This document shows, piece by piece, positions 1 to 64,000 of a stretch of 64,000 nt of DNA. How positions within the stretch are numbered: position 1 is the stretch's first letter; every line of letters starts with the position of its first letter. The notes under the pieces are model-generated. The model saw nothing but the letters and a program-made list of their open reading frames with translations, had not been told where the DNA came from and searched no databases. The translations under genes and the position numbers were made by a program. This DNA is from Patescibacteria group bacterium (lineage in GTDB: Bacteria > Patescibacteriota > Patescibacteriia > 2-12-FULL-60-25). The stretch is from positions 10,704 through 74,703 of the forward strand of contig JBDRFZ010000030.1 of NCBI GenBank assembly GCA_043818395.1, given 5' to 3'.

Positions 1-684
1 AATTGGGATCAGGATGCATTTACGGATCTTGATCGAATTACGTATCTGAAATTAGCCGTTCCTGCCGCGTCAGGCAAGGATGTTTCGCTTGCATACAGCG
101 TAGGTAACGGTGAGGAAAATATTAAACTTGAAAATGGTTGGTCGAAAAATGTAGTACTGACCGCCGAAGAAGCCAAGAAATTTGTCATCACTAAAGTTGA
201 TGGTCCGGCCATGGCTGTATTCACAAGATCTGTTACATCTTTGCCAAAAATCAGTCCGGACATTTCCCTGAGACGATCTTTTTCCAGACTCGACGGATCT
301 AGTCTGGATAATTTAACAGAAGGCGATACGGTGCTTGTTAAGTTAAATATAAGTTGGGCCGAAACCGCCCAAGACGGTTGCTATCATGTCCGTGATTTTT
401 TACCGGCAGGATTAGCGCCTTCGGTTAGTGTGTATTTTAATCCATATAGTTGGTATGAAGGTGATTGGTATCCAAGCACCAGACAGGGCAATGAGGTCTC
501 GTTTATAATTTGCAAACCATACAATGCTAATAAGCAGGTTGAAAAAGAAATCACTTATCAGGCTCGCGTCGTAGCACGTGGAGTTTACACGACTGAACCA
601 GCCGTCATGCAAAGCGAAGAAGCGCCTTCGGTCGCAGCTCTAAGTTCCAAACCAGAAGAGAAGATTACTGTCACCATTAAATGA
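1..684 (+). CDS. alpha-2-macroglobulin-family protein, C-terminal fragment (5' end outside window)
   Basis: Frame 1 is open from base 1 into the listed 211..684 ORF. The C-terminal peptide (GCYHVRDFLPAGLAP ... YQARVVARGVYTTEPAV) resembles the C-terminal domain of bacterial alpha-2-macroglobulins (recalled, not searched). Confidence 0.45.
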   Translation, partial: NWDQDAFTDLDRITYLKLAVPAASGKDVSLAYSVGNGEENIKLENGWSKNVVLTAEEAKKFVITKVDGPAMAVFTRSVTSLPKISPDISLRRSFSRLDGSSLDNLTEGDTVLVKLNISWAETAQDGCYHVRDFLPAGLAPSVSVYFNPYSWYEGDWYPSTRQGNEVSFIICKPYNANKQVEKEITYQARVVARGVYTTEPAVMQSEEAPSVAALSSKPEEKITVTIK

Positions 685-1715
685 AAAGAAAAGATTTTAC
701 TATTCTCGTAAAAGCGGGGATGCTCATGACGGCGGCCATTTTGGTCGCCGTCTTGGGCTGGAAGCTGTTGTTTGTATTTCCACGTCAAACAAGGTTGAGC
801 GATGACCTTCGCTATTCTCGCGACTTGTTCCGATCGCAGTATCGGGAAAACGGGAACACGGTGTTGGATGCGTTTAATCCAGCTAGTAGCGATACTGCAA
901 TCGTGACAAGTTATACGAATGACGAAATAATCCAAACGCGGGATTTTTATGACGAGGTTAATTTTCAAAACGCTTTTCAAAAAAAATCCACGACAAAGAT
1001 AAAAGGCTTCGTCATCGCCGGTCTCGTCAATCATCATGCGCTGGCGCAGACTTTAATTGTCGAATTTTTTGCGTCATTAAAATCAATTAATCAAAAAATT
1101 GATCGTGTTGTGATAATTTCACCGGACCACAATAAAGCCGGCCGTGGTTCCATAACTACGCATTTACGTCCTTACGCTACGCCTGACGGCCCGGTTTACG
1201 TCGACACTTCGTTTGTCGAGCTGCTAGTCGAACGAAATCTCTTGGTTGTAGATAATGGGACCATGTTCGAAAAAGAGCACGGTGTAGGCGCGCTCGTGCC
1301 GTTTATTCATCATGAATTTCCGAGCGCTTTGATCGTACCGTTTGCCGTACGCGGGAATGCAATGAAAGACGAATTGCTTAATTTCGGCCGAGCGCTTTCC
1401 CGTCTTGTCGATCAAAACACGATCATTATTATTTCATCTGACATGAGCCACTATCTACCAACAGAACAAGCTTTAAAAAATGACAAAGTTACACTTGATT
1501 GGTTAAAGACCTTAAATTTTTCTGAACTCGCTAAAGCGGATGACGACTATTTGGATAACGGCGCGGCCATGGCTGTTCTGGACGGGGTATTTTTGGAGCA
1601 AAAAATTAAACCGACATTTCTGTCCATTGATCATTCGATTTCAACCAAATACGGCGCCGATCCGAGCAATACGACTTCATATATCACGGGGGTTTGGACG
1701 AGACCTGCTGAGTGA
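681..1715 (+). CDS. Memo-like protein (AmmeMemoRadiSam system protein B family) with N-terminal membrane anchor
   Basis: 344-aa ORF with an ATGA overlap onto the upstream stop. Motifs VIISPDH, EHGVGALVPFI and ISSDMSHY occur in the order expected for MEMO1-type metal-site residues. A hydrophobic helix lies near the N-terminus. Confidence 0.5.
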   Translation: MKRKDFTILVKAGMLMTAAILVAVLGWKLLFVFPRQTRLSDDLRYSRDLFRSQYRENGNTVLDAFNPASSDTAIVTSYTNDEIIQTRDFYDEVNFQNAFQKKSTTKIKGFVIAGLVNHHALAQTLIVEFFASLKSINQKIDRVVIISPDHNKAGRGSITTHLRPYATPDGPVYVDTSFVELLVERNLLVVDNGTMFEKEHGVGALVPFIHHEFPSALIVPFAVRGNAMKDELLNFGRALSRLVDQNTIIIISSDMSHYLPTEQALKNDKVTLDWLKTLNFSELAKADDDYLDNGAAMAVLDGVFLEQKIKPTFLSIDHSISTKYGADPSNTTSYITGVWTRPAE

Positions 1716-1719
1716 CGCT

Positions 1720-2157
1720 TCAATCGTTCAATATTCTCTCTAAAATCTTCACAGCATCCTCCTTCATGACATCGTGATGAATTTTCTTTCCGATTTTTTC
1801 TCCGGCCTGGTTGGATATTTCCTGGGAAAGTTTATGTTCAACTTCAGCCGGCATAATGAGATGGATTTTTTTTATGCCATGGTGCGCCACCAAATCCTCA
1901 ATTTGTTCCACAATTTTTTTAACGAATGTTTTTAACCTGGCCGTATCATCCGAATCAGCTGCCGGATCGCCATGACGTGATTCGTCAGCTGATGCGAAGT
2001 AGCCTTCGCTGTCCTGCTTATTTTCACGAGGCTCGGCTACGCTGTCTAGCTCCTCAAAGCTGTCACCGCCGGCTAAAAACAATTTAGCAATAATTGAATC
2101 GCTCGTGACGATTAAAGTAGGTTGTGGAAATTTTTGCAACGAAGATGGAATTTTCAT
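1720..2157 (-). CDS. hypothetical acidic protein
   Basis: 145-aa ORF packed tightly against gpsA, with backbone-like AT-rich codon usage. No motif recognised. Confidence 0.45.
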   Translation of the reverse strand: MKIPSSLQKFPQPTLIVTSDSIIAKLFLAGGDSFEELDSVAEPRENKQDSEGYFASADESRHGDPAADSDDTARLKTFVKKIVEQIEDLVAHHGIKKIHLIMPAEVEHKLSQEISNQAGEKIGKKIHHDVMKEDAVKILERILND

Positions 2158-2158
2158 A

Positions 2159-3151
2159 TTAGGAAAATTTAAGATTCTTTAAATAGTTTAAAAAAGGTTT
2201 TTCGAAGTGTTTTTTTGCCGATAGGCATCGGGCCACAGTTCGTAGTAGCGGCGCTTCTAGTTTTAGCTTTTTTACGAGTTTTATCCCCAAAAAGCAGCTA
2301 GGTATCCCCTCGACGGTCATTAAACCGAGTTTTTGCGGATCGCGCGTCTTGGCATAAACCAAGCGTTCGCCATAAGTCCTATTGCGGCCATGCGGTGACA
2401 AGCCTGTTACCAGAAGATCGCCCAGTCCGGCCAGAGAGAAAGTAGTTTTTTGTTCTGCACCGATTGCTTTTAATATTCGTGACATTTCATCCAAAGCAGC
2501 GGTTATTACCATAGCCTTGGTATTGGTCGGGTAATTGAGTCCGTCGCACAGGCCGAGTGGGACGGCGTAAATATTTTTTAGAGCCATGGCCATGCTTACA
2601 CCCATAAAATCCGATGATATGGCTATGCGAAGATTCTCATTTTCCAATAATTTTTTCAAGTGGATTTTAGGTTTCATTTCACCGGCTAAAATAAGTCCTG
2701 CTGGTTTCTTGATGGCTAACTCCATAGCTACCGCCGGACCGCCGATGACGCACAAGTTTTTTTTGAGATTCTTTGGAAGTAATGCGGTAACCGTATAAGC
2801 AATGGGTTTTAGTGTTATCGGATCCAATCCCTTAGTTATGCAACCGATAGTGGAATCTTGTTCGAAATGTGGCGCTGAAAGCTCCATGACTTTTTTGATG
2901 GCGTGGCTTGGCACGGCAATGATAACCGCTTCCGCATCTTTAAGCGCTTCGGATGGATGTGCGCAGGCGCTGATATTTTTGGGTAAATTAATCCCCTTCA
3001 AATACTTTGTATTTCGGTGTCGAAGGTTGATTTCCCTTGTCACGGCGTCTTCGATGCTATAGAGCCGGATGGGTATTTCGTGTTTGGCCAAAATTACGGC
3101 GAGCGCCGTGGCAATGTTTCCAGCCCCCAAAAAAGCGATTGATTTTGGCAT
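2159..3151 (-). CDS. gpsA: NAD(P)H-dependent glycerol-3-phosphate dehydrogenase
   Basis: N-terminal Rossmann motif IAFLGAGNIATALA and the signature GLGDLLVTGLSPHGRNRTYGERL. Start moved to MPKSIAFLG, so the first 7 codons of the listed ORF are dropped. Confidence 0.85.
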   Translation of the reverse strand: MPKSIAFLGAGNIATALAVILAKHEIPIRLYSIEDAVTREINLRHRNTKYLKGINLPKNISACAHPSEALKDAEAVIIAVPSHAIKKVMELSAPHFEQDSTIGCITKGLDPITLKPIAYTVTALLPKNLKKNLCVIGGPAVAMELAIKKPAGLILAGEMKPKIHLKKLLENENLRIAISSDFMGVSMAMALKNIYAVPLGLCDGLNYPTNTKAMVITAALDEMSRILKAIGAEQKTTFSLAGLGDLLVTGLSPHGRNRTYGERLVYAKTRDPQKLGLMTVEGIPSCFLGIKLVKKLKLEAPLLRTVARCLSAKKHFEKPFLNYLKNLKFS

Positions 3152-3198
3152 AATGATACCCAAGCATAGCACGCTGAAAAGCGCTTACAAAAATCGAT

Positions 3199-4797
3199 TT
3201 ATTTATCTCTTGTAAATACCTTGATGGTTCCGGATTCAAAAGGCTGGTGCCAATTTTCTGCGGAGAGGGATTTGTTTAAAATCGTATCTTGGTTCGTATC
3301 GGTAATTATAATATCTGTAATCGGAAGCGTGGCAAGTAATTCGCGTACTTCGTCTTCATCTTGGCTCGTGGTCAACCGTTTCCATTCTTCACGTTTTCTT
3401 AAATAATCCGGAGTTTCATGGTCATGCGCGACGTAAACCGTTTTGCTGGAATATGCCGGCGTCCACATATTAATCCACTTGTCGTCAGAGATGATGACGG
3501 AAGAATCATCGGCTCGCATGTTTAAAAAATTCCAGGCTGAAAATACGTCATACGGCTGGTAAAACCAGTGGCGATTTTCCGGGTTAGACGCCCAGGCTAG
3601 CTGTGTTGTAAGAAGGTGCAGGGGTGAAAGTGAAGCGCCCAAAATAAAAATACCGGACATCAGAATATTAATGGTTCTAGATGGCTTGTTCCAAATCCAG
3701 TCACGGATAGCCAGCCAGACCGGCAGAGTCAGCATGACGAGCGAAATATTCAAACCTTCAGTCAGTTTGCGTTTGAATGGTAACGGTAGAATTAAACAGA
3801 TGGCAACGGATGCGATCCAGGCCAAGAGCCAATGTTCCTTTGCAGTTAAACGTATCTTTTTTCTGATTCTCCAGATAATCGCCAAGATGAATGGCAATAT
3901 CGTGATTAGCCACATGCTCCAGGGTGCCAACGGCAGGATATTGACCACGGTATAATGGGTATAAAATATTTTATCGAAATAAAGCGGGATATAAACCGCT
4001 GCGGCTGGTAATAAGCTTACTAAAAGAGGAAGCAGAAGAAAGGCCGTTTGTTTAGGAGCTGACCAGGATCGCGAATGGATGATCGCTATAAACGAAAATA
4101 TTGCAAAAACAAAAATAAAATATGGATGAAAAAGTAGGAGTAGTGATAAAAATAATGAAGCGAGGGCCGATTTTTTTAATGACAATTCCGAAAATGCATC
4201 CCAGACCAAACGTAAAGCGGTAATAAGTAAAGCGAGTGAGAGAATGGCATGAGCTCCTCCTAGAACCAGCGGACCGAGCGAAAATTCGGTCATGAGATCC
4301 GGAGAGGAATACGTCGTGGGCGTCCAGAGACCGTAGATGGATAAGTAAATGGAATGGATCCAGCCCGTGCTGACGCCGGCAAAGCAGAGTATAGTTGCCA
4401 GTCTGGCATCCCGTTCGTTATCGACGGTTTTTTTCGCCATGAAATAAACAGCGAAAACCAAAATAATAGAAAAAAAGGTGCGAGCCGACTCGTGGATTAT
4501 TATCGGATGGATTTGAAGCATCGAAAGCGTTCCTAGAAGAGACCAGACAGCGTCAAAACGCTTCATGGTCGGTTCCACGGAAAAAAGATTGGAAAGCAAT
4601 AAATGCTCGTTTTCACCTTGTTTTAAATATGAAAAATAAACTGCGGTATCACTTGAATTTTGAATTGTACAACCAAGCCATCTGTAGCCCGTCGGTGCTG
4701 AATACCAAAGCAAAGCAGCTAGAAATGCTAGGGCAACCGCTAAGCTAAGACTAAACGCCAAGGGAAAGCGCAAACTTTTTATTTTATTTTTTAACAT
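3199..4797 (-). CDS. polytopic membrane protein (possibly a glycosyltransferase-39/ArnT-like fold)
   Basis: 532 aa with more than 10 hydrophobic helices followed by a soluble C-terminal domain. Its start overlaps the upstream stop (TAATG). The fold assignment is a guess. Confidence 0.55.
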   Translation of the reverse strand: MLKNKIKSLRFPLAFSLSLAVALAFLAALLWYSAPTGYRWLGCTIQNSSDTAVYFSYLKQGENEHLLLSNLFSVEPTMKRFDAVWSLLGTLSMLQIHPIIIHESARTFFSIILVFAVYFMAKKTVDNERDARLATILCFAGVSTGWIHSIYLSIYGLWTPTTYSSPDLMTEFSLGPLVLGGAHAILSLALLITALRLVWDAFSELSLKKSALASLFLSLLLLFHPYFIFVFAIFSFIAIIHSRSWSAPKQTAFLLLPLLVSLLPAAAVYIPLYFDKIFYTHYTVVNILPLAPWSMWLITILPFILAIIWRIRKKIRLTAKEHWLLAWIASVAICLILPLPFKRKLTEGLNISLVMLTLPVWLAIRDWIWNKPSRTINILMSGIFILGASLSPLHLLTTQLAWASNPENRHWFYQPYDVFSAWNFLNMRADDSSVIISDDKWINMWTPAYSSKTVYVAHDHETPDYLRKREEWKRLTTSQDEDEVRELLATLPITDIIITDTNQDTILNKSLSAENWHQPFESGTIKVFTRDK

Positions 4798-5909
4798 TAT
4801 TGACGCTCGATTAATGGTACCACGACCTTGTAATCTTCCGTTTCTCCATTTTCTTGTTTACGGATTCCACTGGCAACAAGCGATGGTATGAGTAGCGTTT
4901 TTCCAGAATCGTCTTTCGTATCTTCGTAAAGCAAATATTCGTAGTCGAATTTATTTAAATTTAATTCTCCAGAGGCGCCCGATAAGCCGCATTGGTTTAA
5001 AAGATCGTCGACCAGCGGCTTGGTCAATGCCGGGTAGTCCGATTTTTCCGGTTCTGACGGCAATTCTATTCTTCCTTCGGTGACAGCGCCGGTCGTCATA
5101 TCAACAGCTAACTCGATGCCGTAGACCGGATTTCCATTCTTTTTAATTATCATACGGCCATCAGTTTTTTTGGCATACCTGACAATTTGTTCGGCAGGAT
5201 ATTCGAAATCCACGCAACGAGAATTGTTTTTTGATGCTAGATCAGGCAAGTTAATTGTAAACGGCGTCAATTTTTTTAGAGCATCTTTAAGTACCGCTAA
5301 GCCGCGCGCGTCCAAGCATTTTTTTCCGGTCTCTGATTTCGCTTGCCATTCATTCCAATCTGGCACGACTTGGGCTTCGGCGAAATCAGTCAAGTCAAAA
5401 GCCATGTCGCGTAAAAAGTCTGAAGCGACTAAAGTAATTTTTTCGTTTTCAGGTAGCTTTGAGACTGTTATCGTTTTATTTACATTTTTTTCGGTCGTGA
5501 ACGTGAGCAGTTTTTTTGATGCAACATAAGTCCAGCTCACGCCTTTGGCATCTTTCCAGTTTAAAGTTAGATCGCGGTCCGCTTGCTGATCGCCGATAAC
5601 GCTTTGTGGGATGCTAATGGCTGCGGCGATATTTTGCAATTCCGTATCATTCGGCGAACCGCGTTTAACTTTTAATACGGTTATAGTATCCGGAAGTTTT
5701 GGAAAATCGCCGGACAGCGTAACTTTAGCTGTACAACGAGGATATTGAATCGTGGGTAGTTTACCGAAACCTTGCTTCGTGGCAGGTGGAGTTTCTTTGG
5801 CGATAAAAGGTTCAGCCGCCTTTAAAAGCGGCGGTTGTTCGACACAGCCACTTCCGAAAAGGCATAAAGCCAGTAAGAAAAATAGGTATTTAAAACCGGA
5901 TTTCTCCAT
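4797..5909 (-). CDS. secreted lipoprotein-like hypothetical protein
   Basis: Signal peptide with a lipobox-like LFGSGC. 370 aa, translationally coupled to the downstream membrane protein. Confidence 0.55.
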   Translation of the reverse strand: MEKSGFKYLFFLLALCLFGSGCVEQPPLLKAAEPFIAKETPPATKQGFGKLPTIQYPRCTAKVTLSGDFPKLPDTITVLKVKRGSPNDTELQNIAAAISIPQSVIGDQQADRDLTLNWKDAKGVSWTYVASKKLLTFTTEKNVNKTITVSKLPENEKITLVASDFLRDMAFDLTDFAEAQVVPDWNEWQAKSETGKKCLDARGLAVLKDALKKLTPFTINLPDLASKNNSRCVDFEYPAEQIVRYAKKTDGRMIIKKNGNPVYGIELAVDMTTGAVTEGRIELPSEPEKSDYPALTKPLVDDLLNQCGLSGASGELNLNKFDYEYLLYEDTKDDSGKTLLIPSLVASGIRKQENGETEDYKVVVPLIERQ

Positions 5910-5954
5910 AACGATCCAGATTGTTTATGCTAGATTAGCCAAATAACTTATAAA

Positions 5955-5986
5955 TTGACAACAGTATGATTTCATTAACATACTGT
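5955..5986 (+). promoter_or_regulatory. TTGACA hexamer followed by palindrome ACAGTATG-N10-CATACTGT upstream of the copper genes (candidate operator)
   Basis: TTGACA lies at 5955-5960. The perfect 8-bp inverted repeat arms lie at 5961-5968 and 5979-5986, about 65 nt upstream of the 6051 start. Confidence 0.35.
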
Positions 5987-6050
5987 CATTATAGGGCTTT
6001 TGGGTAATACTTCCGAGTACGAAATTAATCAATACTATAAATACAAAAAT

Positions 6051-7367
6051 ATGTCACGAGTAAAAGTCTGGAGAGTCAGCGGTATGCACTGCGTTTCGTG
6101 CGAATGCCTAATAAGCAATGCTCTAAACGATCTCCCCGGAGTTAGGGAGGTAGAGGTATCGCTTAAATCAGCTAAAGCCGCAGTACGTTTAAGCGATGAT
6201 GCCAAAGAACCTGATTTAAATTTGATTAATGATCAGCTTTCGGCTCATGGGTATATTTTATATCCTGATGGTTGTGAGATGCCCGGTAATTTATTGCCTT
6301 ACAAGAAGCGTTTGATTAGAGCCGTCGTGGCATTGCTTTGCGTTTTGTTGTTTGTCGCAGTTTTTGGATCTTTCAGAAATTCGCTTCCGTCAATATCGGT
6401 AGGAGCTTCGTTCGGAGCGGTGTTTCTTTTTGGGCTTTTAGCTTCGGTATCAAGTTGCTTAGCGACCACCGGAGGGTTCATGCTGGCTTATAGCGCGGAA
6501 ACAAAATCAAGACGGAAAACCGTACTGATGCATACCGGCAGACTGGTAACATTTGTTTTAGGTGGTGCGCTTTTGGGGGCAATTGGCAATTTACTGCCGA
6601 CTTATTCTCCGGCTTGGTATGGTCTGTTTGCTCTTGTTTTAGGTGTTGGTTTTGTAGTCGTTGCTTTGAATATGTTGGATTTAGCACCATCGCTTTCGAA
6701 GCTTGGTATCAGGTTTCCGTCCGGAGCTCATTCTTTAGCTGATAAATTACGTAAACGCCCGGGAAGTATCGTGCCGTTTGCGGTCGGTGCTCTGACTTTT
6801 ATTCTGCCATGCGGCTTCACGCAAACAGCACAGGCTTTAGCGTTGGCGTCTTCGTCATGGATTAGGGGTGCGTATATTATGTTAGCTTTCGCTCTGGGGA
6901 CGTTACCCGTTTTACTTGGTTTGACCTCGCTTGCGGCCAATGCAGTTTTAAAGAACAGGGCATTAAAATTAGCAGCCGGAGCGGTCATGTTCCTCTTTGC
7001 CTTGATGCAGATTAATTCCGGACTGACGATTTTTGGTGTAACTCTGCCTTCGATAAATTCAAAAATCAGTACGACGCAAACTACGTCTCAAGATTCTGAT
7101 TCAAATATTCAGGTCATTAAGATGGAAGTGACGAGTACTGGTTATTCACCTAGCGCCTTTACTCTTAAAAAAGGCATACCCGTCAGATGGGAGATTGATG
7201 CTAAGGATTTAAGCGGTTGCAATCAAACGTTGGTTTCGCGCGAACTTAATATTTCAAAAAATTTAACCAAAGGAGCGAATGTTATTAATTTTACTCCGGA
7301 AAAAATTGGAACCATCGCTTTTTCATGCAGTATGGGCATGATCCGTGGTAGTTTTAAAGTCATCTAG
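6051..7367 (+). CDS. HMA domain / TauE-SafE-like permease / cupredoxin-like C-terminal domain fusion protein
   Basis: N-terminal GMHCVSCE metal-binding motif, then multiple transmembrane helices of the sulfite-exporter TauE/SafE type, then a soluble beta-rich C-terminus. Sits directly upstream of copA. Start taken at [11 protein letters not shown]. Confidence 0.65.
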
Positions 7368-7368
7368 T

Positions 7369-9570
7369 ATGAAAACCATCACTATCCCTATCAAAGGAAT
7401 GCATTGTGCATCTTGTGCGATAACGAACGAACAGGCTTTGCGTGCCGTAGATGGGGTAGAGAAAGCCGCGGTTAATTATGCTACGGAAAGAGCCGTAGTT
7501 GATTATGATGAAAATATTGCTAAACCTGAATCATTGGCCGAAGCTATTCGTAAAAACGGTTATGAGCCGGTTTTATCATCTCTCGGAGATCAGGAGTCTC
7601 GTGGGATGAAAGAGATGAATCGTGGCGGTGATATTAAATCATCGGGTTTAGCATTAGCGTTTTTGTTTATAGCGCCGCTACTCGTAAGCATGTTTATCAC
7701 GCCTGGTCTGGGTTCAGTCGGTGGTTATTCTGTTTGGGGAGCAATGAATATGGTATCGGCTTGGTTTCTGGTGGTTTTTTTTGGCAGGAAATTTCACCAA
7801 GGCACATACAACGAGTTGAAACATTTTCGTGCCAACATGGACACGTTGGTCACGGTCGGTACCGGCTCAGCGCTCCTTTGGAGTACGTATGCATTTTTTG
7901 CAGGACGACCTAAAGAAATTTATTTTGAAGTCGCAGGTTTTATCGTGGTTTTGTTGCTTTTCGGCAAGTGGCTTGAATCGCGTCAGCGCATGAAGGCGGG
8001 CTCGGCTATCCAGTTGTTATTAAATTTAAATGCAAAATTAGCTCACAGACTTAAATCAGATAATTTGCAGGAAGACATTGATCCTAAAAATTTAAAACCA
8101 GGCGATTTATGTTTGGTTAAACCGGGCGAAAGTATTCCGATGGATGGCGAGGTCATATCCGGAGCAACAACGATTGATGAATCAATGCTGACCGGTGAAT
8201 CCATGCCGGTAGAAAAATTAACCGGAGATAAAGTTTACGGAGCAACCATAAATGGACGAGGAACTTTCACAATGCGGGTAACCGTCATGCCTGGTAAATC
8301 CGTACTTGATGCCATTGTGGCGACGGTTGAGCATGCGTTATCCAACAAATCACCGGTTGAAAAATTGGTAGACAGGATATCCGGTATTTTTGTACCAGCC
8401 GTTATTTTGTCTTCAGTAATTACAGCGATTGTTTGGTTTTTTTTGGGAGCCGCTCCTGGAGCTGTCGTAACTCACGCGGTCGCGGTTCTTATCGTAGCCT
8501 GTCCTTGCGCTTTAGGTCTGGCGACGCCGGCGGCTATCATGGTCGGTGCCGGAGCCGGAGCTAAAAATGGAGTTTTGATTAAGGATGGTGCTGCGCTTGA
8601 AGCGGCAAGAAATATTGAGGTTGTAGTTTTTGATAAAACCGGAACTTTAACCAAAGGTAGTCCACAGATAACTGATATCGTTCCGTTTGTCGGTGATGAG
8701 AGATCATTATTAGCTGCAGCCGCCTCACTGGAAAATGCTTCAGAGCACCCGCTCGCAAAAGCCGTGTTGCAAGCAAGCAAGGAGAAGAATATTTCTTTGC
8801 TGCAGACAGAAAGTGTTTTTGCGATTCCAGGCAAAGGAGTATCGGGATTGATCGATGGAAAAAGAGCTTTATTGGGAAAACCGGAATTTTTAAGCGAGCA
8901 AGGCATCTCGTTGTCAGAACAAGTGTCGCATCAAGTCGAAGCTATGTGCTTTGATGCCAAGACGGTGATTGCCGTTGCTCTGGAAGGAGTTTTGTTGGGG
9001 CTTATTGCGGCTCGTGATCCTGCCAGAGCAGGTGCCAAGGAGGCGGTACAGAGCTTAAAAGACATGGGACTTGAGACGATAATGATAACCGGTGACAATA
9101 AAGTTACTGCTGAGAGTATGGCGACTTCGCTTGGCATTGAAACGGTTTTTTCTAATGTCTCACCGCTGGAAAAAGCCGGACAGATTAAAATTTTGCGAGA
9201 AAACGGAAAAAAGGTCGCGTTCGTCGGCGATGGTTTGAATGATGCGCCTGCTTTAGCCGAATCCGATCTTGGTATCGCTGTCGGTACGGGTACTGATGTA
9301 GCTATTGCCACCGGGCAGATCGTGATTATGGGTGGTTCTCCGGAAAAAGCGGTTTATGCCATCAAGCTTTCGCGTTTAACCTTTCGGATCATCAAGCAGA
9401 ATTTATTTTGGGCCTTTATTTATAATACCATCGGAATTCCTTTGGCGGCCTTTGGGTTATTGAACCCAATGATTGCCGCTTTTGCTATGGCCATGTCGAG
9501 CGTTAGCGTATTAACCAATTCTCTGCGTATTTCAAAGAAATTAAAAATGTACAATGCTGTTCGGACTTGA
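7369..9570 (+). CDS. copA: copper-translocating P1B-type ATPase
   Basis: HMA motif GMHCASCA, transmembrane CPC motif ([11 protein letters not shown]), phosphorylation motif DKTGTLT and hinge [10 protein letters not shown]. Confidence 0.9.
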
Positions 9571-9766
9571 TTTTTTTTGCGGATTAACATTAATTTACAT
9601 CATTTGCTGTTCTTCTTACCTGGAGATTCGCACTAGTGTATGTGCAGAAAACTAGAGATTGGAGCAAGAGCGGGCAGGGTTTCAAGAATCATCTCGCTTC
9701 TAACCTCGTCTGACATCTTAAAAACTAAAGATGCTTTGGCGAGGTTTTGCGTTTTATCACGGAGCG

Positions 9767-9795
9767 TTGACTCGCTCCTGGTTCGCAATTATAGT
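9767..9795 (+). promoter_or_regulatory. sigma70-like promoter for nifS-nifU-fdx
   Basis: TTGACT (9767-9772), a 17-nt spacer, then TATAGT (9790-9795), 17 nt upstream of the 9812 start. Confidence 0.4.
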
Positions 9796-9811
9796 CATTG
9801 GTAAATCTCTC

Positions 9812-11008
9812 ATGAAAAATATTTATTTGGATAATGCGGCTACTACACTGCTCGACTCTCAGGTTGGTGAGGCTATGCAGCCGTATACTGACAGGATTTT
9901 TGCTAATCCCTCGTCATTCCATAGTCCAGGAGTTGAGGCTAAGCGTGCGTTAGATGTGGCGCGCGTTGAAATCGCCAAGATTTTAAACGCCCATTCAGAT
10001 GAGTTGATTTTTACGTCAGGTGGAACCGAGGCTAATAACCTGGCGCTTTTAGGTGCCGTCCATGCGAATCAAGGCCACGGAAAACATGTTATTACTTCCG
10101 CCATTGAACATCACTCGGTTTTAGAACCGCTAAAGCATCTGCAAAAGAAAGGAGAGATAGATCTTTCTATTTTACCGGTCGACAAATCAGGTTTGGTGTC
10201 GGTTAATGATTTTAAAAAAGCATTAAGACCTGACACGATACTCGTTTCGATCATGTATGCGAATAATGAAATCGGCACCATTGAGCCGATAGCGGATATC
10301 GGACGAATTATCTTGAAACATCGTAAGGAATTAAAAACTGTTTTTCCGATTTTTCATACCGACGCCTGTCAGGCGGCTGGCGTGCTCGATCAAGATGTTC
10401 AAAAGCTTCATGCGGATCTTTTGGTTTTGAACGGTTCAAAAATTTATGGCCCTAAAGGCGTGGGTCTTTTGTTTATCCGACGCGGTATCAAGATCGAGCC
10501 GCTCGTTTTTGGCGGCGGTCAGGAAAAAGGCTTGCGATCCGGAACAGAAAACATGCCCGGTATAGTCGGTTTGGCAAAAGCCCTGGAAATAGCCGAGCGT
10601 AAAAAGGAGAAAGAAAACGCGCGTCTAATTGCCTTGCGTGATCGTCTGATCCATGGGCTACTCAAGATTCCAAAAACGCGACTCAATGGTCATACTGAAA
10701 AGCGTTTGCCAAACAATGTTAACGTAACATTTTTGGATATCGAAGGTGAGGCCGCGGTTTTATATCTTGATGCGAAAGGTATTTATGCTTCGACAGGCTC
10801 TGCCTGCGCCTCCGGTTCGCTTGATCCGTCGCATGTAATATTAGCGACCGGCATGCCTTATGAGGCGGCACATGGCTCTTTGCGATTCACTCTGGGCCGG
10901 CAGACAACGGCGAGCGACGTGGAGCAAGTACTCAAAGTCATGCCGGAGATAATTGCAAAATTGCGTCATATGAGTCCACTGAATTTGGACATGAAGTATT
11001 TTTCTTGA
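9812..11008 (+). CDS. nifS: cysteine desulfurase (NifS/IscS class)
   Basis: IYLDNAATT N-terminus, the PLP region HTDACQAAG ... NGSKIYGPKG and the active-site loop SGSACASG. Start moved to MKNIYLDN. Confidence 0.9.
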   Translation: MKNIYLDNAATTLLDSQVGEAMQPYTDRIFANPSSFHSPGVEAKRALDVARVEIAKILNAHSDELIFTSGGTEANNLALLGAVHANQGHGKHVITSAIEHHSVLEPLKHLQKKGEIDLSILPVDKSGLVSVNDFKKALRPDTILVSIMYANNEIGTIEPIADIGRIILKHRKELKTVFPIFHTDACQAAGVLDQDVQKLHADLLVLNGSKIYGPKGVGLLFIRRGIKIEPLVFGGGQEKGLRSGTENMPGIVGLAKALEIAERKKEKENARLIALRDRLIHGLLKIPKTRLNGHTEKRLPNNVNVTFLDIEGEAAVLYLDAKGIYASTGSACASGSLDPSHVILATGMPYEAAHGSLRFTLGRQTTASDVEQVLKVMPEIIAKLRHMSPLNLDMKYFS

Positions 11009-11030
11009 TACGAAATACGCTATACGAACT

Positions 11031-11705
11031 ATGTCTGATTTAATATCCAAACCGTCAAAAAATGCTAGGCAGGGCGATGTCACGACTCCGCTAGGAGATG
11101 CTGGTTGGTTTTACAGCGACGCGGTCAAGGAACATTTTTTTAATCCGCAGAATTTTATGACCGATGAAGCGGACTACCAGGATGCAGCCATGGGTATGGT
11201 TGGTAGTCCAGCTTGCGGTGATGTCATGAAAATATGGATAAAAGTTGATCCCGAGTCGCATCGCATTAAAGATTTTAAATGGAAAACATTTGGCTGTGGT
11301 TCGGCTATTGCCTCGACATCAATGCTCTCAGTCATGGTTACAGAGAATGGTGGTATAACTTTGGATGAAGCGCGTGAGATACGGCCACAGGATATTTTAG
11401 AGCGCCTCGGTGGATTACCGGCTCGAAAAATTCACTGTTCGGTTTTAGGTGACAAAGCTTTACGTGCGGCAGTAAATGATTGGTATCGTCGAAACAATGA
11501 GCCTGATAAAATTGAAATCGAACATGGCCGGATTATCGATAAGGTTTTAAAAATTACAGACCAGGATATTGAAGATGCAGTGCTGGAAGGTGCGGATACG
11601 CTCGAAAAAGTGCAAGCCAGAACCAAGGTCGGAACCGGTGATCCGTCATGCCTGCCCGAAGTTGAACAATTAATTAGATTTTATCGTGAAAAATATTGCG
11701 AATAA
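11031..11705 (+). CDS. nifU: Fe-S cluster scaffold NifU (IscU-like N-domain plus BFD-like [2Fe-2S] middle domain)
   Basis: GSPACGDVMKIW, FGCGSAIASTS and KIHCSVLG scaffold cysteines, plus the C-terminal KVGTGDPSCLPEV motif. Confidence 0.85.
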   Translation: MSDLISKPSKNARQGDVTTPLGDAGWFYSDAVKEHFFNPQNFMTDEADYQDAAMGMVGSPACGDVMKIWIKVDPESHRIKDFKWKTFGCGSAIASTSMLSVMVTENGGITLDEAREIRPQDILERLGGLPARKIHCSVLGDKALRAAVNDWYRRNNEPDKIEIEHGRIIDKVLKITDQDIEDAVLEGADTLEKVQARTKVGTGDPSCLPEVEQLIRFYREKYCE

Positions 11706-11706
11706 T

Positions 11707-11949
11707 ATGCCAGAAAAAAAACCAATCAAAATTTCCAAAATCGTAGTTGATCGCGAGTTGTGTATCGGCGCCGGTCCGTGTGTAACGGTTGCGCCTGGCG
11801 TATTTCAGCTGGACGAAGATAATAAGGCCATAATAATTGATGCCAAAGGAGCGGATGATGATACAATTCTTTTAGCCGCGCAATCCTGCCCGGTTCAGGC
11901 GATTTCTTTATTCGACGAAGACGGCAATCAGATTTATCCGGAGGTGTAG
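11707..11949 (+). CDS. small [4Fe-4S]/[3Fe-4S] ferredoxin
   Basis: VDRELCIGAGPCV ... SCPVQAI cysteine pattern. 80 aa counted from MPEKKPIK. Confidence 0.7.
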   Translation: MPEKKPIKISKIVVDRELCIGAGPCVTVAPGVFQLDEDNKAIIIDAKGADDDTILLAAQSCPVQAISLFDEDGNQIYPEV

Positions 11950-11988
11950 CCGTAGGGGCGCGGTTTCCGTATTTTTTTTGTAAAAAAG

Positions 11989-12019
11989 AGCCCCGCTTCG
12001 GTTAAACCGTTACGGGGCT
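11989..12019. terminator. GC hairpin between convergent genes
   Basis: AGCCCCG (11989-11995) pairs with CGGGGCT (12013-12019). An A-run lies to the left, which is a T-run on the minus strand, so it best fits termination of the minus-strand 12071 gene. Confidence 0.5.
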
Positions 12020-12070
12020 TTGATGTAGGGGCGCGATTTATTGCGCCTGTCATAAAGTGCGCGAAAGGCG

Positions 12071-13525
12071 TTATCCCTTGTAAGGATTGGGAGGACGAGG
12101 TGGCGGTTTCACGGCCGGTTTTTGTGTGGTGGAATCGCTGTCCGCTTTGTGTAGCCTCTCCATCTCATCCTTCAATTGGCGTTTGATTTTTGGGTCCAGT
12201 TCCCATTTGGCCGTTTGGTTGAAAGGCGATTTCCTGCTTGAGTAGGAACGTCCGGATTGCGGACCAGGAGTCGTTTTTTTGACCAAAGGCATACTGACCG
12301 GAGCGGGCCTGTCCGGCTTGTCCACCGAATCGGGCAGAGCTCTCGTAAGCGGAACTGAATCTGTAGAAGGCGGAGCGCTGTCTAATGGCTGATGCGTTTG
12401 GACTTCGTCGAGCGGCGGAACGGTCGGTGCTTCACGAATATCTTCCGGCGGAACCGTATCACCGAGTTTGCCGTTTGTTCGCGGTTCTTCATTCCAAACA
12501 TCTTCGAAGGCGCTATCCAGATCATCGCCGAGGGGCATGGTTTCTCGCAGGATTTGCCGGTCCTGTTCCGTAATCCCGAGCCTGTCAAGCGTAATACCCA
12601 GAACGGCCAGACCTCCCTGGATATTCATGAACAGATCGCCTACTCGAGTGAAATAGTCGCTCGCCCTTTCACTGGCTTCTTGCATGATCGTCGCATGCTC
12701 TTCGAGCAACTCGTAATTATCCCTGGCCGCGCGTTTGGCTTGCGCGCGAGCGGCTTCGAGCTGTTCTTCCAACTCGGCGATTCGCCGGTCCTTTGATCCA
12801 TCCGTTTTTTCCTGGAGCTTCTCTGTTTCGCACGTTTTGGCTTGCAGTGCAGCCGTCAGGCTCTGGTTTTGAGCCTCATATTCCAGTATTCGCTTCTTAA
12901 GCTTAGGTAGCGCGGCGTAGGCTCGGGTCAGGGCTTCAAAGATTTTGTCCGGCGAAACGTCCAAGCCTTCTTGTTTCATGAGCTGAGCCGCGTATTTGAT
13001 GAAGGGCGACTGAATTTTGTACGCCAAACGCAGACTAACTAAAGATCGTTGAGCCTGGCGCCTGGCCTCGAAATGGATTTCCGCGATCAGACCATTCCGT
13101 TTGAGAAGCTGAATGTGCTCCTGCGTGGTGATCCAGACCACGGTTGCCTTGGCAGCTACGATCACCGTGACGTCAGCCGGATCATTGGCGTAGTTCGGGA
13201 ACAACGCCTGGACAAAGGCGACGCCGCCCGATCCGATGGTAGCGACCGTGTGCGTCTGATGACCCTCGGTCGTGGCGTAGTGCGTCTGGCGTTCATGAAG
13301 TTCGCCCTGTAGTACGAAGGCGGCGCATGGATTTTGCAGTCGCACGCCTTCTTGAATCAAGATTGTCCCCGTAGCGTAATCTTGTGGGGTCGGCAATCGA
13401 CCCTGGCTTGATTTCTGAAGTCGCCCATATTCCATCGCGACATTTAGATGGATGACCGCCCCGCCAGAAGCCTGGGCGACGGGTCGCGGAATAGCCGGAA
13501 AAGCAGATATTGGTTTATCGCTCAT
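12071..13525 (-). CDS. GC-rich hypothetical protein: cNMP-binding-like N-domain, coiled coil, Pro-rich tail
   Basis: Long ORF whose composition is clearly more GC-rich than its flanks. The GGAGA SD precedes MSDKPISAF. The N-terminal beta-roll-like segment (GTILIQEGV ... FVLQGEL) is only weakly reminiscent of cyclic-nucleotide-binding domains. The middle is heptad-rich. Confidence 0.55.
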   Translation of the reverse strand: MSDKPISAFPAIPRPVAQASGGAVIHLNVAMEYGRLQKSSQGRLPTPQDYATGTILIQEGVRLQNPCAAFVLQGELHERQTHYATTEGHQTHTVATIGSGGVAFVQALFPNYANDPADVTVIVAAKATVVWITTQEHIQLLKRNGLIAEIHFEARRQAQRSLVSLRLAYKIQSPFIKYAAQLMKQEGLDVSPDKIFEALTRAYAALPKLKKRILEYEAQNQSLTAALQAKTCETEKLQEKTDGSKDRRIAELEEQLEAARAQAKRAARDNYELLEEHATIMQEASERASDYFTRVGDLFMNIQGGLAVLGITLDRLGITEQDRQILRETMPLGDDLDSAFEDVWNEEPRTNGKLGDTVPPEDIREAPTVPPLDEVQTHQPLDSAPPSTDSVPLTRALPDSVDKPDRPAPVSMPLVKKTTPGPQSGRSYSSRKSPFNQTAKWELDPKIKRQLKDEMERLHKADSDSTTQKPAVKPPPRPPNPYKG

Positions 13526-13668
13526 GTTTCTTCTCCATTGGTTGGGTTGTAAAGACCGAACCAAATGTCTTACCCGTTTTTGGCGGGTTTGTCAACCCGG
13601 CGCACATTAAATAATACGAATTTTAGGCCGTTTCGTGACAGTTTTAGTCAAATTAGCACTAGAATAAG

Positions 13669-14865
13669 CTACTTTTTCTCTAAGATTACAATTCGTCGCA
13701 TTACGCGTTGTCCGAGACGGTGATAAAGGAGTGGGTCGTCTGAATCATCCCAACCCCGGAGTGGGTTTAATATTTTATATCGTTGTAATAATTTTTCGTC
13801 GCTGGATAGATCGACTCTAGCCGTACCATGCGAGGTCTTGAATGATGGCCAGATGCATACCAATCGTGCTTTTGGTTTTAGAATGGGGAGCAGGGCTTCG
13901 TAGGTTTCCCGCCAAAGATTTGAAATTTTTAAAACGTTATCTTTGAGTGTCTCTCGCGTTTCATCACCTGAAAGCGGGGGACCGAGATAGCCCTCGGTAA
14001 TCACGGCGTCAATTTTTTTATCTATGGTTTTTTGCAGCGTTCGCGCATCAGCTTTTTTTATCAAAAATTTATCCTGATCATTTGCGGTTAATATTTTTTT
14101 CTTTATTAACCACGAGATGTTGTTTTTGGAATATTGAATTTGTTTGTCATCAATATCTGTTCCTATGATTAAATCAGTATCAGTTGCCAAGGCGGCTTCC
14201 ATGAGGATCGTTCCACAGCCGCAAAATGGATCGATGATCGTATCGCCCGATTCTACTCGCGCTAGATTTACTATTATGCGCGCAAGTTTTGGTGGTAGCA
14301 TGCCCGAGACAGAATCACGTGCCGGCCGGCCGAAATCGCGCAAGCTCCAGGCATCCGCATCCTGCACCTGCGTGGTAACACCGATCGAAATAGTTTTGCT
14401 ATCAATGAAGAGACAAATATCCGTTCCCCGTTCGATCATATCGAGTTTAGCTACAGCCGCCGGTGCGATATTTGTTCCTTCTTTGCCACATACCCAGCGT
14501 GCGGGCAGACCCATGGCTTTGATTTCCTTTTTCACTTTAATTCCCAAATCCACGAACTTTTTTTTATTCGCGTCTTTACTTGCATAAACGGTTAAACCAA
14601 AATTTACAGCTTTGTTTTTTGTTCCGGCTGTTATGATTTCTGTTACGAGTTTTGTATTGAAATCAACTAAATCCACTTTCTTTATGATATCTCCCAGTTT
14701 AACCAGACCGCCAAGTTTATTATTTAAAAAGGCATCATCCCAGGATGGATCGTCAAAGATTGCAGTCGGACCAAATAGTTCCGGGGTTTGCAGATTCGGC
14801 TTAACGGCGCGAAGTTCCGCCAATGAAATACGCGGATGCGAGCCGAAAATAAAGAAATGTAACAT
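13669..14865 (-). CDS. THUMP/UPF0020-type RNA (or N6-adenine) methyltransferase
   Basis: SAM motif I (IIDPFCGCGTILMEAA) and a downstream VITEGYLGPP motif IV-like segment. Composition is AT-rich like the backbone. Confidence 0.6.
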   Translation of the reverse strand: MLHFFIFGSHPRISLAELRAVKPNLQTPELFGPTAIFDDPSWDDAFLNNKLGGLVKLGDIIKKVDLVDFNTKLVTEIITAGTKNKAVNFGLTVYASKDANKKKFVDLGIKVKKEIKAMGLPARWVCGKEGTNIAPAAVAKLDMIERGTDICLFIDSKTISIGVTTQVQDADAWSLRDFGRPARDSVSGMLPPKLARIIVNLARVESGDTIIDPFCGCGTILMEAALATDTDLIIGTDIDDKQIQYSKNNISWLIKKKILTANDQDKFLIKKADARTLQKTIDKKIDAVITEGYLGPPLSGDETRETLKDNVLKISNLWRETYEALLPILKPKARLVCIWPSFKTSHGTARVDLSSDEKLLQRYKILNPLRGWDDSDDPLLYHRLGQRVMRRIVILEKK

Positions 14866-15083
14866 GGGCGTATTTTACACCATTGACAGACCTGGGTAAC
14901 TTGACATTCGGCATAATGTATGATGGATTTAAGCATTCCCTTAAAATAGGGAATGCCGAGTCTCGAGGTTGTTATTTCAGCTGAAATCAAATAAGACCCG
15001 GGACAGGTCGATCCTTACAATTGAAGGCAGTGGTAAGCAAGTCCGCCGCTTAAAAGAGCGGACAGTCACTAGTGGAGGAAACC

Positions 15084-17687
15084 ATGGATAAGAGGAAACA
15101 CGGGAGATATCGTTTCTTCCGGCCGGCCATAGGGGCTATGCTGGTATTTTTGGCCTTGGCCTACGCGCGTCCTGCTTCGGCGGAGTATCCCGTGCCTTTA
15201 GAGGGGCGGGACTTCTTCATGAAGAAGGGGCCTAAATCCACCTCTCTCTATGTAGAGATCGGGATGAGGTGGATGTGGTCCCCGAATTTCGCACTTGTCA
15301 TAAGCAAAAAGATCGGGAAACCGGTCACGACTTATGACATTCGGCGCGACAACCCCGAGAAGACCATCGCCTTGTGCCAGAAGCCCGGGGACGGATTCTA
15401 TCTTGGTACAAGCAAAAATCATACCAGCAGATCCTCGGATGCTGTCTGGTCCGATTGCCCGGAAGATAAAAGGTATGTGTATCTTTTGCCCAAGATAGTG
15501 CTAGAGATAACAGGTTTCAAGCACGTGACCATCGAGACAAAGCTCGAGGTGGCCGAAGCACTCGAAAAATGTGCGGATGCCGCCTGCGTGCAGGAGGGTT
15601 TGAACAAGCTGGGCAACCAGCTCAAGCTCTCATCTGTATCGTCGGCCGCGTCAGCTTCTCCGGAGCCGGTAACGCCTTCGGCGTCGGATACGACGCCAAA
15701 GACTACCTCGATCACGCCGGCAAGCGTTCCATCAGCGAACGTTGCGGTTGATTCCGAAGCCGCGGGCAAGGAGGGGCAGGATGCCTCACAACCGATTCCA
15801 GCCGCCGCAGTTCAGACTCCGGCTCAGAAAGGCGTGGATTTTTCGGACTACAGGCTTTGGCTCTTTGGAGCGCTGACCATGGCCATCGGGCTAGTCGTCG
15901 GCAGGCGTCGCAAGAAGCCCGCCAAATCCGAGGCCAAAATTGCAACCGAGTCCGGGAGCAAGACTGCGACTAAGGGCACGGAAGATGGTTTTGATCCCAC
16001 GAAGACGCTCGTGCAGACTCTTCTCAAGGAAGAGAATCGACAGGATAGCAAAAAGGCGTCAAAGCAGAAGGCAATACTCCTGAAGCAGCTTTTGCGACTG
16101 GGTGTGAAGAGCGTGGATGAAAAGTCCTCGTTTCTTGCCCTGGTGGCGGCGTTGAGCGATCTTTCGGCTGTTTCGAAAAACACTGAGAAGCTTGCCAGGG
16201 AAGCTGGTGACCTTCGCGACCATCTGATTCGCCACGGTGCGAAGTCCGATGAGTCACTCGAGAGCATGTGGCTTTCCGCTACAGCGCAACACAAGGACGA
16301 GACAGCACAAAAGGTTGTGGTCATCAAAGCGCAGCTGGTTCGTGAAAAGGAAGAGGCGGTCGAGCTTGTTCGTTCCGCCAATCCTGATCAGTCGGCGAAG
16401 ATCTCCGAACTCGAAACGCAAATCCATGAGATCGAAGCCGAAAAGAACGATGCGCTTTCTGGTCTGCATGTACTGCTTCACGGTCTCTCCGATGATCCGG
16501 GAAATCCGGCTCTGTCTTCGGATAAACCGGCTGAGCTCGTGGAGGCCATCAGTGGCCTCATCGGGAGGCACGTAGCCGCGAAGGATGCGGAGATCGAAAA
16601 AATCCGCACCCCATTGGTCGAAGCGGCGCGAAGACCTTATATCTCGGTAGGACTTCAAGACACGGATGGCGAGCCCGTTTCGACCGTTGCCCTCGCGTTT
16701 CTTGTACTGAACAAGTACGAGGAAATCGCGGGTCAGGTTGTGCCGGACTTGTTGAGCTGGCTCGATGACCTATATCCGGAGGCGGATGAGCCGCCGCCGC
16801 AGATCTCTTCTGATCAACCGCGGGCGATCATCGAGGCCTTGAGATCCCGGGTATCCGGGAAGCTGGAAGCTCTGGAAGCTGAAATTGACGCTGTGATAGA
16901 GAATGGAGCGGTTGAGTGTCGTGATCTTTACGACCAGCTCAACGTCCTTAATCTTCGCATGCGGGAGATCGAAGCTCGGTTCCAGGAGCTTGACCCGGAA
17001 AGCGCTACTGACAATCAGGAGCTCGCTGACTTGCTTAAAGAGCAGAGCGATATCAGGGCTGATGCAGAGCTTCTTCTGGACCGGTTTGAGGGTGTTCACG
17101 AGCGCGTGGCTGGTTTCCGTGTCTTCGATACGGACTTACTACGGACCGCAATGGAACGGCTAACCAGGGACCTCGAAAAGTCTCACCAGAGCAGGATCGC
17201 TGTTCTGGAAGGGCACATTGAGGATCTCGAGAGCCGCTTGCAACTCTCTGAAGAAGAGCAACAGGTTGCCCTAAGGGCTACGAACAAGAGTCCTCGACCC
17301 ACGTATGCGTGGGGCTCGAATTCGCAGCAAACTGTTCAGATTGAGCCGACCATGAGCGGTGCACTCGACGTTCTAAACCAGTTGCTCTGTAACGGATCGT
17401 CTCTCACGCTTAAGGACTGGCCCACGCTCAGGGACTGGCTGGTGTTGCAGAGCACGCCGGTCAACATCGAGCCGGATGCGCTCCGAAACACGGAACTCGA
17501 CAGAGATACAGTCGACAGTGCGCTTGGCAAGGTGACAAACCTGTCCAGGCTTCAGGGATGCCGTCTGGAAACTTTGCGTGAAACCATCGGAGCAATCATT
17601 GGTAGCAAAGAGACGCTTCCCAAGTTTCGCGGCGGTACATTGAGGCCGCCCGCTTTCGTCCATATGACGGGTCTTTCTCCACGGTGA
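15084..17687 (+). CDS. GC-rich secreted/membrane-anchored coiled-coil protein
   Basis: GGAGGA SD then ATG at 15084. Signal peptide (LVFLALAYARPASA), an Ala/Pro/Ser-rich linker, the transmembrane helix LWLFGALTMAIGLVVG followed by RRRKK, then about 580 aa of heptad-rich sequence. Confidence 0.55.
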   Translation: MDKRKHGRYRFFRPAIGAMLVFLALAYARPASAEYPVPLEGRDFFMKKGPKSTSLYVEIGMRWMWSPNFALVISKKIGKPVTTYDIRRDNPEKTIALCQKPGDGFYLGTSKNHTSRSSDAVWSDCPEDKRYVYLLPKIVLEITGFKHVTIETKLEVAEALEKCADAACVQEGLNKLGNQLKLSSVSSAASASPEPVTPSASDTTPKTTSITPASVPSANVAVDSEAAGKEGQDASQPIPAAAVQTPAQKGVDFSDYRLWLFGALTMAIGLVVGRRRKKPAKSEAKIATESGSKTATKGTEDGFDPTKTLVQTLLKEENRQDSKKASKQKAILLKQLLRLGVKSVDEKSSFLALVAALSDLSAVSKNTEKLAREAGDLRDHLIRHGAKSDESLESMWLSATAQHKDETAQKVVVIKAQLVREKEEAVELVRSANPDQSAKISELETQIHEIEAEKNDALSGLHVLLHGLSDDPGNPALSSDKPAELVEAISGLIGRHVAAKDAEIEKIRTPLVEAARRPYISVGLQDTDGEPVSTVALAFLVLNKYEEIAGQVVPDLLSWLDDLYPEADEPPPQISSDQPRAIIEALRSRVSGKLEALEAEIDAVIENGAVECRDLYDQLNVLNLRMREIEARFQELDPESATDNQELADLLKEQSDIRADAELLLDRFEGVHERVAGFRVFDTDLLRTAMERLTRDLEKSHQSRIAVLEGHIEDLESRLQLSEEEQQVALRATNKSPRPTYAWGSNSQQTVQIEPTMSGALDVLNQLLCNGSSLTLKDWPTLRDWLVLQSTPVNIEPDALRNTELDRDTVDSALGKVTNLSRLQGCRLETLRETIGAIIGSKETLPKFRGGTLRPPAFVHMTGLSPR

Positions 17688-17728
17688 CAATCTCTTCCAC
17701 GGTGACAAACCGCCTTCCACGGTGACAA
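17679..17728 (+). repeat. three direct copies of CCACGGTGACAA (spacing 18 and 20 bp)
   Basis: Copies start at 17679, 17697 and 17717. The first contains the TGA stop of the upstream gene. Two GC hairpins follow at about 17741-17756 and 17763-17786. Confidence 0.85.
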
Positions 17729-17969
17729 TCTTTCTTAACTGCCGGAATCTTCCGGCTTCGCAAGGCGCCCCAGCTAGCTCGGGCGCCTTTTGCTTTTATT
17801 TATTCCAGATGGGCTTTAAATCTTGACTGGCTGGCAAAAAAGGAGTAAGGTTTTTTTACTTAAAATATTAATTTCACGCTTGTCCGCACCCCCTTTCGCT
17901 AAAGCTTCGGGAGGTGGTTCATCCGATTGATGCAAAGCGCATCTTCGGGGGATCCGATCGTGAAAAGTT

Positions 17970-18536
17970 ATGACAAAACAGTACGAACTGCTTTATATAA
18001 TTCCCGCGACTTTTACCGATGATGACGTGGGAGGTATCGAATCGAATGTCAAAGCGCTTCTCGAAAAATACGGCGCTACTATCGATTCGACCGAAAGACT
18101 GGGGAAGTTTAAATTTGCCTACCCTATAAAAAAAGTACGGCACGGGCACTATATTCAGGTGCGTTTTACGGCAGACGGCGACTCTTTAGCCAAGATAGAT
18201 GAAGCTCTGCGTATATCGCCGGAAGTTTTACGTCAATTGATTTTACGCGCCGATGAAGTCGGAAGCGAAAAATATGAGCTCATCCAGTTCACGGAAGTGA
18301 ATTTGGATAATAAAGAGTCCGATGACAGGCCCAGACGCCGTCGCGAAGACAGCGGAGATGCATCGTCGGAATCAAAAGACGATCGCAAGGCCGAAATATC
18401 ATCCGGCGTAGCCGTGCTCGAAGGTGAAAAAAAAGATGACGCGTCTAAAGATGAAGCGCCTGCGGTTAAAATTTCAGCCGAGGAATTGGATAAAAAAATT
18501 GACTCAGCTTTAAAAGATAACGCAGAAAAAATATGA
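17970..18536 (+). CDS. rpsF: 30S ribosomal protein bS6 with a long acidic C-terminal extension
   Basis: YELLYIIPATF ... GKFKFAYPIKKVRHGHYIQVRF is a classic S6 core. Sits in the rpsF-ssb-rpsR arrangement. Confidence 0.9.
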   Translation: MTKQYELLYIIPATFTDDDVGGIESNVKALLEKYGATIDSTERLGKFKFAYPIKKVRHGHYIQVRFTADGDSLAKIDEALRISPEVLRQLILRADEVGSEKYELIQFTEVNLDNKESDDRPRRRREDSGDASSESKDDRKAEISSGVAVLEGEKKDDASKDEAPAVKISAEELDKKIDSALKDNAEKI

Positions 18537-18973
18537 ATTTAAATCGCGCCATGATTATCGGTAATCTGACCCGGGATCCGGAGATGCGGACAACCACGAA
18601 CGGCCAAAATGTCTGCTCGTTTTCCGTCGCTACTTCGTCACAATGGGTAAATGCACAGGGAGTCAAACAGGAACGTACCGAGTATCATCCTATTGTTGCC
18701 TGGGGTAAGTTGGCGGAAATCTGTTCGCAGTATTTAGCCAAAGGCCGAAAAGTTTATATCGAAGGAAGGCTACAGACGCGTGAATGGGAGGGACAGGATG
18801 GCAACAAGCGCCAGCGCACCGAAATCGTAGCTGAAAATATGATCATGTTGGATCGCGCGCCGGCGGCCGGCTTGCAATCCGGCACGATCGGTTCCCAGGT
18901 ATCGGCGACAGAACCTACGATAGAAAAAGTACCGGCTGAAACAGAGATAAAGCTTGAAGACATTCCTTTTTAA
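18533..18973 (+). CDS. ssb: single-stranded DNA-binding protein
   Basis: MNLNRAMIIGNLTRDPEMR OB-fold start and an acidic C-terminal tip ending in DIPF. ATGA overlap with rpsF. Confidence 0.9.
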   Translation: MNLNRAMIIGNLTRDPEMRTTTNGQNVCSFSVATSSQWVNAQGVKQERTEYHPIVAWGKLAEICSQYLAKGRKVYIEGRLQTREWEGQDGNKRQRTEIVAENMIMLDRAPAAGLQSGTIGSQVSATEPTIEKVPAETEIKLEDIPF

Positions 18974-19002
18974 TCCAATAGTTGAAAGCAAAGATATTAA
19001 AT

Positions 19003-19224
19003 ATGCACCACAAGAAAGTAATCGACAGACAGTGCGCTTTTTGCCGCGCTAATTTGGAAGCCGTAAATTATAAAGACACCAATACCTTGCGCCGGTATCT
19101 TTCATCATTCGGTAAAATCGTTTCACGCAAGCGTTCCGGCGTATGTGTTTGGCATCAACGAAAACTATCCAGCGCGATAAAAAGGGCGAGATTCATGGCG
19201 CTTTTGCCGTACGTCGTCCAATAA
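19003..19224 (+). CDS. rpsR: 30S ribosomal protein bS18
   Basis: CAFC ... YKDTNTLRRYLSSFGKIVSRKRSG ... HQRKLSSAIKRARFMALLPY. Start taken at MHHKKV. Confidence 0.9.
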   Translation: MHHKKVIDRQCAFCRANLEAVNYKDTNTLRRYLSSFGKIVSRKRSGVCVWHQRKLSSAIKRARFMALLPYVVQ

Positions 19225-19234
19225 AAAATAAAAA

Positions 19235-19265
19235 ACGACCTGCTCTTGAGCGGGTCGTTTTTTAT
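19235..19265 (+). terminator. rho-independent terminator after rpsR
   Basis: A 9-bp stem (ACGACCTGC pairing with GCGGGTCGT), a 6-nt loop and a T-run. Confidence 0.7.
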
Positions 19266-19300
19266 TTGTATTCTTGCTTCGGTTGGCAGCGCGTGGTTCC

Positions 19301-20335
19301 ATGGGAGAGAAAATGAATATGGATTTGGAAAAAATTAAAACGCGATCAGTGATCGTTAAATTAATTCGCCGTTGGTTCGATGAGCGCGGATTTTTAGAAA
19401 TGCATACGCCTCGCTTGGTCGGTTTGCCCGGTCAGGAACCGCATCTCGACCCGTTCTGGACAGAGGTTTTCACCCCGTCGCTCACCGCTCATCGTTCATC
19501 GTTTCCCGCCGCCCTCATTACTTCCCCCGAATATATGATGAAGCGGCTGCTCGCCGAGGGTTTGGATAAAATTTATGACCTTGGTCCTTGTTTTCGCAAC
19601 AACGAACCATGGGACGGTACACATGATCCGGAATTTTTAATGCTTGAATGGTATAGGTGCGAAGCAGGTCTCGAGGATTTGATGTGTGATACCGAAGAAA
19701 TGATCCGTTTTGTTTTTCATGAGCTACGCGCTACGGGTTACACGCTACGCACTGAACCCTTCCGACGCTTGACCGTCGAAGAAGCCTGGCGCGAATATTC
19801 GAGAATTGAGTTAGCTCCTTTACTTGAGAATCGTGAAGCTATGGCAAAGGTTGTTAAAGAACATAATCAAACTGTGTTGCCTGGTGATTCTTGGGATGAT
19901 TTGTTTTTTAAGATTTTTTTATCTGAAATTGAACCGTGTCTTGGGAAAAAAGTCCCTACGTTTCTTTATTGCTACCCTGCTAATATGGCTGCCTTGGCAC
20001 GCAAATCGGTAGACGATCCGCGTTGGGCTGAAAGAGTTGAGCTTTATATTGGCGATTTTGAACTCGCGAACGGCTTTGCTGAATTGTCTGATTCGATCGA
20101 ACAACGCGCAAGATTCGAAGAAGAGCGCATTCTGCGTCATAAGCTTGGAAAGAAAATTTGGAATTTTGACGAACGCTTCCTCTCATCTCTTTCTAAAATG
20201 GGCAACGCTGCGGGCATGGCTTTTGGAGTAGACCGCTTGGTCATGCTTTTAACCGGTGCGAAATCAATCAACGAAATATTGCCGGAGAGCGCTCGAGAGA
20301 GGTTTGAGGAACAGCTTCTTGACGGAAGGCTTTAA
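19301..20335 (+). CDS. epmA: EF-P lysine-lysyltransferase (truncated class II LysRS paralog, GenX/PoxA)
   Basis: Class II aaRS motifs (FLEMHTP; DLGPCFRNNE; FELANGFAEL; GMAFGVDRLVM). Lacks an anticodon-binding domain and sits next to efp. The exact start among three nearby Met codons is uncertain. Confidence 0.8.
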   Translation: MGEKMNMDLEKIKTRSVIVKLIRRWFDERGFLEMHTPRLVGLPGQEPHLDPFWTEVFTPSLTAHRSSFPAALITSPEYMMKRLLAEGLDKIYDLGPCFRNNEPWDGTHDPEFLMLEWYRCEAGLEDLMCDTEEMIRFVFHELRATGYTLRTEPFRRLTVEEAWREYSRIELAPLLENREAMAKVVKEHNQTVLPGDSWDDLFFKIFLSEIEPCLGKKVPTFLYCYPANMAALARKSVDDPRWAERVELYIGDFELANGFAELSDSIEQRARFEEERILRHKLGKKIWNFDERFLSSLSKMGNAAGMAFGVDRLVMLLTGAKSINEILPESARERFEEQLLDGRL

Positions 20336-20411
20336 ATCGCTCAAACTCCGAATAAGTTGTAAAGCAAATAGAAAAGTTATTGCTTATTTTTTAAACTGAT
20401 AACGTCCAATT

Positions 20412-20972
20412 ATGTCTTCTCCATCGGAAATCAAAAAAGGCTGTGTGATCCGCGACAATAATGAATTGTGGGTTGTGACCGAGTTCCAGCATATTAATCC
20501 TGGCAAGGGCGCGGCTTTTGTGCGGACTCGAGTAAAAAATGCCAAAACCGGACGTTCATTGGAACGCACCTACAAAGTTTCTGAATCCGTGGATTTGGTT
20601 GATATGGAATATCGCAACATGCAATATTTGTATCATGATTCAACCGGTTATACTTTTATGGATAGTGCGAATTATGAGCAGGTGACTATGAGTGATGATG
20701 ATGTGGGAGATCAAGGAAAATATTTGAAAGAAAGTTTGGATGTTACACTTTCCATGTACGAAGGAAATCCGATCGCGCTTCAGATGCCGCGCAAGATGAA
20801 ATTTAAAATCATTGAAACCATGCCGGCCGTGAAAGGTGATACGGCTAGCGGCAATGTGACCAAGGAGGCTAAGGTCGATGCCGGCTCCACGGTCCGCGTA
20901 CCGATTTTTATGAAGGAAGGCGAGGAAATCATCGTCAACACCGATACCGGAGAATACGTGGAAAGAGCGTAA
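20412..20972 (+). CDS. efp: elongation factor P
   Basis: VVTEFQHINPGKGAAFVRTRVKN with the modifiable Lys in PGKG. 186 aa. Confidence 0.95.
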   Translation: MSSPSEIKKGCVIRDNNELWVVTEFQHINPGKGAAFVRTRVKNAKTGRSLERTYKVSESVDLVDMEYRNMQYLYHDSTGYTFMDSANYEQVTMSDDDVGDQGKYLKESLDVTLSMYEGNPIALQMPRKMKFKIIETMPAVKGDTASGNVTKEAKVDAGSTVRVPIFMKEGEEIIVNTDTGEYVERA

Positions 20973-20991
20973 GCCTGCAAAATGTAACACA

Positions 20992-21021
20992 ATCCCCGAC
21001 CTGCCAAGGCCGGGGATTTTC
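20992..21021 (+). terminator. terminator after efp
   Basis: ATCCCCG ... CGGGGAT hairpin followed by TTTT. Confidence 0.6.
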
Positions 21022-21072
21022 GTTGCTTATCGTTCACCGTTTATAGCTCACCGTTCATCGTTCACTATTATC

Positions 21073-22464
21073 TCACGGTGCCGCGTTCAGCGTATTTGAT
21101 TTTTCATACTTGCCGCCCACGTAGGTGAAAGCGGTTAAGTCTGTGGGTTTTGAAATTTGCAGGGTAAGCGAACAATCCGCTTCGCATATGGCTAAAGCAC
21201 TATCCTCGATCGTTGTACCTTCGACGAGTGAGGTTAATCCTATCATTTCACCAGTCGGTGGTTTAATCGAGATTTCAATCTGACTGGGTGTTGGTTTTGA
21301 GATTAGGGTGATTGTCGGTTTTGGTGTTTCACCGGTAGTCGTAATTTGAACCGGAACCGATTGATAGGTTTGTCCATTCGCATCTACTTGCGAGAATAAA
21401 TAAGTCTGCCTATAGAATGGAGTTTTGTCAGTGCAGGATGTTGATGCTCCGCAATCTTTCCAAAGCACCGGATATTTTTCACCTGGAATAAGTGCGTAAA
21501 TTCTGTGGCTCGTGATCGTTTGGATCATTGAAGCATCGGAGGTCATTTGAACAGAACTGCCTGTCACGACAGATGACAGCGTTATTTGCATTTGCACCAG
21601 ATTCGAAGATTGCGAAACTGTAAGCAGCGGTCTGTTTTCAACCGGTACGTTTAGAACGTTTCCTTGATCATCCATTGCTTCGGCGTAAAATTTTCTTTGC
21701 TGTGGAGAATTTTGAACCATGAATTGATATTCGCATGTTATAGTGTTCAGACAGGTAGCAAGCGCCGTTGATGTATCTTCTGAATAAATGGTAATTTTTG
21801 TTATCGGCGAAACATTATCAGTAACGCTAGCATAGACGTAAACGGTTTGGTTCATCACGGCTTGGTTTGAACTTAAAGAAACGGAAATTTTAGGTATGGC
21901 CGTAGTTTGGATTGGTTGAGGTAGTGATGATGGCGTAAAAGCAGCCGGCCGGATGTTATCACTCGGTTTTCCAGCTAAAGCCTTTTCTTCGTTTGCGTTG
22001 AATTGGTTAGCGGCTACTAAATCCGCGTCCACGATATAGTTCGTGAAAAATTCATCAGGGACATCCATTATTTTTTGATTCCATTTTTCTCCGTAAAATG
22101 ATTTCGCTAAATCCTCGTTCATTACCCAGTGTAGGACGCCGTATCGGGATATAGCATAAACTTTCGGGTCGGTCGTTATTTTTACGAGCGTTGAACCGGG
22201 ACGATAAGTGATGTTGCCGGCCAAGGGGAGCGAGGCGAGTTCGGCATCGCTGATTTGTTTAACATCGGAAAAATTATCGTACCAGTTGAAAAATATTTTT
22301 TCGCTCGGGAAGGCGTAGCGTTTATCTGAATTGACGTAATAAACCGCCGAGCTTGAAGCGTTTTTTACGAGCGTATTGTCGAGGGTGTAAGCGTTAGTGG
22401 ATAATGGCGCAATTCCGGCTAAGATGGAAAAGATTAGAGCTGAACAAATATTAAAATGTTTCAT
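21073..22464 (-). CDS. secreted hypothetical protein
   Basis: Signal peptide (ALIFSILAGIAPLSTNA). 463 aa, Thr/Ser/Val-rich with beta-type repeats. No motif recognised. Confidence 0.55.
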   Translation of the reverse strand: MKHFNICSALIFSILAGIAPLSTNAYTLDNTLVKNASSSAVYYVNSDKRYAFPSEKIFFNWYDNFSDVKQISDAELASLPLAGNITYRPGSTLVKITTDPKVYAISRYGVLHWVMNEDLAKSFYGEKWNQKIMDVPDEFFTNYIVDADLVAANQFNANEEKALAGKPSDNIRPAAFTPSSLPQPIQTTAIPKISVSLSSNQAVMNQTVYVYASVTDNVSPITKITIYSEDTSTALATCLNTITCEYQFMVQNSPQQRKFYAEAMDDQGNVLNVPVENRPLLTVSQSSNLVQMQITLSSVVTGSSVQMTSDASMIQTITSHRIYALIPGEKYPVLWKDCGASTSCTDKTPFYRQTYLFSQVDANGQTYQSVPVQITTTGETPKPTITLISKPTPSQIEISIKPPTGEMIGLTSLVEGTTIEDSALAICEADCSLTLQISKPTDLTAFTYVGGKYEKSNTLNAAP

Positions 22465-22556
22465 AGTTACTAAAATATACTCGTTTACCGTCTATAAGTG
22501 AAGTGCACTTCAGTAAAACACAAAGGCAGCCCAGAGAGGGCTGCCAAGAACATGAT

Positions 22557-23012
22557 TCAAGAAACGTTCCGTTTCTTTTTTTGTTTTGTCGGCTTGAGAT
22601 ATCTTATGAAACTTCGTGATTTACCGTCGTCCAAAGAACGATTGCATTTTGTTTGCAGATAACCGACCCGCTTTAAACCCATGTCCAGTCCTCGTTCCAT
22701 TAATTTTTGGATCAGGGACACGTCGATTTCATAGTCTGCGTACTGCGGGTCGATAAAAACATGTTCTATCAATCCGGTGCACCGCGTAAGTGTTTCGACG
22801 ATTGAAAGGCAGGCCAGACCCACGATCGGATGACGGCCGTTTACCGAGGCGTCTCGCGCGATGAGTACGCAATTACGGCGCGATACTCTTAAAAAAAAAT
22901 CTAACGGGAATTGATTCACTGCTTCTTCGGAAGTAGAAATCATATTTATGATTTCCGCCACGTCTTCCGAGGTTATGACCCCTTCATCCCATAGAAATGC
23001 GTATTCAATCAT
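22557..23012 (-). CDS. possible GNAT-fold acetyltransferase
   Basis: 151 aa. The segment IVGLACLSIVE ... GLIEHVFIDPQY ... GLDMGLKRV has the spacing of GNAT motifs A and B, but the match is weak. A hairpin terminator lies at about 22524-22546. Confidence 0.35.
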   Translation of the reverse strand: MIEYAFLWDEGVITSEDVAEIINMISTSEEAVNQFPLDFFLRVSRRNCVLIARDASVNGRHPIVGLACLSIVETLTRCTGLIEHVFIDPQYADYEIDVSLIQKLMERGLDMGLKRVGYLQTKCNRSLDDGKSRSFIRYLKPTKQKKKRNVS

Positions 23013-23109
23013 GGCCGCCTCCCCATTTACCAGAAGTTTATTAGTTAAAGTTCTAATACAATAGAGCTCCCGTTGTTAAGAAAATACAAGCGCGTCACTT
23101 GTTTTTATG

Positions 23110-24009
23110 TTAAATATGCTTTATTGCCTCGTCGATCATTGCTCCGGCGACATCGCGGCCGGTGACCTGCTCTAAAACTTCAAAACCGGGATTTGCATTT
23201 ACTTCGATGACCAAGGGGCCACGCTTGGAACGTAAAATATCGATGCCGATAACGTCCAATTCAAAAGCTTCGGCTGTTTTGATCGCTAATTCGGTTTCCT
23301 CTTTAGTTAATTCAACCAACCCACCGTTACCACCGAGCGCCGCATTTGATCGAATATCGTGTTCCCGCGATGTTCTTTCCATAGCCGCGACGATTTTGCC
23401 ACCGATTAAATAGACGCGCACATCTTTTTTGTCGGCTTCGGCAATAAATTCCTCGATGATGATCGGATTTTTATCGCGTACGTTTAGGTAGTCAACCAGG
23501 GGCATGAATGTTTCCAGGCTATTCGCAAAAAATGTTCCTATGCCGTGAGTACCGAAGGCGACTTTAATAATCACCGGGAATCCTAGGTTTAAAGCGGCTA
23601 TTGATGCGATTTTAGGATCATTTACCATGGCCCATTTCGGTGAAGGAATATTTTTTTCAATAAATTTGTGATGTTGCAGGAGTTTGTTTTTAGCCACGGA
23701 AACAGCCCGGTGATTGCCGTTTAAAATATAAACCCCCAAAGTCTTTAAAAGGTTAATAGTATGGGCATGGAGCCCTGGTTCGCAGATGAAGTTTGGGCGA
23801 TTAATAATAACTTCCAACTTGAACAGTGGTTCGCCGTCGTGTGAGATTTTTAAATTTTTGCCATCGTAAGAAAAATATAACAGCGGTTCGCAGATGCGGA
23901 TTATTTTATAACCGCGTTCTAAACCAGCTTGCTCCAATCTTTCTATATTGGTATAGGCTGAATTTTTTGAATTCGTTGCCATCAATACGCCGATATTCAG
24001 AGGTTCCAT
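23110..24009 (-). CDS. rimK: RimK-family ATP-grasp alpha-L-glutamate ligase
   Basis: FPVIIKVAFGTHGIG, DVRVYLIGGKIVAAMER and GIDILRSKRGPLVIEVNANPGF are typical of the RimK/ATP-grasp family. Confidence 0.75.
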   Translation of the reverse strand: MEPLNIGVLMATNSKNSAYTNIERLEQAGLERGYKIIRICEPLLYFSYDGKNLKISHDGEPLFKLEVIINRPNFICEPGLHAHTINLLKTLGVYILNGNHRAVSVAKNKLLQHHKFIEKNIPSPKWAMVNDPKIASIAALNLGFPVIIKVAFGTHGIGTFFANSLETFMPLVDYLNVRDKNPIIIEEFIAEADKKDVRVYLIGGKIVAAMERTSREHDIRSNAALGGNGGLVELTKEETELAIKTAEAFELDVIGIDILRSKRGPLVIEVNANPGFEVLEQVTGRDVAGAMIDEAIKHI

Positions 24010-24063
24010 AGTTTATAAATCCTCTTTGCATGTTTAAGATGAAAATTTAATATCCCGTACATT

Positions 24064-24150
24064 TGGTGCCGCGGGAGAGACTCGAACTCTCAACCTCTTG
24101 CGAGGACTGGCTTCTAAGGCCAGCGCGTATACCAGTTCCGCCACCGCGGC
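24064..24150 (-). tRNA. tRNA-Leu (anticodon UAG), type II with long variable arm, CCA encoded
   Basis: The reverse complement folds with a 7-bp acceptor stem (GCCGCGG/CCGCGGC), an anticodon arm CTGGC-CTTAGAA-GCCAG, a variable arm TCCTCGCAAGAGG, a T arm GAGAG-TTCGAGT-CTCTC and a terminal ACCA. Confidence 0.9.
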
Positions 24151-24194
24151 ATCAGTTATACGGGATAAGTATTACTACCTTATTTATCAAAATT

Positions 24195-25313
24195 TTAAAA
24201 GACGTCTGGTAATTTTACACCAACAATAGCGCCGTCGTCTTCCTGTTTGTATTTATTTCTGCGAAAACCGGCATGGATGCGTAGATTATTTAAACGTTCT
24301 GTAAGAGTATAGCCATCCGTCATGTCTTCGATGAATGTTTTGAGATCGAGCTGTTCGGTAGTCATGTCTTCAGGTGTGGGTATGTAATCGATTTCTTTTT
24401 CGTATTTATCAATTACACCGTCAGTACAAAAAATTATCAGATCACCCGGTTTGAGTTTGCGAATGGTTAATCGCGGGTCAAGTCTTGGTGCGAAGACCTC
24501 GGATTCCAAACCTAGCGGTCTGGACATGCTGTAACTTAGATCAAAATAACTGGCTTCTTTTTCTATTTTTGATAAATAATATCGTCTTGCCGGATCAAGC
24601 TTCATTTTATAGAGCATGGGCAGATCAATTATCTCTTTTTTTTAAGCATCGGCAAGTTCAGAATCATCCGAAGTAGCCTGCTCAAGATTTTCATCTGCAT
24701 GCAAGATAAATGCACCACTGTCACCGACATTTGCCGTTACTAAATAGCGGGTACCGTCCTTGGTTGTATGAATGAACCCGGCGCAAGCCGTGGTCATTCC
24801 CTGAACGTCGCTTGCGGCTTGATCAGCCCAATGGAATAAAGACAGAAGAGCGTTGGCCTTTATCGTCATCTCCTTTTCCGTAGCTAGGATTTTTTTGGCA
24901 TTCTTTTCTGAAAAAGTCGCATCTAAATGTTTAGCTACGTTTTCGTTGTCGTCCTCCACTGACGCACGTGCTATATCCCAATTAGCAGCTAACACACGAG
25001 CAGCGATATGGCTTGCTTCCGCTGGATTATTTCCTCCTCCTAAACCATCAAAAACGCCGAAGATGCCAGAAGCTGGATCAGCTATAACATTATCCTGATT
25101 TTTATTTTCTGTTTTTCTGTTTTCTCTTTTCTTCTCCAAAGTTACAGCAACTTTCATGTCGCCGAAGCCGTCAATTTCTATGGCGGTGACTATATCAGGT
25201 GATTGGTAGTCAATAGATGCTCGTCGGGTTTCTGGTTTAAATTCCGTTGCTTTAATTTCTGGCGTTGTGTCCTTTTTGACTATTTTTTCCGATTTAAATG
25301 GGTTGTTTTCCAT
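24195..25313 (-). pseudogene. PP2C-family Ser/Thr phosphatase interrupted by one in-frame TAA
   Basis: ORFs 24642..25313 (GVFDGLGGG, ANVGDSGA motifs) and 24195..24617 (LIIFCTDGVID motif) are in the same frame. They are separated only by the TAA at complement(24642..24644) plus 8 sense codons, so the PP2C domain is split across the stop. Confidence 0.6.
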
Positions 25314-25418
25314 ATATTCACTATATCATGCGATGTCTTGTTATCGGAGATCGTGAATAGTGACCAAAAAATTTAGATATAAGTGGATATCTGTGCTTTG
25401 ACAGCTTTGAGAGCGGAC

Positions 25419-25447
25419 TTGACAAGTATTTTTTAAGAGATTAATAT
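25419..25447 (+). promoter_or_regulatory. consensus-like promoter of the 23S-5S operon
   Basis: TTGACA (25419-25424), a 17-nt spacer, then TAATAT (25442-25447). Confidence 0.55.
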
Positions 25448-27134
25448 ACCGACACTTAAATACACCATGTCCCTAAATATTTTGGGACCTCTGGGGACCC
25501 TCCACGCTAAAGCATCATGTTAACCATTACACCCGGCTGAGCACAGGACCCTCCAGAGACAGGGAGTCGTCGCTTGGCCAAGAGCCAGGTTTTTTTGTCA
25601 AAAAAAGAGGTAGATGATGATGAGGATCTTAAATGGATTTTCATCAGCGTCTGTCTCACCTGACCCGCACCGAATGTACAGGGGAGTAGCAGACCGGACC
25701 TCGACAATAAAATTGTTACGATGATGATAGAAAGTCATACGTACAAGGCATAAGAACCATATTCGCGATCAACAAGAGTTCCGATCGCGAATGCAATTGA
25801 TAGTAAAGTACACCTTAAAAAAAAATTAAACGAACCGTCCGGTTTTACCCCGCGATTTCCTCATTCGAATCGTGGTTCCGGATGGTCGAAGCACGAAAGG
25901 GCGTACGGTGGATGGCTAGGCAGTAAGAAGCTGATGAAGGACGTGGCAGCCTGCGAAAAGTCTCGGGGAGGTGGCAAGCAACCTGTGATCCGGGAATGTC
26001 CGAATGGGGCAACCCAAGTCGATGAAGTCGACTTACCCGTAACTGAATACATAGGTTATGTGGAAGGCACCTGGGGAAGTGAAACATCTCAGTACCCAGA
26101 GGAAAAGAAAAAAAGGAAATTCCAGCCCTAATTTCTGGTCGAGTCTCCGATCTTTGATCGGATGTGCTCGCAGAAATTAGAGCTGGATAATATTCCGTGA
26201 GTAGTGGCGAACGAAAGCGGATCAGTCTAAATCGTTTATGTGAGCTTTTACACCGAGTTGGACGCAAGTTTGACCGCGGGTAGGAGTGAAGGGCTTGGGC
26301 CGTCGCATATTCGAAGTTGTGGGCGGAAGCGTCGATTCCCCAAGGGATCGGCGCGTAATCGGAAAAAGATAATCGAATTCGCTGGAAAGCGGAACCAAAG
26401 ACGGTGATAGTCCGGTAGGTGAAATTTTTTTCCATGCGCGTGTTTCCGCACCAAAGTACTATGGGGCTCGAGAAACCCTGTAGGAAGCAGCCGCGACGAT
26501 GCGGCAAGACTAAATACTTCTTCTGACCGATAGTGAACAAGTACAGTGATGGAAAGCTGAAAAGCAGCCCGGGAGGGCGATGAAATAGTATCTGAAACCG
26601 TACGCTTACAAGGAGGTGGAGCCGAGCTTTGCTCGGTCACACCGTTCCTATTGAAGAATGAGCCGACGAGTGAGCTCTACGTTGCTTTGGGTTAAGTTCT
26701 TGCGGGAACGGAGCCATAGTGAAAGCGAGCCTTAATAGGGCGTTTTTGTAGCGTAGACTCGACCCGAAACCCGGCGATCTAGCCATGACCAGGATGAAGT
26801 CCCGTTAGTTCGGGATGGAGGTCCGAACCCACGAGCCGTGCAACACTCGGGGATGAGTTGTGGCTAGCGGAGAAATTCCAATCGAGCTGGGTGATAGCTG
26901 GTTCTCCCTGAAATAGATTTTGGTCTAGCGTTGATTAATAGCGTTGCGGGGGTAGAGCACTGAATGGGGGGCGGGGCGCAAGCTTACGTCTCCTAACCAA
27001 ACTCCGAATACCGTAACGTGTTCCCAACAGTAAGACGATGGGGGCTAAGCTCCATCCGTCAAAAGGGAAACAGCCCTTGATCGCAGACTAAGGTCCCTAA
27101 TTATGTACTAAGTGTGAAAGGTGGTGGGTCGGCT

Positions 27135-27172
<38 letters not shown>

Positions 27173-28028
27173 TAAAGAAAGCGTAACAGCTCACTGGTCA
27201 AGCTGACCTGCACCGAAAACTTACCGGGGCTCAAGTACATAACCGAAGTCGCGAATGTTTTCCGGTTTTTAACCGGAGGGCGTGGTAAGGGAGCATTCGT
27301 AACTGCGCTGAAGCGAAAGGCGTGAGCCATCGTGGAGCGTTGCGAAGAGAGAATGTCGGCATAAGTAGCAAAAAGACAGGTTAAAATCCTGTCCACCGTA
27401 AACCCAAGGTTTCCAGGGCAACGAGAATCGTCCCTGGGTTAGCCGGTCCTAAGGCCAGGCCGAAAGGCGTAACCGATGGATAGCAGGTGAATATTCCTGC
27501 GCTGCCTATAGGTTTCAATGGAGTGACGTGTTCTTGCATTTTTCGAGAATCCCGGAATGATTCTTCGGGCACGAAGGGGCGTGGTATAGGCAAATCCGTA
27601 CCGCATAAACCTCGTTGTGTACGCTAGTCTGCCGCGAGGCGGGCAAGGAAAGAGAATGGGGCACCAAGAAAACCTTCTAGAGTTAACCTGTAGGCATCCG
27701 TACCGTAAACCGACACAGGTGGGTGGGCATAAGTGTGCCAAGGTGTACGAGAGAACCCGTGTGTAGGAACTCGGCAATACAACGGCCGTAACTTCGGGAT
27801 AAGGCCTGCCCAGCTCAGCTGGGCTACAACAAAAGACGCAAACCGACTGTTTACCAAAAACACAGCTCCCTGCTAAACCGTAAGGTGATGTATAGGGAGT
27901 GATGCCTGGCCAGTGTCAGAACGTTAAGAGGAGGGGTCATACCGCAAGGTGGCAGCCCTGAATCCAAGCGCTGATGAACGCCGGCGATAACTATAATCGT
28001 CCTAAGGTAGCGAAATTCCTTGTCGGGT

Positions 28029-28787
28029 GAACAAAGTGTTCCACAAGAAGTGGTCGGACCCTGTAAAAATTACAGGATTAACACTCGCCCGAATCCTGCC
28101 GCGAGGCGGGATAAGCAAACTGACTCATAACGGTGAATCCCACATTCCGACGGACATCGGAACGGGAAATACCGTGGGAACTCTGTATAATACAAAATAT
28201 TATGAAGAGACCCGTAACGACTGACCCGAAAGGGGAGAGCCGATGGACATCGGCTAACACGTCAGCTCTTGTAAGAAAAAAACAATCCAGGGAGACGGCA
28301 TCTTATATAACAGGATTCGTAGATGGCGAAGGAAGTTTCTTGGTTTCGTTTAATCGGCGATCTGGGCTCAAGACGGGCATCGAAGTCCGTCCGAGTTTCA
28401 GTCTAAGCCAACATAAACGCAATCTAAGTATCCTTCAGTCAATAAAAAATTTTTTCAGATGCGGAGGCATTCGTTTTGATCGGCATGATCAGACTTATAA
28501 ATACGAGGTCAGAAGCCTCGGTGATTTATGGAATAAGATCATACCGCATTTCAAGACGATTCCTCTTAAGACATCAAAAGCAAAGGATTTTGAACTTTTC
28601 AAAGAGGTCTGTTCACTCATGCGAGCGAACAGGCATCGTTCAAAAGCCGGTCTTGAAAAAATATTGCGAATTGCCTATTCAATGAATAATATAGGCGCCA
28701 GAAAATATAAGTTGTCAGATCTCCTAAAGATCGTTACAAGATGAAAGTATAGTCTGAACTCTGATGAAAATCAGAGATAACAAATGG
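28029..28787 (+). mobile_element. 23S intervening sequence 1 (intron-like, about 760 nt) carrying a LAGLIDADG ORF
   Basis: The conserved exon sequence CTTGTCGGGT stops at 28028 and resumes as AGTTCCGACCCGCACGAATGG at about 28788. By recalled E. coli numbering this is roughly position 1930. Junctions are accurate to about 2 nt. Confidence 0.75.
28202..28744 (+). CDS. single-motif LAGLIDADG homing endonuclease
   Basis: YITGFVDGEGSFLVSF motif. About 180 aa from MKRPVTTD, although the listed ORF allows an earlier start at 28133. Lies inside the 23S insertion. Confidence 0.85.
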   Translation: MKRPVTTDPKGESRWTSANTSALVRKKQSRETASYITGFVDGEGSFLVSFNRRSGLKTGIEVRPSFSLSQHKRNLSILQSIKNFFRCGGIRFDRHDQTYKYEVRSLGDLWNKIIPHFKTIPLKTSKAKDFELFKEVCSLMRANRHRSKAGLEKILRIAYSMNNIGARKYKLSDLLKIVTR

Positions 28788-29303
28788 AGTTCCGACCCGC
28801 ACGAATGGCATAACGAGTTTGCGACTGTCTCCACATGGGACTCGGTGAAATTGCAAGTGGGGTGAAGATGCCCTGTACGCGTAGTCAGACGAAAAGACCC
28901 CGTGAAGCTTTACTACAACTTGATATTGGGTCGCGGCTTTTCATGTTCAGAATAGGTGGGAGCCTTCGGGCAACAGTGAGATACCACCCTTGAACTGACG
29001 CGATTCTCGATCCCTATCCGTGAATCCGGATGGGGAGACAGTATCTGGTGGGTAGTTTAACTGGGGCGGTTGCCTCCTAAAAAGTAACGGAGGCGTTCAC
29101 AAAGGTCAGCTAGGCGCGGATGGAAATCGCGCTGATTCCGCAATGGGATAAGCTGGCTTAACTGCAAGACCAACAAGTCGAGCAGATGCGAAAGCAGGAC
29201 ATAGTGATCCGACCGTACGATATCGGACGGCGGAAGCTCAACGGATAAAAGCTACTCCGGGGATAACAGGCTGATCGCGCCCAAGCGTCCACAGCGACGG
29301 CGC

Positions 29304-29344
<41 letters not shown>

Positions 29345-29375
29345 TAGAAGCTCCCAAGGGTTTGGCTGTTCGCCA

Positions 29376-29419
<44 letters not shown>

Positions 29420-30186
29420 AAAGATCGTGCTGTCTATAAATTCGACTATATGCTGGAAACTCTGGTTTGACTTCCAATTAGGAGTTGGAGTCTAAAGAAT
29501 CTCATGCTACAGGTTATAATAAAAAAATTATGACACGTAAAAAAGCATTGAGTGCAGACAATCAGCAGGGAAGATTACATCATCGTCTTGAACCATGGTA
29601 TGTCAGTGGATTTATTGACGGCGAAGGCAGTTTTCATATCGCGATTTATCAAGATCAAATAATGAAAACTGGCTGGAAGGTTATTCCAGAATTTCATGTC
29701 TCGCAAAGAGTTTCGAGCCGGTGCGTCCTTGACGCACTTGTAAGATTCTTTAAATGCGGTTATGTGAAAATGAATCACCGATTGAATCCGAAAGATGTTA
29801 CCTATGTATATGTAGTAAGAGATCGAAAAGATTTAGCGACAAAAATCATGCCTTTTTTCCGCCGGTATAAGTTACAAACAGAGAAAAAAGAAGATTTTAA
29901 AAAGTTTTCTCAGATTATCGAGTTGATGTTAAATGAGCGTCATCGAACGTCTGTCGGACTAAAGCAGATCATAAAGATCGCATATTCTATGAATGGTTCC
30001 GGCCGTTATCGAAAACGACCAAAAAAGACGATTTTATAAAACCCTCAGAGACTATATGTCGAAAGCCGATATGCATCGGTTAAGATATAGTCCGAACTGC
30101 ATGGCGACATGCAGAGTCCGACGGAAACGTCGGATCGCCACGGAGCGAAATCAGATTATTGATGTGGTTTGCGAAGTAACAATGTG
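29420..30186 (+). mobile_element. 23S intervening sequence 2 (intron-like, 767 nt) carrying a LAGLIDADG ORF
   Basis: The exon GTCGTGAGACAGT ends at 29419 and resumes as TCGGTCTCCTGTCTAC at 30187. This lies within the peptidyl-transferase-centre strand, near E. coli position 2600 by recalled numbering. Confidence 0.8.
29530..30039 (+). CDS. single-motif LAGLIDADG homing endonuclease
   Basis: YVSGFIDGEGSFHIAI motif. About 169 aa from MTRKKALS. Lies inside the second 23S insertion. Confidence 0.85.
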   Translation: MTRKKALSADNQQGRLHHRLEPWYVSGFIDGEGSFHIAIYQDQIMKTGWKVIPEFHVSQRVSSRCVLDALVRFFKCGYVKMNHRLNPKDVTYVYVVRDRKDLATKIMPFFRRYKLQTEKKEDFKKFSQIIELMLNERHRTSVGLKQIIKIAYSMNGSGRYRKRPKKTIL

Positions 30187-30664
30187 TCGGTCTCCTGTCT
30201 ACTACGCGCGTGGAATATTGAGAGGGCAAATCTCTAGTACGAGAGGACCGAGATTTACGAACCTCTAGTGCACCAGCTGTCCCACCAGGGGCACCGTTGG
30301 GTAGCTACGTTCGGCGCGGATAAACGCTGAAAGCATATAAGCGTGAAGCCGTCCTCAAGATTAATATTCATTATGAGAGCCCTCCGAGACGAGGAGGTTG
30401 ATAGGCCGTATGTGTAAGACCTGCAAGGGTTTTAGCAGAGCGGTACTAATAGCTCCATGCTTCGACCATCCGGGATTACGATATCCAAAATCCGTAAAAT
30501 GATTTTGCGTATCACAATCCGGATATGGTTAGAAAAATTTTAAACGTGTACTTACATCAAGGTATGCCTTGTACGTACGACTTTCGATCATCAAAATGTG
30601 AAGCTTTTAACTTGCAGGTTACAGGCCTTATCCTTCGGCGATTATTCGTGATTTTTCATGGATA

Positions 30665-30785
30665 TCCGCCGGTGGCTTAAGCGGCAGTGTCACACCTGTT
30701 CCCTTTCCGAACACAGAAGTTAAGCCTGCTAGCAGCGATGGTACTTGGACCCAACCCGGTCCTGGAAGAGTAGCCCGTCGCCGGA
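30665..30785 (+). rRNA. rrf: 5S rRNA
   Basis: CCGAACACAGAAGTTAAGC and GATGGTACTTGG...CCTGGAAGAGTAG blocks. The terminal helix is TCCGCCGG pairing with TCGCCGGA. Confidence 0.9.
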
Positions 30786-30795
30786 CTAAACAGAT

Positions 30796-30825
30796 GCACA
30801 CCTTTAACGGGTGTGTTTTTGTTTT
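30796..30825 (+). terminator. rRNA operon terminator
   Basis: CACACC/GGTGTG hairpin followed by TTTTTGTTTT. Confidence 0.7.
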
Positions 30826-30917
30826 AATCAAAATTTGTTTTGATATTAGTTCGAATGTGTATATTTTTTTAAAAACTAAATCCCCGATGAGTATCGGGGA
30901 TAGGCGGAGATATTTTG

Positions 30918-31781
30918 TCACGGCTTTTCCGTATCTTCTGTTTCAAGTGTTGGGAAACGAAGTGTGAATGATGAACCCGAGCCGGGTTTTGAGATTACGG
31001 AGATTCGACCTCCTGCACATTCGACCAGGTTTTTAACAAAAGCTAGTCCAAGTCCATGACCATGTTCTTTGGTTGTGAAATAAGCATCGAAAATTTGAGG
31101 AAGATTTTCTGGCGTGATACCGCATCCGCTGTCAGAAATTAAGATTTCGATGAAACGCTGTGCATTTTCATATCTGCTGGATTTTGTGTCAATTTTCAGA
31201 CTGCCCTGATAGTTCATTGCCCAGAGGGCATTGTTTATCAGATTTTGTATGATGCGTGCGAACTGCTCTGGATCGATCTTTATATATACCGAGCTCTCTA
31301 TTGTAAGCTGCAGATCGATATCATGACCCGTGATACAGCTCATGGCAGTTGTTATCAGTATCTCGGAAATATCTATCCAAGTACTATGTTCTCCGATGGG
31401 TTTGCGCGCAAGTCGGTATAATTCAGTAGTTAATTCTTTGATTTTATCGCTAGCTCTCTCACATGTACGACGGCATCGTTCCCTATCTTCACTTTCGTTC
31501 AAAATATTTAACGGCATCAGCGCGTTATTAATATCATGCGCTATGCCCATAACCCTGGCCATTCTTTCTCGTAGTTCCGTTAGGATATTCGGTGGACATG
31601 TATCAGGGGTCACGACAACCGGGAATTTATTCTCCGGGACCGTAAGGTTTCCTGACTCAGGCATGGGTTTTGGCCTGATGCCGCTTAATGGTTTTAGCGT
31701 GCCGTCGCTTCGGGTTTGGCTGATAGGTCCGGTTACGTATTTTTTGGACATCTCCCTACCCCTCAATTCTTCAGGGTTCAT
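30918..31781 (-). CDS. soluble sensor histidine kinase (orphan, no adjacent response regulator)
   Basis: H-box IAHDINNAL, N-box NLINNALWAM, G1 DSGCGI and G2 GHGLGLAFV. No transmembrane segments. Confidence 0.8.
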   Translation of the reverse strand: MNPEELRGREMSKKYVTGPISQTRSDGTLKPLSGIRPKPMPESGNLTVPENKFPVVVTPDTCPPNILTELRERMARVMGIAHDINNALMPLNILNESEDRERCRRTCERASDKIKELTTELYRLARKPIGEHSTWIDISEILITTAMSCITGHDIDLQLTIESSVYIKIDPEQFARIIQNLINNALWAMNYQGSLKIDTKSSRYENAQRFIEILISDSGCGITPENLPQIFDAYFTTKEHGHGLGLAFVKNLVECAGGRISVISKPGSGSSFTLRFPTLETEDTEKP

Positions 31782-31984
31782 TTTTTAAGGTACAAGATTT
31801 CTATATGATAGCTTAGCGTTATTTTTAGGTCGAGTGGTTAAGTTGTTGAATATATCGTTTTTATCAAGTTTAGGTTATAAGCGATTTTTTTAGTCTTTAC
31901 ATACACATACATCAAAATATTAATAATTTTTATCTAATTTTAGCTTAATAGCTTAAATTTAGCTTAAAAATGTATATGTTACAC

Positions 31985-32013
31985 TTGACAAAAATTGAAA
32001 AGCATGCTATAGT
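31985..32013 (+). promoter_or_regulatory. near-consensus promoter pointing into the ORF-free left end of the GC-rich island
   Basis: TTGACA (31985-31990), a 17-nt spacer, then TATAGT (32008-32013). Confidence 0.5.
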
Positions 32014-32019
32014 GTTTGC

Positions 32020-32182
32020 GTAAAAATAAAGAAGGGTTGTAAAGGCAGTCTAGGCACCTTACAAATAAACTCAAAGGCTTGAAGGAGAGAGCAAGTCCGC
32101 GAATCCAATTTTATACACCAAGGGGTGATGGATTCGGGCGCTTTTTCCTAAAAGCTACCGAGTTCCATCACCCTTTTTGGTT
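32020..32182 (+). ncRNA. candidate ~160-nt terminated leader or sRNA
   Basis: Starts just downstream of the promoter. Hairpins TTGTAAAGG/CCTTACAA and GGCTTG/CAAGTCC are followed by a long terminator hairpin (32122-32132 pairing with 32164-32174, then TTTTT). There is no ORF. Confidence 0.35.
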
Positions 32183-32184
32183 GT

Positions 32185-32900
32185 CAGCTGGAACTTGAAA
32201 GGCAGACCCTACATTCTGCAAAACGGGCTTCGGCCCAAGCGCGGATACTCGAGGTACATAAAAAGCGGCTAGGGCAATAGTCAACAAAGTTTCGTTCGCT
32301 ACTCGCGAACACCGCCCAAAATACCGCTTCTCAATTCTGCCTTTCATATTCCAGCTCGCAAGAGCTTGAACCTTATAACTACCGCGATACTGATTGTTTT
32401 GGAGAATGAAATAGGAGAGAGATCCTGCTCCAAGATAATGAGTCGCATCTCTATTTGGTCCCGAACTAAAACGGGACAGTTGATTCGGAGTAATACCAAA
32501 ACCACCCGCCGAGAGAAGGGTGGCACGGCAAACAACCGGAGATCGACCTCGAAGTCCCTTAGAGAGACTTCGTAGTAACGAGTGCGTCCTGCCCTCTCCG
32601 ACCGTCGGAGGGGACCGGGACAGTCGCTACTACCATGGTTATGTAATAGACGACGGTCAGGACGCGACGAACTTTGACAACAAAATTCTGCTCAAGCGGA
32701 CGAACACCAATAACAATCATCTTGGGTTTCGTTTCGTCCTCTTAAGCAGAGCGCGGTTCTACTGAAGGAGTAACGCACTGGTGCGAAACTCTGGATGATA
32801 AACGGCGCTTGAAGAACGGAGGCCGGTGGCTAGATAAACCGCCGGTTAGAAAAATGGCAAAGTAGAACAAAAAAAATATCAAAATTAATTCGTTCGCGTC
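32185..32900 (+). ncRNA. candidate large structured RNA region (class unknown)
   Basis: No ORF of 60 aa or more has a ribosome-binding site. A 21-position helix with 19 pairs joins 32186-32206 to 32336-32356. A UUCG tetraloop hairpin lies at 32225-32236 and a GCAA tetraloop hairpin at 32353-32366. At least six further clean hairpins were noted, including 32458-32477, 32502-32523, 32550-32572 and 32584-32591/32658-32665. Confidence 0.35.
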
Positions 32901-33424
32901 AATTTTTTCCAAACAGTATTCAATAATAAGTTCGAGGCTCGCAATGAGCCAGAACAGAAAGGAGATCGAGAAAATAGCGGCACAGTTGAGTGCCGATCTC
33001 GCCGATCCGGAGCAGTTCCGGACGGTCATGGAGCTTGCGACCAACCGCTAGCTCCAAACCTCTCCCGCTGTTACGAGGTACAGCGGGAACAAAGAGGAAC
33101 CAACCTCAAAACGCACTCGGAGAGAAGCGCACACTTCTCATCCGATCCGAATTTTGGAAGCCCATAATTACTAAACTTGGGACTAAATCCAGACTTCAGA
33201 TCGGAGCAATCCGAAAATTACTCATGGATTCTCATTTGGCATCATAATCAAAGCGGCGGTAAAAAAGCCACCCACTGAGTTATGGAACCAAACGAGAAGC
33301 TATGAAGCCGGCACGGATAAATTCTGCACGTTGCAGGATCACGTGCGCGGTTGACGCGACTCAAACACGCACAAAACAAATATCGTGGAACGCCACGAGA
33401 ATACGTTTTGTGCAAAGGAGGCAG

Positions 33425-33610
33425 ATGGCCCATTGGCCAGCTTCCGGCCCCCACGGCCAGTGCCCGTGGTGTGGCGCGTCTGAAGACATCGGGGACTGCT
33501 GTCCCGATGCCCAGGCCGCCACCCGCGAGCCCGAGGCCGAGGGTTACCTCTGTGAGGGCGATGAAAACCGCTCTCACGGAGCCGACTCCACCCATCGGGT
33601 GGAGAATTAA
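33425..33610 (+). CDS. possible small Cys-rich protein (61 aa)
   Basis: AAAGGAGG lies 3 nt upstream of the ATG. The peptide MAHWPASGPHGQCPWCGAS...DCCPD has a zinc-ribbon-like Cys pattern. It could also be non-coding GC-rich sequence. Confidence 0.3.
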   Translation: MAHWPASGPHGQCPWCGASEDIGDCCPDAQAATREPEAEGYLCEGDENRSHGADSTHRVEN

Positions 33611-33826
33611 CCCCGGTGGGGAAACAAACGCACCGGCGTGAACCGGGACAGCTCGAACAGGGCGTCATGTGACGTCGTATCGAGTTGCGGGAGATGAGCG
33701 CCGCTTGAGGAGGGAGTGCAAGCGATCTTGCACGAGACTCCATGGCTCAAGCGCCGGAAATGACTGCCGGCGCCTAATCGCGGATTAGTCACCGCGTTTC
33801 GTACATTTCCCGGGTCTATCACCTGG

Positions 33827-34038
33827 GTTTGAGCAAAATCCTTGCTCTCTAAAACGACAGGTCGCGGCGCTTGATCACATGATCTAACATCGCGGGTTTC
33901 ACAGACCATGAATCACTCTTGAGTAATCAAGATCAATTCAAAACTGTGAGCTTGAGACGCCGTCTCCGTTTAGTAGAACGTAAAACTACAGCTACTCGCA
34001 TGCTCTCTTACGCTACTGCACAAGGCAATAGAGAGCAT
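33827..34038 (+). repeat. non-coding module A (paralog of module B)
   Basis: Shares these blocks with 35374-35603: GTTTGAGC(A/G)AAATCC, ATCGCGGGT(T/A)TCACAGACCATG, CAAAACTGTGAG(C/A)TTGAGACGC(C/A)GTCTCCGT and GAACGTAAA. It also shares a terminal hairpin whose loop contains CTGCACAAG. Confidence 0.75.
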
Positions 34039-34106
34039 CCGATCCTATTTCCGCACACTCCCATAAAGAAATCATTCTGGGTTCGTGGTTCGGAAATGAG
34101 ATCGGA

Positions 34107-34676
34107 TTATGGTCGGGCGTTTTCTTCCAATGCCGTTATTCGTTCTTCGTGGCGAAGACTGGCGTTCCGAAGGGAGGAAATCTCGATATCAACAGTCCGA
34201 TGATGCGTGGCGAACCAGTCAACATGCGTCAGAATCTCCTGCTTGAATTCTTGTAGATCATCCTTAGTCGCGAATCCAAGCAGATCATCCTTGGTGGCGA
34301 AACGCTCATCAAGGCGCCGGAATTGATCGTCTGTATGGGAAGATAGGTCGTGAACAGCCTCGAGTATGTCTTGAATTGAGGTTGTGTGTTCCTGGGAAAC
34401 AGATTTTAACCCTGCAACGTCCGTCTTCAGCTCGGTTACATCTGATTTTAACCCTGCAACGTCCGTCTTCAGCTCGGTTACATCCTTTGCAAGGATATTA
34501 ACCGTAGATTTGAGATCGGTCATGTCCTTCGTAAGACCGGCTACGCCTTTAGAAAGACCGGCCATGTCTTTAGAAAGGCCTTGGACTACATCTAAAATCT
34601 TTTCGTTGGCTGAATCAGCGGTCATATGGAGAGCATTAGTGAATGAAGAATAGCATCCTCTAAATACCGCTGCCAT
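34107..34676 (-). CDS. coiled-coil repeat protein (14-aa tandem repeats, ATKDDL motifs)
   Basis: 189-aa ORF. The repeat DVTELKTDVAGLKS occurs twice and FATKDDL occurs twice. The architecture parallels 45083..45478. The start (34676 or 34625) is uncertain. Confidence 0.55.
   Translation of the reverse strand: MAAVFRGCYSSFTNALHMTADSANEKILDVVQGLSKDMAGLSKGVAGLTKDMTDLKSTVNILAKDVTELKTDVAGLKSDVTELKTDVAGLKSVSQEHTTSIQDILEAVHDLSSHTDDQFRRLDERFATKDDLLGFATKDDLQEFKQEILTHVDWFATHHRTVDIEISSLRNASLRHEERITALEENARP
34402..34485. repeat. near-perfect 2 x 42-bp tandem duplication inside the coiled-coil gene
   Basis: GATTTTAACCCTGCAACGTCCGTCTTCAGCTCGGTTACATC(T/C) at 34402-34443 and 34444-34485. The two copies differ only at the last base. 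Confidence 0.9.
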
Positions 34677-34995
34677 AAATCGAGGGAGAGGTCAAGATGT
34701 GGATATTCGGAAACAGCGTTTTCTCGGTAGAAATCGTGATTCGAAAAAGTTCGAAGCACGATTTCTCTCGAGGAGAGAGAAAATTTTGATCGGATGATCT
34801 GAAGCGACGTCTCATACGTGAGCGAATCAAATCAGGCTCGGATCGAACGGCCGCGCGTAACGGTCGATAGCTCCATCGAGAGGTGAAGAAGAAACGTAAG
34901 CGCGGCTCCGACGCATTCGGGCAAGCGAACTCGGCGGATATTGAAACCCGCCTTTCAGAATGGAGCCCGCGGCTAGATAAACCGCGGGAGAGAAC

Positions 34996-35337
34996 ATGGC
35001 CGGCACCTACACCGTCACCGCCACCTCCGTCACCGCCACCTCCACCCCCGCCACCCTGCTCCGGTTGAGCTTCGGCTCGCCGGCGCAGAACGACGTCATC
35101 GTCCGCGACGCCGTCGTCGCCCTCGAGGCCCACAAGCTCGAGGGGGGGAAGCTGGTCCTACTGAATGGGCCCGCTTCCCTGCCAGTGGCTTGCGCCCTCG
35201 CGCACGGCCTCGGGCACATCTTCGGCGCCATCGGGGTCTTCGACCCCAAGATGGCGGGGTACGTAGTCGCGGTCAGTCATGACCCGACGTTCCCCGTGGG
35301 GATGACCATCCCAGCGTCGGAGGTGAAAGAGGGCTGA
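34996..35337 (+). CDS. Csx3-like protein (CARF-related cyclic-oligoadenylate ring nuclease family, Crn3)
   Basis: The segment GKLVLLNGPASLPVACALAHGLGHIFGAIGVFDPKMAGYVVAVSHDP matches my recollection of A. fulgidus Csx3 (G.VISGRGPIWLHCFLAHKYHH...AVYDPRLGAVVVQSH), including the His/Asp positions. Not verified by search. Confidence 0.5.
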   Translation: MAGTYTVTATSVTATSTPATLLRLSFGSPAQNDVIVRDAVVALEAHKLEGGKLVLLNGPASLPVACALAHGLGHIFGAIGVFDPKMAGYVVAVSHDPTFPVGMTIPASEVKEG

Positions 35338-35373
35338 TCACCCTCTCGAAACATATCTCGGATTGATCTCCGA

Positions 35374-35603
35374 GTTTGAGCGAAATCCCAGCTCTAGAAA
35401 ATGATGGGTCGTGATACGAGATCGAGAGATTAAGTATCGCGGGTATCACAGACCATGGAATTAGAAAAAAGTATCGTGTACTGAGTACCGGGTACTATCT
35501 CTCTAAACTCCAAAACTGTGAGATTGAGACGCAGTCTCCGTCCGTGGAACGTAAATTCACTAACACTCGAAACCCACCTAAGCCCTGCACAAGCTGCGGT
35601 GGG
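35374..35603 (+). repeat. non-coding module B (paralog of module A; its terminal hairpin is a paralog of 45023-45068)
   Basis: See module A for the shared blocks. The hairpin ACCCACC/GGTGGGT carries a loop containing CTGCACAAG. Confidence 0.75.
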
Positions 35604-35800
35604 TTCCTCGAACTGAATGTTTAAAAAAATGTCGTCTCGACTAAAACGGAGAGACCTTCAATTTGAAGATCCATTCGACTCGGCCACGGTTCTATTTTTT
35701 GGATAGGCCTTCGCTCAGGATGACAATTTTTAAACGCTCGATTCGAGGAAATGGTTCCTCCAAAACTTTCCCGCAGAACGCGGGAGAAAGGAGACGGCTA

Positions 35801-36385
35801 GTGAAAGTCGTACTCTGTGGACCCCCGCGTTCGGGGAAGTCCTGCCTAAGGCAGGGCTTAAAGGACGCGGTACGGAGCATTCCTGGGGCTCCGTACCCCT
35901 ACGTCATCACCGCGTGCCCCGACGGGGAGGGCTCGTGGTTCCAGGAGACGGTGAACTCCGACCCCGAGGCTGCTGCGAAGTTCAAGGCGGCCTACAAGAG
36001 CAAGTTCACCCCCGAGTTCGTGCGCAGGGTCGCGGACTCGGTGAAAAACTGCACCCTGTCTCTTACGCTGGTGGATATAGGCGGTATCCCCAGCGCAGAG
36101 AATAAAGAAATTTGCGCCGCCGCCACGCACGCCGTTCTTCTCGCAGGGGATACCTCGCGGTTCCCCGAGTGGCGTGAGTTTTGCGAGAAACTCGGAATCT
36201 CTGTCCTGGCCGAGATTGCGAGTAACTACCAAGGCCAGGAAGACTCCCCGCCGTATCTCGACGGCGACGAGGGAGTCTTCGTCGGTTCGGTTCACCACCT
36301 CGAACGCGGTGAACCGGTCGCAGAGCGCCCGACTGTCAAGGCGCTCGCCGAGATTCTGGTCGCGTTGGTCGGCGATCAGGAGTAG
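35801..36385 (+). CDS. P-loop NTPase (kinase/ATPase-like), function unknown
   Basis: AAAGGAGA SD and a GTG start. Walker A (VVLCGPPRSGKSC), an ACPDGEGSW segment and a Walker-B-like LSLTLVDIGG. Confidence 0.6.
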   Translation: MKVVLCGPPRSGKSCLRQGLKDAVRSIPGAPYPYVITACPDGEGSWFQETVNSDPEAAAKFKAAYKSKFTPEFVRRVADSVKNCTLSLTLVDIGGIPSAENKEICAAATHAVLLAGDTSRFPEWREFCEKLGISVLAEIASNYQGQEDSPPYLDGDEGVFVGSVHHLERGEPVAERPTVKALAEILVALVGDQE

Positions 36386-36405
36386 TTAGACCAACCGGGC
36401 GAAGA

Positions 36406-36737
36406 GATCCCTCGACTTCGCTCGGGACGACAGAGGGCAGGAGATATAGCGACTCCTCTTTTAAACAATTCGCTTATCACTCGAAGCTCGGTTGCACATC
36501 CGGGCTCTTCGAATGGAAGTTTGATTGAATTCGTCATTCCCGGGAAAATGGGAATCCAGGTAGCTTGCTGATGGATCCCCGCTTTCGCGAGGATGACGTA
36601 GATCGAAAATCCGTTCGAGGAAGAGTTCCTTGTGTTTTTCTTTCCGCACAGGTCCGGAACAGATGCCTATTTTGACGGATGAGTCAGATGACTCTCTCCG
36701 TCAGGCTACCTGTTATCTTAGGGGGAAGTTCCGGATC
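36406..36737. repeat. left copy of a ~300-bp imperfect direct repeat (E and D modules)
   Basis: E1 (36406-36459) and D1 (36653-36737) are colinear with E2 (43904-43956) and D2 (44123-44207). Shared strings include ACAGAGGGCAGGAGATA, ACTCTCTCCG and GGAAGTTCCGGATC. Confidence 0.6.
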
Positions 36738-36759
36738 GGTGCGGGAATAAAAAACAAAA

Positions 36760-36984
36760 TCAAATTAGTTTTATAAAGTCTTCCGGTGACAGATCGATAT
36801 CGCGCAAAATGCCTCTGAGCGTACCGCGCGGCAAGTCTTGATTGCCATGCATGGGGATGGTTGCCAACCGACCATCACGATGGCGTAATTGAACATGGCT
36901 GCCGCGTTGTCGCGTAATCATAAACCCTGCTTTTTGCAGGGTTGCGATCAATATTTTACCGGAGATAACCGGAAGCGGCGGCAT
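36760..36984 (-). CDS. hicA: HicA-family mRNA interferase toxin
   Basis: 74 aa. GKILIATLQKAGF ... RQRGSHVQLRH is a typical HicA/YcfA core. Confidence 0.85.
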   Translation of the reverse strand: MPPLPVISGKILIATLQKAGFMITRQRGSHVQLRHRDGRLATIPMHGNQDLPRGTLRGILRDIDLSPEDFIKLI

Positions 36985-36989
36985 AACGA

Positions 36990-37223
36990 TCAGATTTGCG
37001 GTTCAGCTACTGTCTCGAAAGTCTCAAAGCTTCTGTCTTCCGGAAGTGACTCGCGATTGGCTGCCATATCTTCCAAATAAAGCTGGATGGCTTCGCGGAT
37101 ATTTTGTTTGGTTTCTTCCAAGGATTTGCCCCAGGTATGACAACCGGGCAACGAAGGTACGAAAGCATGAAAAGACTGACCCTCATCCGGCTCGATGATT
37201 ACTCGATAAGTCAATGCTCTCAT
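36990..37223 (-). CDS. hicB: HicB-family antitoxin (N-terminal UPF0150 fold only)
   Basis: YRVIIEPDEGQSFHAFVPSLPGCHTWGKSLEETKQNIREAIQLYLE. Sits directly upstream of hicA. Start taken at MRALTYR. Confidence 0.8.
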   Translation of the reverse strand: MRALTYRVIIEPDEGQSFHAFVPSLPGCHTWGKSLEETKQNIREAIQLYLEDMAANRESLPEDRSFETFETVAEPQI

Positions 37224-37253
37224 ATGTCTGAAGCCTAACATCGGACGGACGGC

Positions 37254-37305
37254 CTGTCAAAGGCCAAACCTTCCCTTGTCAAACCTTCCCTTGTCAAACC
37301 TTCCC
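37254..37305. repeat. tandem 15-bp repeats TTGTCAAACCTTCCC (2 perfect, 1-2 degenerate)
   Basis: Perfect copies lie at 37276-37290 and 37291-37305, with degenerate copies at 37254-37275. Lies between divergent hicB and the 37404 gene. On the minus strand each unit contains TTGACA. Confidence 0.85.
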
Positions 37306-37403
37306 ATGCTTAAAAAAGGTTCTAAAATTATTTGGAATCTTTTTTGAGGATGAGTATCCTCTGGCGCGCCGGACGAATTCCGGATTTGGCCAACGGAGGA
37401 AAC

Positions 37404-37754
37404 ATGGCCAAAAAAATTCTCTGGATGTCGCGCCATCGACCGACGGCGCGGCAGATCCAGTCGCTCCGCGTCATGTATGGCGCGGATACGGTCGTCGAAG
37501 TGGAGCCGCGGCCCTTCGACGACGCGCGACAGATCGCGCGGCGATTCAAGGAAGGCGGATTCCACGATCTCGTGGTCGTGGCGCCGCTTTCGGTCCTGGC
37601 TGTCTTGTGCGATCAGGGGCTTAAACCTCTGTGGTCACAGGCGGCCGAGGAAAACGATCCCGCGAAGATCGAATTTCGCGGGGCACGTGGGCAGGGCTAC
37701 CGCTTCGTCCGGTTTCGCCGAGTGAAGCGAGTGGCAGTCGAGTTTGAGGACTAA
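37404..37754 (+). CDS. hypothetical protein (116 aa)
   Basis: GGAGGA SD 4 nt upstream of the ATG. GC-rich codon usage consistent with the neighbouring genes. No motif recognised. Confidence 0.5.
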   Translation: MAKKILWMSRHRPTARQIQSLRVMYGADTVVEVEPRPFDDARQIARRFKEGGFHDLVVVAPLSVLAVLCDQGLKPLWSQAAEENDPAKIEFRGARGQGYRFVRFRRVKRVAVEFED

Positions 37755-37778
37755 CAAAAACAAAAAGGAAAGGAAAAA

Positions 37779-38051
37779 ATGGTCCAGAAAGTCTGGACCC
37801 TGGCTTCGGGTCAGGAGGTCGTGGATCGCGACGTCTCGCATATCCATGCGGGCGTCACGGACGAACTCTTATCCGAGGCACTCTCGTCGCTAAGCGTAGG
37901 TGACGGAGAGCGGGTCAAATATACGCATTTCTTCAGACGCACGGTCGGTGTCTCCCATTGCGTGAAAACGCAGGACGGGGAAGCTCCGAAGCGTCATGGG
38001 CAAGCGGTCATCTGCCTTTTTGTGGACAAGATAAACGGGTGCGGGAGTTGA
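37779..38051 (+). CDS. hypothetical protein (90 aa)
   Basis: AGGAAAGGA SD-like stretch before the ATG, 24 nt after the previous stop. Confidence 0.4.
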   Translation: MVQKVWTLASGQEVVDRDVSHIHAGVTDELLSEALSSLSVGDGERVKYTHFFRRTVGVSHCVKTQDGEAPKRHGQAVICLFVDKINGCGS

Positions 38052-38098
38052 TTGGTTCTCTCGCAAGTCCACCCCAAAACTCCGGAAAGGAGAAAACC

Positions 38099-38452
38099 AT
38101 GAACAAGGAAGAATGGAAAGAAGAAAAAGCGCGTCGTCAGGACGCGCTGAAAGAATTTGAAACAAAAAACGCGGCCGAGCTCGAGGCCGCCCGCCACTTG
38201 TTGGCGGAGAACGAGCGCCTGCGCCGGTTGGCGTGGGCTGGCGCCCCCGAAGGGCACGCCCGTTGTTACGGCTACGACGAAGAGTCGGACGTCGACTGCG
38301 ATAAGGTCGTGCCTTTGCGGGAACATGAAAGTGTTCCCGTGGGGTGGTGTATTCGCACCTATGGCTGCGGGTGCAGTGAGCCAGAGACAATGTTTTGTCC
38401 GGCACATGCGCACCAGGCACGCGAAGACCGTTGTGCCGAATGCAGTCGTTAG
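38099..38452 (+). CDS. hypothetical Cys-rich protein (117 aa)
   Basis: GGAAAGGAGA SD before the ATG at 38099. N-terminal helix, then a C-terminal cysteine cluster (CYGY...DC...CIRTYGCGC...CPAH...CAEC). Confidence 0.45.
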   Translation: MNKEEWKEEKARRQDALKEFETKNAAELEAARHLLAENERLRRLAWAGAPEGHARCYGYDEESDVDCDKVVPLREHESVPVGWCIRTYGCGCSEPETMFCPAHAHQAREDRCAECSR

Positions 38453-38605
38453 TTCTTTCTCGCGGTGCGCTCACGTTTTGTGATGCGCACCGCCCGTTTT
38501 TTTCGTACATATTGGATGGTCCGATGTGCACGGAAAGTTCGGTCGGCGATGACGTAATCGTCGCTACAAAAAAAAGGCCGCCAAGGGCGGCAGAAAGAGA
38601 ATCAC

Positions 38606-39820
38606 GTGAGTGATCTCAAAACGGCCGTTGCCCTGGCGGCCAAGATCCAGGGCATTTCAAAGGACGTCCTCGCGCGCCACATTGGGCGCGGGGACGTGGT
38701 GCGAGCCACCTGGCTCGCACTCGTGAGCGGCCGTCCGGCCTTCTTCCTCGGGCCTCCCGGGGTGGACAAGACCGGGACGGTTCAGGATTTGGCGCGTAGG
38801 GTCGACGGAGCCGTCTTTTTTGACGCGCTCATGCCGACCCTCGTCTCGGTCGAGCAGCTCCTCGTGGAGAGTACCTCCATCGAGGAGTCGTCGACGGCGG
38901 ATGGCGGAAAGTCCATCCGTACGCGCGACACGCTCGGCCGCGCTGCCGGCGCGCATCTCCTCTTCGCCGATGAGATCTGGAAAGCAGAACCCCGTGTTCT
39001 GCAGACGGTTCTCGACCTGGCGAAAGGGGACGGCGTGCGCCACGAGGGAACGCAGGTCAAGACGCCTCTCAAGGCGTTCTTGGCCGCGTCCAACGAGCTC
39101 CCTGACTCCGAGGGAAACCTCGGCGCGGTTTGGTCTCGTATGACCATCCGCGTCGTAGTCAAGGAGCTCGATCGCAAAGGCAAAACCGCGTTGGTCAAGG
39201 CGCGGTTGGCCAAAGTACGTGGCATGTCTGCCAAGGCCAGCGGGAGCGACAAGCTCACGCTCGCCGAAGTGGACGATCTGCGCGCTGCGCGCAGCCGGAT
39301 CGAAATCTCGGATGAAATCGTGGAGATCGTGCTCGACATCGTCGAGCAGCTCCGCGATGAAAACTCCGGAACGTTCGACTGGGCCTGGGCCGACGACCGG
39401 CGTTTCGGTCGCGTGTTCGACGTCATGCAGGCTAACGCCTTGCTCGATGGCCGAACGCGGGTCGGAAAACAGGACCTCGCGGTTCTGGAGTGGCTACTCT
39501 GGGATTCACCCGAGCAGATTCCGACGGTCAAGGCCAAGATCGCGCCGTTTTGCCGCACTCCGCTCATGGATGCACAGGAGATGCTCGACGCACTCCTGGC
39601 TCCCGGAGGGGTTGTGGCAGATGTGCTCGGCGGCAACCGGACCAAAGGCGTGGCGGCTCTGACGCAGTGTGAAAGCTGCGCCGGTGAGCTTGCTACGCTC
39701 AAGGCCAGCGCTGACGCGAGTATGGCGCAGGGCATCGACCAGCTGGTCCGGCAGCTGGAGTCCGTGAAAGCGGACGTGATCGCAGTGATCACCGGAACGC
39801 GGACGTCCGCCGCGAAATAG
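38606..39820 (+). CDS. MoxR-like AAA+ ATPase
   Basis: Walker A (FFLGPPGVDKTG), Walker B (LLFADEIWKAEP) and the following VLQTVLDL...G segment are typical of MoxR/AAA_5 ATPases. GTG start. Confidence 0.75.
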   Translation: MSDLKTAVALAAKIQGISKDVLARHIGRGDVVRATWLALVSGRPAFFLGPPGVDKTGTVQDLARRVDGAVFFDALMPTLVSVEQLLVESTSIEESSTADGGKSIRTRDTLGRAAGAHLLFADEIWKAEPRVLQTVLDLAKGDGVRHEGTQVKTPLKAFLAASNELPDSEGNLGAVWSRMTIRVVVKELDRKGKTALVKARLAKVRGMSAKASGSDKLTLAEVDDLRAARSRIEISDEIVEIVLDIVEQLRDENSGTFDWAWADDRRFGRVFDVMQANALLDGRTRVGKQDLAVLEWLLWDSPEQIPTVKAKIAPFCRTPLMDAQEMLDALLAPGGVVADVLGGNRTKGVAALTQCESCAGELATLKASADASMAQGIDQLVRQLESVKADVIAVITGTRTSAAK

Positions 39821-39861
39821 CGGACCCGTAGGGGCGGGGTCTCCCCGCCCAAGGAGGATAC

Positions 39862-41652
39862 GTGGAAGAAACTCGAAAGGGCGGACCCGCGTGTCCGCCC
39901 ATCGCGCGACAGGAGCTGCAAAAGCTCCTGGTGACGGACGCGGACGCCTTTACGGCGCTCCGCTACCTCCGTCACCGCGAGAACGTTCCCTCGCTCCCGG
40001 ATCTGGAAGAGCAGGGCCGCAAGGCTCTGCCCGGGATTGAGGGTAGTCTCTGCGACCTCTACCACACGCTTTGGGCGCCAGAGCCCAGCGTGAAGGAAGA
40101 GGTTGCGTCGGACCGCCGTTACTGGCGTGAGTTGCTCGGTGAGGCTGTGAAATCCACGGCATACGCCGAGCTGCATGCCAGTACGCAGCTCTCGGAGCTA
40201 AAGTCCGTACTGGGCACCGTGGCCATGGGTGAAACCGTGGTCAAGACGGTGTCCAAGGAGGACGCTGAGAAGCTGCAAGAGACGGCAACTGCGCAACGTG
40301 AGGCCGACGATGCGCAGCAAGAAGCAGACCAGGCGCAAGCCGCGGCAGACATGGCGCAAGCCATGTTCGAATCCGCGAATGCGCAAGCTGGTCAGGGCCA
40401 GGGGAGCGGAGGATCTCAAAAAGATCCTTCGACTACGCTTCGCTCCGCTCAGGACGACAGTTCTGGCGGACAGCTGCAGCCCGGCCAGGGCAAACCCGGA
40501 AAAAGATCCCTCGACTCCGCTCGGGACGACAATTCGTCATCGACCGGTGGGCGAGGGACACTGACCCCGGAGCAAGCCAAGGCGTTGGCTGACGCACTGG
40601 CTGATGAGTGGCTCAAAGCGCAGGAATGCGCCGAGGCCGCGAATCAGTTAGCCGCCGAAGCCAAAGCCAAGGCCGAAGCCCTGGCTAATGAACTTCTGGG
40701 CCAACCCGGCAAGCAGCAAGCGGAGCAAAAGCTTCGCGAACTGGCGCGCGCCGGGCAAGCGGCAATCAAGGCCGCACAAGCCAAGGTGGAGGAGGTTTCC
40801 GAAACCATCGAGGCTTGGGGACTTGAGGAAGCCGAGCTCACGCGCCAGAGCATTCCCGAAGCATTGGGTTTGCTCGAGCGCATGAAGCGAAGTGCGGCAC
40901 TCAAGAAGTTCGCGGCTCTGCTCGGTCGCTTGCGCAAGATCGCGGCTCGCAAAGCGCGATCCAAAACGCAGGCCAGAGGCGTACGCATTGCTATCCCGGA
41001 AACGGGACGCGACATGCGCCGCGCCTACCCGAGCGAGCTGGTGGCTCTCGCACATCCGGCGACCCGCACCCAAGCGCTCAAGCGCTGGGCACGCGGCGAG
41101 CTGCGATTGCGCGGCGAGCAAGCTAAGCAAAAGCTTGGCCATGGCCCGGTCATCGTCTGCGAAGACGCGTCCGGGTCCATGGATGGAGCCAAGCAACAGT
41201 GGGCCAAGGGAGTAGTTCTTTCCCTGGCGCACTTTGCAAAACTCCAGAAGCGGTCGTTCGGTTGGATCATGTTCGATTCCCGAGTTCATCGGGCGGAAGA
41301 ATATCCTGCCGGGCGCATCGCGGCCAAGCAGATGCTTGATATCGTGGAGTCCCACGCCGGTGGCGGCACGGACTTCGAACGCCCACTGCGCAAAGCGCTG
41401 GAAATGGTGAAACAAACCGGCCTCAAAAAGGCCGACATCTGCTTCATCACCGACGGCGAATGCGCAGTGAGCGAAACTTTCCTGCGGGAATTTAAAGCGG
41501 CTAAACGCGAACTTGAAATCAATGTCTTCACGATTCTGTGCGACGTTGGTTCGAGCGCGGACAGCACCGTCAGCGAATTCTCTGACAGGATCGAAACGGT
41601 TTCCAGCTTCTCGGCAGAAGAAGCGGAGACCAAGGTGTTTGGTTCTTTGTAG
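39862..41652 (+). CDS. vWA-domain protein with an acidic, low-complexity linker (CoxE/CobT-like architecture)
   Basis: AAGGAGGA SD and a GTG start. The C-terminal vWA domain has the MIDAS motif (VCEDASGSMDG) plus GGGTDFERPL and FITDGE. The central linker is Ala/Gln/Asp-rich. Confidence 0.8.
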   Translation: MEETRKGGPACPPIARQELQKLLVTDADAFTALRYLRHRENVPSLPDLEEQGRKALPGIEGSLCDLYHTLWAPEPSVKEEVASDRRYWRELLGEAVKSTAYAELHASTQLSELKSVLGTVAMGETVVKTVSKEDAEKLQETATAQREADDAQQEADQAQAAADMAQAMFESANAQAGQGQGSGGSQKDPSTTLRSAQDDSSGGQLQPGQGKPGKRSLDSARDDNSSSTGGRGTLTPEQAKALADALADEWLKAQECAEAANQLAAEAKAKAEALANELLGQPGKQQAEQKLRELARAGQAAIKAAQAKVEEVSETIEAWGLEEAELTRQSIPEALGLLERMKRSAALKKFAALLGRLRKIAARKARSKTQARGVRIAIPETGRDMRRAYPSELVALAHPATRTQALKRWARGELRLRGEQAKQKLGHGPVIVCEDASGSMDGAKQQWAKGVVLSLAHFAKLQKRSFGWIMFDSRVHRAEEYPAGRIAAKQMLDIVESHAGGGTDFERPLRKALEMVKQTGLKKADICFITDGECAVSETFLREFKAAKRELEINVFTILCDVGSSADSTVSEFSDRIETVSSFSAEEAETKVFGSL

Positions 41653-41822
41653 GGGCACAGCGTGCTGTGCCCCTACGCTCGGACGACGTTTGCCGCATCG
41701 TCTTTTGCTCTCGGGAAGCGCAGCACTTGCGCTTCCCCTGATTTTTTCCGTCTGGAGCATGGTGCTCGAGATGGGAAATTTCAGTTTTTCGGCCGTGCAT
41801 GGCCAAGTAAAAGGAGGCCGCC

Positions 41823-43886
41823 ATGGCCGAGAAAAGAATTGAAACAGTCCTGGCCAAGGCCGGGAATAACCCGGCCGAAGCGGTGGCCACCATTGGCCGC
41901 CGCAGCATCTGTTTCCTGCCGCGCGGCGTTACGCCCGGGCAGGAGGTCCGTGTCGAGCTCGTTGAGCTCGGCAAAAATGACAGCCGCGGAAATCCAATGT
42001 TCCGCGGCGTGGCCGCTCCCACGGAGACCGTGGTCGAGTGGCGTGAACTCGACGGCAGGTTCGAGAGCGTTGAGTTCTCGGTCGACTGGAAGCTCCAGAA
42101 GACCGAGAAACGCGTGCTCGAGAGCCGCGTGCCAGTCAAGCGCGACGGCGTACCGAGTCGCAACGCGAGCTTCAAGGTCGACTGGGCTCAGTCGTTCACC
42201 GACGCCCGGATCAAGGTCGAAATCAAGACTGAGATCCCGGAGCTCGAGGAACAACTCGGCTCTAACGGGCCGGCGATGATCGAGAAGACTCGCCGTGACG
42301 GCGGCACCACGGTCGAAGAGTTTGCGCTCAAGACCCTGGAGCCCTGCCGCTCGGGCTACGTCGACTCCAATGACTGGCACGGTAAGCGTCTGCGTGCCAG
42401 TTATGAGGGAGAGCCGAAGCTGTTCGTTAGCTTCATACTTTCCTACGGCGAGAAGTCGTTCGAGACCAACTCGCAAGAGTGGTCTTCACTGCCGACGTGG
42501 CTCAAGGAGCAACTCTCGGCCCCGTATCCGCTCTGCGGATGCGGGCAGTCTCGTTTCGATTCTGCGGGGCATCATGCCTGCGCAGACTGCGAGACGATCG
42601 AGCGCGTTCTCCCGGCCGAAAAGCGGCAGGAGATCGCGGCGCTTGCCGAGAAGCTCCTTGCCGTGGAGCCTCTGCCTCGCGAAGCCGGCGAGATCGTGCT
42701 CAAGTCAACGCTTGGGCATGTGACGTCGGAATACACGCGCGACAGTATTCTCCGCCAGTGGTCCGGGTTCGCCTGGTACTACTTTGCGGGTGATGGCGTG
42801 TACGGGAGCAAGTTCCCGCGATCCGCGCTCCAGGTTCTGCGTTTCATTGCGCAGGCCGAAGGCGATGGATTGTTGGAGCTCGCGGCCTGGCTCTGCGGTC
42901 GCGACAAGGCGGACGACTGCGAGCGCTACGGAGATTACTTCGTGGCGACGCAAGTCAAAGGCGAGAGCCGGTCGCGCACGCTCCAGAGCAACCGCGACGC
43001 CACGGCCGCAATTCGCCTGCGCGGCTCTGAAGCCGACCGTTTGGCTGCGCTCGAAGCGTATGCCGAAATGGTCGAGGTTTGGGGTAAGGATTCGAGCCAG
43101 GCGGAATCGCTTAACACGATTCTGCAGGGTGAGAGTCAGGACTATAGCCAGGCCATGGCCAAGGCGCAGGACGCGCTGCGACTCCATGAAGCACGGACGC
43201 GCGCCATCCAAGCCGGAGAAATTTGGCAGGATGTCCGTGTGAATTGGGAAGAAAGTAGTAATGGCCGAGCCCGTGGCAAAGGCTGGGCCATTGCGCCGGA
43301 TGGAGAGTTCTACCCGGAATTAGATGGCGATGCTCACGCCTTCGGTGACCTGCCAACCAACACGCTTGTGCTTTCGCACAGCACCTCGGATTATGGCTAC
43401 CGCTATACCGAATGCTGGACGGTTCACAAGCTGCCCAAGCAGGTCACGGGTGAGCAGCACGTGGCGCTTACAGGACTCCTTCAAGGGGAACGGCAGTTTT
43501 TCTGCGGTGATCGGGCGACGTGGAATCTAACCCGCGAGGGGACTGTTCGCATCGCCACCGCTTACCACAGAGACTTCGTCGGGACCGATGCCGAAGCGCA
43601 TCGGGCCATGCGTGGCACCTTGCCCATGGATTTGTCCAGATGGTTCCTGTATGAAGTCATGCAGGACGAACATGGATATGATCTGCAGGAAGCGATGCTG
43701 GAAGTCTGGCATCGCGAGGTGCGCGACGCGCATGGCATGCGCCTGCGGTATCGCCCGGCGGCTGCTGCAAAGCAGTTCAAGAAGGTCGCTCCCGCCAACG
43801 TCAAGCCCGCAAGCGCTGAGCAGGTCACAACTTCGCTCGGCGCTCTCAAGGCCAAGTTCGGCGGCCGTCGCGAAAAGCGCCGCTAA
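41823..43886 (+). CDS. large hypothetical protein (687 aa), third member of the MoxR-vWA cassette
   Basis: AAGGAGG SD. Long GC-rich ORF with an internal CGCG...C..C cysteine cluster. No domain recognised by eye. Confidence 0.65.
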   Translation: MAEKRIETVLAKAGNNPAEAVATIGRRSICFLPRGVTPGQEVRVELVELGKNDSRGNPMFRGVAAPTETVVEWRELDGRFESVEFSVDWKLQKTEKRVLESRVPVKRDGVPSRNASFKVDWAQSFTDARIKVEIKTEIPELEEQLGSNGPAMIEKTRRDGGTTVEEFALKTLEPCRSGYVDSNDWHGKRLRASYEGEPKLFVSFILSYGEKSFETNSQEWSSLPTWLKEQLSAPYPLCGCGQSRFDSAGHHACADCETIERVLPAEKRQEIAALAEKLLAVEPLPREAGEIVLKSTLGHVTSEYTRDSILRQWSGFAWYYFAGDGVYGSKFPRSALQVLRFIAQAEGDGLLELAAWLCGRDKADDCERYGDYFVATQVKGESRSRTLQSNRDATAAIRLRGSEADRLAALEAYAEMVEVWGKDSSQAESLNTILQGESQDYSQAMAKAQDALRLHEARTRAIQAGEIWQDVRVNWEESSNGRARGKGWAIAPDGEFYPELDGDAHAFGDLPTNTLVLSHSTSDYGYRYTECWTVHKLPKQVTGEQHVALTGLLQGERQFFCGDRATWNLTREGTVRIATAYHRDFVGTDAEAHRAMRGTLPMDLSRWFLYEVMQDEHGYDLQEAMLEVWHREVRDAHGMRLRYRPAAAAKQFKKVAPANVKPASAEQVTTSLGALKAKFGGRREKRR

Positions 43887-43903
43887 AAAAACCCGAATAA
43901 AAT

Positions 43904-44207
43904 ATCCCTCAACTTTATTCGGGACAACAGAGGGCAGGAGATATGACAGCTCCTCTCATCGCAAGATGAAAAACAATCTGTCTGCACCTTGGGCGCGGCA
44001 ACCGTGCCCCTACGGGGAAGGATGAGATTGCACATCTCATCTTTCCCTCCTGAATTTTCTGACGTTTTTTAAAAAAGGTCGGAATGACAGGTTTCTCACA
44101 CGAGGTGGGTTTTCAGCACAGATTCGGAACAAGGCCTATATTGATTGGTTAGCCTAGCGAACTCTCTCCGCCGGGTCGCCCGTAATCATAGGAGGAAGTT
44201 CCGGATC
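43904..44207. repeat. right copy of the E and D direct repeat
   Basis: See the entry for 36406-36737. Confidence 0.6.
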
Positions 44208-44385
44208 TATGCGGAAAAAATGTAAAAAACACTCATGGTCATGAGTCTGATTAAAGTTAGACTCATGCCTATGATTGGGCAGATGGTTCAAATCCACACG
44301 AATAAGACGCGAAGCAATTATGTCGGACGTTTGAATGATCCAAGACTGGATCGATCGTGTGGAGGAGAGCAAGAAGGAAATAGAA

Positions 44386-44964
44386 ATGATCAAGTTCGAA
44401 ATCGCCAACATCGTAACTTCCTTTTCTTTTTTTGCGATCGGCACCAAGGTGCTCGATCGCGAGGGTCTGCTCACGGCGGCCGCGAAAGCGGTCGAGGCGC
44501 ACGACCCGTCGGGCGACCGGCAGCCAGGGCAGCACTTCGTGCTCGTCCCGGACGGCGTGCGGCTCGTCTCCGCCGGAGTTGGTCGCCGGACCGATAACCC
44601 CGACGACTATGTCGTACGGAAGGGTCGGTTCGCCGTTGACTGCTATCTTCGGCGTGAGAAGGCGGCGAAGGTCGAAGGCTTGGCTCTCGTGGTCTACACC
44701 AGGGACGCCTACCTCGCCGACCCCGACCTCCAGAAGCCGGAGGAGGCCGAGGAGCGCGCGCGGATCGAACAGAGCGACTGCACCCACGTCATCGTGGCCG
44801 TGCTCGCCTTTGCTGGCCCGCAGTCGCCACTGCCGCCCTCGACTTTCATCCACAACTTGGCCGGGGGAAACCTCGAGGTCGAGAAGTGGTCGAAGGAGGA
44901 GATCTGTGAGAAGGCCGCGCAGATCGAGGCGTACTGGAACGACTGGTGCATCGTGGCGGATTAG
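44386..44964 (+). CDS. hypothetical protein (192 aa)
   Basis: AAGGAA SD-like stretch before the ATG. The opposite-strand 260-aa ORF is Arg/Leu-rich, as expected for antisense of GC-rich coding DNA. No motif confidently recognised. Confidence 0.55.
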   Translation: MIKFEIANIVTSFSFFAIGTKVLDREGLLTAAAKAVEAHDPSGDRQPGQHFVLVPDGVRLVSAGVGRRTDNPDDYVVRKGRFAVDCYLRREKAAKVEGLALVVYTRDAYLADPDLQKPEEAEERARIEQSDCTHVIVAVLAFAGPQSPLPPSTFIHNLAGGNLEVEKWSKEEICEKAAQIEAYWNDWCIVAD

Positions 44965-45031
44965 TCGTTCCACCCTCTCCTGACATCCGGGGTTGTCAGG
45001 AAAAAAGAGGTTCGTAACCCTAAAACTCGAA

Positions 45032-45063
45032 ATCCACCGAAGCGTGCACATGCTGCGGTGGAT
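45032..45063. terminator. bidirectional terminator hairpin at the right edge of the island (paralog of the module B hairpin)
   Basis: ATCCACC/GGTGGAT stem with a loop containing TGCACA. A T-run lies to the right and an A-rich stretch to the left. Sits between convergent genes. Confidence 0.6.
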
Positions 45064-45082
45064 TTTTATTTTTAGATGAATT

Positions 45083-45478
45083 TCAATTCCTTGCGAACGG
45101 ATCTATGGCCAGGATATGTTTAGCATCCTTTTCTTTGATAGCTTTATTGGATAAAGCGGCATCTATAAGCGCATTCACTTTATTATCTTCTTTTCTGATA
45201 AGAGAGACTAGGTCGCCCTTTAAATCACCAAGTTTGTCGTCCAGATAGTCTTTGGTGACCATAGTCGCTTCTATTTTATTAAATCGCTTATCAATTTGTT
45301 CAAACCGCCCGTCAATCTGCTCGAATCGCTTATCAATTTGTTCAAACCGCCCATCAATCTGTTCGAATTTACGATCGATTAAAGAGAAACGATTATCAAC
45401 ACTACCGGCAAAATCGTTTATAGCATCGAGCAGATCATGGTTCGTCGGTTCCTGATTCATATATAACAGAGCTATCAC
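45083..45478 (-). CDS. coiled-coil repeat protein (IDGRFEQIDKRFEQ tandem repeats, VTKDYL motif)
   Basis: 131 aa. The 42-bp repeat unit is duplicated at about 45283-45370. Composition is AT-rich. Same architecture as 34107..34676. Confidence 0.6.
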   Translation of the reverse strand: MIALLYMNQEPTNHDLLDAINDFAGSVDNRFSLIDRKFEQIDGRFEQIDKRFEQIDGRFEQIDKRFNKIEATMVTKDYLDDKLGDLKGDLVSLIRKEDNKVNALIDAALSNKAIKEKDAKHILAIDPFARN

Positions 45479-45499
45479 GGTTAAATAATATAAGCAAGA

Positions 45500-45862
45500 T
45501 GTGGATAGATGTGGATAAGAAAATAATACATGTTATGTTATAATTTGCTCAATGAAGCGAGGAAAAATAAAAAAACGTCGTATATCCGTAGCTCGGATAA
45601 TAGAAAACGAATTCGGCAATGTGAATCAGGATTTAAATTTTTGGCTGCATCATGTTTTGCATTGGCATTTATTATTGGCGGTTTTGATTATCTTCCTCTC
45701 ATATAACTATTTTAAATAGGGGCTACGTATCTAAATGATTATCCGTCGAAAGATCCTTCATTTCGTCGAACTTCATTCAGGACGACGAACCAGTAGAAAT
45801 TATGTTAATCCGTAGAGATTCGATTATGTAGGTTATCCACAGGTTATGAAAGGTTATCCACA
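45500..45862. promoter_or_regulatory. DnaA-box cluster (candidate oriC or DnaA-regulated region)
   Basis: TGTGGATAG at 45500-45508 (1 mismatch), TGTGGATAA at 45510-45518 (exact), and TTATCCACA at 45833-45841 and 45854-45862 (both exact). Degenerate boxes such as TTATCCGTC lie at about 45739. The surrounding intergenic DNA is AT-rich. Confidence 0.5.
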
Positions 45863-46160
45863 TTGCACCCAGCGATGTTTTTTATTTATGTTGAGCCAAT
45901 AATTTGGGTTTTTGTTATTTGTACTACAATGTATTTACGAAGTTCGCCATCGTTCTTTAATACCCACTTTCAAAAAGCGGCGAGCCTCAAAACCCGAAAA
46001 AAAATACGGGTAAAAACAAAAACACAAAAACCAGATCGTTCTTGCCGCAGCCCAGACAAAAATTCTGGGACGCGGAAATGATACGGTCTGGCAAATACGA
46101 TTTTCTGTTGACTTGATTTTTAAGGTCGTTTTTAGAACGAGGGTGTATAATATTCGATAT

Positions 46161-46955
46161 ATGAGACGTACAAAATCAACTTCTTCAACAAATTCGCGCA
46201 CCGAAAATGTCGAACCCATCCCAGGTACTGTAAAAGGAAGTACGAAAAATTCACCACTTGTCGTAGTCATTATAGCCGTAGTACTTGTCACGGCTGTTAT
46301 ATTAGGCGTAAAGAGTCTTTGGCTATCGAATACCGGGAAAAGTTCATTTACCCAGGATCAGACCCAGGCTTCCACGTCAGAAGGAATTCAGGCATTGATC
46401 AGTATGGTGGCAAAACACATAAGCGTTAAAACTGACGAAGATCCGACCGTGGCTACAATTCAAGATCCGGATCTTTTAAGAACTCAGAATCCTGTTTTTT
46501 ATAAAGAAGCGGAAAATGGCGATAGACTATTGGTTTGGTCCGATAAAGCTGTTTTATATTCCGTGACCAAAGATCGTTTACTTTATGTTTTGCCGATAAA
46601 TTTACCGCCAGCACCGGAAAGCGACACGCAGGTTTCTACGACAACCGGGAATTCTTCCGATAATGAGCAGGAATCGGCAACCATAGAAGTCAGGAATGGA
46701 ACATTAACAGCCGGTTTAGCTAAAACCGTAACCGATAAGCTTAAAAAAGCAGGTTTAAACGTTTTACAGCCTGGAGACGCCAAGTTAAAAAATTATACAT
46801 CTACGATTATCGTGAAGAATTCTGATAATGTTTTTTCGCAAACTGTTTCAACTCTAACATCCTTAACTGGAGGAAAATTAGAAGCCTTACCTGAAGGCGA
46901 AAAAGTCAGCACGGCCGATATTTTGGTTATCGTCGGAAGTGATTTTAAGGATTAA
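46161..46955 (+). CDS. LytR_C (LytR/CpsA/Psr C-terminal) domain protein with a transmembrane anchor
   Basis: Transmembrane helix (LVVVIIAVVLVTAVILGV) and a C-terminal IEVRNGTLTAGLAKTVTDKLKKAGLNV...TIIV typical of LytR_C domains. Confidence 0.65.
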   Translation: MRRTKSTSSTNSRTENVEPIPGTVKGSTKNSPLVVVIIAVVLVTAVILGVKSLWLSNTGKSSFTQDQTQASTSEGIQALISMVAKHISVKTDEDPTVATIQDPDLLRTQNPVFYKEAENGDRLLVWSDKAVLYSVTKDRLLYVLPINLPPAPESDTQVSTTTGNSSDNEQESATIEVRNGTLTAGLAKTVTDKLKKAGLNVLQPGDAKLKNYTSTIIVKNSDNVFSQTVSTLTSLTGGKLEALPEGEKVSTADILVIVGSDFKD

Positions 46956-46981
46956 GTATAAATATTTCGAAAATTTAAACC

Positions 46982-47363
46982 ATCGTTGCAGGTGTTTTAT
47001 TTGTTTAGTGGTTTTAGTTTTAGCGTAAGTAATTTTTAGTTTCATTTCAGCAAAAAATAATTTTTTTGATAAGAAAATCGATGTTTATCACGCGGTATTT
47101 TTAGATAACGGCCAGGTATATTTTGGGAAAATCAATCAGGAGGACGAAAAAACCATCTCGCTTAAGGAATTTTTTATGTCCAGGTACAGAGTGCGGCGCA
47201 AGATGGGGCTGCAAATCAATCCGATATATCTCTTCTCAAACTCGGCAATGAATTACATGGACCCGAAGACTGGATGAAGATCAATAAAGAGCACGTTTTG
47301 TTTATTGAACAATTAAAGCCAGATAGTAAAGTATCAAAGGCCATTGCGGATTATAAAAAGTAA
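46982..47363 (+). pseudogene. decayed small membrane-anchored protein gene (frameshift plus in-frame stop)
   Basis: The frame reading VIFSFISAKNNFFDKKIDVYHAVFLDNGQVYFGKINQEDEKTISLKEFF continues sensibly as YVQVQSAAQDGAANQSDISLLKLGNELHGPEDWMKINKEHVLFIEQLKPDSKVSKAIADYKK only if one T is added to the T6 run at 47170-47175. An in-frame TAA at 47026-47028 separates it from an upstream hydrophobic segment, and there is no in-frame ATG. Confidence 0.4.
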
Positions 47364-47444
47364 TTTAACTTAAAGATCGTCCGGGTTGAGGAGGTCAAGG
47401 TTTTAATCGTGGCCGAGCTTTTGCGCAGGGTGTAAGGTTTGCGT

Positions 47445-48689
47445 ATGAAAATAATCGCAGACCTGCATTTACATTCTAAATGGTCCAGATCCTGTTCGAA
47501 AGAATTAACACTGCCAAATATCGCTAAAAAATGCGAAAAAAAAGGAATAAATTTGGTTGGGACAGCTGATGCTTTGCACCCGGCTTGGAATAGTGATATT
47601 AAAAATCTTCTTGAAGACAGGGGAGAGGGTGCGTTTTATTTGAAAGATAATTCTTCGCGAACAGCTTTTGTTCTTTCTACTGAGATTTCTTGTATTTATA
47701 AACGCCACGACAAGGTCAGGCGCGTACACCATGTTTTATTTTTTTCATCAATAGAATCTTTAGAAAAATTTAGAACCTCTTTAGAAAATAAAGGATGTAA
47801 TTTAAAAAGCGACGGTCGGCCGATCGTGGGTTTGGATTCGGAGGAATTGATAAAGATTCTACTTGAAGCGGATGAAAATAATATTTTAATTCCAGCTCAC
47901 GCTTGGACGCCGTGGTTTTCTATTTTTGGCTCCAAATCAGGTTTTAATTCCATTGAAGAATGTTTTGGCGGAATGTCCGGGCATATTTATGCTATCGAAA
48001 CAGGTTTATCGTCCGATCCAGCCATGAATTGGCGAATATCCGCATTAGATAGCCTTTTTTTAGTTTCAAATTCTGATGCTCATTCGTTGGATAATTTGGG
48101 ACGCGAAGCGAATGTTTTTGAAATGGCTGCGCCTTCATATAATGAATTTAGAAGAATTTTAGTTGAACACGATAAAAAGAAATTTATAGAAACTCTGGAA
48201 TTTTTTCCGGAAGAAGGAAAATATCATGCTGATGGACATCGTGATTGTAAATTTTGGTGTAACCCCGAAGAGACCAAACGATTAAAAAATATATGTCCCA
48301 AATGCGGTAAACCGCTCACGGTCGGTGTGTTAAATCGTATAGATGAACTCGCTGATCGATCGGTGCCGGCGAAAAAACCGGAGAACGCCGTTCCTTTTCG
48401 TTCGTTGGTACCCTTAAAGGAAGTAATCGCGGATATACAGGGGACGTCTAAATCATCAAAAAAAGTTTTGAAAATTTTTACCGAAATGATGAATAGTGAT
48501 AAGAGTGAATTTGAGATATTGATGGATTTATCAGAAGAGGATATTTCGGCTATTTCTAGCCAAGAAATAGCTTCATCTATAATAAAAATAAGAAACGGTC
48601 AAATAGAAATCAGGCCTGGATATGATGGTGAATACGGAGTGATTAAAGTTAAAGACGTTAAAAGAAAACGCCAGGATTCTTTGCTCTGA
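47445..48689 (+). CDS. endonuclease Q (PHP-fold, deaminated-base endonuclease) family protein
   Basis: ADLHLHSKWSR, VRRVHHVLFF, IPAHAWTPW, SNSDAHS..LGRE, the zinc ribbon CPKCGKPLTVGVLNRIDELAD and the C-terminal PGYDGEYGVIKV align block by block with my recollection of Pyrococcus EndoQ. Confidence 0.8.
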   Translation: MKIIADLHLHSKWSRSCSKELTLPNIAKKCEKKGINLVGTADALHPAWNSDIKNLLEDRGEGAFYLKDNSSRTAFVLSTEISCIYKRHDKVRRVHHVLFFSSIESLEKFRTSLENKGCNLKSDGRPIVGLDSEELIKILLEADENNILIPAHAWTPWFSIFGSKSGFNSIEECFGGMSGHIYAIETGLSSDPAMNWRISALDSLFLVSNSDAHSLDNLGREANVFEMAAPSYNEFRRILVEHDKKKFIETLEFFPEEGKYHADGHRDCKFWCNPEETKRLKNICPKCGKPLTVGVLNRIDELADRSVPAKKPENAVPFRSLVPLKEVIADIQGTSKSSKKVLKIFTEMMNSDKSEFEILMDLSEEDISAISSQEIASSIIKIRNGQIEIRPGYDGEYGVIKVKDVKRKRQDSLL

Positions 48690-48709
48690 AAAAAAATTTT
48701 CATAAAATG

Positions 48710-48739
48710 AAAACATCCCATAATACAATGGGATGTTTT
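48710..48739. terminator. bidirectional hairpin between endoQ and the micro-ORF
   Basis: AAAACATCCCA (48710-48720) pairs with TGGGATGTTTT (48729-48739). Confidence 0.6.
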
Positions 48740-48770
48740 CCTCCTTAGATCCAAGGAGAAGAAAATAGCT

Positions 48771-48839
48771 TTACAGCTTCTTCTTCTTTGTGGCCTTCTT
48801 TGTGGCCTTCTTGGCTTTGGCTTTCTTCTTGGCTGGCAT
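48771..48839 (-). CDS. 22-aa Lys/Ala-rich micro-protein MPAKKKAKAKKATKKATKKKKL
   Basis: Not in the ORF track because it is under 60 aa. The strong SD AAGGAGGG lies 8 nt upstream of the ATG. An extended -10 (TGTTATAAT) lies about 100 nt upstream on the minus strand, and two hairpins follow the TAA. Confidence 0.5.
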   Translation of the reverse strand: MPAKKKAKAKKATKKATKKKKL

Positions 48840-49125
48840 GATTATCACCCTCCTTTCTTACTTTCGTCCCGACGAAATGTCGTGATCGATGTTCGCGAGG
48901 ACGTCTAGAACGTCTCTACGATCATGACGTTATTATAACATATTTTTTTGATGTCAAATATTGTCAAGCCCCTACCCTTTACAAAAAAGTAATTTTATGA
49001 TACGTTGATAGCGGATAAAACGTGCGAAGGTCAGTTCGTTACTCGTAAAAATTACGAGTGGGTCGAGGATTGTGTCCATGCGCAAACGGGATCCGTGTTA
49101 ATTCACATTATTTTTTTGAATCAGC

Positions 49126-49392
49126 ATGTCCACAAAGTTGTTTGTCGGCGGCATCCCTTATCGCACAAGCGATGAAGAGCTGCGACAGACCTTTTCGCAG
49201 GCCGGTGAAGTCGTCTCGGTATTCATTCCGATCGATCGCGCCAGCCAACGCCCACGCGGTTTCGCCTTCGTAGAGATGGCGGATGAAGCGCAGGCAGAAA
49301 AGGCAATCTCGATGTTTGACGGAACTGATCTCGGAGGTCGCAAAATCGCTGTAAGCATTGCGCGCCCGACCGAAGAGAGACCGCAACATTAA
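49126..49392 (+). CDS. RRM-type RNA-binding protein
   Basis: RNP2 (KLFVGGI) and RNP1 (RGFAFVEM). 88 aa. Confidence 0.9.
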   Translation: MSTKLFVGGIPYRTSDEELRQTFSQAGEVVSVFIPIDRASQRPRGFAFVEMADEAQAEKAISMFDGTDLGGRKIAVSIARPTEERPQH

Positions 49393-49403
49393 AAAATCAA
49401 AAA

Positions 49404-49430
49404 ACACCCTGGAAACCGGGGTGTTTTTTG
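49404..49430 (+). terminator. terminator after the RRM gene
   Basis: ACACCCT/GGGGTGT hairpin followed by TTTTTT. Confidence 0.7.
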
Positions 49431-49525
49431 ATTTTTTAGGTTATTTTCGAGCACCTTCTCCTACAGCTGATTTTCATCTGTGCAGTTACAGCCTGAAGTC
49501 TGACAGAGTAATCTTTTTTTAAAGA

Positions 49526-50251
49526 TTATTTTGCAAAAGTTAAAGTGGCTAAAGCTTTTTGCAGCGTTGTAAAATTATGGGATCTGTCTATTTCGCGCAT
49601 CCAGATAAGATGTGTTTTTTGACCGTTGTATTGCACATGAAAGACCAGGTGGCTGTCCGCGGAGCCGGCAGTTGTTCCACTATAACCTATAAGCAAATGA
49701 CCGCCGACGTTATACGAGAGTGGTGTGGAGCTGACAAACATTCCCATTAATTCGTTTTCAAGTCTTTCCTCGTACGTTGTTATCGACAACCATCTGTTAT
49801 CTGCAGTTAAAGTAAAATCATTTTTATCATTTTGATTTTTAGCAATAGTAAGTGCGTTTTTATCATTCGCTTCCAGATTGTCGCTACCGGGATATTTTAT
49901 ACTGACAGCAAGCGGAAGATTTATTGCCTCCTTCCATCCTTTGATATCAAGTCCGCTTGGTGCACGGAGAGACGTGGCGTTTGTAAGCATGTCTCGTTCC
50001 TCCTGTAATGATTTAATTATATCCTGTGCTTTACTGATTTCATTGTTGGCTGTATCTAGTTTTTGGTTGGCTTGTTTTATCGCATTTTCTTTAGCAAGAA
50101 CCGCATCTTTTGATTCTCGTTCGGCTTTTAAGGCTATTTCTGTCAGACGTTCCCTGTCAGTATTGGCCTTTTTTAAGAAAAAACCCATGCCTATAGCAAC
50201 GGCCAATGCACCCAAGCAGATTGATATGATTACAGGATAAAAGCGCTTCAT
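49526..50251 (-). CDS. membrane-anchored hypothetical protein with a coiled coil
   Basis: N-terminal transmembrane helix (VIISICLGALAVAIGMGFF), then a heptad region, then a beta-rich C-terminus. Confidence 0.55.
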   Translation of the reverse strand: MKRFYPVIISICLGALAVAIGMGFFLKKANTDRERLTEIALKAERESKDAVLAKENAIKQANQKLDTANNEISKAQDIIKSLQEERDMLTNATSLRAPSGLDIKGWKEAINLPLAVSIKYPGSDNLEANDKNALTIAKNQNDKNDFTLTADNRWLSITTYEERLENELMGMFVSSTPLSYNVGGHLLIGYSGTTAGSADSHLVFHVQYNGQKTHLIWMREIDRSHNFTTLQKALATLTFAK

Positions 50252-50309
50252 ATATGCGGTTCTAATTTTAGCCAGCCCGCAAATACTTAGGTAGTGTTTT
50301 TATCAAGGG

Positions 50310-51836
50310 TCAAGGACGTTCCAGAATCTCCCGCGCTCGATCTATAGCTTCATTTTTAGATTTAATTGCGCCCTTGTCTCTCAGTTCTTCAATTTTTCTG
50401 ACGATTTTTCCCATCAACGGTCCTGGTTTTACGCCGAGTGTGATCAGGTCGCGACCCTGCAATAAAGGTTTCATGGGTTCTTCGTCAAGTTTTTTATTCT
50501 CTACAGTCGCTTCAAGTAAAAGTCCGGGAAGGTAAGGTTCTGTTTTTGCGCCTTCTGTATTCTTTCCACGCGAATCAGTTTCGGATCCTGCTATCAAAAC
50601 ACGCCACGAAACCGGATGTATTCGCTTTATAAGCCTTCTTATGGCATTTGCGTACTGCTCATCATCCAATTCATGACGCTGCTTTTTTTTATATAACTCT
50701 CCAGGCTCCAGATGCAGGGTAGTTATGACCAGGACACCGGCCTTGACCGCTTCCGAAAACGCCAGGCGATCGCAAAAGTCGCGAGCTGGTTTTTCGCCGG
50801 CCGTTTCGTGTCCAAGTGAGCGGATCCGTCTATCAATTGTTTTAGTGGTCGCGGGTTTGCCTAAATCATGACAGAGAGATCCGAGCATGACTTGCAGTTT
50901 TTCGGTTTCGTTAAAATTTCTTTCCGGTTCTCGTATCAATTTTGCGGCCTGATCAACGGTTTGCATGGTATGCGTCCAGACGTCACCTTCCGGATGCCAC
51001 TTCGGATCTTGTTCCGTACCGATCAGGGCATTTAATTCGGGGAAGTATTTTTCTATTATTCCCAGCTCGCGTGCCAGTTCAAAACCAATAGACGGTTTTT
51101 TTGCCTTTAAAAGAAGTTTCTTGAACTCATCGGCAACTCTTTCTTTAGCCAACTCTTCCAGATCGCCTCGCTTAACCATTTCCTGCATTAGTCGTTTGCT
51201 TTCAGGTTCAACTGTTAATTCCATGCGCGCGGCGAATTGCAAGGCACGGTAAACACGCAGGGGATCATCCTGAAAACGTTCCGGGTCAGTCACTCGTAAG
51301 CTATGAGTCCGTAGATCTTCCAAGCCATGGAAAGGATCTATGATTTCTCCTGTCAGCGGATCAGCGGCCATGGCATTGATCGTAAAATCACGGCGTCTGG
51401 CCGCATCGGTGATGCTTATGCCGGGATCGCCCGTGACCGAGAACCCACGATGACCTTTTCCGGTTTTAGATTCGTGGCGGGGGATGGAGATATCGAATTC
51501 AACATCATCAGCCAAATGAATTTTTAAAATACCGAAAGCCCGACCCACGGCGTTAACCTTGCCCGGAAATAATTGGTTTAAAAGATCTTCCAGCCTGTCC
51601 GCGGATATTCCGTAGACTTCGGTATCAATATCTTTCGGATGCAGGCCGAGAATCGCGTCACGCACGAAACCGCCTACGATTAAAGCTCGCGGTTCAGTTT
51701 CCGGGTATTTTGGATCAAGCGGTACGGAGCGAATGATGGTTGCGAGCCGATTAGCGGCTTCTATAAGCCGCTTGTCCTGAGAAAAAAGCTTATCTTTTAA
51801 TTCATCTTTCGTTTCTGCTTCGAACTTGTTTTTCAT
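50310..51836 (-). CDS. cca: CCA-adding enzyme / poly(A) polymerase-family nucleotidyltransferase with HD domain
   Basis: GGFVRDAILG...DIDTEV nucleotidyltransferase motif, RRDFTINA, and the HD region LCHDLGKP. Confidence 0.8.
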   Translation of the reverse strand: MKNKFEAETKDELKDKLFSQDKRLIEAANRLATIIRSVPLDPKYPETEPRALIVGGFVRDAILGLHPKDIDTEVYGISADRLEDLLNQLFPGKVNAVGRAFGILKIHLADDVEFDISIPRHESKTGKGHRGFSVTGDPGISITDAARRRDFTINAMAADPLTGEIIDPFHGLEDLRTHSLRVTDPERFQDDPLRVYRALQFAARMELTVEPESKRLMQEMVKRGDLEELAKERVADEFKKLLLKAKKPSIGFELARELGIIEKYFPELNALIGTEQDPKWHPEGDVWTHTMQTVDQAAKLIREPERNFNETEKLQVMLGSLCHDLGKPATTKTIDRRIRSLGHETAGEKPARDFCDRLAFSEAVKAGVLVITTLHLEPGELYKKKQRHELDDEQYANAIRRLIKRIHPVSWRVLIAGSETDSRGKNTEGAKTEPYLPGLLLEATVENKKLDEEPMKPLLQGRDLITLGVKPGPLMGKIVRKIEELRDKGAIKSKNEAIDRAREILERP

Positions 51837-52099
51837 TGTTAAAGACTATCAAGAAATTAGCCTACTGTCATGGCGGATGTTTGGACAAGCATGTCAAACA
51901 TCCGAATATTTTTAAAAAGCTATCAGAAGTTCTTATTAAGAAAGCATAGTACAAGAAATATGTCAAGCCGTGTATTAACAGATAAGATATTTTTTACTTA
52001 ATTAAGTAATTTTTTTAGATAAATTGATTTAACTAAAAAAAATTTATTTTTTTGAAAAGTAAAGCAATACTTGACAAAATATATATAATATAGTACGGT

Positions 52100-52406
52100 G
52101 TTATCACTTCCAGTATGTTCTGGAAAACAAACAGTGGGTTAACCCGCTGTGTATTGTCCGAATAAAGGCTTAGTGCCCCTTTGGGCAAGCGAAAGAGCGA
52201 ATAAGCTCGCGACTAATGGAGAAATCCAAAAAGAAGCGAGTTAAAAGAGCTTTATCCGCACACACGGCGAGTTTATCCCACGACTTCTCACGAGGAGACG
52301 TGGATCATGATCAGCTAAACAGGAACAGCTGGATCACTCATCAACTCGGCCCGGGAATGTGTGCAGTGAAAACCGCCCCCATACTCGGGCTTTTTTCGTA
52401 TATGGA
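52100..52406 (+). ncRNA. candidate stand-alone structured sRNA (class unknown)
   Basis: Promoter-like TTGACA (52071) followed by an AT-rich block full of -10-like hexamers. Clean hairpins include TTCCAG/CTGGAA, CAGTGGG-TTAA-CCCGCTG, GCCC-CTTT-GGGC, GAGC/GCTC and CCACG/CGTGG. A plus-strand terminator (CCCGGGAATG...CATACTCGGGC then TTTTTT) lies at about 52348-52406. The overlapping 69-aa ORF has no SD. Confidence 0.3.
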
Positions 52407-52427
52407 AATCAAAAATATTTCTTGATT

Positions 52428-53171
52428 TTATTTTTCTACAAATGAACTATGCCACGCGAGTTCAAACATGCCTCTCATAGTATCTGCGATTACCTGACTT
52501 TCGATGATGATGGTGATAAGTTTTCCGTGGAATGTAGAAAGCGCGGTTTTATTGCGATATAAAATAATGTCACCGTTGAAAGTTGATTTGTCCGGATGTA
52601 CGTGGCGCGCTTCCACGCCTTTTCTGGGGCTATAAGCCATGTTGCCAGCGTAAAGAAAACGCCCGCTGATTTTCATGCGCGCTAATTCTTCTCTGAATGG
52701 TTGGAGATCTTCGCGTGTAAAAATTGCGGATACTGTATCAATATTCGCAAATTCATCGGTATGTTTCGGTGATACTTTTAAAATGTCATCCTGCAAGGCT
52801 TTTAAACCTTCAACACCTTCGAACATTTTAACTACCGGTTTTTCGCCGCGCTGTAAAAGTCTTAAATCACCCAGTGATACTTCTATCTCACGCAAAGTCG
52901 CTTCCATTGTCTTCATTCGTGAATGCACGAATGATAATAATCTTTCCGGCGATTCAGCCACGTAAAGATTTTTTTTGCCTTTTTGCACCGTGCTCATCAG
53001 TCCGTCGCCCATGAGAGATTCAATAACCGCGTATGTGGTTACGCGTGAGACGCGGGCTTTTTTCGCCAGATCCTGGACCGCGGATGGCCCGCTTTCCAAA
53101 GAGATAAGATATATTTTTGCTTCACTGTCGGTAAAGCCGAGTGAGTGTAAAAGTTTTTCCCAATTAGCCAT
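52428..53171 (-). CDS. TrmB-family transcriptional regulator
   Basis: LGFTDSEAKIYLISLESGPSAVQDLAKKARVSRVTTYAVIESL winged-helix N-terminus. Start taken at MANWEKLL. Confidence 0.7.
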   Translation of the reverse strand: MANWEKLLHSLGFTDSEAKIYLISLESGPSAVQDLAKKARVSRVTTYAVIESLMGDGLMSTVQKGKKNLYVAESPERLLSFVHSRMKTMEATLREIEVSLGDLRLLQRGEKPVVKMFEGVEGLKALQDDILKVSPKHTDEFANIDTVSAIFTREDLQPFREELARMKISGRFLYAGNMAYSPRKGVEARHVHPDKSTFNGDIILYRNKTALSTFHGKLITIIIESQVIADTMRGMFELAWHSSFVEK

Positions 53172-53587
53172 ATGCCGACATTGTACATGTAAATCCCCGA
53201 AAGGCGAAGGGTTTACAGAAGAATCATACAGGATGTGCTTTGTACCACGGATTATACGATTCAGGAACGATTTAGCGTGTTTTATAAAAACCACCGGTAT
53301 GGTGGTTTTTATGTTGGTGGGGGCTCATTGTCGCGATTCGAACCGGAAACCAAAGGGTTGGTAAAGAAAAGGATGACTGTCGATGAATATTTAGCACATC
53401 AGACGGAGGAAGAAACAGCTGATTCTAAGCGAGTTTCAAGCATTTTGGATTCGGAGATGGAAGTGTGGCTTAGGGTGCATTGGCGACTTTCTGAGGAATT
53501 ATTCTTGTTTTGGTATATTTGGCTGAAGGACAATACAGCTATGGTGGAGAGGTTTGTGGAGGAATTGAAAAGCGCCGTCGCCAAAAA

Positions 53588-54589
53588 TCAAACCTGATCG
53601 TTCTTTTTTACTTTCTTCCCGACTTTTTTCTCCAAAACCTTAAGATTATCCAAATACGCTACTTCCACTGGTGACAGTGTCTTGGCTTGATATTTGCGAT
53701 ACTCGTCAGTTGCTTTTTCCAGCGCCTGCTGATGACTCACACTGCCCGCATCTTTAAGCATCCCTCTGCCAAAGTTCTCAGCGAATTTATCAAGCTCAGC
53801 AACCCAATCGGCCATCGCCATGTTTGTGTGCTCTTTAGCGCGAATTTCAGCCAGATCAAAAAATGCGGACACAAGCCGGTTCAGTCTAAACAGTTCATCT
53901 TCGGTTAAATAATTTTTCGCTATCCCAACTTCGGAGAGCACAGGCAACGCACTCGCAAAAGTCGTGAGACCCATAAAATCTTTCTCAGCATCTGCACGTT
54001 CATAAATTGTTTCTGCTGCCGTATGTTTGTTCGTAGCGTAATGTAGCTTATTTTGTACGACTTTGAAAAATTCAATCGATGTCTTGTTATTCGGGTCATA
54101 ATCGATACTTGTCGCATAGAGATCGAGCACTTGTCGATAAAGCGCCTTTTCACTGCTTCGAATATCGCGAATGCGATCCAATAATTCCTTCCAATAATTT
54201 CCACCACCATTCCCTTTTAGTCGTTCGTCATCCAAAGAAAATCCCTTAACGATGTATTCGCGAAGTCTTTGCGTTGCCCAAATACGAAATTGAGTACCTC
54301 GTTGTGATTTTACACGATATCCAACTGAAATAATGACGTCTAAATTATAACAATTTGTAGGTTTCGTAGAAAATTCGGAATTTCCGAATTTTCTCATGGT
54401 CTCAGCTTCAATCAGCTCTTTTTCGGCATAAATATTCTGGATATGTTCGTTTATGGTCGATTTGGACTTTTCAAACAGTTCCGCCATCTGGTCTTGAGTT
54501 AGCCAGACGGTTTCGCCGTCCATTTTTACCTCTACCTTGGTTTTACCGTCAGCGGTTTGGTAGAGGATGATTTGAGAGTTGTTTTCCAT
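53588..54589 (-). CDS. RhuM-family (virulence protein RhuM-like) protein
   Basis: ILYQTADGKTKVEV...ETVWLTQDQMAELF...STINEHI...NLDVIISVGYRVKSQRGTQFRIWAT is highly characteristic of the family. Confidence 0.85.
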   Translation of the reverse strand: MENNSQIILYQTADGKTKVEVKMDGETVWLTQDQMAELFEKSKSTINEHIQNIYAEKELIEAETMRKFGNSEFSTKPTNCYNLDVIISVGYRVKSQRGTQFRIWATQRLREYIVKGFSLDDERLKGNGGGNYWKELLDRIRDIRSSEKALYRQVLDLYATSIDYDPNNKTSIEFFKVVQNKLHYATNKHTAAETIYERADAEKDFMGLTTFASALPVLSEVGIAKNYLTEDELFRLNRLVSAFFDLAEIRAKEHTNMAMADWVAELDKFAENFGRGMLKDAGSVSHQQALEKATDEYRKYQAKTLSPVEVAYLDNLKVLEKKVGKKVKKNDQV

Positions 54590-54598
54590 AAACCTTAA

Positions 54599-55321
54599 TT
54601 AAATTATCCGCCTCCATCGCTTGAAAGCTTTAATATCCGCCGAATTCAAATCAAACCATTCACCATTCATCCGTTTAGGTTCAAAACGTCTGTGCCAGTA
54701 TGCTTCGATACCGCTCGGATCATCAGTTTTTATTGAGTGAATTAAATCCAGGTTTTCTGGCAATTGTATACGTAATTCTTGACCACGCCGCACAGAATCA
54801 TTTGTTTTGCCAATTTTGTAATATCTTCCTGATTTGAAGAGATAAACTTCTCCAATTTTTGAATCTGAATCCAAACTCTTTTCTGATTCATTTTTTTTCG
54901 CCAAGGCTGGTCTACAAAGCTCAATTACGTCTTCACAATTCCTAATTTGCTGACAAAAATCAATTACCTGCTGAGCAAATTTCTCTTTAGTACCATATCT
55001 ACGATATGTAGTTCCCCAAGGGAATTCTGGATCATTACGTCTTCTTTCAAGATCAATATCTCGATAAGTGGGGAATCTTTTAATTTTTCGTGCTAATACA
55101 ACTATTTTATTAAGCAAAAACTCGTTAGTATATGATTCTTGCAAAGTATTGCTTGTAAGGCCAGCCTCTTTTTGTGCATCACTAAATCGTGCCCAGTACT
55201 TATTCCAATCATATGGCTTTATTCCAGTTTCTTTCTCAAACTTCCCCATTCCAAGAGGTTTCCCACCATTTTGCTCAGCAGTTTTTCGTATTGCATTTAA
55301 GATGTCTTGTTTATTGAGCAT
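54599..55321 (-). CDS. GIY-YIG/T5orf172 (MUG113)-domain protein
   Basis: The C-terminal GEVYLFKSGRYYKIGKTNDSVRRGQEL...EAYWHRRFEPKRMNGEWFDL matches the T5orf172 pattern. N-terminal helical repeats. Confidence 0.7.
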   Translation of the reverse strand: MLNKQDILNAIRKTAEQNGGKPLGMGKFEKETGIKPYDWNKYWARFSDAQKEAGLTSNTLQESYTNEFLLNKIVVLARKIKRFPTYRDIDLERRRNDPEFPWGTTYRRYGTKEKFAQQVIDFCQQIRNCEDVIELCRPALAKKNESEKSLDSDSKIGEVYLFKSGRYYKIGKTNDSVRRGQELRIQLPENLDLIHSIKTDDPSGIEAYWHRRFEPKRMNGEWFDLNSADIKAFKRWRRII

Positions 55322-55324
55322 AGT

Positions 55325-55531
55325 TTATTGTATTAAGTCATCAATGCCGATTCCCAACCCAGACGCAATCTTCGTCACCGTATCAATCGACGGATTTTGA
55401 ACAGCGTCCGATTCTATTTTAACAAGCGTTGGATACGGCAAATCTGCTTTCTTCGCTAATTCATCTTGGGTTAAATCCTTTATCGCTCTCCACGCTTTAA
55501 TTTTGGCTCCGATTGTTTTTTTAGTTGTCAT
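55325..55531 (-). CDS. XRE-family helix-turn-helix regulator
   Basis: IGAKIKAWRAIKDLTQDELAKKADLPYPTLVKIES. 68 aa. Confidence 0.8.
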   Translation of the reverse strand: MTTKKTIGAKIKAWRAIKDLTQDELAKKADLPYPTLVKIESDAVQNPSIDTVTKIASGLGIGIDDLIQ

Positions 55532-55802
55532 AATTGGCTGGTAAAACTTGGTTATATTATATCGCTTCCACGAGCTTTTACAAGAACCCTTTTCAACAAT
55601 TATTTACCCAACGTTCGAACCGCAAGCCAAAAGGTATTTCATCTTTATTTTAAGCCACATTATCGTTACGACTTCCTTAAGCAAGCCAAATGGTCTCCCC
55701 AAAGTTCGAACCACATCCCCATCAACAAAACCGCTAACAAATACAGTAAACAAGCACATTCCGCGCAAAACAAAAATTCCACCTCTTCGGTGGAACTAAT
55801 GA

Positions 55803-55878
55803 TGGTGGACCGTGCCGGATTCGAACCGGCGACCTCCGCCTTGCAAAGGCGGCGCTCTACCAACTAAGCTAACGGCCC
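55803..55878 (-). tRNA. tRNA-Ala (anticodon UGC), CCA encoded
   Basis: The reverse complement is GGGCCGT...ACGGTCCACCA with a G3:U70 pair, an anticodon arm CCGCC-TTTGCAA-GGCGG and a T loop GGTTCGAATCC. Confidence 0.9.
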
Positions 55879-55938
55879 AAAATAATTGTACGAGAAAGCA
55901 TAGCCTCGCCAGTTATTTGAGTCAACAAATAAGATTTA

Positions 55939-56349
55939 TCAACTCGGCGGAGAAATGTTACTGTCTCTGCCGCGCAGTTTTTTTAAACTTTCTTGCAGTC
56001 TCTCACCAAGTCTTTTTTTGACAACCATTTTCTGCTCCAGCTCTCGTGCATAGGCCTGTAAATCTTTTGATGCTTTCGGTGTAAATTCAACGCGCGTTCC
56101 TTTTGGGTATTCTCTATGCAATCCTGCTTCCCCGATACCTATTATATGACTTCTTATTTCATCCACTCTTGATTGACTCTCCGCTTCTTCCTCTTGGGCT
56201 AATTTTTTTATATCCCGCGTGGGTTTTAGTTGTGCGATTTCTCCGACCTCGAGATTTTCAAAAGCCGCATCAAATTCTTCTGGAGTTATACGTTGAAGTT
56301 CCTGCTTGCTTTTTTGGGGATTGATTGGCGCTTCAAAATTCGGGGGCAT
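55939..56349 (-). CDS. hypothetical protein
   Basis: 136-aa ORF with charged, helical sequence and backbone composition. Confidence 0.45.
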   Translation of the reverse strand: MPPNFEAPINPQKSKQELQRITPEEFDAAFENLEVGEIAQLKPTRDIKKLAQEEEAESQSRVDEIRSHIIGIGEAGLHREYPKGTRVEFTPKASKDLQAYARELEQKMVVKKRLGERLQESLKKLRGRDSNISPPS

Positions 56350-56368
56350 AGCTTCTGAAAGAAAATAA

Positions 56369-57364
56369 TTATTTCGCCGGGTTTAACGGCGGTTTGCCAG
56401 AGAGAACAGCTATGATATTTTCAGCTGCCACCATGCTCATGGCTTCACGCGCTTCGATTGTGGCGCTGGCGATATGCGGCGTTAGAATGACATTGGGGAA
56501 TGCTTTGAGTTCCAAATTATCCGTTATATCGCAATCGATGGCTGGTTCACATTCAAACACATCCAGGCCGGCTCCGGCAATACGCTTGGTTTTTAAAGCT
56601 CTAAGCAGGGCCTTTTCATCCACTACCGGACCGCGCGCCGTATTTATCAAAAATGCGGTTTTTTTCATGAGCGAGAATTCAGCAGTTGAAATTAAATGCT
56701 TGGTAGATGGAAGTAGCGGCACGTGAAGCGAAACGAAATCAGCTGTTTGCAGGAGTTTTTCCATGGTCATTTCTACGGCGCCCAGTTCTTTTTCTAATTC
56801 CGGATTCGGACGCATATCTGAATAAACGAGCTTCATACCAAAACCTTTGACCGCACGTCTGGCGGCAGCTGAACCAATACGCCCTGCGCCGATTATGCCC
56901 ATGGTTTTACCGTACAAGTCAGTACCCGTGAAAAGGTTGGGAGACCAACCTGTATATTTCTTAGCCTTAGAAAATGCATCAGCCTCCGGTATTCGCCGCG
57001 CGAGCGATATCATGAGCGCAAAAGTGTGTTCGGCCACGGCCTCGTTCACTTTATCGGATGGTGTATTGGTTACGATTACGTTGCGTTTTTTGGCAGCCGC
57101 TAAATCAACGTTATCAAAACCTACGGCGTAATTGGCTACGATTTTTAGTGACGGTCCGGCAGCTTTGAGGACTCCATCATCAATTTTATCCGTCAAAAGC
57201 GATAAAAGAGCATCGCATCCTTTTACCTTCTGAAGAAGGATTTTTCTGTGGATCACCTGGTCTTCGGAATAGACCTCGACCCTGTACCCCCGGGCTTTCA
57301 AGGCCTTAATCCCCGAATCAGCGAACTTTCGTGTTACAAAAATGGATGATTTTTTGTCTGGCAT
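56369..57364 (-). CDS. D-isomer-specific 2-hydroxyacid dehydrogenase (glyoxylate/hydroxypyruvate reductase-like)
   Basis: NAD motif GIIGAGRIGSAAARR. Catalytic-region motifs INTARG, LDVFE.EP and TPHIASAT. Confidence 0.85.
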   Translation of the reverse strand: MPDKKSSIFVTRKFADSGIKALKARGYRVEVYSEDQVIHRKILLQKVKGCDALLSLLTDKIDDGVLKAAGPSLKIVANYAVGFDNVDLAAAKKRNVIVTNTPSDKVNEAVAEHTFALMISLARRIPEADAFSKAKKYTGWSPNLFTGTDLYGKTMGIIGAGRIGSAAARRAVKGFGMKLVYSDMRPNPELEKELGAVEMTMEKLLQTADFVSLHVPLLPSTKHLISTAEFSLMKKTAFLINTARGPVVDEKALLRALKTKRIAGAGLDVFECEPAIDCDITDNLELKAFPNVILTPHIASATIEAREAMSMVAAENIIAVLSGKPPLNPAK

Positions 57365-57446
57365 ATATTTTCAATTTATATATTATGCTATTCCCATGAA
57401 AACGGGAATCCAGGATCTTGAGGTCTGGATTTTAATTAATGGAAGG

Positions 57447-58445
57447 TTAAGGCAAGCTAAAGGGCTGTAAAACTTTTAATTTTTTACTTTTCTTTCCTTT
57501 ATCATTTGCGGCGCGTTTGGCGACCATCCGGAGTGGGGGCAGCAGCAGATTTACGATCATAAGAATTATTACCAGCCGCGGTACCGTTACACCATCGTTA
57601 AAATATTTATTCCCAATAAAAAGCGCGAGCGTATTGTTCATATAAACCATGCAGAGGGCGATGGTCGCTTTTTCCGAAGCAGCGCGCCACCAGGTTATGA
57701 CATAACCGAGCCAGGTTATGCCTCCGAGGTAGATAAGCATGACGACTAGGATGCCGACCTCATCCCAACCGATGGTTACGATCGAACCTCCGGTGGTATC
57801 TGCCACGATGCCGGCGATCAGGAGCCCGAAAGCGATAACCGAAATCTGCGCCCACCATTTATCGTGATCTTTGACGAATTTTTTTGCGCGACGCTGGACG
57901 AACATGGCTACGATAAACGGCACAACGATCGTCAGTAGAAGATCTGTAAAAAGTTTAAAAGTCGGAATCGGGATGCTTTGTCCGATCATGAACTGGAAAA
58001 CCAAGGGTACGGTAAAAGGTGCGATAAGCGACGTTGTGGCCGTAATTACAAGCGCGAGCGTTGTTTTACCTCCAAAAAATTCGGCGATGAGAGCAATGGT
58101 CATACCGGTCGGCATAGCGCCGACAATGAGGAAGGGCAGCGCCCAATCCGGAGCAAAAAGGCTCGGCGGAAACCACATGGCAATAGGCATGAAAACCAAC
58201 ATGAAAAAAGTTGTGAGCAAAACCATTTTCCAGTCTTTGGCGTATTCTTTGAGTTCATCAAATGAGAGGCGCAGGCTGGAGGTAAAAAAAATCAGGATCA
58301 GAAGAAAGGTGCCGTAAGGGGCGATGGGTCTAAAAATATCAGGCCATAAAAGTCCGACCACTAGGGCCAGGAAAACGACCATTATTTGGTTTTCAGTCAG
58401 TAAATGCCTGAGCCGGTCGATAAGGTTCATACTAAATACGTTCAA
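57447..58445 (-). CDS. bile acid:Na+ symporter (BASS/SBF-like) family transporter
   Basis: About 10 transmembrane helices with a size and hydrophobic pattern like SBF-type transporters. The family assignment is tentative. Confidence 0.5.
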   Translation of the reverse strand: MNVFSMNLIDRLRHLLTENQIMVVFLALVVGLLWPDIFRPIAPYGTFLLILIFFTSSLRLSFDELKEYAKDWKMVLLTTFFMLVFMPIAMWFPPSLFAPDWALPFLIVGAMPTGMTIALIAEFFGGKTTLALVITATTSLIAPFTVPLVFQFMIGQSIPIPTFKLFTDLLLTIVVPFIVAMFVQRRAKKFVKDHDKWWAQISVIAFGLLIAGIVADTTGGSIVTIGWDEVGILVVMLIYLGGITWLGYVITWWRAASEKATIALCMVYMNNTLALFIGNKYFNDGVTVPRLVIILMIVNLLLPPLRMVAKRAANDKGKKSKKLKVLQPFSLP

Positions 58446-59442
58446 TTATTTTTACTTTAGTGATTTGGTTGGTTCCAGGGTAAGCTTTCAAAATTCCCGC
58501 CTTGGCACCCATATGCGTAACCACGCCAAAGGCGTTTAAGGATCCGACTTTCAACGCTTTTTTCAGGTCACCGTCTTTAATTATTGCAGCTGTAAATGCG
58601 CTACCAAAGGCATCGCCAGCGCCAGTCGTATTGATAGCTTTTCCTTTCAGAGCCGATGCACGCCAAGTATAACCGCGTGAGTAGACGTGTGCTCCATGAC
58701 TGCCATCGGTAATAATAAGCGCGGTTCTAGGCAGGGGGGATAATGTTTTAACGATCAGATCTTCATGACGCGGAGTCGTGTTGGTGAGTGCGGCGGCTTC
58801 TTCCAGATTTAAGAATAATAAATCGGTTTGCATGATAAATGGCAATAGTTTTTTAAGACCTAATTCGATTTCTTTGTTTCCGGGATTCCAGGCAATCTGC
58901 GTTAAATTGCTTTTTGCATGTTCAAATATTTTTTTTATAAAATCCATTTTACCGGCCACACTGGTCAAATAAATCCAATTCGATTTTACTCTCTTCCAGT
59001 CAGTTGCTTTTACGTCCAGGTTACTTGATGCTCCGCGGTAGACCAGGATGGCGCGATGTCCTGTTCCTGAAAGCAAAATAATCGAATAAGCGGTACGGTG
59101 TATTTTGTCTTTTTGGATGCTCGAGGTGTCTATTTTTTCGGTTTTTAGTTTTTCTAGAATTTCACGTCCGCCTATGTCGTACCCGACACGTGAGATGCAC
59201 CCGGTTTTCAGCCCAAAACGCGCAAATGTCACAGCTGCGTTTGTAGCGCCTCCGCCGGTTTCAAAAACCAGTTCGTCGATGGGTATTTTTGCACCCAGCG
59301 GCAAACAGGCGTTAAAACCGTCAGGTGCCGTGTCTGACGGTATGTTTTCAAATTTTTTACTCCTGACAAATACATCGCGCGTAGCTGCGCCGATGGTGAT
59401 GACATCCAGGCCGTTTTTATTAGTCTTTGTTTTTGATTGCAT
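58432..59442 (-). CDS. PfkB-family carbohydrate kinase
   Basis: GGGATNAA N-terminal motif and a C-terminal NTTGAGDAFGSAF. Overlaps the downstream gene by 14 nt. Confidence 0.8.
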   Translation of the reverse strand: MQSKTKTNKNGLDVITIGAATRDVFVRSKKFENIPSDTAPDGFNACLPLGAKIPIDELVFETGGGATNAAVTFARFGLKTGCISRVGYDIGGREILEKLKTEKIDTSSIQKDKIHRTAYSIILLSGTGHRAILVYRGASSNLDVKATDWKRVKSNWIYLTSVAGKMDFIKKIFEHAKSNLTQIAWNPGNKEIELGLKKLLPFIMQTDLLFLNLEEAAALTNTTPRHEDLIVKTLSPLPRTALIITDGSHGAHVYSRGYTWRASALKGKAINTTGAGDAFGSAFTAAIIKDGDLKKALKVGSLNAFGVVTHMGAKAGILKAYPGTNQITKVKIIERI

Positions 59443-59602
59443 GGGTATATTGTAGCACTGATTAGCCTCTCCATCTTCCCCTCACAAAAAGGACGCTTAC
59501 ATCTTGACTTTTTACCGAAAAACGGCTAGTTTTTTATTGTCCGTATGGTCTACTGACCATTTGACTGACGGGCGTGAGGCGCTCCTTAAAAGGAACTAAG
59601 AC

Positions 59603-60292
59603 ATGGAAGATGATTTTACAAATCCGGAAGAGTGGCAACTAACGGCTTTGCATTGCTTTATCGACTCCGATCGATTGACCGCGAAAGATGTTCAAAAGGC
59701 GTTGGAACTACTCGCGCCCAAGATCATCAAAGCCGAAGGTTTGAGCGATGTCGGGACAGATCCGTTGGACGCTCTGAATTTGAGGACATGCAAATACTGG
59801 GAAGATGAAATTGGCGTTCCCGGGTGTGGCGTAAGAGTCGCGGCCATGCTTCGTTTCATGTACGTTTCCAGGTTCGAGCTCAAACCGCCTATGCCGGATT
59901 TGCTGGATCGTCTGCATGATCTGGAGTGCGGAGAAGAAATAGGCGTGGTTTTGACGGTCGGACCGGGTAAAGCAGAGTCCGTGATTCATGATTTTGGGCA
60001 CGGTTTTATTCTCGGTATGAATCGCGCTAAGAAAATGCGGTTCCCGCTTCCGTCCATTGACGCAAAAAAACTTGACCAAAAATTCATGGCCATGGCTGAT
60101 AACGTACTTCCAGCATATCTTTCACCGAAATTGAAGTCAGCTTTCGCCAGGGTTCTGATTTCCCTGGTTAGTGAAATATGCGCGACAAATATCCAGGTTG
60201 GCAGTTTTCAATCAATCCAGGATATCTGGTCTTATGGCAATCTGATACTTGGACTGAATCAGGGCACGGTTTTGATCCTGGCTGACTGCTGA
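59603..60292 (+). CDS. hypothetical protein
   Basis: 229-aa ORF followed by a clean terminator at 60314-60352. Confidence 0.5.
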   Translation: MEDDFTNPEEWQLTALHCFIDSDRLTAKDVQKALELLAPKIIKAEGLSDVGTDPLDALNLRTCKYWEDEIGVPGCGVRVAAMLRFMYVSRFELKPPMPDLLDRLHDLECGEEIGVVLTVGPGKAESVIHDFGHGFILGMNRAKKMRFPLPSIDAKKLDQKFMAMADNVLPAYLSPKLKSAFARVLISLVSEICATNIQVGSFQSIQDIWSYGNLILGLNQGTVLILADC

Positions 60293-60313
60293 AGTCGAAT
60301 ACAACCGTTCTAA

Positions 60314-60352
60314 AAACGCCGCGCTTGAGCGCAAAGCCCGCCGGCGTTTTTT
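60314..60352 (+). terminator. rho-independent terminator
   Basis: AAACGCCG...CGGCGTTT stem enclosing a GCGC...GCGC inner stem, followed by a T-run. Confidence 0.7.
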
Positions 60353-60415
60353 CTTATTTTTTACGAGGCATCTTTTCAATAGCTACTTAAGTCATGTAGC
60401 ATTAAGGTAAATCAT

Positions 60416-62119
60416 ATGAAAGCTAAATATCTATTTTTATCCGCAATAGCGATCCTGGGTTTTGTTTTGCCCGGTACAGCAAAAGCCGAGGAGGTCATTA
60501 AAAATTTTGACGTGACAGCTACGGTACAGACTGACCGCAATGTAATTTTCGAAGAAAAAATCACTTATGATTTCGGTGACGAGGAAAGACATGGGATATT
60601 CCGTTATATTCCGGAGAAGTACTACATTAAAGGGGTTACTTACAGATTACGCTATAAGGTTTTGGATATTTTACGAGACGGAGCTGAGGAGCCTTATATA
60701 GAGTCAAGTGATGCCGGAGATTTGTATTTAAAAATCGGAGATGCGGATGTAACGATTACGGGTCCGCATGAATACGTCATCAGGTATTCCACGGATCGAG
60801 TTTTAAATTCTTTTGATGATCACGATGAGTTGTACTGGAATGTAACCGGTAATGAATGGCAGGTGCCTATCGAGCAGTCTTCCATGACCATTATTTTACC
60901 GGCGGCAGCATCGGCCTCACAAATACAAATGGCTTGCTATACGGGTTTCGTGGATTCAACCGAAAATGCGTGCGACAGCTCGGTTATGGCCGCGGGCATG
61001 CAAATAAAGACTAAGCGTGTTTTATTGCCATATGAGGGCCTGACGGCGGTATTCGGTCTGCCTAAAGGTATAGTAAAAGAGCTGACCTGGATGGATAAAA
61101 TTTGGAGGGTTTTGGCGGATAACGGCGTGATATTTTTCCCGATTTTTGCATTTATAATTATGTTTTCTTTATGGCGAAAATCAGGCAAAGACCCGTCAAA
61201 GGGAACTGTTATTCCTGAATATGAACCACCGCAAAAACTGTCTCCGGCCATGATAGGAGCGGCTATGACAGAAGGCAGGGTTCCAAGCAGTGCCGTCTCG
61301 GCGACTATTGTTGACTTGGCGCGTCGCGGTTATCTGAAAATAAAAATTGATGATGAAAAAGGAGTCTTCGGGGCAACTCAGAAATTCACTTTCTCAAGAT
61401 TGGAAGAAAATTATTCGGGGCTGGCAGATTACGAACAGGAGATTATGCGCGGAATATTCAAGGATAGTGGAGAAACTACATTGGATGATTTGCGCAAAGA
61501 GGGGAAGTTTTATTCCACGGTTACGACTTTCAAGAGCGACATTCAAAAATCCATAGACGCCTTAAAACTTTTCGACGCGAATCCAAGCAGGACTCGTTCG
61601 GCTTATATAACAGTCGCCGGTCTCTTGGGATTTTTCTTGTTCTTTTTTCTCGTAGCCTTTCCATTGGGAGTATTTTCGGCAATTTCCACGGCATTTATAA
61701 TCGGCATTTTTGGATTCTTTATGCCACGCCGTACGTCGGTCGGAATAAAATTATTGACGGATATCGAAGGTTTCAAATGGTTTTTATCGGTTACCGAAAA
61801 AGACAGGATGGCTTTCCATAACGCACCGGAACGCAAACCCGAACAATTCCAAGCGTTACTGCCGTATGCCATCGTGTTCGGTGTCGAAGAACAGTGGGCG
61901 AAACAGTTTGAATCCATGCAACTGCCTCCGCCGGAATGGGCTGAAGGCACAGCCATGTCTCATATGACGACCTTTGCTCTTATTTCACATCTAAGCAGTA
62001 TGGAAAGAAGTTTTTCCGGTATATCATCTCCGCCTAGTCATTCTTCATCCGGCGGATCCGGTTTTTCCGGTGGTTCATCCGGCGGCGGAGGAGGAGGGGG
62101 GGGAGGGGGAAGTTGGTAG
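60416..62119 (+). CDS. DUF2207-family membrane protein
   Basis: Signal peptide. N-terminal IKNFDVTATVQTDRNVIFEEKITYDFGDEERHGIFRYIP, several transmembrane helices, and a C-terminal Gly run ending in SW. All are typical of DUF2207 proteins. Confidence 0.7.
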   Translation: MKAKYLFLSAIAILGFVLPGTAKAEEVIKNFDVTATVQTDRNVIFEEKITYDFGDEERHGIFRYIPEKYYIKGVTYRLRYKVLDILRDGAEEPYIESSDAGDLYLKIGDADVTITGPHEYVIRYSTDRVLNSFDDHDELYWNVTGNEWQVPIEQSSMTIILPAAASASQIQMACYTGFVDSTENACDSSVMAAGMQIKTKRVLLPYEGLTAVFGLPKGIVKELTWMDKIWRVLADNGVIFFPIFAFIIMFSLWRKSGKDPSKGTVIPEYEPPQKLSPAMIGAAMTEGRVPSSAVSATIVDLARRGYLKIKIDDEKGVFGATQKFTFSRLEENYSGLADYEQEIMRGIFKDSGETTLDDLRKEGKFYSTVTTFKSDIQKSIDALKLFDANPSRTRSAYITVAGLLGFFLFFFLVAFPLGVFSAISTAFIIGIFGFFMPRRTSVGIKLLTDIEGFKWFLSVTEKDRMAFHNAPERKPEQFQALLPYAIVFGVEEQWAKQFESMQLPPPEWAEGTAMSHMTTFALISHLSSMERSFSGISSPPSHSSSGGSGFSGGSSGGGGGGGGGGSW

Positions 62120-62145
62120 GGGTGGGATTTCCCCGCTTTAAAAAA

Positions 62146-62178
62146 AGACCCCGGGACAAAGATTTGTCTCGGGGTCTT
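62146..62178. terminator. bidirectional hairpin between convergent genes
   Basis: AAGACCCCGGGACA (62146-62159) pairs with TGTCTCGGGGTCTT (62165-62178), flanked by A- and T-runs. Confidence 0.65.
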
Positions 62179-62196
62179 GTTGAGTTTTTTTGGCCG

Positions 62197-62760
62197 TCAA
62201 TCGCGGCTTTTGAGAAGGCCGTCGAGCTTGTGTTGGTTCAGCTCTCCGGTTCCATCTGTGGGCTTGGCGTAGAACAGCTCCTCTCGGGTGATTTCGACGC
62301 CCGGGATCACAGAAGCTCCATCCGGATTTTTGTTCATGGCCTGCTTATCAAGCTGCGGTTCAACCCGGAAGAAGTCGGTCAGCTTGAGCTCCTGTACTGC
62401 GGCGAGAACGGCGGCTTCATTTTGCACTGAGACCCTGGGCGGCGTGTTCCGCCAGAAGACTTTGCCGGTCCCGAGGTCCACGGTCTTCTTTTTACCGTCC
62501 TGGGTGAGTTCCCTCCGTCGTACGTCCGCAAAAGCCTTGAGTGCATCGAAGGCCGCTCCCATGTCTCCATAGATCGGAGTCAGCTCGGCGTTGGCTTCTT
62601 CCTGGAGCTTGGAAATGGCGGCGTCGGTCTTGTCCGAAACGGTTTTGGCTTGGCGCTGCATTGCACCGAGCCTGGCCAGGAGTTCGCCGGCTTCTTTGAT
62701 GTCTTGAGGAATCGGTATCTTAGGCAATGTGACAACTGAACCAGATTTTTTTCCTGCCAT
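62197..62760 (-). CDS. gam: phage Mu Gam-like host-nuclease inhibitor (Ku-like DNA-end-binding) protein
   Basis: Aligns along its length with my recollection of Mu Gam: LGAMQRQAKTV... coiled coil, RRRELTQDGKKKTVDLGTGKVFWRNTPPRVSV and FFRVEPQLDKQAM. GC-rich. Confidence 0.8.
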   Translation of the reverse strand: MAGKKSGSVVTLPKIPIPQDIKEAGELLARLGAMQRQAKTVSDKTDAAISKLQEEANAELTPIYGDMGAAFDALKAFADVRRRELTQDGKKKTVDLGTGKVFWRNTPPRVSVQNEAAVLAAVQELKLTDFFRVEPQLDKQAMNKNPDGASVIPGVEITREELFYAKPTDGTGELNQHKLDGLLKSRD

Positions 62761-63107
62761 GATTTACACCTCTGAAAACGAAAAATGAACGCACGGTCAG
62801 CCGACCGTGCGCGCAATTTGGCAGATTTTTAACTTTTGGTCAAGATTCACCGCTCACTGCTGACCCAACTTCCTTATGTGCTCGAATAGTTCTCAGCTGG
62901 AAATACATCATCTACTTCTTCGCGACTGTGTTACGGATGGGATGTAGAATGTGATTGTCGTCTTGAGCTTGTCGACCTGTCCCGACCGTAGCGTCGGGAA
63001 GGACCTTTTTTGGTTCGATGAAATCTCAAAAGATCCTTCGACTCCGCTCCGTAGAGTTTACCCTGAGCAGAGCCGAAGGGCTCAGGACGACAACTCTCAA
63101 CTCCGCA

Positions 63108-64000
63108 TTATCCTCTCCCCGCACTGCCAAATAGTTTCATTTTCCTCTTTGCCACTTCGCACATGAGCAGATTGGCCGGTTCCAAGAGTTTTCGCGGATC
63201 AATTACTCTTGGCAGATCATGAACCGCTTCGCGAATCCCGGCGGTAAAAGCCAGGCGCAAATCTGTATCGATATTAATTTTAGCCACGCCGTGCTTTGTA
63301 GCCTGTTTGATATCCGTATCCAATACACCGCGCGCTTCGCCGAGCTTGGCGCCGTATTTTTCAGCCAGCGCTTTTACGTCTTCCAACACGCCGGACGCGC
63401 CATGAAGAACGATGGGTAACTTTACAAGTTTAGCGATATGTTTCAGTCTTTCAATGTCCAGATGTGTTTTACCTTTGAACTTAAAAGCTCCGTGGCTTGT
63501 GCCGATGGCAACGGCGAGTGAATCACAGCCGGTCTCTTTGGCAAAACGCGCAGCTTCTTTCGGATCTGTCAGCTTGGCATCTTTTTCTTCGACGCTGACC
63601 AAGTCTTCGATGCCGGCCAAAGCACCGATCTCGGCTTCTACTGAAACTCCTTTTTTCTTTGCCCAGGCTACAACTTGTTTGGTATTTTTAACATTTTTAG
63701 CATAAGGCAATGCAGATCCGTCGTACATAACCGAGGTGTAGCCGCTTTGAATTGCCTGGCGAACAATTTTCAAGTCTTTTCCATGGTCTAAGTGCATAAC
63801 TACCGGAACCGGAGCTTTGGCCGCGACGTGAACCATGGCAATTAAATAATCCATACCTGCGTATTCAATGGCTCCTTCCGAGGTCTGAACGATAACCGGC
63901 GATTTCATCTTTTGAGCCGCACTGATTACAGCTTTTAGAAATTCCAAGTCATTAACATTGAAGGCCGGAACAGCGTAGCGTTTGGCGCGCGCCGGAACTA
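63108..64000 (-). CDS. fba: class II fructose-bisphosphate aldolase (N-terminus beyond the window end)
   Basis: HLDHGKD, GTSHGAFKF and VLHGASG motifs. The reading frame stays open through AVPAFNVNDLEFLKAV to base 64000. Confidence 0.85.
   Translation of the reverse strand, partial: VPARAKRYAVPAFNVNDLEFLKAVISAAQKMKSPVIVQTSEGAIEYAGMDYLIAMVHVAAKAPVPVVMHLDHGKDLKIVRQAIQSGYTSVMYDGSALPYAKNVKNTKQVVAWAKKKGVSVEAEIGALAGIEDLVSVEEKDAKLTDPKEAARFAKETGCDSLAVAIGTSHGAFKFKGKTHLDIERLKHIAKLVKLPIVLHGASGVLEDVKALAEKYGAKLGEARGVLDTDIKQATKHGVAKINIDTDLRLAFTAGIREAVHDLPRVIDPRKLLEPANLLMCEVAKRKMKLFGSAGRG

Follow-up and report, generated by a model that had tools for sequence, protein, structure and literature searches.

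Introduction

The genomes of CPR bacteria (Patescibacteria) are tiny and very few regulatory RNAs are known from them. The window analysed here, a 64-kb stretch of DNA from such a genome, contains a 13-kb island in which two non-coding modules, A and B, accompany a Csx3-like gene and a P-loop NTPase gene. An initial annotation took the modules, and a family of hairpins associated with them, for functional RNA or protein-binding DNA and not for the product of drift. What are these elements and what might they do?

We show that A and B are two copies of a structured sense-strand RNA element, undescribed in the resources that we searched, though of a familiar general kind. The modules are real and evolutionarily maintained; as for their role, sequence comparison must be our guide. 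The reading that we favour, to which we give slightly less than an even chance, is that these are cis-encoded sense-strand RNA elements in 3'-UTR or intercistronic positions, which would act as punctuation within one long transcript.

Two copies of one element

Modules A and B are paralogous, with about 78% identity over aligned columns (Table 1). The shared blocks listed in the initial annotation are all where it had placed them, twice each in the window; the long ones occur exactly twice in 64 kb, against approximately zero expected by chance. An nhmmer profile built from A and B matches only these two sites in the window. The similarity is not of low complexity. The blocks thus stood, but the module limits did not: homology begins approximately 48 nt further upstream (33779 and 35328) and brings in two more hairpins.

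Read from 5' to 3', the element consists of a hairpin P-1, an A-rich linker, a hairpin P0, an H-type pseudoknot, optional helices P2 to P5 and a terminal hairpin P6. The final codons of the upstream ORF form P-1, the loop of which contains the stop codon; in module B this is the stop codon of the Csx3-like gene. The loop of P0 is complementary to that of P-1, the third loop of the pseudoknot is A-rich, and P6 has the form CACUCGA-stem-UUGCACA-stem. The small hairpin GTTTGAGC(A/G)AAATCC pointed out earlier is present, but it is in fact stem 1 of the pseudoknot.

Table 1. Positions in the window of the modules, their helices, the related hairpins and the neighbouring features.
Feature	Position	Strand	Remarks
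Promoter-like site	31985..32013	+	sigma-70-type TTGACA-17-TATAGT, 11/12 matches, extended -10
Structured stretch leading into module A	33605..33778	+	29-nt block ~33626-33654 identical in L056
Module A, full extent	33779..34042	+	R2 score 80 bits
Module A P-1	33779-33796	+	UAG inside loop AUUAGUCA
Module A P0	33809-33827	+	
Module A pseudoknot	33831-33861	+	
Module A P2	33862-33895	+	
Module A P3	arms at 33899 and 33944	+	variable hairpin between arms
Module A P4	33954-33966	+	
Module A P5	33973-33989	+	
Module A P6	33993-34042	+	loop CUGCACAAG
Csx3-like gene (CARF, ring-nuclease family)	34996..35337	+	Pfam Cas_csx3 E=1.9e-7; PADLOC Csx3 E=1.5e-15
Module B, full extent	35328..35611	+	R2 score 101 bits; R1 score 63 bits
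Module B P-1	35328-35346	+	last two Csx3 codons, with UGA in loop
Module B P0	35357-35374	+	
Module B pseudoknot	35378-35408	+	
Module B P2	35409-35442	+	
Module B P3	35446-35525	+	53-nt insert
Module B P4	35526-35538	+	
Module B P5	35544-35560	+	
Module B P6	35564-35611	+	
Remainder of Csx3-to-ATPase spacer	35612..35803	+	more hairpins: GTCTC/GAGAC, CTTCAA/TTGAAG
P-loop NTPase (ATPase half of Csx3-AAA)	35801..36385	+	PADLOC Csx3-AAA E=8.8e-58
Fourth P6-type hairpin	36478..36512	+	CACTCGA-AGCTCGG-UUGCACAU-CCGGGCT-CTTCGA; R1 score 33.5 bits
Fifth UUGCACA-loop hairpin	44014..44047	+	GGGGAAGGATGAGA / TCTCATCTTTCCC
Hairpin C	45007..45073	+	P5 remnant 45007-45021, then P6-type hairpin 45024-45073; R1 score 47.6 bits

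The region 33605-34050, which runs from the stretch leading into module A to the end of the module, has a folding z-score of -5.35. In the spacer beyond module B, the hairpin GTCTC/GAGAC becomes ATCTC/GAGAT in another strain, a compensatory change, and a GC-rich hairpin at 35770-35803 directly precedes the Shine-Dalgarno sequence that serves the ATPase gene; many loci have a hairpin in this place. The 13-kb island is horizontally spread, and every sense-strand intergenic region that we examined in it is an RNA structure, conserved and covarying.

Module A is an orphan: its structure has been retained without a Csx3 gene upstream; we sought a decayed Csx3 gene or another pseudogene upstream of it and found no similarity. 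In the Csx3 5' region the hairpin and start are duplicated as well (32822 versus 34965), a sign that the entire cassette of Csx3 may once have been duplicated.

Neither of two small ORFs was retained as a candidate: one on the minus strand (33607-33909) starts in a conserved block of A and has just 8 codons in B, and one on the plus strand, with its ATG after CAGACC, has 4 codons in A against 9 in B. We also rejected GCUCUAGAAAA as a boxA/nut-like signal, because its GCUC is a covarying stem arm. Searching the whole window against Rfam 15 at the gathering threshold returned rRNA and tRNA only. At E<=5, Rfam gave nothing on the modules in 31700-38700, and the modules of three related loci (L056, L159 and L161) were likewise without a match.

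Stems change, pairing remains

The sense-strand folds of A and B are similar, with z-scores of -4.6 and -3.9. Compensatory changes are seen in every stem, pseudoknot included, both between A and B and across genomes. Between the two modules there are two such pairs in P0 and one in P5, and the P6 stem is replaced entirely. Pairing in the 5' domain holds in 94% of cells, against 35-56% in slid controls, and 12 of its 20 pairs show compensatory changes; both pseudoknot stems covary. When the analysis was repeated with 9 sequences, 89% of cells were paired. For P6 the pairing reaches 83.5% of cells, with compensatory changes at 11 of 15 pairs and an observed value attained by none of 500 shuffles, in aligned sequences that are not all independent because several loci have near-identical P6 stems. 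P3, P4 and P5 come in 5, 6 and 8 distinct fully paired stem versions. The tests on the 5' domain, P6 and P3-P5 agree with one another and bear out the first impression of functional RNA or protein-binding DNA over drift.

One might still speculate that the modules result from a neutral segmental duplication and that their hairpins are ordinary terminators without special function. The duplication of the Csx3 5' region fits this idea. Yet loops are conserved while stems vary, the stems change in a compensatory way throughout, and a T-run follows only 2 of the 22 P6 hairpins examined, both at island edges. The covariation already contradicts a neutral origin, which we hold to be extremely improbable.

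Is the element read as RNA or as DNA? The folding energies of the P6 stems favour neither strand (10 versus 12). In the 5' domain, G-U pairs outnumber A-C mismatches (8 versus 2), and all covariance-model matches with E < 0.05 are in the sense orientation. Together with the fact that the element begins at a stop codon, this favours a sense-strand RNA over DNA.

The UUGCACA hairpins and the edges of the island

The terminal hairpin was first described as present three times in the island. The hairpins then described are all there, but the count is five, with those at 36478-36512 and 44014-44047 added; all five are on the sense strand and intergenic. Behind the ATPase gene and others, P6 hairpins lie 4-280 nt 3' of the stop codon: the two added copies are about 90 nt past the ATPase stop codon and about 130 nt past that of a gene of 687 aa. 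Outside the island, the window has only five 6-bp stems around TGCAC, at chance level, none of which has the flanks of the family (CACTCGA / CCTCGA). The apical loop UUGCACA is conserved, and its complement TGTGCA is not enriched in the island. Near-identical ACCCACC stems occur at non-orthologous positions.

Hairpin C has the stem AAATCCACCG and carries GUGCACAU in its loop. Two earlier statements about it are correct: its stem differs from that of module B by a compensatory change (ACCCACC/GGTGGGT to ATCCACC/GGTGGAT), and it closes the island. The T-run 3' of it makes a terminator-like island 3' end, coincident with the drop in GC at the edge. A strain variant of 98% identity (L138) has the 3' half of a third module, also with a T-run, at the left edge of the island. 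P6 followed by a U-tract marks the island ends. Intrinsic termination was rejected for A and B themselves, since their P6 hairpins have no U-tract (the next letters are CCGATCC in A and CCTCGAAC in B); they are also absent from the terminator scan, and only hairpin C and the left-edge copy of the variant have the features of such terminators.

P6 hairpins at both edges might instead suggest sites that act as DNA, for recombination or transposition, as boundaries between the cassettes of a mobile island (attC-like or IS200/IS605-like ends) or as operators. The island has a higher GC content than any host examined, and the genes that it carries 3' of the ATPase gene differ between loci. The P6 stems are almost perfect palindromes, their folding energy is without strand bias, and near-identical stems at non-orthologous positions would also fit. 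But the main island ORFs of the window have no recombinase or transposase domain, and among the gene calls of related loci a recombinase occurs in L157 only, some 8 kb off. Neither terminal inverted repeats nor target duplications were seen, the orientation relative to genes is identical for all copies, and the G-U excess and pseudoknot of the 5' domain are features of RNA. We consider a role as DNA very improbable.

More specific classes of this kind fare no better. MITE or IS ends were rejected on the two copies in 64 kb and on the same post-Csx3 position in other genomes, and features of such elements are absent. REP or BIME elements were rejected on the five copies inside 13 kb, with stems that differ by compensatory change. 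Integron attC sites were rejected on the family flanks, on the conserved apical loop, which is not an attC feature, and on the divergent gene beside the promoter in relatives, which is TrmB-like and not an integrase.

Relatives in other CPR genomes

Homologues of the modules lie directly 3' of a Csx3-like gene in other CPR genomes, and ten loci contain the whole or part of a module. In L015, L031, L056, L159, L165 and L167 the 5' domain comes after the stop codon of the Csx3-like gene, as it also does in L032 and L043, where the ATPase gene precedes Csx3. The 5' part is thus placed directly after the Csx3-like stop whatever gene is next. One copy in L159 follows a different gene, and P6 alone is found after other genes in related islands. 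Three further loci (L157, L163 and L168) have a different 5' domain of the same design, i.e. a stop-codon hairpin and a pseudoknot with an A-rich loop, the stem 2 of which covaries. These type-2 domains share their topology with type 1 and almost no conserved nucleotides, and they do not have a P0 hairpin with a complementary loop.

We met the family in no more than about 15 loci, which belong to a narrow range of CPR islands, and it was found solely by structure-aware reading and covariance models. The nhmmer profile gave four weak partial matches against 80 genome loci and simple block searches failed. A metagenome scan with TTGAGCRAAATCCNNGCTCT returned 60 loci, 58 of which are chance matches in coding DNA; the real ones are L138 and L145, both from the same organism as the window. 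In viral contigs, pattern scans with two module blocks gave 14 chance matches and 0 matches, and a protein-based scan gave no relatives; phages and plasmids gave no module match. Most Csx3/ATPase pairs, in cyanobacteria and at many CPR loci, are without the module, which is therefore not required for the core function of the pair.

The stop codon lies in the P-1 loop of all type-1 and type-2 modules except that of L165, where TAA lies partly in the loop and partly in the 3' stem arm, and all three stop codons are used. One might thus propose that the 5' domain tunes termination, recycling or re-initiation, the stop codon being sequestered in a kissing complex of P-1 and P0 with the pseudoknot behind. 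The two loops are complementary in 88.9% of cells, though their near-palindrome origin gives some complementarity for free. The P0 loop covaries with the middle stop-codon base: UGA occurs with UGAUC and UAA with UGAUUA (in one L159 copy, L159a, and in L167), but this is a single position and two sequences violate it. Type-2 modules, lacking the complementary P0 loop, do not fit. Recoding is excluded, both as read-through and as frameshifting, since all three frames close 11-27 codons past the Csx3 stop; A and B have unrelated +1 peptides. Control of termination by the 5' domain seems to us distinctly unlikely.

The neighbouring genes

The PADLOC profile PDLC01045 (Csx3-AAA) is matched by both genes that flank module B, the Csx3-like protein covering its positions 12-104 and the ATPase 108-285. 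Together they represent, in split form, the CRISPR-accessory protein Csx3-AAA, a family that has been described (PMC6546367). We found no RNA linked to Csx3 or Csx3-AAA described in the literature searched. Other lineages have Csx3 fused to the ATPase, or the two tightly coupled. The ATPase has more than 1000 homologues; its AlphaFold2 model (pLDDT 86) matches GPN-loop GTPase, MinD and SRP in Foldseek, a generic similarity of the SIMIBI class only, and the modelled fold would be SIMIBI-like. In the ORFs of the island that we scanned, we noted no CRISPR-cas genes. All loci with the hairpins have just two genes in common, Csx3 and the ATPase.

Csx3 is a CARF-family protein that binds RNA and cA4. 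Might the module be a partner RNA of Csx3 and the ATPase, released, bound by one of them and working as a ribonucleoprotein in defence or signalling, like ToxI, retron RNA or crRNA? The 5' domain is tied to Csx3-like genes in at least 8 genomes, and these two genes alone accompany the hairpins everywhere. The structure of the orphan module A, kept without an adjacent Csx3, fits a role beyond local control in cis, and two similar or complementary loops would suit a dimeric binder. Yet neither module has a predicted promoter, the element overlaps the end of an ORF, most Csx3/ATPase pairs do without it and one L159 copy follows a different gene. We judge a partner RNA rather unlikely. A type III antitoxin RNA like ToxI was rejected as the modules contain no tandem repeats; scans with Pfam, NCBIfam and PADLOC gave no ToxN/AbiEii-type endoribonuclease domain.

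In a broader proposal, the modules and the UUGCACA hairpins would make up the RNA part of a new kind of CARF-ATPase system, a CRISPR-independent relative of type III accessory modules in CPR bacteria. Csx3, the SIMIBI-like ATPase or both would recognise the loops, the csx3 stop codon would be held in the kissing loops and pseudoknot, and the structured RNA would serve as sensor, scaffold or substrate. We see this as unlikely.

A proposed punctuation within a long transcript

The promoter-like site at 31985 is the only strong one in the scanned region 31700-38700, and it is conserved in L056 and in the strain variant L138. From this candidate promoter, the island might be transcribed as one long sense RNA in which the modules would act in cis, as punctuation in 3'-UTRs or between cistrons. 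The conserved loops (UGAUCA-like and UUGCACA) would be recognised by a protein encoded by the island or by the host, and cleavage sites and exonuclease barriers would be set by the hairpin-linker-hairpin layout together with the pseudoknot. Csx3, the ATPase and the downstream cassettes would thereby be uncoupled from one another in mRNA stability and expression. The modules would thus probably be protein-recognised punctuation in control of processing, stability or termination. Against it, we identified no candidate RNA-binding protein or RNase, and 260-290 nt with a pseudoknot exceeds the usual need of simple stabiliser hairpins.

The pseudoknot could also suggest a riboswitch or attenuator for the ATPase gene, in which it would be the aptamer (e.g. 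for cyclic oligoadenylate or another nucleotide), with P6 and an alternative helix downstream as expression platform. An H-type pseudoknot with an A-rich loop 3 does resemble small pseudoknot aptamers in topology. The 3' flank of P6, CCUCGAUUGA, can pair instead with the downstream UCAAUCGAGG in L015, L016 and L056, as read directly from their sequences, and P6 with a U-tract looks terminator-like at the island ends. However, the position is fixed relative to the upstream stop codon and not to the downstream start, and the element is present where the ATPase gene is upstream (L032 and L043). Types 1 and 2 share almost no conserved nucleotides, unlike a ligand pocket, and P6 of A and B has no U-tract, nor is there an Rfam match. 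A riboswitch appears decidedly improbable.

If the elements control processing or stoichiometry, as in the cis punctuation that we favour, the mobile island would bring its own post-transcriptional punctuation to hosts of very different base composition. If they bind Csx3 or the ATPase, an RNA partner would be added to a widespread and uncharacterised CRISPR-accessory module. Whichever applies, Rfam has here a well-defined candidate family, one that is tractable for structure probing and binding assays.

Comparison with known systems

U1 snRNA stem-loop II and the U1A 3'-UTR element, itself of two copies, have loops with AUUGCAC. The UUGCACA loop thus has UUGCAC in common with the binding site of the U1A RRM, in an element that is also in a 3'-UTR; the system is however eukaryotic, we identified no protein with an RRM in the island, and chance may explain the resemblance. 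Like integron attC sites, the hairpins are imperfect palindromes that keep structure while sequence varies, and they would follow promoterless cassettes behind one promoter. Unlike them, they come with no integron integrase and no R''/R' core sites, and they have a conserved apical loop, a G-U excess and a pseudoknot.

The pseudoknot has the layout of preQ1-I and SAM-II riboswitches (a stem 1, a stem 2 to which the loop gives rise, a short loop 1 and a loop 3 rich in A), but it has no Rfam match, its pocket nucleotides differ between types 1 and 2, and it is placed 3' of an ORF instead of in a 5' leader. ToxI, retron msr-msd and DRT ncRNAs are needed as partners of proteins. They too are structured RNAs beside defence-type genes, and ToxI forms a pseudoknot. 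Here, in contrast, we see neither tandem 36-nt repeats nor flanking a1/a2 repeats, no gene is ToxN-like or encodes a reverse transcriptase, and the neighbours are the split Csx3-AAA pair.

The put RNA of phage HK022 and EAR of the Bacillus eps operon are structured antitermination RNAs of about 65-130 nt, which act in cis on everything downstream. Our modules similarly lie between genes of a putative long operon, and EAR also has a pseudoknot. They have no sequence or Rfam match to these RNAs, and they differ in being anchored to a stop codon, in being repeated and in ending with a hairpin that elsewhere is terminator-like.

Finally, the intercistronic hairpins of Rhodobacter puf, the REP hairpins of malEFG and the processing of papBA set segmental mRNA stability in operons. 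The modules differ from these by their pseudoknot, their conserved loops, up to eight helices and approximately 260-290 nt. They are also island-specific and not genome-wide, and their stems diverge by compensatory changes in place of being near-identical repeats. Yet, like the puf, malEFG and papBA elements, they are on the sense strand, just 3' of stop codons and inside a putative multi-gene unit, with hairpins around an A/U-rich linker placed as exonuclease barriers or processing sites would be.

Architecture and reality of the modules

The initial annotation had described two paralogous non-coding modules, A and B. Their quoted sequences are present as given, and the finding is real and larger in extent than first reported. 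The conserved blocks do lie at the stated coordinates, but homology begins about 48 nt upstream of the start given for the modules. The formal alignment (MAFFT) bore out the homology, with a mean column identity of 78% and long identical blocks. Each long block occurs exactly twice in 64 kb in mismatch-tolerant searches, with none expected by chance. For each of the two main block pairs a repeat finder listed copies in A and B only, and the nhmmer profile of A and B matched these two sites alone in the window. The modules show no IS or MITE features, and nothing similar was found in phage or plasmid DNA.

Both modules show the same fold on the plus strand (z-scores -4.6 and -3.9). It opens with a 5' domain, in which hairpin P-1, which the final codons of the preceding ORF form and whose loop contains the stop codon, is followed by an A-rich linker, hairpin P0 and an H-type pseudoknot (S1 GAGC/GCUC, S2 CCCA/UGGG, A-rich loop 3). 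Then come P2, P3 with an enclosed variable hairpin, P4, P5 and the terminal P6, of the form CACUCGA-stem-UUGCACA-like loop-stem. The P-1 loop (C-UGA-UCA) is complementary to the P0 loop (UUGAUC), which reads UGAUUA in two related loci with a UAA stop codon (L159a, L167). On the alignment 88.9% of the cells of this contact pair, with one covarying position and two exceptions; a tertiary contact is possible, these loop sequences being suggestive only. One rival reading is that the modules control termination at the sequestered stop codon. Separately, a recoding signal is ruled out because every frame closes shortly 3' of the stop codon.

Covariation and the coding strand

Seven sequences of the 5' domain have 94.3% of cells paired (slid controls, 35-56%), both-side changes in 12 of 20 pairs and covariation in both pseudoknot stems; with nine sequences 89.3% of cells pair. 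P6 (12 sequences) is 83.5% paired, with 11 of 15 pairs compensatory and no shuffle as high (0/500). P3, P4 and P5 exist in 5, 6 and 8 distinct stem versions, every one fully paired. Even the 98%-identical strain variant carries a compensatory pair in a hairpin neighbouring the modules, and in its extra module half stems P4 and P5 are both compensated.

The earlier choice between functional RNA and protein-binding DNA, as opposed to drift, can be narrowed: covariation is present, and the 5' domain has eight G-U pairs versus two A-C mismatches while all covariance-model matches with E < 0.05 are in sense orientation. The sequences are thus best read as RNA from the coding strand, which is favoured over the rival of DNA-level cassette sites. 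P6 folding energies alone do not discriminate between strands. What is shown is a modular, structurally constrained sense-strand RNA, anchored at a stop codon and ending in a conserved-loop hairpin.

This hairpin had been reported three times in the island, the GC-rich gene stretch carrying the modules. Those copies exist, but there are five with a TGCACA apical loop, all intergenic. Hairpin C and the terminal hairpin of B are true homologues, separated by the reported compensatory pair and one indel. The rest of the window has only a few stems of 6 bp around TGCAC, no more than chance would give. Related islands carry this hairpin too, 4-280 nt beyond stop codons, that of the ATPase gene among them; the consensus of its loop is UUGCACA. 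T-runs follow the island-edge copies only. A riboswitch or attenuator is another rival reading of the modules.

Relatives and island setting

The protein-guided scan centred on the ATPase gene yielded 80 loci. The distribution of the Csx3/ATPase pair is wide, taking in CPR bacteria, cyanobacteria and other groups, and both gene orders occur. The module is barely detectable in related loci by sequence-level searches; spacer reading and covariance models place its architecture in L015, L031, L032, L043, L056, L161, L165 and L167, in L016 (3' half) and twice in L159. A second sequence type (L157, L163, L168) retains the stop-codon hairpin; its pseudoknot is a different one, with covariation in stem 2 (GGUAUAU/AUAUACC, GGUAGAC/GUCUACC, GGCAUAC/GUAUGCU). 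In the metagenome scan only the same organism turned up. In L032 and L043 the ATPase gene is upstream and the 5' domain is still directly 3' of the Csx3-like stop codon; standing there in either gene order, it belongs to that gene's 3' end. One L159 copy follows a gene other than Csx3-like, and the only ORF that module A follows is a degenerate one of 39 codons.

The island has 55-64% GC versus about 43% for the genome, and high GC also marks the related islands in all hosts examined. Its Csx3-like and P-loop NTPase genes jointly match the PADLOC model of Csx3-AAA, a fused CRISPR-accessory protein (ATPase half, E=8.8e-58) whose family has been described (PMC6546367). A 'Patescibacteria group bacterium' MAG encodes a protein with 100% identity to the ATPase. 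Other island genes encode a MoxR ATPase, a VWA protein, a 687-aa protein, small ORFs and a HicA toxin/HicB antitoxin pair, which lies in opposite orientation and has homologues in L016, L017, L074 and L157. A single strong promoter-like site was found in the part scanned (31700-38700). The two coiled-coil proteins, one encoded just beyond the island, are related to each other; the gene inside the island carries exact 41/42-nt tandem repeats and the outer one repeats with a 21-nt period.

In both the window and L056 the island lies a few kb 3' of 23S-5S rRNA genes, and its position may thus be conserved in the lineage despite its foreign base composition. The 23S match spans 3589 nt versus a 2925-nt model. 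One LAGLIDADG endonuclease ORF lies inside it and another between its end and the 5S gene; these are probably rRNA introns, which are common in CPR bacteria.

Features of the window and their counterparts in the related locus L056
Feature	Window position	Strand	L056 position
23S-5S rRNA genes	25885-30786		448-3997
23S rRNA match region	25885-30039
LAGLIDADG ORFs	28133-28744; 29485-30039
Island	~32000-45070
Promoter-like site	31985-32013
ORF-poor stretch	32020-33420
Conserved part of stretch (~70% identity)	32413-32586		8145-8312
CTAGATAAA-loop hairpins	32822-32845; 34965-34988
29-nt block (100% identity)	33626-33654		11933-11961
Module A	33779-34042	+
Coiled-coil gene	34107-34676	-
Its tandem repeats	34402-34484
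Csx3-like gene	34996-35337	+
Module B	35328-35611	+
Pre-Shine-Dalgarno hairpins (ATPase; VWA)	35770-35803; 39825-39861
ATPase gene	35801-36385	+
Second module pair	36383-36765; 43884-44235
31-nt repeats	36402; 40419; 40501; 43899; 63028
HicAB pair	36760-37241	-
TGCACA-loop hairpin centres	34017; 35586; 36493; 44029; 45045	+
Hairpin C	45024-45073
Second coiled-coil gene	45083-45478
Its repeats	45282-45365

Other non-coding features

The ORF-poor stretch, about 1.3 kb directly 3' of the promoter-like site, has no Rfam match and is partly conserved in L056; L157, L159 and L160 have similar gene-free gaps after a TrmB-like gene in divergent orientation. The stretch is a possible large leader or non-coding RNA. 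Two hairpins share the loop CTAGATAAA and a following ATGGC and have compensated stems (CCGGTGG/CCGCCGG versus CCCGCGG/CCGCGGG); the first precedes a 3-codon ORF only and the second the Csx3 start codon. This duplicated sequence suggests that the whole Csx3 cassette was once duplicated, module A being its 3' end.

The 29-nt block, with ACGCACCGGCGTGAACCGGGACAGCTC and the hairpin CCGG-CGTGAA-CCGG, lies in DNA not otherwise alignable between the two genomes; in both, the stop codon of a gene comes shortly before it and a P6 hairpin lies downstream. In the second module pair (74% identical) one copy comes after the stop codon of the ATPase gene and the other after that of the 687-aa gene. Both copies carry a UUGCACAU-loop hairpin, a compensated stem (CAGG/CCTG versus CGGG/CCCG) and the hairpin AGGAG-AUAUnGCnn-CUCCU, which L056, L159 and L167 also have 3' of the ATPase gene. 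The GC-rich hairpin just 5' of the ATPase gene's Shine-Dalgarno sequence recurs in most related loci with differing stem sequences, and also precedes the VWA gene. Of the five 31-nt repeats (AAAAGATCCCTCGACTCCGCTCGGGACGACA), two are in frame within the low-complexity region of the VWA gene, and one is outside the island.

Possible function

We infer that the modules act in cis to punctuate one long transcript. Sites for processing and barriers to exonucleases would come from the hairpin-linker-hairpin layout and the pseudoknot, a protein would recognise the conserved loops, and together these features would uncouple Csx3 and ATPase expression. A rival reading makes the modules a partner RNA for Csx3/ATPase; no Csx3-linked RNA was found in the literature searched. 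Type III antitoxins, retrons and attC sites were considered and rejected. No Rfam family matches the modules, and their RNA is described neither there nor in that literature. As structured operon RNA, they are of a familiar general kind with unusual features.

Follow-up and report, generated by a model that had tools for sequence, protein, structure and literature searches.

A Csx3-family protein paired with a P-loop NTPase heads a conserved MoxR-vWA gene block in a CPR bacterium

In a 64-kb stretch (here, the window) of a metagenome-assembled genome from the Patescibacteria (CPR), a gene for a Csx3/Crn3-family protein and a gene for a P-loop NTPase form an obligate pair at the head of a conserved block that is rich in GC and about 9 kb long. 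The pair has no CRISPR link in CPR bacteria, and the MoxR-vWA-F9 subfamily encoded in the block is obligately tied to it. We lean toward reading this split Csx3/P-loop NTPase module as the CRISPR-free sensing and nucleotide-processing front end of a horizontally mobile system. The pair would thus be a CRISPR-independent module for nucleotide sensing and cleavage in a conflict-type system, with a putative ligand and putative coupling among the proteins; gene context points to a role in conflict or defense for the block as a whole. Because a conserved MoxR-vWA system is headed by Csx3 in a CRISPR-poor CPR bacterium, the Csx3 enzyme family probably works outside CRISPR.

In the literature, Csx3/Crn3 is the off switch of type III CRISPR signaling, and its fused “AAA” partner has been without known function since 2018. 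As far as the literature was searched, three points are new: (i) the predicted fold of the Csx3 partner is SIMIBI GTPase/kinase-like and not AAA+, (ii) the two-part module recurs, with neither arrays nor Cas10 close by, across the CPR bacteria, a lineage with hardly any CRISPR-Cas, and (iii) one MoxR-vWA-F9 subfamily is almost never found without the Csx3-NTPase module. An initial annotation of this DNA had proposed, as one of two possibilities, a lone anti-signaling device in a CRISPR-free setting; its Csx3 assignment, the NTPase partner, and the CRISPR-free window stand, while the lone device is disfavored.

Gene content of the window

Both open reading frames of the pair (34996-35337 and 35801-36385) were confirmed, and they lie in the following setting.

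34996-35337, plus strand: Csx3/Crn3-family protein, 113 aa (Pfam, PADLOC, PDB matches, residue conservation, AF2/Foldseek)
35338-35800, no strand: intergenic gap, 463 nt (repeat scans, blastn, folding, Rfam)
35801-36385, plus strand: P-loop NTPase, 194 aa (PADLOC PDLC01045, AF2, Foldseek)
36393-36759, no strand: repeat element immediately behind the stop codon of the NTPase gene (repeat comparison; strong folding on both strands)
36760-36984, minus strand: HicA toxin (Pfam HicA_toxin, 5.5e-19)
36990-37241, minus strand: HicB antitoxin (Pfam HicB_lk_antitox, 1.3e-13)
37404-37754, plus strand (the ORF opens at 37332): F16, conserved protein of about 116 aa (family HMM, E 1.2e-52)
37779-38051, plus strand: F11, conserved small helical protein of about 90 aa with no Pfam match (family HMM, E 5.6e-12)
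38606-39820, plus strand: MoxR-type AAA+ ATPase, 404 aa (Pfam bpMoxR, 3.1e-18, AAA_lid_8, and AAA_5; family HMM, 3e-171)
39862-41652, plus strand: vWA protein, 596 aa (Pfam VWA_CoxE and VWA_2; family HMM, 2e-263; phrog_24053, 3.3e-59)
41823-43886, plus strand: F9, 687 aa (family HMM, 9e-197)
44335-44964, plus strand: 209-aa protein (tblastn, 54% identity over 186 aa to positions 11568-12392 of locus L016)
52428-53294, minus strand: TrmB-family regulator (F1 HMM, 8.2e-45; Pfam TrmB, 1.2e-12)

The Csx3-family protein

The Csx3/Crn3 identity that had been proposed from a sequence motif is borne out by profile searches. Pfam PF09620 (Cas_csx3) matches residues 35 to 105 of the 113-aa protein with 31.3 bits against a gathering cutoff of 21, four PADLOC Csx3 models match it (E 1.5e-15 to 1.6e-05), and it aligns to positions 12 to 104 of the PADLOC Csx3-AAA model (E 4.3e-15). 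The NCBIfam equivalog TIGR02579 scores 23.1 bits (E 6.5e-05), under its cutoff of 55.4 bits. Judged by these profiles, the protein is a member of the Csx3 family but not an equivalog of the characterized enzymes. Its best five PDB sequence matches are all Csx3 of Archaeoglobus fulgidus (AfCsx3), with E values of 0.12 for the single sequence and 0.002 for the family profile.

The His/His/Asp/His motif is real and conserved. Across 26 CPR homologs there is no variation at N57-G58-P59-A60-S61-L62-P63, H74, D83, P84, or H95, and hardly any at H70 or K85. H70, H74, and H95 align to H57, H60/H61 (with a register uncertainty of one residue), and H80 of AfCsx3, where H57, H60, and H80 are absolutely conserved histidines, and are candidate Mn2+-site residues. 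The invariant D83 corresponds to the catalytic D69 of AfCsx3, whereas R71, an absolutely conserved residue of that enzyme, is replaced by K85; a Lys at this position is nearly invariant across the entire NTPase-associated subfamily, including its type III-linked members. At the positions that contact cA4 in AfCsx3, G45 is kept (G58), while S44, R46, and I49 are replaced by N57, P59, and L62. AfCsx3 (AF_1864; PDB 3WZI and 6YUD) and the window protein are of similar size (about 110 aa) and share H57, D69, H80, and G45, with a histidine at or next to H60; they differ at R71 (K in the window protein), R46 (P), and S44 (N), and the window protein further has an obligate NTPase partner and no CRISPR link.

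The AF2 model of the protein is of high confidence (pLDDT, 96.5). Its top Foldseek match is the cA4-bound domain of Cat1 (TM, 0.63 to 0.69), followed by weak STAS and SAVED/CARF matches; AfCsx3 chains are not among the best 50. The motifs of the CPR proteins are common to type III-linked cyanobacterial Csx3, so that an oligoadenylate-type ligand would be the most economical assumption for CPR Csx3. Degradation of cA4 as a ring nuclease is a putative function: R71 is replaced by K and R46 by P, and no cyclase was found among the genes searched (see below).

The P-loop NTPase

The initial annotation had also noted a Walker-motif NTPase with a CPDGEGSW segment downstream and had suggested, tentatively, that Csx3 domains can be linked to such ATPases. 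The NTPase is present, its gene has a GTG start with AGGAG 7 nt upstream, and the motifs comprise Walker A/G1 (GPPRSGKS), CPDGEGSW, and a G3-like DIGG within LVDIGG, the Walker B region being of the hhhhDxGG form. The suggested link is correct and specific, because the protein matches positions 108 to 285 of the 286-position PADLOC PDLC01045 “Csx3-AAA” model (E 8.8e-58). The AF2 model (pLDDT, 87) is nearest in Foldseek searches to the GPN-loop GTPase Npa3, FtsY/Ffh, Cfd1, MinD, and small P-loop kinases such as dephospho-CoA kinase (TM, 0.4 to 0.6). No AAA+ protein is among the Foldseek matches, and no Pfam AAA family reaches its cutoff for this protein. The NTPase is thus the counterpart of the “AAA” half of Csx3-AAA, yet its modeled fold resembles that of the SIMIBI GTPases and kinases rather than AAA+ (ASCE) proteins.

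Csx3-AAA proteins (cluster 35 of Shah et al. 2018; PADLOC PDLC01045; e.g., Slr7080 of Synechocystis pSYSA), for which no function is given in the literature up to 2025, have the same two domains as the window pair. The window has two genes 463 nt apart instead of one polypeptide, in a CPR host, with no adjacent type III cas genes or arrays, and the linked genes differ: F16-F11-MoxR-vWA-F9 in the window, but Cas10, RAMP proteins, a WCX-domain protein, and HD_4 for Csx3-AAA.

The NTPase has more than 1,000 homologs, and identity to the cyanobacterial Csx3-AAA members is 36 to 53%. Very high conservation within its closest relatives (the 119 best nonidentical matches are 69 to 81% identical), together with a fold like that of small nucleotide kinases, could indicate a housekeeping pair of CPR nucleotide or RNA metabolism unrelated to conflict. 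This we consider extremely improbable. The distribution is patchy (matches in 192 of 185,579 species genomes), the GC content of the genes is consistently offset from that of the host, and linkage is to HicAB and MoxR-vWA in this genome and to CRISPR in other phyla.

CRISPR-Cas and signal generators

The reported absence of CRISPR-Cas from the window holds under every search made. No array was found in the 64 kb by a tandem-repeat scan, a direct-repeat scan, or a purpose-written array finder. A PADLOC scan of 62 ORFs gave no cas gene in the window among the best 25 of 58 families, Pfam gave none on the 10 largest window ORFs, and HMMs built from the Cas10, RAMP, and Cas1 neighbors of cyanobacterial homologs had no match in the window.

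The pair could nevertheless be an ordinary type III accessory acting in trans, its Cas10 locus lying elsewhere in the genome, beyond the 64 kb. The searches covered 64 kb of a 79-kb contig, ring nucleases do occur in effector-less loci and may act in trans, and CRISPR-Cas is known in some CPR lineages (PMC6509639). However, no array and no Cas10 were found in about 50 CPR-type loci (within ±10 kb), whereas most non-CPR loci have cas genes, arrays, or both (arrays in 11; Cas10, RAMP, or Cas1 families in 17). Moreover, CRISPR-Cas was found in only 1.4% of genomes of the host lineage (PMC4742961), and the pair has a conserved CPR neighborhood of its own that is different. An in trans accessory is therefore quite unlikely.

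Pairing and the conserved gene block

The window Csx3 gene had been called an orphan and the NTPase gene separate; the comparison of loci contradicts both. Nearly all of 80 genome loci carry both domains, as fused or adjacent genes in either order, which makes the two an obligate pair. Fusions were confirmed by Pfam. In cyanobacteria the two are fused or adjacent and abut Cas10 modules, while CPR loci almost always have two distinct genes, whichever comes first, and never beside cas genes.

In the window, the pair stands at the head of a multigene block in the order Csx3, P-loop NTPase, inserted HicAB, F16, F11, MoxR, vWA, and F9. HicAB, itself a conflict-type gene pair, separates the Csx3-NTPase pair from the rest of the block in this genome; in related loci F16, F11, and HD_4 recur at this place, F16 between the pair and MoxR and F11 just upstream of MoxR. 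F16 has no Pfam or PHROG match. Metagenome loci were anchored by a scan with a narrow alignment of this MoxR subfamily. Upstream of MoxR, 22 of 23 such loci carry a P-loop gene, and in nearly all of these a Csx3 domain can be recognized, either fused to it or encoded separately; vWA and F9 follow downstream in all 20 that have enough downstream sequence. Conversely, when CPR loci are anchored on the P-loop gene instead, the MoxR module is present in only about 10 of about 54, which indicates that the pair also works without it. An earlier suggestion that Csx3 is the off switch of an unrecognized system encoded nearby comes close to the position of the pair as the conserved front end of the F16-F11-MoxR-vWA-F9 block. 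Neither the window nor the recurrent neighbors yielded a cyclase or other source of a signal.

MoxR-vWA ternary systems (Kaur, Burroughs, Iyer, and Aravind 2020) consist of a MoxR AAA+ protein, a vWA protein, and a conserved third protein; the window has such a set as well, likewise in a conflict-island context. The described classes of third component are VMAP, iSTAND, FtsH, and a beta-propeller fused C-terminal to vWA; in the window this place is taken by F9, which was compared with Pfam, PADLOC, and PHROG profiles and has no match among them. An invariant Cys-x-Cys-Gly…Cys pattern in F9 suggests a zinc ribbon. [quoted passage not shown] A further difference is that in the window Csx3 has its own gene and a P-loop NTPase as partner. 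The multicellularity statistics of Kaur et al. omit CPR bacteria, for lack of information (PMC7159879).

Within such a setting, Csx3 might instead serve a MoxR-vWA conflict system as its effector RNase, either a Mn-dependent deadenylase or a trimmer of RNA 3' ends, with the NTPase regulating or licensing it and no cyclic-nucleotide signal involved. Kaur et al. report a Csx3 domain combined with a MoxR-vWA ternary system in a cyanobacterium and place it among the RNase domains treated as effectors of these systems (PMC7159879), and AfCsx3 cleaves RNA in vitro (PMC7371418). The lack of a cyclase and the obligate linkage of the MoxR subfamily to the pair agree with this. On the other hand, CPR Csx3 is closest to type III-linked cyanobacterial Csx3, a context that implies cOA; the H-face and D-face residues needed for a cA4-sandwich active site are both conserved; and MoxR-vWA is missing from about 80% of the CPR loci that carry the pair. 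We regard an RNase effector as fairly unlikely, though it deserves more weight than the other alternatives considered here.

Mobility and viral relatives

The GC content of the system is 0.59 against 0.45 for the flanks in the window, and in 13 loci the system lies above its flanks by 5 to 18 percentage points. This foreign composition would suit an anti-signaling role, in which a mobile island brings along a ring nuclease that neutralizes the recipient cell's cOA-based immunity (type III or CBASS-like). There is established precedent in viral ring nucleases such as AcrIII-1, which are stand-alone cOA-degrading enzymes without CRISPR, and free, partnerless Csx3 genes of the window subfamily are likewise found on six IMG/VR viral contigs, one of them adjoining an HD_4 gene. 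AcrIII-1-type enzymes, however, belong to a different fold family (DUF1874), and the window Csx3 is accompanied by an NTPase that has no match in IMG/VR or among GenBank phages. Plasmid matches of this partner are cyanobacterial only, and the pair is absent from other plasmids. In addition, the low incidence of CRISPR-Cas in the host lineage leaves little to neutralize, searches of the island turned up neither an integrase nor phage structural genes, and the pair sits in a conserved, cellular-type multigene system. A lone anti-type III or anti-CBASS device is thus disfavored, and we judge the anti-signaling role very improbable. A prophage origin of the island was also rejected: the PHROG matches of its proteins are limited to MoxR, vWA, and a coiled-coil protein, and the Csx3-bearing viral contigs lack the rest of the system.

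Beyond the block, a homolog of the 209-aa protein, which has no Pfam or family match, adjoins the pair in locus L016. In about 30 CPR loci the pair is flanked by TrmB. The homolog in the window lies 16 kb away and has host-like GC content; TrmB was therefore rejected as an obligate partner and may instead mark a conserved chromosomal neighborhood. The gene-poor stretch at 31782-34106 has no homolog among the proteins of the comparison loci.

A model for the module

AfCsx3 forms ligand-sandwich tetramers and filaments (PMC7371418). By analogy, Csx3 dimers of the favored front-end module would bind a ligand of the oligoadenylate type, either cA4-like or the 3' end of an RNA, sandwiched between dimers as in AfCsx3, and the Csx3 oligomer would draw together the GTPase-like P-loop subunits. 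NTPases of this class work by nucleotide-dependent dimerization. The MoxR-vWA chaperone pair and F9 could then receive the NTP-dependent output of the P-loop subunits, or gate it, and Mn2+-dependent cleavage by Csx3, with H70/H74/H95 on one face and D83/K85 on the other, would reset the switch. In a bolder version, which is speculative and which we think unlikely, CPR bacteria run a Cas10-independent oligonucleotide signaling system: the P-loop protein (with the HD_4 phosphohydrolase of many related loci) would make or modify the signal, Csx3 would sense and erase it, and MoxR-vWA-F9 would execute the response. If true, this would be a new class of nucleotide-signaling immune system and would explain the “AAA” partner of Csx3 in type III loci. 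Under the front-end reading, the block is a candidate defense system for CPR bacteria, whose antiphage repertoire is poorly known, and may shed light on Slr7080-type proteins in cyanobacterial type III loci.

The intergenic gap and repeat elements

The Csx3 gene ends with a stop codon at 35335-35337, and the NTPase gene lies in a different frame with its own ribosome-binding site. The gap was rejected as an intron or insertion that splits a fused gene: the frames differ, the genes have their own ribosome-binding sites, and CPR loci as a rule carry two separate genes, with either one first. It was likewise rejected as a specific structured RNA or riboswitch. The gap folds strongly (z of about -6.5 and -4.9 on the two strands), but so do the other intergenic stretches tested nearby (z, -2.5 to -8), no Rfam family matches it, and only its first 73 nt are kept after Csx3 in two other CPR loci (blastn). 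The rest consists of dispersed palindromic repeat: 35374-35541 resembles 33827-33984, and the 46-nt hairpin located at about 35564-35611 has further copies at 45020-45064 and in other CPR genomes. The repeat at 36393-36759 has a second copy directly after the F9 stop codon (43890-44229).

Csx3 gene and its NTPase partner

The initial annotation had claimed an orphan gene for a Csx3-like ring nuclease plus an NTPase gene, without CRISPR-Cas in the 64 kb. Both open reading frames lie where it had placed them.

Csx3, NTPase and the following genes in window order (F16, F11 and F9 are neighbour protein families)
34996-35337, + strand: ORF1, Csx3-family protein, 113 aa (Pfam and PADLOC), first gene
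35801-36385, + strand: ORF2, P-loop NTPase, 194 aa, GTG start, AGGAG 7 nt upstream
36760-37241, - strand: HicA/HicB
37404-37754: F16
37779-38051: F11
38606-39820: MoxR
39862-41652: vWA
41823-43886: F9

ORF1 belongs to the Csx3 family, matching PF09620 (Cas_csx3) with 31.3 bits against a gathering score of 21 and five PADLOC Csx3 models (best E 1.5e-15); it misses the NCBIfam equivalog cut-off (23.1 versus 55.4 bits). Public annotation already calls it Csx3, so this identification is not new, and enters the NTPase as hypothetical. The novelty lies in the context: in CPR bacteria, a split Csx3/GTPase-like module that is independent of CRISPR heads a conserved MoxR-vWA-F9 system. The best matches of ORF1 in a PDB sequence search were all Archaeoglobus fulgidus Csx3 (AfCsx3, AF_1864), at E 0.12 from the single sequence and E 0.002 when a 26-homologue profile was used. 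The search alignment was used to map the AfCsx3 residues that are essential or absolutely conserved (Athukoralage et al. 2020, PMC7371418).

AfCsx3 residues and their equivalents in the window protein
H57: H70
H60: H74 (register uncertain by one residue)
D69: D83
H80: H95
G45: G58
R71: K85 (differs)
R46: P59 (differs)
S44: N57 (differs)

The 26 CPR homologues show no variation at H74, D83, P84, H95 or in the motif NGPASLP, and almost none at H70 and K85; the candidate catalytic His and Asp residues are conserved, as had been proposed. The AlphaFold model of ORF1 is confident (pLDDT 96.5). In structure comparison it comes closest to the cA4-bound domain of Cat1 (TM 0.63-0.69; cA4, cyclic tetra-adenylate), with weak STAS and SAVED/CARF matches ranking next, and AfCsx3 itself is absent among the structural matches listed. 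At the 5' end of the gene, a 15-nt tandem repeat (35012-35055) yields a duplicated TVTATS-type segment, modeled confidently as an N-terminal beta-hairpin whose length differs among homologues.

ORF1 and ORF2 match adjoining parts of the PADLOC “Csx3-AAA” model (positions 12 to 104 and 108 to 285 of 286, respectively; E 8.8e-58 for ORF2). The link between Csx3 and ATPases that the initial annotation mentioned with reserve is therefore right, ORF2 being the specific NTPase partner of Csx3, and the family identity of both genes is established. Shah et al. 2018 (PMC6546367) introduced Csx3-AAA as a type III accessory found chiefly in cyanobacteria and guessed that cyclic oligoadenylate (cOA) bound to Csx3 allosterically controls the ATPase; later papers still describe the ATPase domain as “of unknown function.” The ORF2 model (pLDDT 87) has its closest structures at modest TM-scores of 0.4 to 0.6, namely SIMIBI-class proteins (GPN-loop GTPase Npa3, FtsY/Ffh, Cfd1, and MinD) and small P-loop kinases (dephospho-CoA, adenylate, and shikimate kinases). 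No AAA+ protein is among the matches listed; judging from the predicted structure, the “AAA” partner of Csx3 is not an AAA+ protein. Its conserved motifs are GTPase-like (G1 GPPRSGKS, an invariant T37 followed by CPDGEG, and a G3-like LVDIGG), and other invariant charged residues are E100, H110, D117, H165, and E168-R169-G170-E171. A search of 1.8 billion representatives retrieved 608 NTPase relatives, which include stand-alone proteins as well as fusions with Csx3 (at either end) or with HD phosphohydrolase domains.

Separate and fused forms

In a scan of one genome per species, an NTPase relative was found in 192 species, and the best 80 of these loci were scored with HMMs of both halves. 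Among these 80, Csx3 and NTPase are nearly always separate genes in CPR-type genomes, with gaps from a few nt up to 463 nt. The CPR order is mostly NTPase-Csx3; the reverse occurs in the window and about eight other loci. In cyanobacteria the genes are either adjacent or form a Csx3-NTPase fusion (about 305 aa), often preceded closely by a second, free Csx3; Poribacteria and Thioploca have the fusion in reverse order. From these arrangements, the split in the window is a normal state of a two-module system; a broken gene was rejected because separate genes are usual in CPR loci. The pairing itself is obligate.

A second CPR arrangement (compared loci L053, L055, L052, L057, L062, and L067) consists of a longer NTPase gene (product about 240-445 aa) of host-like GC content, a TrmB gene on the opposite strand, thus inside the module, and a GC-rich Csx3 gene. 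Cyanobacterial loci L071, L074, and L083 have a free Csx3 of 101 aa ahead of the fusion. In the fused Csx3 domain, the counterparts of H74 and H95 are Q rather than histidine in L071 and L083, and that of H74 alone in L074; the free upstream Csx3 of L071 and L083 keeps intact histidines. This pattern suggests a division into a putatively noncatalytic sensor and a catalytic eraser.

Absence of CRISPR-Cas

No CRISPR-Cas was detected in the window beyond the Csx3 pair. No array was found by tandem-repeat scan, direct-repeat scan, or a simple array finder; no further cas genes were among the PADLOC matches listed for 62 window ORFs or found by Pfam in the ten largest; and HMMs from Cas10, RAMP, and Cas1 genes flanking cyanobacterial homologues had no match. 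Among the 80 loci, 11 outside CPR contain arrays and 17 outside CPR contain Cas10, RAMP, or Cas1 families, with Cas10 confirmed by Pfam; in CPR-type loci, neither an array nor Cas10 is present. The local context of the pair in CPR is CRISPR-independent. CRISPR-Cas was reported in 1.4% of 354 high-quality genomes of Parcubacteria, Microgenomates, and related phyla, mostly CPR (Burstein et al. 2016, PMC4742961). A type III locus elsewhere, with Csx3 acting in trans, is improbable given the CPR-wide pattern.

MoxR-vWA-F9 block

Neighbours of the pair were clustered into families and annotated. CPR-specific neighbours include, in about 30 loci, a TrmB-family regulator encoded on the opposite strand and, in about 12, a GNAT-domain protein of about 850 aa. 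About 10 CPR loci, including the window, carry a block encoding the small proteins F16 (about 116-148 aa) and F11 (about 90-100 aa), a MoxR ATPase of the AAA+ type, a vWA protein, and F9 (about 690 aa), sometimes with an HD_4 phosphohydrolase; no Pfam family matches F9, F16, or F11.

As a converse test, a metagenome scan anchored on this MoxR subfamily gave 52 loci, which were scored with family HMMs. The NTPase gene lies upstream of MoxR in 22 of the 23 loci having at least 4 kb upstream. A separate Csx3 accompanies it in 16 of these 22 (in two with a weak match only, E 0.007). In the remaining six the NTPase protein is long; Pfam places a Csx3 domain at its C-terminus in the three tested and also in a fourth long NTPase, encoded in a locus with shorter flanking sequence. 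Downstream, vWA and F9 are present in 20/20 loci with enough sequence. Thus, the MoxR-vWA-F9 subfamily is tied nearly obligately to the Csx3/NTPase module, which also occurs alone. The GC content of the block exceeds that of its flanks by 5 to 18 points in 13 loci (0.59 versus 0.45 in the window, where GC3 of the larger genes is 0.68-0.78), and this distinct composition argues for horizontal mobility.

Kaur et al. 2020 (PMC7159879) divided MoxR-vWA ternary conflict systems into four classes, and the window system appears to fit none of them: there is no space in its vWA protein for a propeller at the C-terminus, and F9 has no assigned class. In our literature search, only that paper mentioned Csx3 and MoxR together, and no paper mentioning Csx3 was among the matches listed for Csx3 with CPR terms.

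Proposed mechanism and alternatives

By sequence comparison, CPR Csx3 falls in the same subfamily as type III-linked cyanobacterial Csx3, which suggests that its ligand would most simply be an oligoadenylate. SIMIBI-type NTPases work through nucleotide-dependent dimerisation. AfCsx3 dimers enclose cA4 between them, and the protein assembles into tetramers or filaments (PMC7371418). On both grounds, ligand-driven Csx3 assembly could switch the NTPase, whose output would feed the MoxR-vWA-F9 machinery, and Csx3 cleavage would then reset the system. The sensor/eraser pattern of L071 and L083 is a supporting hint.

The main weakness of this mechanism is the missing signal generator, none having been found in the window or among recurrent neighbours. 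The missing cyclase agrees with Csx3 being an RNase effector instead, as does the report of a Csx3 domain with one cyanobacterial system, listed among RNase domains treated as effectors (Kaur et al. 2020, PMC7159879); we consider this rather unlikely. A housekeeping role seems very improbable.

The interpretation in the initial annotation stands as to the Csx3 family, the NTPase partner, and the lack of CRISPR-Cas in the window; an anti-signalling device is disfavoured. Free Csx3 genes on six large viral contigs, one adjoining an HD_4 gene, would agree with such a device; however, NTPase, vWA, and F9 are absent from these contigs, and we regard it as quite improbable for the window.

The viral contigs themselves (L087-L092, from IMG/VR; 12.6-155 kb, five of them at least 74 kb) carry Csx3 genes whose products belong to the same subfamily, at 45-52% identity; the catalytic residues are intact in most of them, and in L089 the HD_4 gene follows. 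These free Csx3 proteins are candidate phage ring nucleases (anti-cOA).

Repeats and other features of the window

The 463-nt spacer between ORF1 and ORF2 folds far more stably than shuffled controls (z = -6.6). As a dedicated RNA it was rejected, since the opposite strand and other intergenic stretches tested in the region fold comparably (z -2.5 to -8) and Rfam gave no match. The 73 nt that follow the Csx3 stop codon have conserved counterparts in two further CPR loci, and the remainder of the spacer consists of copies of dispersed palindromic repeats, found too at 33827-33984 and 45020-45064; we read the spacer as REP/MITE-like filler. A palindromic element of ~46 nt (…AACCCACC…GGTGGGTT…), present at about 35564-35611 and 45020-45064, recurs close to the corresponding genes in other CPR genomes (L008, 597-642; L048, 11178-11228 and 12191-12239) with up to 95% identity and is a dispersed hairpin repeat common to different genomes.

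Two copies of a ~350-nt repeat, with conserved ends and a diverged middle, directly follow the NTPase stop (36393-36759) and the F9 stop (43890-44229), bracketing HicAB and F16-F11-MoxR-vWA-F9; they may be the trace of a recombination event, or else a terminator or regulatory element present twice. Farther upstream, 31782-34106 is a gene-poor, locally GC-rich (0.55-0.62) stretch of 2.3 kb with short overlapping ORFs only and no homologue among proteins of the compared loci. It is bracketed by copies of Csx3-flanking repeats (32822-32851 resembles 34965-34994, and 33827-33984 resembles 35374-35555), as if a decayed cassette occupied the same position as Csx3. No RNA family matched within this stretch, either from 32500 on at a permissive setting or in the whole-window scan at gathering scores.

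Other features of the window
28133-28744: LAGLIDADG homing-endonuclease ORF inside the 23S match
29485-30039: second LAGLIDADG ORF, between the 23S end and 5S (30668-30786)
34107-34676, - strand: coiled-coil protein, 189 aa
12071-13564, - strand: GC-rich ORF, 497 aa, no Pfam match
15072-17687, + strand: GC-rich ORF, 871 aa, no Pfam match

The 23S rRNA match (region 25885-30786) is 3589 nt long, whereas the model has 2925 positions; being over-long with a LAGLIDADG ORF inside, the gene probably carries an intron. No 16S gene is adjacent to 23S/5S. The only matches of the coiled-coil protein are weak ones of coiled-coil type, to LmuB/JetC and to head and tail proteins of phages; its gene contains a perfect 42-nt tandem duplication (34402-34484). 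The two GC-rich ORFs (0.54-0.55 versus a background of 0.44) may be other foreign genes.

Follow-up and report, generated by a model that had tools for sequence, protein, structure and literature searches.

A three-gene module encoding a MoxR-class AAA+ ATPase, a vWA protein and a 687-aa protein for which no known fold or family was found is conserved within, and restricted to, the ultra-small Patescibacteria (CPR), and is read here, at slightly less than even confidence, as a putative horizontally mobile, NTP-dependent conflict module specific to these bacteria. The gene order MoxR, vWA, 687-aa is kept in all 39 testable non-redundant Patescibacteria loci; of the loci anchored on MoxR, 50 of 51 have the vWA gene and 39 of 39 a 687-aa homologue, counts that describe one clade because retrieval relied on MoxR motifs, and in every locus anchored on a 687-aa homologue the MoxR and vWA genes lie directly upstream. 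Among 185,579 species genomes, scanned with motif patterns only, no more than 14 Patescibacteria loci emerged. The islands carrying the module have a GC content of 55–68%, against 40–47% in their flanks, occupy differing chromosomal sites among varying flanking genes, and belong to a GC-rich gene pool common to distant Patescibacteria genomes; because these islands almost always lie beside Csx3 genes, the triad is plausible as a new conflict system. Identity between loci falls from MoxR (58–84%) through vWA (49–77%) to the 687-aa protein (29–73%). In the window (the whole 64,000-nt stretch of DNA analysed) and its close relative L001, the island occupies one and the same site, its identities being close to that of a housekeeping gene (78.5%), so that it can also be stably or vertically inherited. 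An earlier, sequence-only reading had proposed a cassette of seven genes; its MoxR–vWA pair with an unknown third partner proved to be conserved and co-inherited in other genomes, whereas the genes for its 116-, 90-, 117- and 192-aa proteins did not, leaving three of the seven constant across loci.

All seven ORFs at 37404–44964 are present on the plus strand (ORF list) and are GC-rich, as that reading described (57–63% against a background of ~43%), with a GC3 of 0.64–0.90 in these genes versus 0.31–0.52 in host genes; no transmembrane segments occur in any of the proteins. Shine–Dalgarno sequences precede the genes, although that of the MoxR gene is weak (AGAAAGAGA) rather than good as claimed, and the gaps, in order, are 24, 47, 153, 41, 170 and 499 nt, the last of which means that the 192-aa gene is not tightly spaced from its neighbour. 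The 170-nt spacer between the vWA and 687-aa genes contains the terminator- or attenuator-like hairpin and T-run noted previously (41713..41747, plus strand; GGGAAGCGCAGCACTTGCGCTTCCC then CTGATTTTTT; 11 bp stem, 7 G–C pairs), with a second hairpin (~41650–41676) immediately 3′ of the vWA stop codon. GGGGAG..CTCCCC hairpins with a T/C tract are found in the same spacer of L001, L004 and L025, and this spacer measures 58–220 nt in relatives, compared with 1–41 nt for the MoxR-to-vWA gap; the proposed division into two transcription units at 41713–41747 is plausible from these sequence features.

The 404-aa ATPase (38606..39820, plus strand) belongs to the RavA subfamily of the MoxR class and comprises an AAA+ module and lid followed by a family-specific helical C-terminus of ~90 aa. 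Pfam matches include bpMoxR (3e-18), AAA_lid_8 (2e-12) and AAA_5 (3e-8), and RavA is the only PDB sequence match (5e-32, residues 11–311); the NCBIfam RavA model is also matched (2e-31), yet its score of 110 bits is below the cut-off of 681, and the LARA domain of RavA is absent. The Walker A (GPPGVDKTG) and Walker B (LLFADE) motifs identified earlier are present and, together with sensor N163 and DDRRFGR, invariant in relatives. The ViaA-like vWA adaptor protein (596 aa; 39862..41652, plus strand) has a helical N-terminal part, joined by a low-complexity acidic/Ala-Gln linker to a C-terminal vWA domain with, as anticipated, an intact MIDAS (D435-x-S437-x-S439, T503, D531), whose residues are invariant, phage homologues included. 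This protein matches VWA_CoxE (7e-8) and VWA_2 (2e-6) in Pfam, with NCBIfam ViaA (1e-12) under the cut-off. RavA and ViaA are the closest characterised relatives of the pair, but true RavA/ViaA identity was rejected; membership in all four described MoxR–vWA ternary systems was likewise rejected, their defining features being missing, and with it the earlier attribution to a ternary system of the kind proposed by the Aravind group. Outside the Patescibacteria, the closest relatives are found in jumbo phages (best PHROG matches phrog_19600, 2.6e-32, for MoxR and phrog_24053, 3e-59, for vWA), where the vWA homologues gp63 of Bacillus phage 0305phi8-36 and CDS0114 of Moorella phage MTATph1 each lie beside a MoxR ATPase (gp66 in the former); unlike the module, these phage pairs have no third protein.

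The third core component, a large soluble protein (687 aa; 41823..43886, plus strand), belongs to a family without annotation, with 482 representatives at E<=1e-3, and combines an OB-like barrel (residues 1–75), a long beta-sheet (~79–215), a Cys4 zinc ribbon with an invariant site (C238/C240/C253/C256), a conserved helical core (~262–465), a beta domain also occurring in other architectures (467–560) and a disordered tail (581–687), with the N-terminus and core conserved and the tail variable between loci. The earlier statement that no domain is recognisable here is upheld by Pfam, PADLOC and NCBIfam, none of which returned a match, and no housekeeping or phage-structural family was hit; PHROG gave a single insignificant match (phrog_19587, E 0.009), and a search with 54 family members gave stray zinc-finger matches only. 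Foldseek searches of the AF2 model (pLDDT 74) against PDB and BFVD yielded nothing at E<=1e-3, matches being limited to the N-terminal OB-like barrel (SPOUT1 OB insert, IF1/eIF1A). Neither the protein nor its relatives contain an effector that could be recognised (nuclease, protease, pore, TIR etc.).

Upstream of MoxR, 44 of the 46 testable loci carry a Csx3-family or P-loop gene, the two being split or fused in either order, and this is the strongest contextual signal for the module, exceeding what was assumed when the island was first noted to adjoin a Csx3-like gene. Csx3 in the window (CARF-like/ring-nuclease family, 113 aa; 34996..35337, plus strand) is confirmed by Pfam (Cas_csx3, 2e-7, above cut-off) and PADLOC (1.5e-15), and the following P-loop NTPase (35663..36385, plus strand; likely start ATG 35720) corresponds to the 'AAA' half of Csx3-AAA (PADLOC Csx3-AAA 2e-58; AAA-Csx3, C3a67, 3e-32), with the motifs Walker A GPPRSGKS, invariant PDGEG and hhhhDxGG, and weak nucleotide-kinase-like matches. 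The Csx3 gene lies outside the stretch originally flagged, yet belongs to the conserved neighbourhood. In a weak alignment with AfCsx3, the D69 equivalent is kept and Gly occupies the H60 position. HD phosphohydrolases (HD_4), which often precede the module too, accompany 24 of 53 loci, but the window has no HD gene. While PADLOC run on the locus finds Csx3 and Csx3-AAA, it has no model for the MoxR–vWA–687-aa triad. No signal-making enzyme (Cas10, CD-NTase) was found in any locus, nor a CRISPR array or cas gene in the window; Patescibacteria are mostly without CRISPR-Cas. Csx3-type accessory families of type III CRISPR have been predicted to be signal-regulated NTPases (PMC6546367), and Csx3 and OB-fold RNA-binding domains are effector domains on the vWA components of MoxR–vWA conflict systems (PMC7159879).

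The remaining genes of the flagged stretch are less tightly bound to the module. The conserved 116-aa flavodoxin-like alpha/beta protein (37404..37754, plus strand, inside a 140-aa ORF), a member of a widespread Patescibacteria family (132 clusters at 50–82% identity), modelled by AF2 at pLDDT 93.7 and matched by Foldseek to generic Rossmann-like folds only, has relatives in 20 of 59 loci, mostly directly upstream of MoxR, but also without the module (L027, L029), and is a frequent, non-obligatory companion. The 90-aa ORF (37779..38051, plus strand) is a member of a 165-aa family cut short after its N-terminal 64 residues, being 68–70% identical to residues 2–64 of the L006 protein before diverging and 36% identical to residues 454–515 of the 610-aa AAA-Csx3-X protein of L004; this family occurs in 20 of 59 loci and is encoded elsewhere by its own gene or as a C-terminal domain within AAA-Csx3 fusions. 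The 117-aa ORF (38099..38452, plus strand) is Cys-rich as described (8 Cys), matches no family in Pfam, PADLOC, PHROG or NCBIfam, has its sole homologue in L057, there downstream of the 687-aa-type gene, and may be a remnant, with a weak resemblance to the C-terminus of the 165-aa family (E 0.7). The 192-aa protein (44386..44964, plus strand, inside a 209-aa ORF) represents a widespread Patescibacteria family (259 clusters, mostly 187–195 aa) that accompanies P-loop and Csx3 genes without the MoxR triad in L082 and stands alone among housekeeping genes in L083; its gene, behind a further hairpin at 44014–44048, is a separate transcription unit and not module-specific. The HicAB toxin–antitoxin pair (36760..37241, minus strand; HicA 36760–36984, HicA_toxin 6e-19; HicB 36990–37241, HicB_lk_antitox 1e-13), correctly named as a neighbour, has a host-like GC3 (0.46–0.49), lies opposite to the module, occurs in 6 of 59 loci and is probably a separate insertion. 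That the seven genes and HicAB form one functional cassette is therefore very improbable: co-directionality, GC-richness, Shine–Dalgarno sequences and the position of the 116-aa gene speak for it, but it is contradicted by these neighbourhood statistics, the independent 116- and 192-aa families, the truncated 90-aa ORF, the rarity and differing composition of HicAB, and the terminator-like hairpins and 499-nt gap between units.

In the proposed mechanism of a conflict module, the MIDAS site of the vWA protein would capture a peptide of the 687-aa protein, which the MoxR hexamer, using ATP, would remodel, switch on or release; the 687-aa protein would act as a nucleic-acid-binding (probably RNA-binding) sensor or effector, with the Csx3–NTPase–HD genes supplying or tuning a nucleotide or RNA-end signal, so that the whole would be an NTP-dependent system of the defence or abortive-infection type. 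Co-occurrence, the Csx3 link, intact motifs, unequal rates of change, mobile character, the lack of transmembrane segments and the reuse of the C-terminal domain of the 687-aa protein in other architectures argue for this, as do precedents, including a MoxR–vWA pathway of Actinobacteria shown experimentally to act in threat sensing (PMC13622651). Against it stand the third protein without an effector, the lack of a PADLOC triad model and of Cas10/CD-NTase, the jumbo-phage relatives, and the island shared with L001. The strong conservation of MoxR and vWA would also fit a dedicated chaperone or maturation system without a conflict role, like RavA–ViaA, NorQ–NorD, CbbQ–CbbO and CoxD–CoxE, in which a single client would be assembled or given its cofactor by the pair; that client would be the Cys/His-rich 687-aa protein, active in the physiology of Patescibacteria, for example in RNA metabolism. 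Such a role, considered unlikely, is consistent with the nearest characterised relatives, with the invariant Cys4 site, with stable inheritance between the window and L001, and with the typical location of MoxR–vWA pairs beside their client (PMC9976466 and PMC13036017); however, the patchy distribution in the motif-pattern scan, varied sites and foreign composition, variable C-terminus of the 687-aa protein and a near-constant Csx3 link, unexpected for a metabolic client, argue against it.

The phage families matched by the pair, the shared GC-rich gene pool, and the assembly role proposed for MoxR–vWA in Acidianus two-tailed virus and jumbo phages (PMC7824862) are in keeping with the module being cargo that would benefit a mobile element or virus of Patescibacteria and not the cell, where Csx3 would be an anti-type-III-CRISPR ring nuclease and MoxR–vWA a morphogenesis or takeover chaperone. 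This, too, appears doubtful, since no locus yielded a recognisable capsid, terminase, portal, integrase, transposase or replication gene, or a recognisable prophage, an IMG/VR scan with one peptide pattern found no relative of the 687-aa protein, the phage pairs stand without a third protein, the islands sit between housekeeping genes and may be vertically inherited, and Gly at the weakly aligned H60 equivalent argues against a fast ring nuclease. More improbable still is an RNA-end healing, repair or processing module, built from the kinase-like P-loop NTPase, an HD phosphoesterase, RNA-end-binding Csx3 and the OB/zinc-ribbon protein as RNA binder, with MoxR–vWA as assembly factor. The nucleotide-kinase-like matches, the HD_4 proteins, the N-terminal OB-like barrel and the first description of Csx3 as an RNA deadenylase (work cited in PMC7159879) point towards it, whereas none of the loci contains an RNA ligase (RtcB or Rnl) or any further hallmark of repair, what the P-loop protein shows is a DxxG motif of the GTPase type and not kinase features, the window is without the HD gene, and all the supporting domain assignments are weak.

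Two repeats mark the locus. The long acidic linker remarked on earlier in the vWA protein is present, but consists in part of a 31-nt repeat element in two in-frame copies, which homologues do not carry. An intergenic repeat element, common only to the window and L001, occurs in two copies (36393..36759 and 43890–44229, no strand assigned) that share 75–78% identity at either end; one directly follows the P-loop gene and the other directly follows the 687-aa gene.

Three adjacent plus-strand genes, encoding a MoxR-type ATPase (38606..39820), a vWA protein (39862..41652) and a 687-aa protein (41823..43886; the third protein), form a module that is conserved across Patescibacteria. Loci anchored on the third protein (seven homologues, eight further contigs) all carry a bpMoxR-type ATPase gene and a vWA gene directly upstream, in a gene order and on a strand identical to those of the window, and scans anchored on the ATPase added 14 further loci from GTDB species genomes and 51 from JGI metagenomes, giving a non-redundant set of 59. 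In this set, which was retrieved through conserved ATPase peptides and so describes one clade at ≥58% identity, with gene presence scored by tblastn from a limited query set, the vWA gene follows the MoxR gene in 50 of 51 testable loci, and a homologue of the third protein follows the vWA gene in 39/39, including two very divergent copies detected by profile only. Identity to the window proteins is 58–84% for MoxR, 49–77% for vWA and 29–73% for the third protein. All genome-derived loci belong to Patescibacteria MAGs, including Paceibacterota, Harrisonbacteria, WWE3 and Parcubacteria, with taxon labels taken from the records, a few automated labels looking wrong and metagenome contigs unlabelled.

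The ATPase bears Walker A (GPPGVDKTG) and Walker B (LLFADE) motifs, as the sequence-only reading of this region had proposed, and these are invariant together with N163, R178 and DDRRFGR; Pfam matches over the cut-offs to AAA_5 and AAA_lid_8 place it in the MoxR class of AAA+ proteins, with bpMoxR (PF20030) matched at 66.1 bits (cut-off 27). The vWA protein matches Pfam VWA_CoxE and VWA_2, and its MIDAS, reported as intact from the same reading, is indeed so: the DxSxS-T-D residues D435, S437, S439, T503 and D531 are invariant in 11 sequences, phage homologues included, and the site is predicted to be functional. The vWA domain closes the protein at residue 596, with nothing after it. RavA is the sole solved structure matched by the ATPase sequence (5e-32, AAA+ module and lid only), and profile searches of PDB sequences returned nothing for the third, vWA or P-loop proteins.

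RavA is thus the closest characterised relative of the ATPase, sharing the Pfam AAA_lid_8 region, and ViaA the closest named relative of the vWA protein, with a C-terminal vWA domain after an N-terminal region and the same order of ATPase followed by vWA gene. The NCBIfam scores, however, are far below the family cut-offs, at 109.7 bits against 681 for NF010054 (covering RavA positions 4–302 of 498) and 47.7 bits against 500 for NF008230 (the vWA domain only). Unlike RavA-ViaA, the pair described here has no LARA or C-terminal RavA domain and no link to LdcI, Nuo or Frd, has a constant third gene, and is Patescibacteria-restricted, island-borne and Csx3-linked; it therefore falls outside RavA/ViaA proper.

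Four copies of a 31-nt repeat that can form a hairpin (AAGAGATCCCTCGACTTCGCTCGGGACGACA) are present, at 36402-36432, 40419-40449, 40501-40531 and 43899-43929. One follows closely on the stop codon of the P-loop gene and one on that of the third-protein gene; the other two lie in frame inside the linker of the vWA protein and encode ...KDPSTTLRSAQDD... and ...KRSLDSARDDN...; both linker insertions are missing from all vWA homologues examined. A separate hairpin with a T-run between the vWA and third-protein genes, also seen earlier, was located at 41713-41747.

The third protein belongs to a family with 482 representatives at E<=1e-3 and 118 at 1e-30 in a 50%-clustered library. Searches of Pfam, NCBIfam, PADLOC and PHROGs gave one insignificant PHROG match (E 0.009), and Pfam searches of the window protein and 53 diverse relatives, including forms of 900–1226 aa, gave stray zinc fingers only and no informative fusions; no transmembrane segments were found. 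In the AlphaFold model (pLDDT 74) a beta-barrel at the N-terminus is followed by a long sheet of antiparallel strands, a Cys4 ribbon (C238/C240/C253/C256), a helical core, a further beta domain that recurs in other, likewise unannotated architectures, and a disordered tail. Foldseek comparison of the whole model with PDB and BFVD, a check called for by the sequence-only reading, yielded no match at E<=1e-3, and residues ~1–65 alone resemble OB-fold barrels, namely the SPOUT1 insert (probability 1.0, E 0.1) and IF1/eIF1A. Conservation is highest in residues 1–100 and 226–450 and lowest past residue 575. A subset of the family (the window and three other contigs, L001, L004 and L006) ends in (L/K)FGG...(K/R)(K/R)R at the tip of the disordered tail (residues ~665–687), which could be a docking peptide; a docking peptide shared across the island was rejected, the 'LFGG..KKR' tail being confined to this subset and not found in other island proteins.

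At least one gene for Csx3 or a Csx3-associated P-loop NTPase lies upstream of the module in 44 of the 46 loci with enough upstream sequence, the two being split as in the window (Csx3, 34996..35337 +; P-loop gene, 35663..36385 +), fused in either order (Csx3-AAA, AAA-Csx3) or lengthened by an additional domain of 165 aa. The earlier suggestion of a nearby Csx3 gene is borne out by PADLOC (1.5e-15) and by Pfam Cas_csx3 (31.3 bits, cut-off 21), with NCBIfam TIGR02579 at 23 bits, below its cut-off of 55; of the two catalytic residues of the Csx3/Crn3 ring nuclease, a weak alignment to AfCsx3 (E 0.12) has Asp69 kept and Gly at the His60 position. The P-loop protein, matched by the PADLOC Csx3-AAA model at 2e-58, contains GPPxSGKS, an invariant PDGEG and a GTPase-type hhhhDxGG motif. 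An HD_4-type protein is encoded just upstream of MoxR in 24/53 loci and is absent from the window. The 64-kb window contains neither a CRISPR array nor a cas gene, and none appeared among the domains listed for related loci; in the literature searched we found no link of Csx3 with Patescibacteria and no conserved Csx3 neighbourhood for a MoxR-vWA pair. Two related hairpins (32822-32851 and 34965-34994) share a conserved loop, CTAGATAAA, with compensatory stem changes (GCCGGTGG/CCGCCGGT vs CCCGCGG/CCGCGGG), and the second stops one base 5′ of the Csx3 start codon; control at the level of translation or RNA is a possible role.

The module had earlier been drawn more widely, as a cassette of seven closely spaced genes, each with a good Shine-Dalgarno sequence, that also took in ORFs of 116 aa (37404..37754), 90 aa (37779..38051), 117 aa (38099..38452) and 192 aa (44386..44964) and stood beside a HicAB pair. 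All seven plus-strand ORFs were recovered at the coordinates then assigned. Their Shine-Dalgarno sequences are good before most genes but weak before the MoxR gene, and the spacing is close over the first five gaps (24, 47, 153, 41 and 170 nt) but reaches 499 nt before the 192-aa gene. Co-occurrence in other genomes upholds the MoxR, vWA and third-protein trio but not the rest, the 116-aa and 192-aa families being found also without the module and HicAB near only 6/59 non-redundant loci; that the whole seven-gene cassette is the unit now seems very improbable. The toxin–antitoxin genes themselves (36760..37241 -) are confirmed by Pfam, with PF07927 (6e-19) and PF15919 (1e-13) each over its cut-off in adjacent genes.

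The 116-aa family (132 clusters, 50–82% identity) is very well conserved and its model has a confident flavodoxin-like fold, with nothing specific or significant matched in the PDB by Foldseek; a homologue stands beside the module in 20/59 loci. Because a further copy, in contig L029 (7283-8961), sits in a different GC-rich island with a ThiF (E1-like) gene and unannotated neighbours, the 116-aa protein appears common to several island types. The 90-aa ORF is a truncated copy of a 165-aa family, its match being limited to residues 1–64; in other loci this family stands as a gene of its own or forms the C-terminal part of AAA-Csx3 fusions. The Cys-rich 117-aa ORF has one homologue, positioned differently. 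The 192-aa protein is one of a large family of Patescibacteria proteins of ~190 aa, a length that favours the start ATG at 44386 over a 209-aa start; family members occur in contig L082 with P-loop and Csx3 genes and without the triad, and in L083 alone amid housekeeping genes. The 116-aa, 117-aa and 192-aa proteins had no match in Pfam, NCBIfam, PADLOC or PHROGs, and the 90-aa ORF had one insignificant PHROG match (E 0.003). A PADLOC check returned nothing meaningful for the ATPase, vWA, third and small proteins, but did match the Csx3 and P-loop genes.

The module lies in a stretch at ~32–45 kb with 55–63% GC, within a window of ~43% GC, and GC3 is 0.64–0.90 in the seven genes, Csx3 and the P-loop gene, 0.31–0.52 in host genes and 0.46–0.49 in HicAB. 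Across loci, islands have 55–68% GC and flanks 40–47%, and the islands stand between different housekeeping genes in different genomes. Homologues of Csx3, the P-loop protein and the 116-aa and 192-aa proteins show the GC3 excess also in loci lacking the triad (0.78–0.93 vs 0.45–0.57 in L082). In the window and L001 the island occupies the same site, and because the flanking PHP-domain gene (78.5% identical) is about as similar as the island genes (73–84%), the island is older than the split between the two and has kept its composition. Csx3, P-loop, MoxR, vWA, third-protein, 116-aa and 192-aa genes compose a high-GC3, Patescibacteria-specific pool (window, 34996-44964; L082, 6173-8564; L027, 10001-10351; L029, 4988-11013), whose excess persists, with no amelioration, also where inheritance of the island looks vertical.

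Neither in the window nor in related loci could an integrase, transposase, capsid, terminase or replication gene be recognised, PHROGs searches of ten further island proteins gave nothing, and a scan of IMG/VR with one peptide pattern found no relative of the third protein. A prophage or integrated virus, a possibility raised with the original cassette, was rejected, as PHROGs and Pfam searches recognised no virion, packaging, integration or replication hallmark among the island proteins of the window and seven related loci.

Intergenic elements of ~340–370 nt are present as direct copies (36393-36759 and 43890-44229), 75–78% identical at both ends, and bracket the segment from HicAB to the third-protein gene. 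They are common only to the close relative L001 (4059-4139, 4819-4937, 5473-5509 and 12307-12454); a site-specific cassette with attachment sites is unsupported, since L082, where homologues of the P-loop, Csx3 and 192-aa genes occur without the triad, lacks the elements. The ~2-kb GC-rich left edge of the island (~32050-34100) has no convincing ORF and no Rfam match, and holds further island repeats (33827-33969 resembles 35374-35541) and stretches matching L001 intergenic DNA; gene decay or an RNA that escaped recognition could account for it. Rfam searches of 31.7–45.2 kb at relaxed thresholds gave chance-level matches only. Coiled-coil genes of host-like composition with internal 42-nt tandem repeats (34107-34676 -, 45083-45478 -) flank the Csx3-to-192-aa segment and have counterparts on both sides in L001; their interpretation as a duplicated target was rejected, their mutual similarity not being significant (E 0.07).

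Among described assemblies, the MoxR-vWA ternary systems (VMAP, iSTAND, FtsH and beta-propeller; Kaur, Burroughs, Iyer and Aravind 2020, PMC7159879) resemble the triad in having a conserved, faster-evolving third protein and a mobile, patchy distribution; the effector domains reported there include OB-fold RNA-binding domains and, in a single cyanobacterial system, Csx3. In every locus here the genes run MoxR, vWA, third protein, whereas VMAP systems are strictly VMAP, MoxR, vWA (PMC7159879), with a VMAP-C domain in their third protein, and the VMAP vWA component carries C-terminal effector domains, whereas here the C-terminal vWA domain is followed by no effector domain or beta-propeller. With no informative Pfam match, the third protein is not recognisably VMAP, iSTAND or FtsH, as judged with a Pfam copy presumed to include a VMAP model. 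The P-loop is the standard GPPGVDKTG, in contrast to the GxxxTAKS motif of the ternary comparison, and it and the bare vWA C-terminus also separate the pair from the beta-propeller system, despite the bpMoxR match. Hosts differ too, being unicellular, ultra-small Patescibacteria here and multicellular bacteria for the ternary systems. No system model of PADLOC-DB v2 matches the triad core proteins, only the upstream Csx3 and P-loop genes doing so; the latter match models for Csx3-AAA and AAA-Csx3 strongly (2e-58, 3e-48), split or fused in both orders, families known solely as uncharacterised type III CRISPR-Cas accessories (clusters 35 and 67; Shah et al. 2018, PMC6546367). They differ from those accessories in having no CRISPR array or cas gene nearby and in being coupled to a MoxR-vWA triad, a coupling not found in the literature searched.

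The co-inheritance of the three genes, their motifs and their setting are observed directly, and the reading we prefer, albeit tentatively, is that they constitute a Patescibacteria-specific, NTP-dependent conflict module. The vWA protein, as adaptor, and the MoxR ATPase would interact to remodel the OB/zinc-ribbon third protein, which would bind nucleic acid, and the Csx3-NTPase(-HD) genes would supply a linked sensing or signal-handling layer; we infer this biological role from the observed associations. A more ambitious and more speculative version is that CRISPR-poor Patescibacteria possess an immune or conflict system of their own, in which orphan type III sensors (Csx3 and a GTPase-like NTPase, often with HD and the 165-aa 'X') have been rewired to a RavA/ViaA-type pair that arms a structurally new RNA-binding effector family, circulating in a persistently GC-rich mobile gene pool.

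The kinship with RavA and ViaA and the constant third partner would also be compatible with a dedicated chaperone-client system having no part in conflict, an unlikely account when set beside the island-borne, Csx3-linked location. Comparably unlikely is cargo serving a mobile element or virus: the closest relatives outside Patescibacteria are phage MoxR-vWA pairs, adjacent and in the same order, with a vWA half 37% identical and an invariant MIDAS, named examples being gp66/gp63 of Bacillus phage 0305phi8-36 and the pair of Moorella phage MTATph1 (jumbo phages; PHROGs 19600, 24053) and ATV p618/p892, and such pairs of phages and archaeal viruses have been proposed to act in virion assembly (PMC7824862). 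The phage loci, however, lack a third-protein homologue and Csx3, and the Patescibacteria loci lack virion and replication genes. An RNA-end repair module, with which the OB-like barrel of the third protein and the upstream P-loop NTPase might be reconciled, is improbable.

The module, of three to six soluble proteins, is a concrete, compact and testable candidate for the means by which Patescibacteria, ultra-small and mostly without CRISPR, withstand phages and other genetic parasites. It would constitute a fifth MoxR-vWA ternary type, whose third component has no recognised fold, and would give the uncharacterised Csx3-AAA family a context outside CRISPR loci. Even as a chaperone-client pair it would define a several-hundred-member unannotated family with obligate partners, and the persistent 15–20 point GC excess of its gene pool in AT-rich genomes is itself an evolutionary signal.

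Elsewhere in the window, the 23S rRNA gene (25885-29473) extends over 3.6 kb against a 2.9-kb model, with LAGLIDADG homing-endonuclease ORFs inside it (28133-28744) and just past its 3′ end (29485-30039), the 5S rRNA gene following after another 1.2 kb. A second GC-enriched stretch, at 11–19 kb and reaching 55% GC beside a methyltransferase gene, contains ORFs of 497 aa (12071-13564 -; GC3 0.57) and 871 aa (15072-17687 +; GC3 0.62), neither with a Pfam match, and may be another island.
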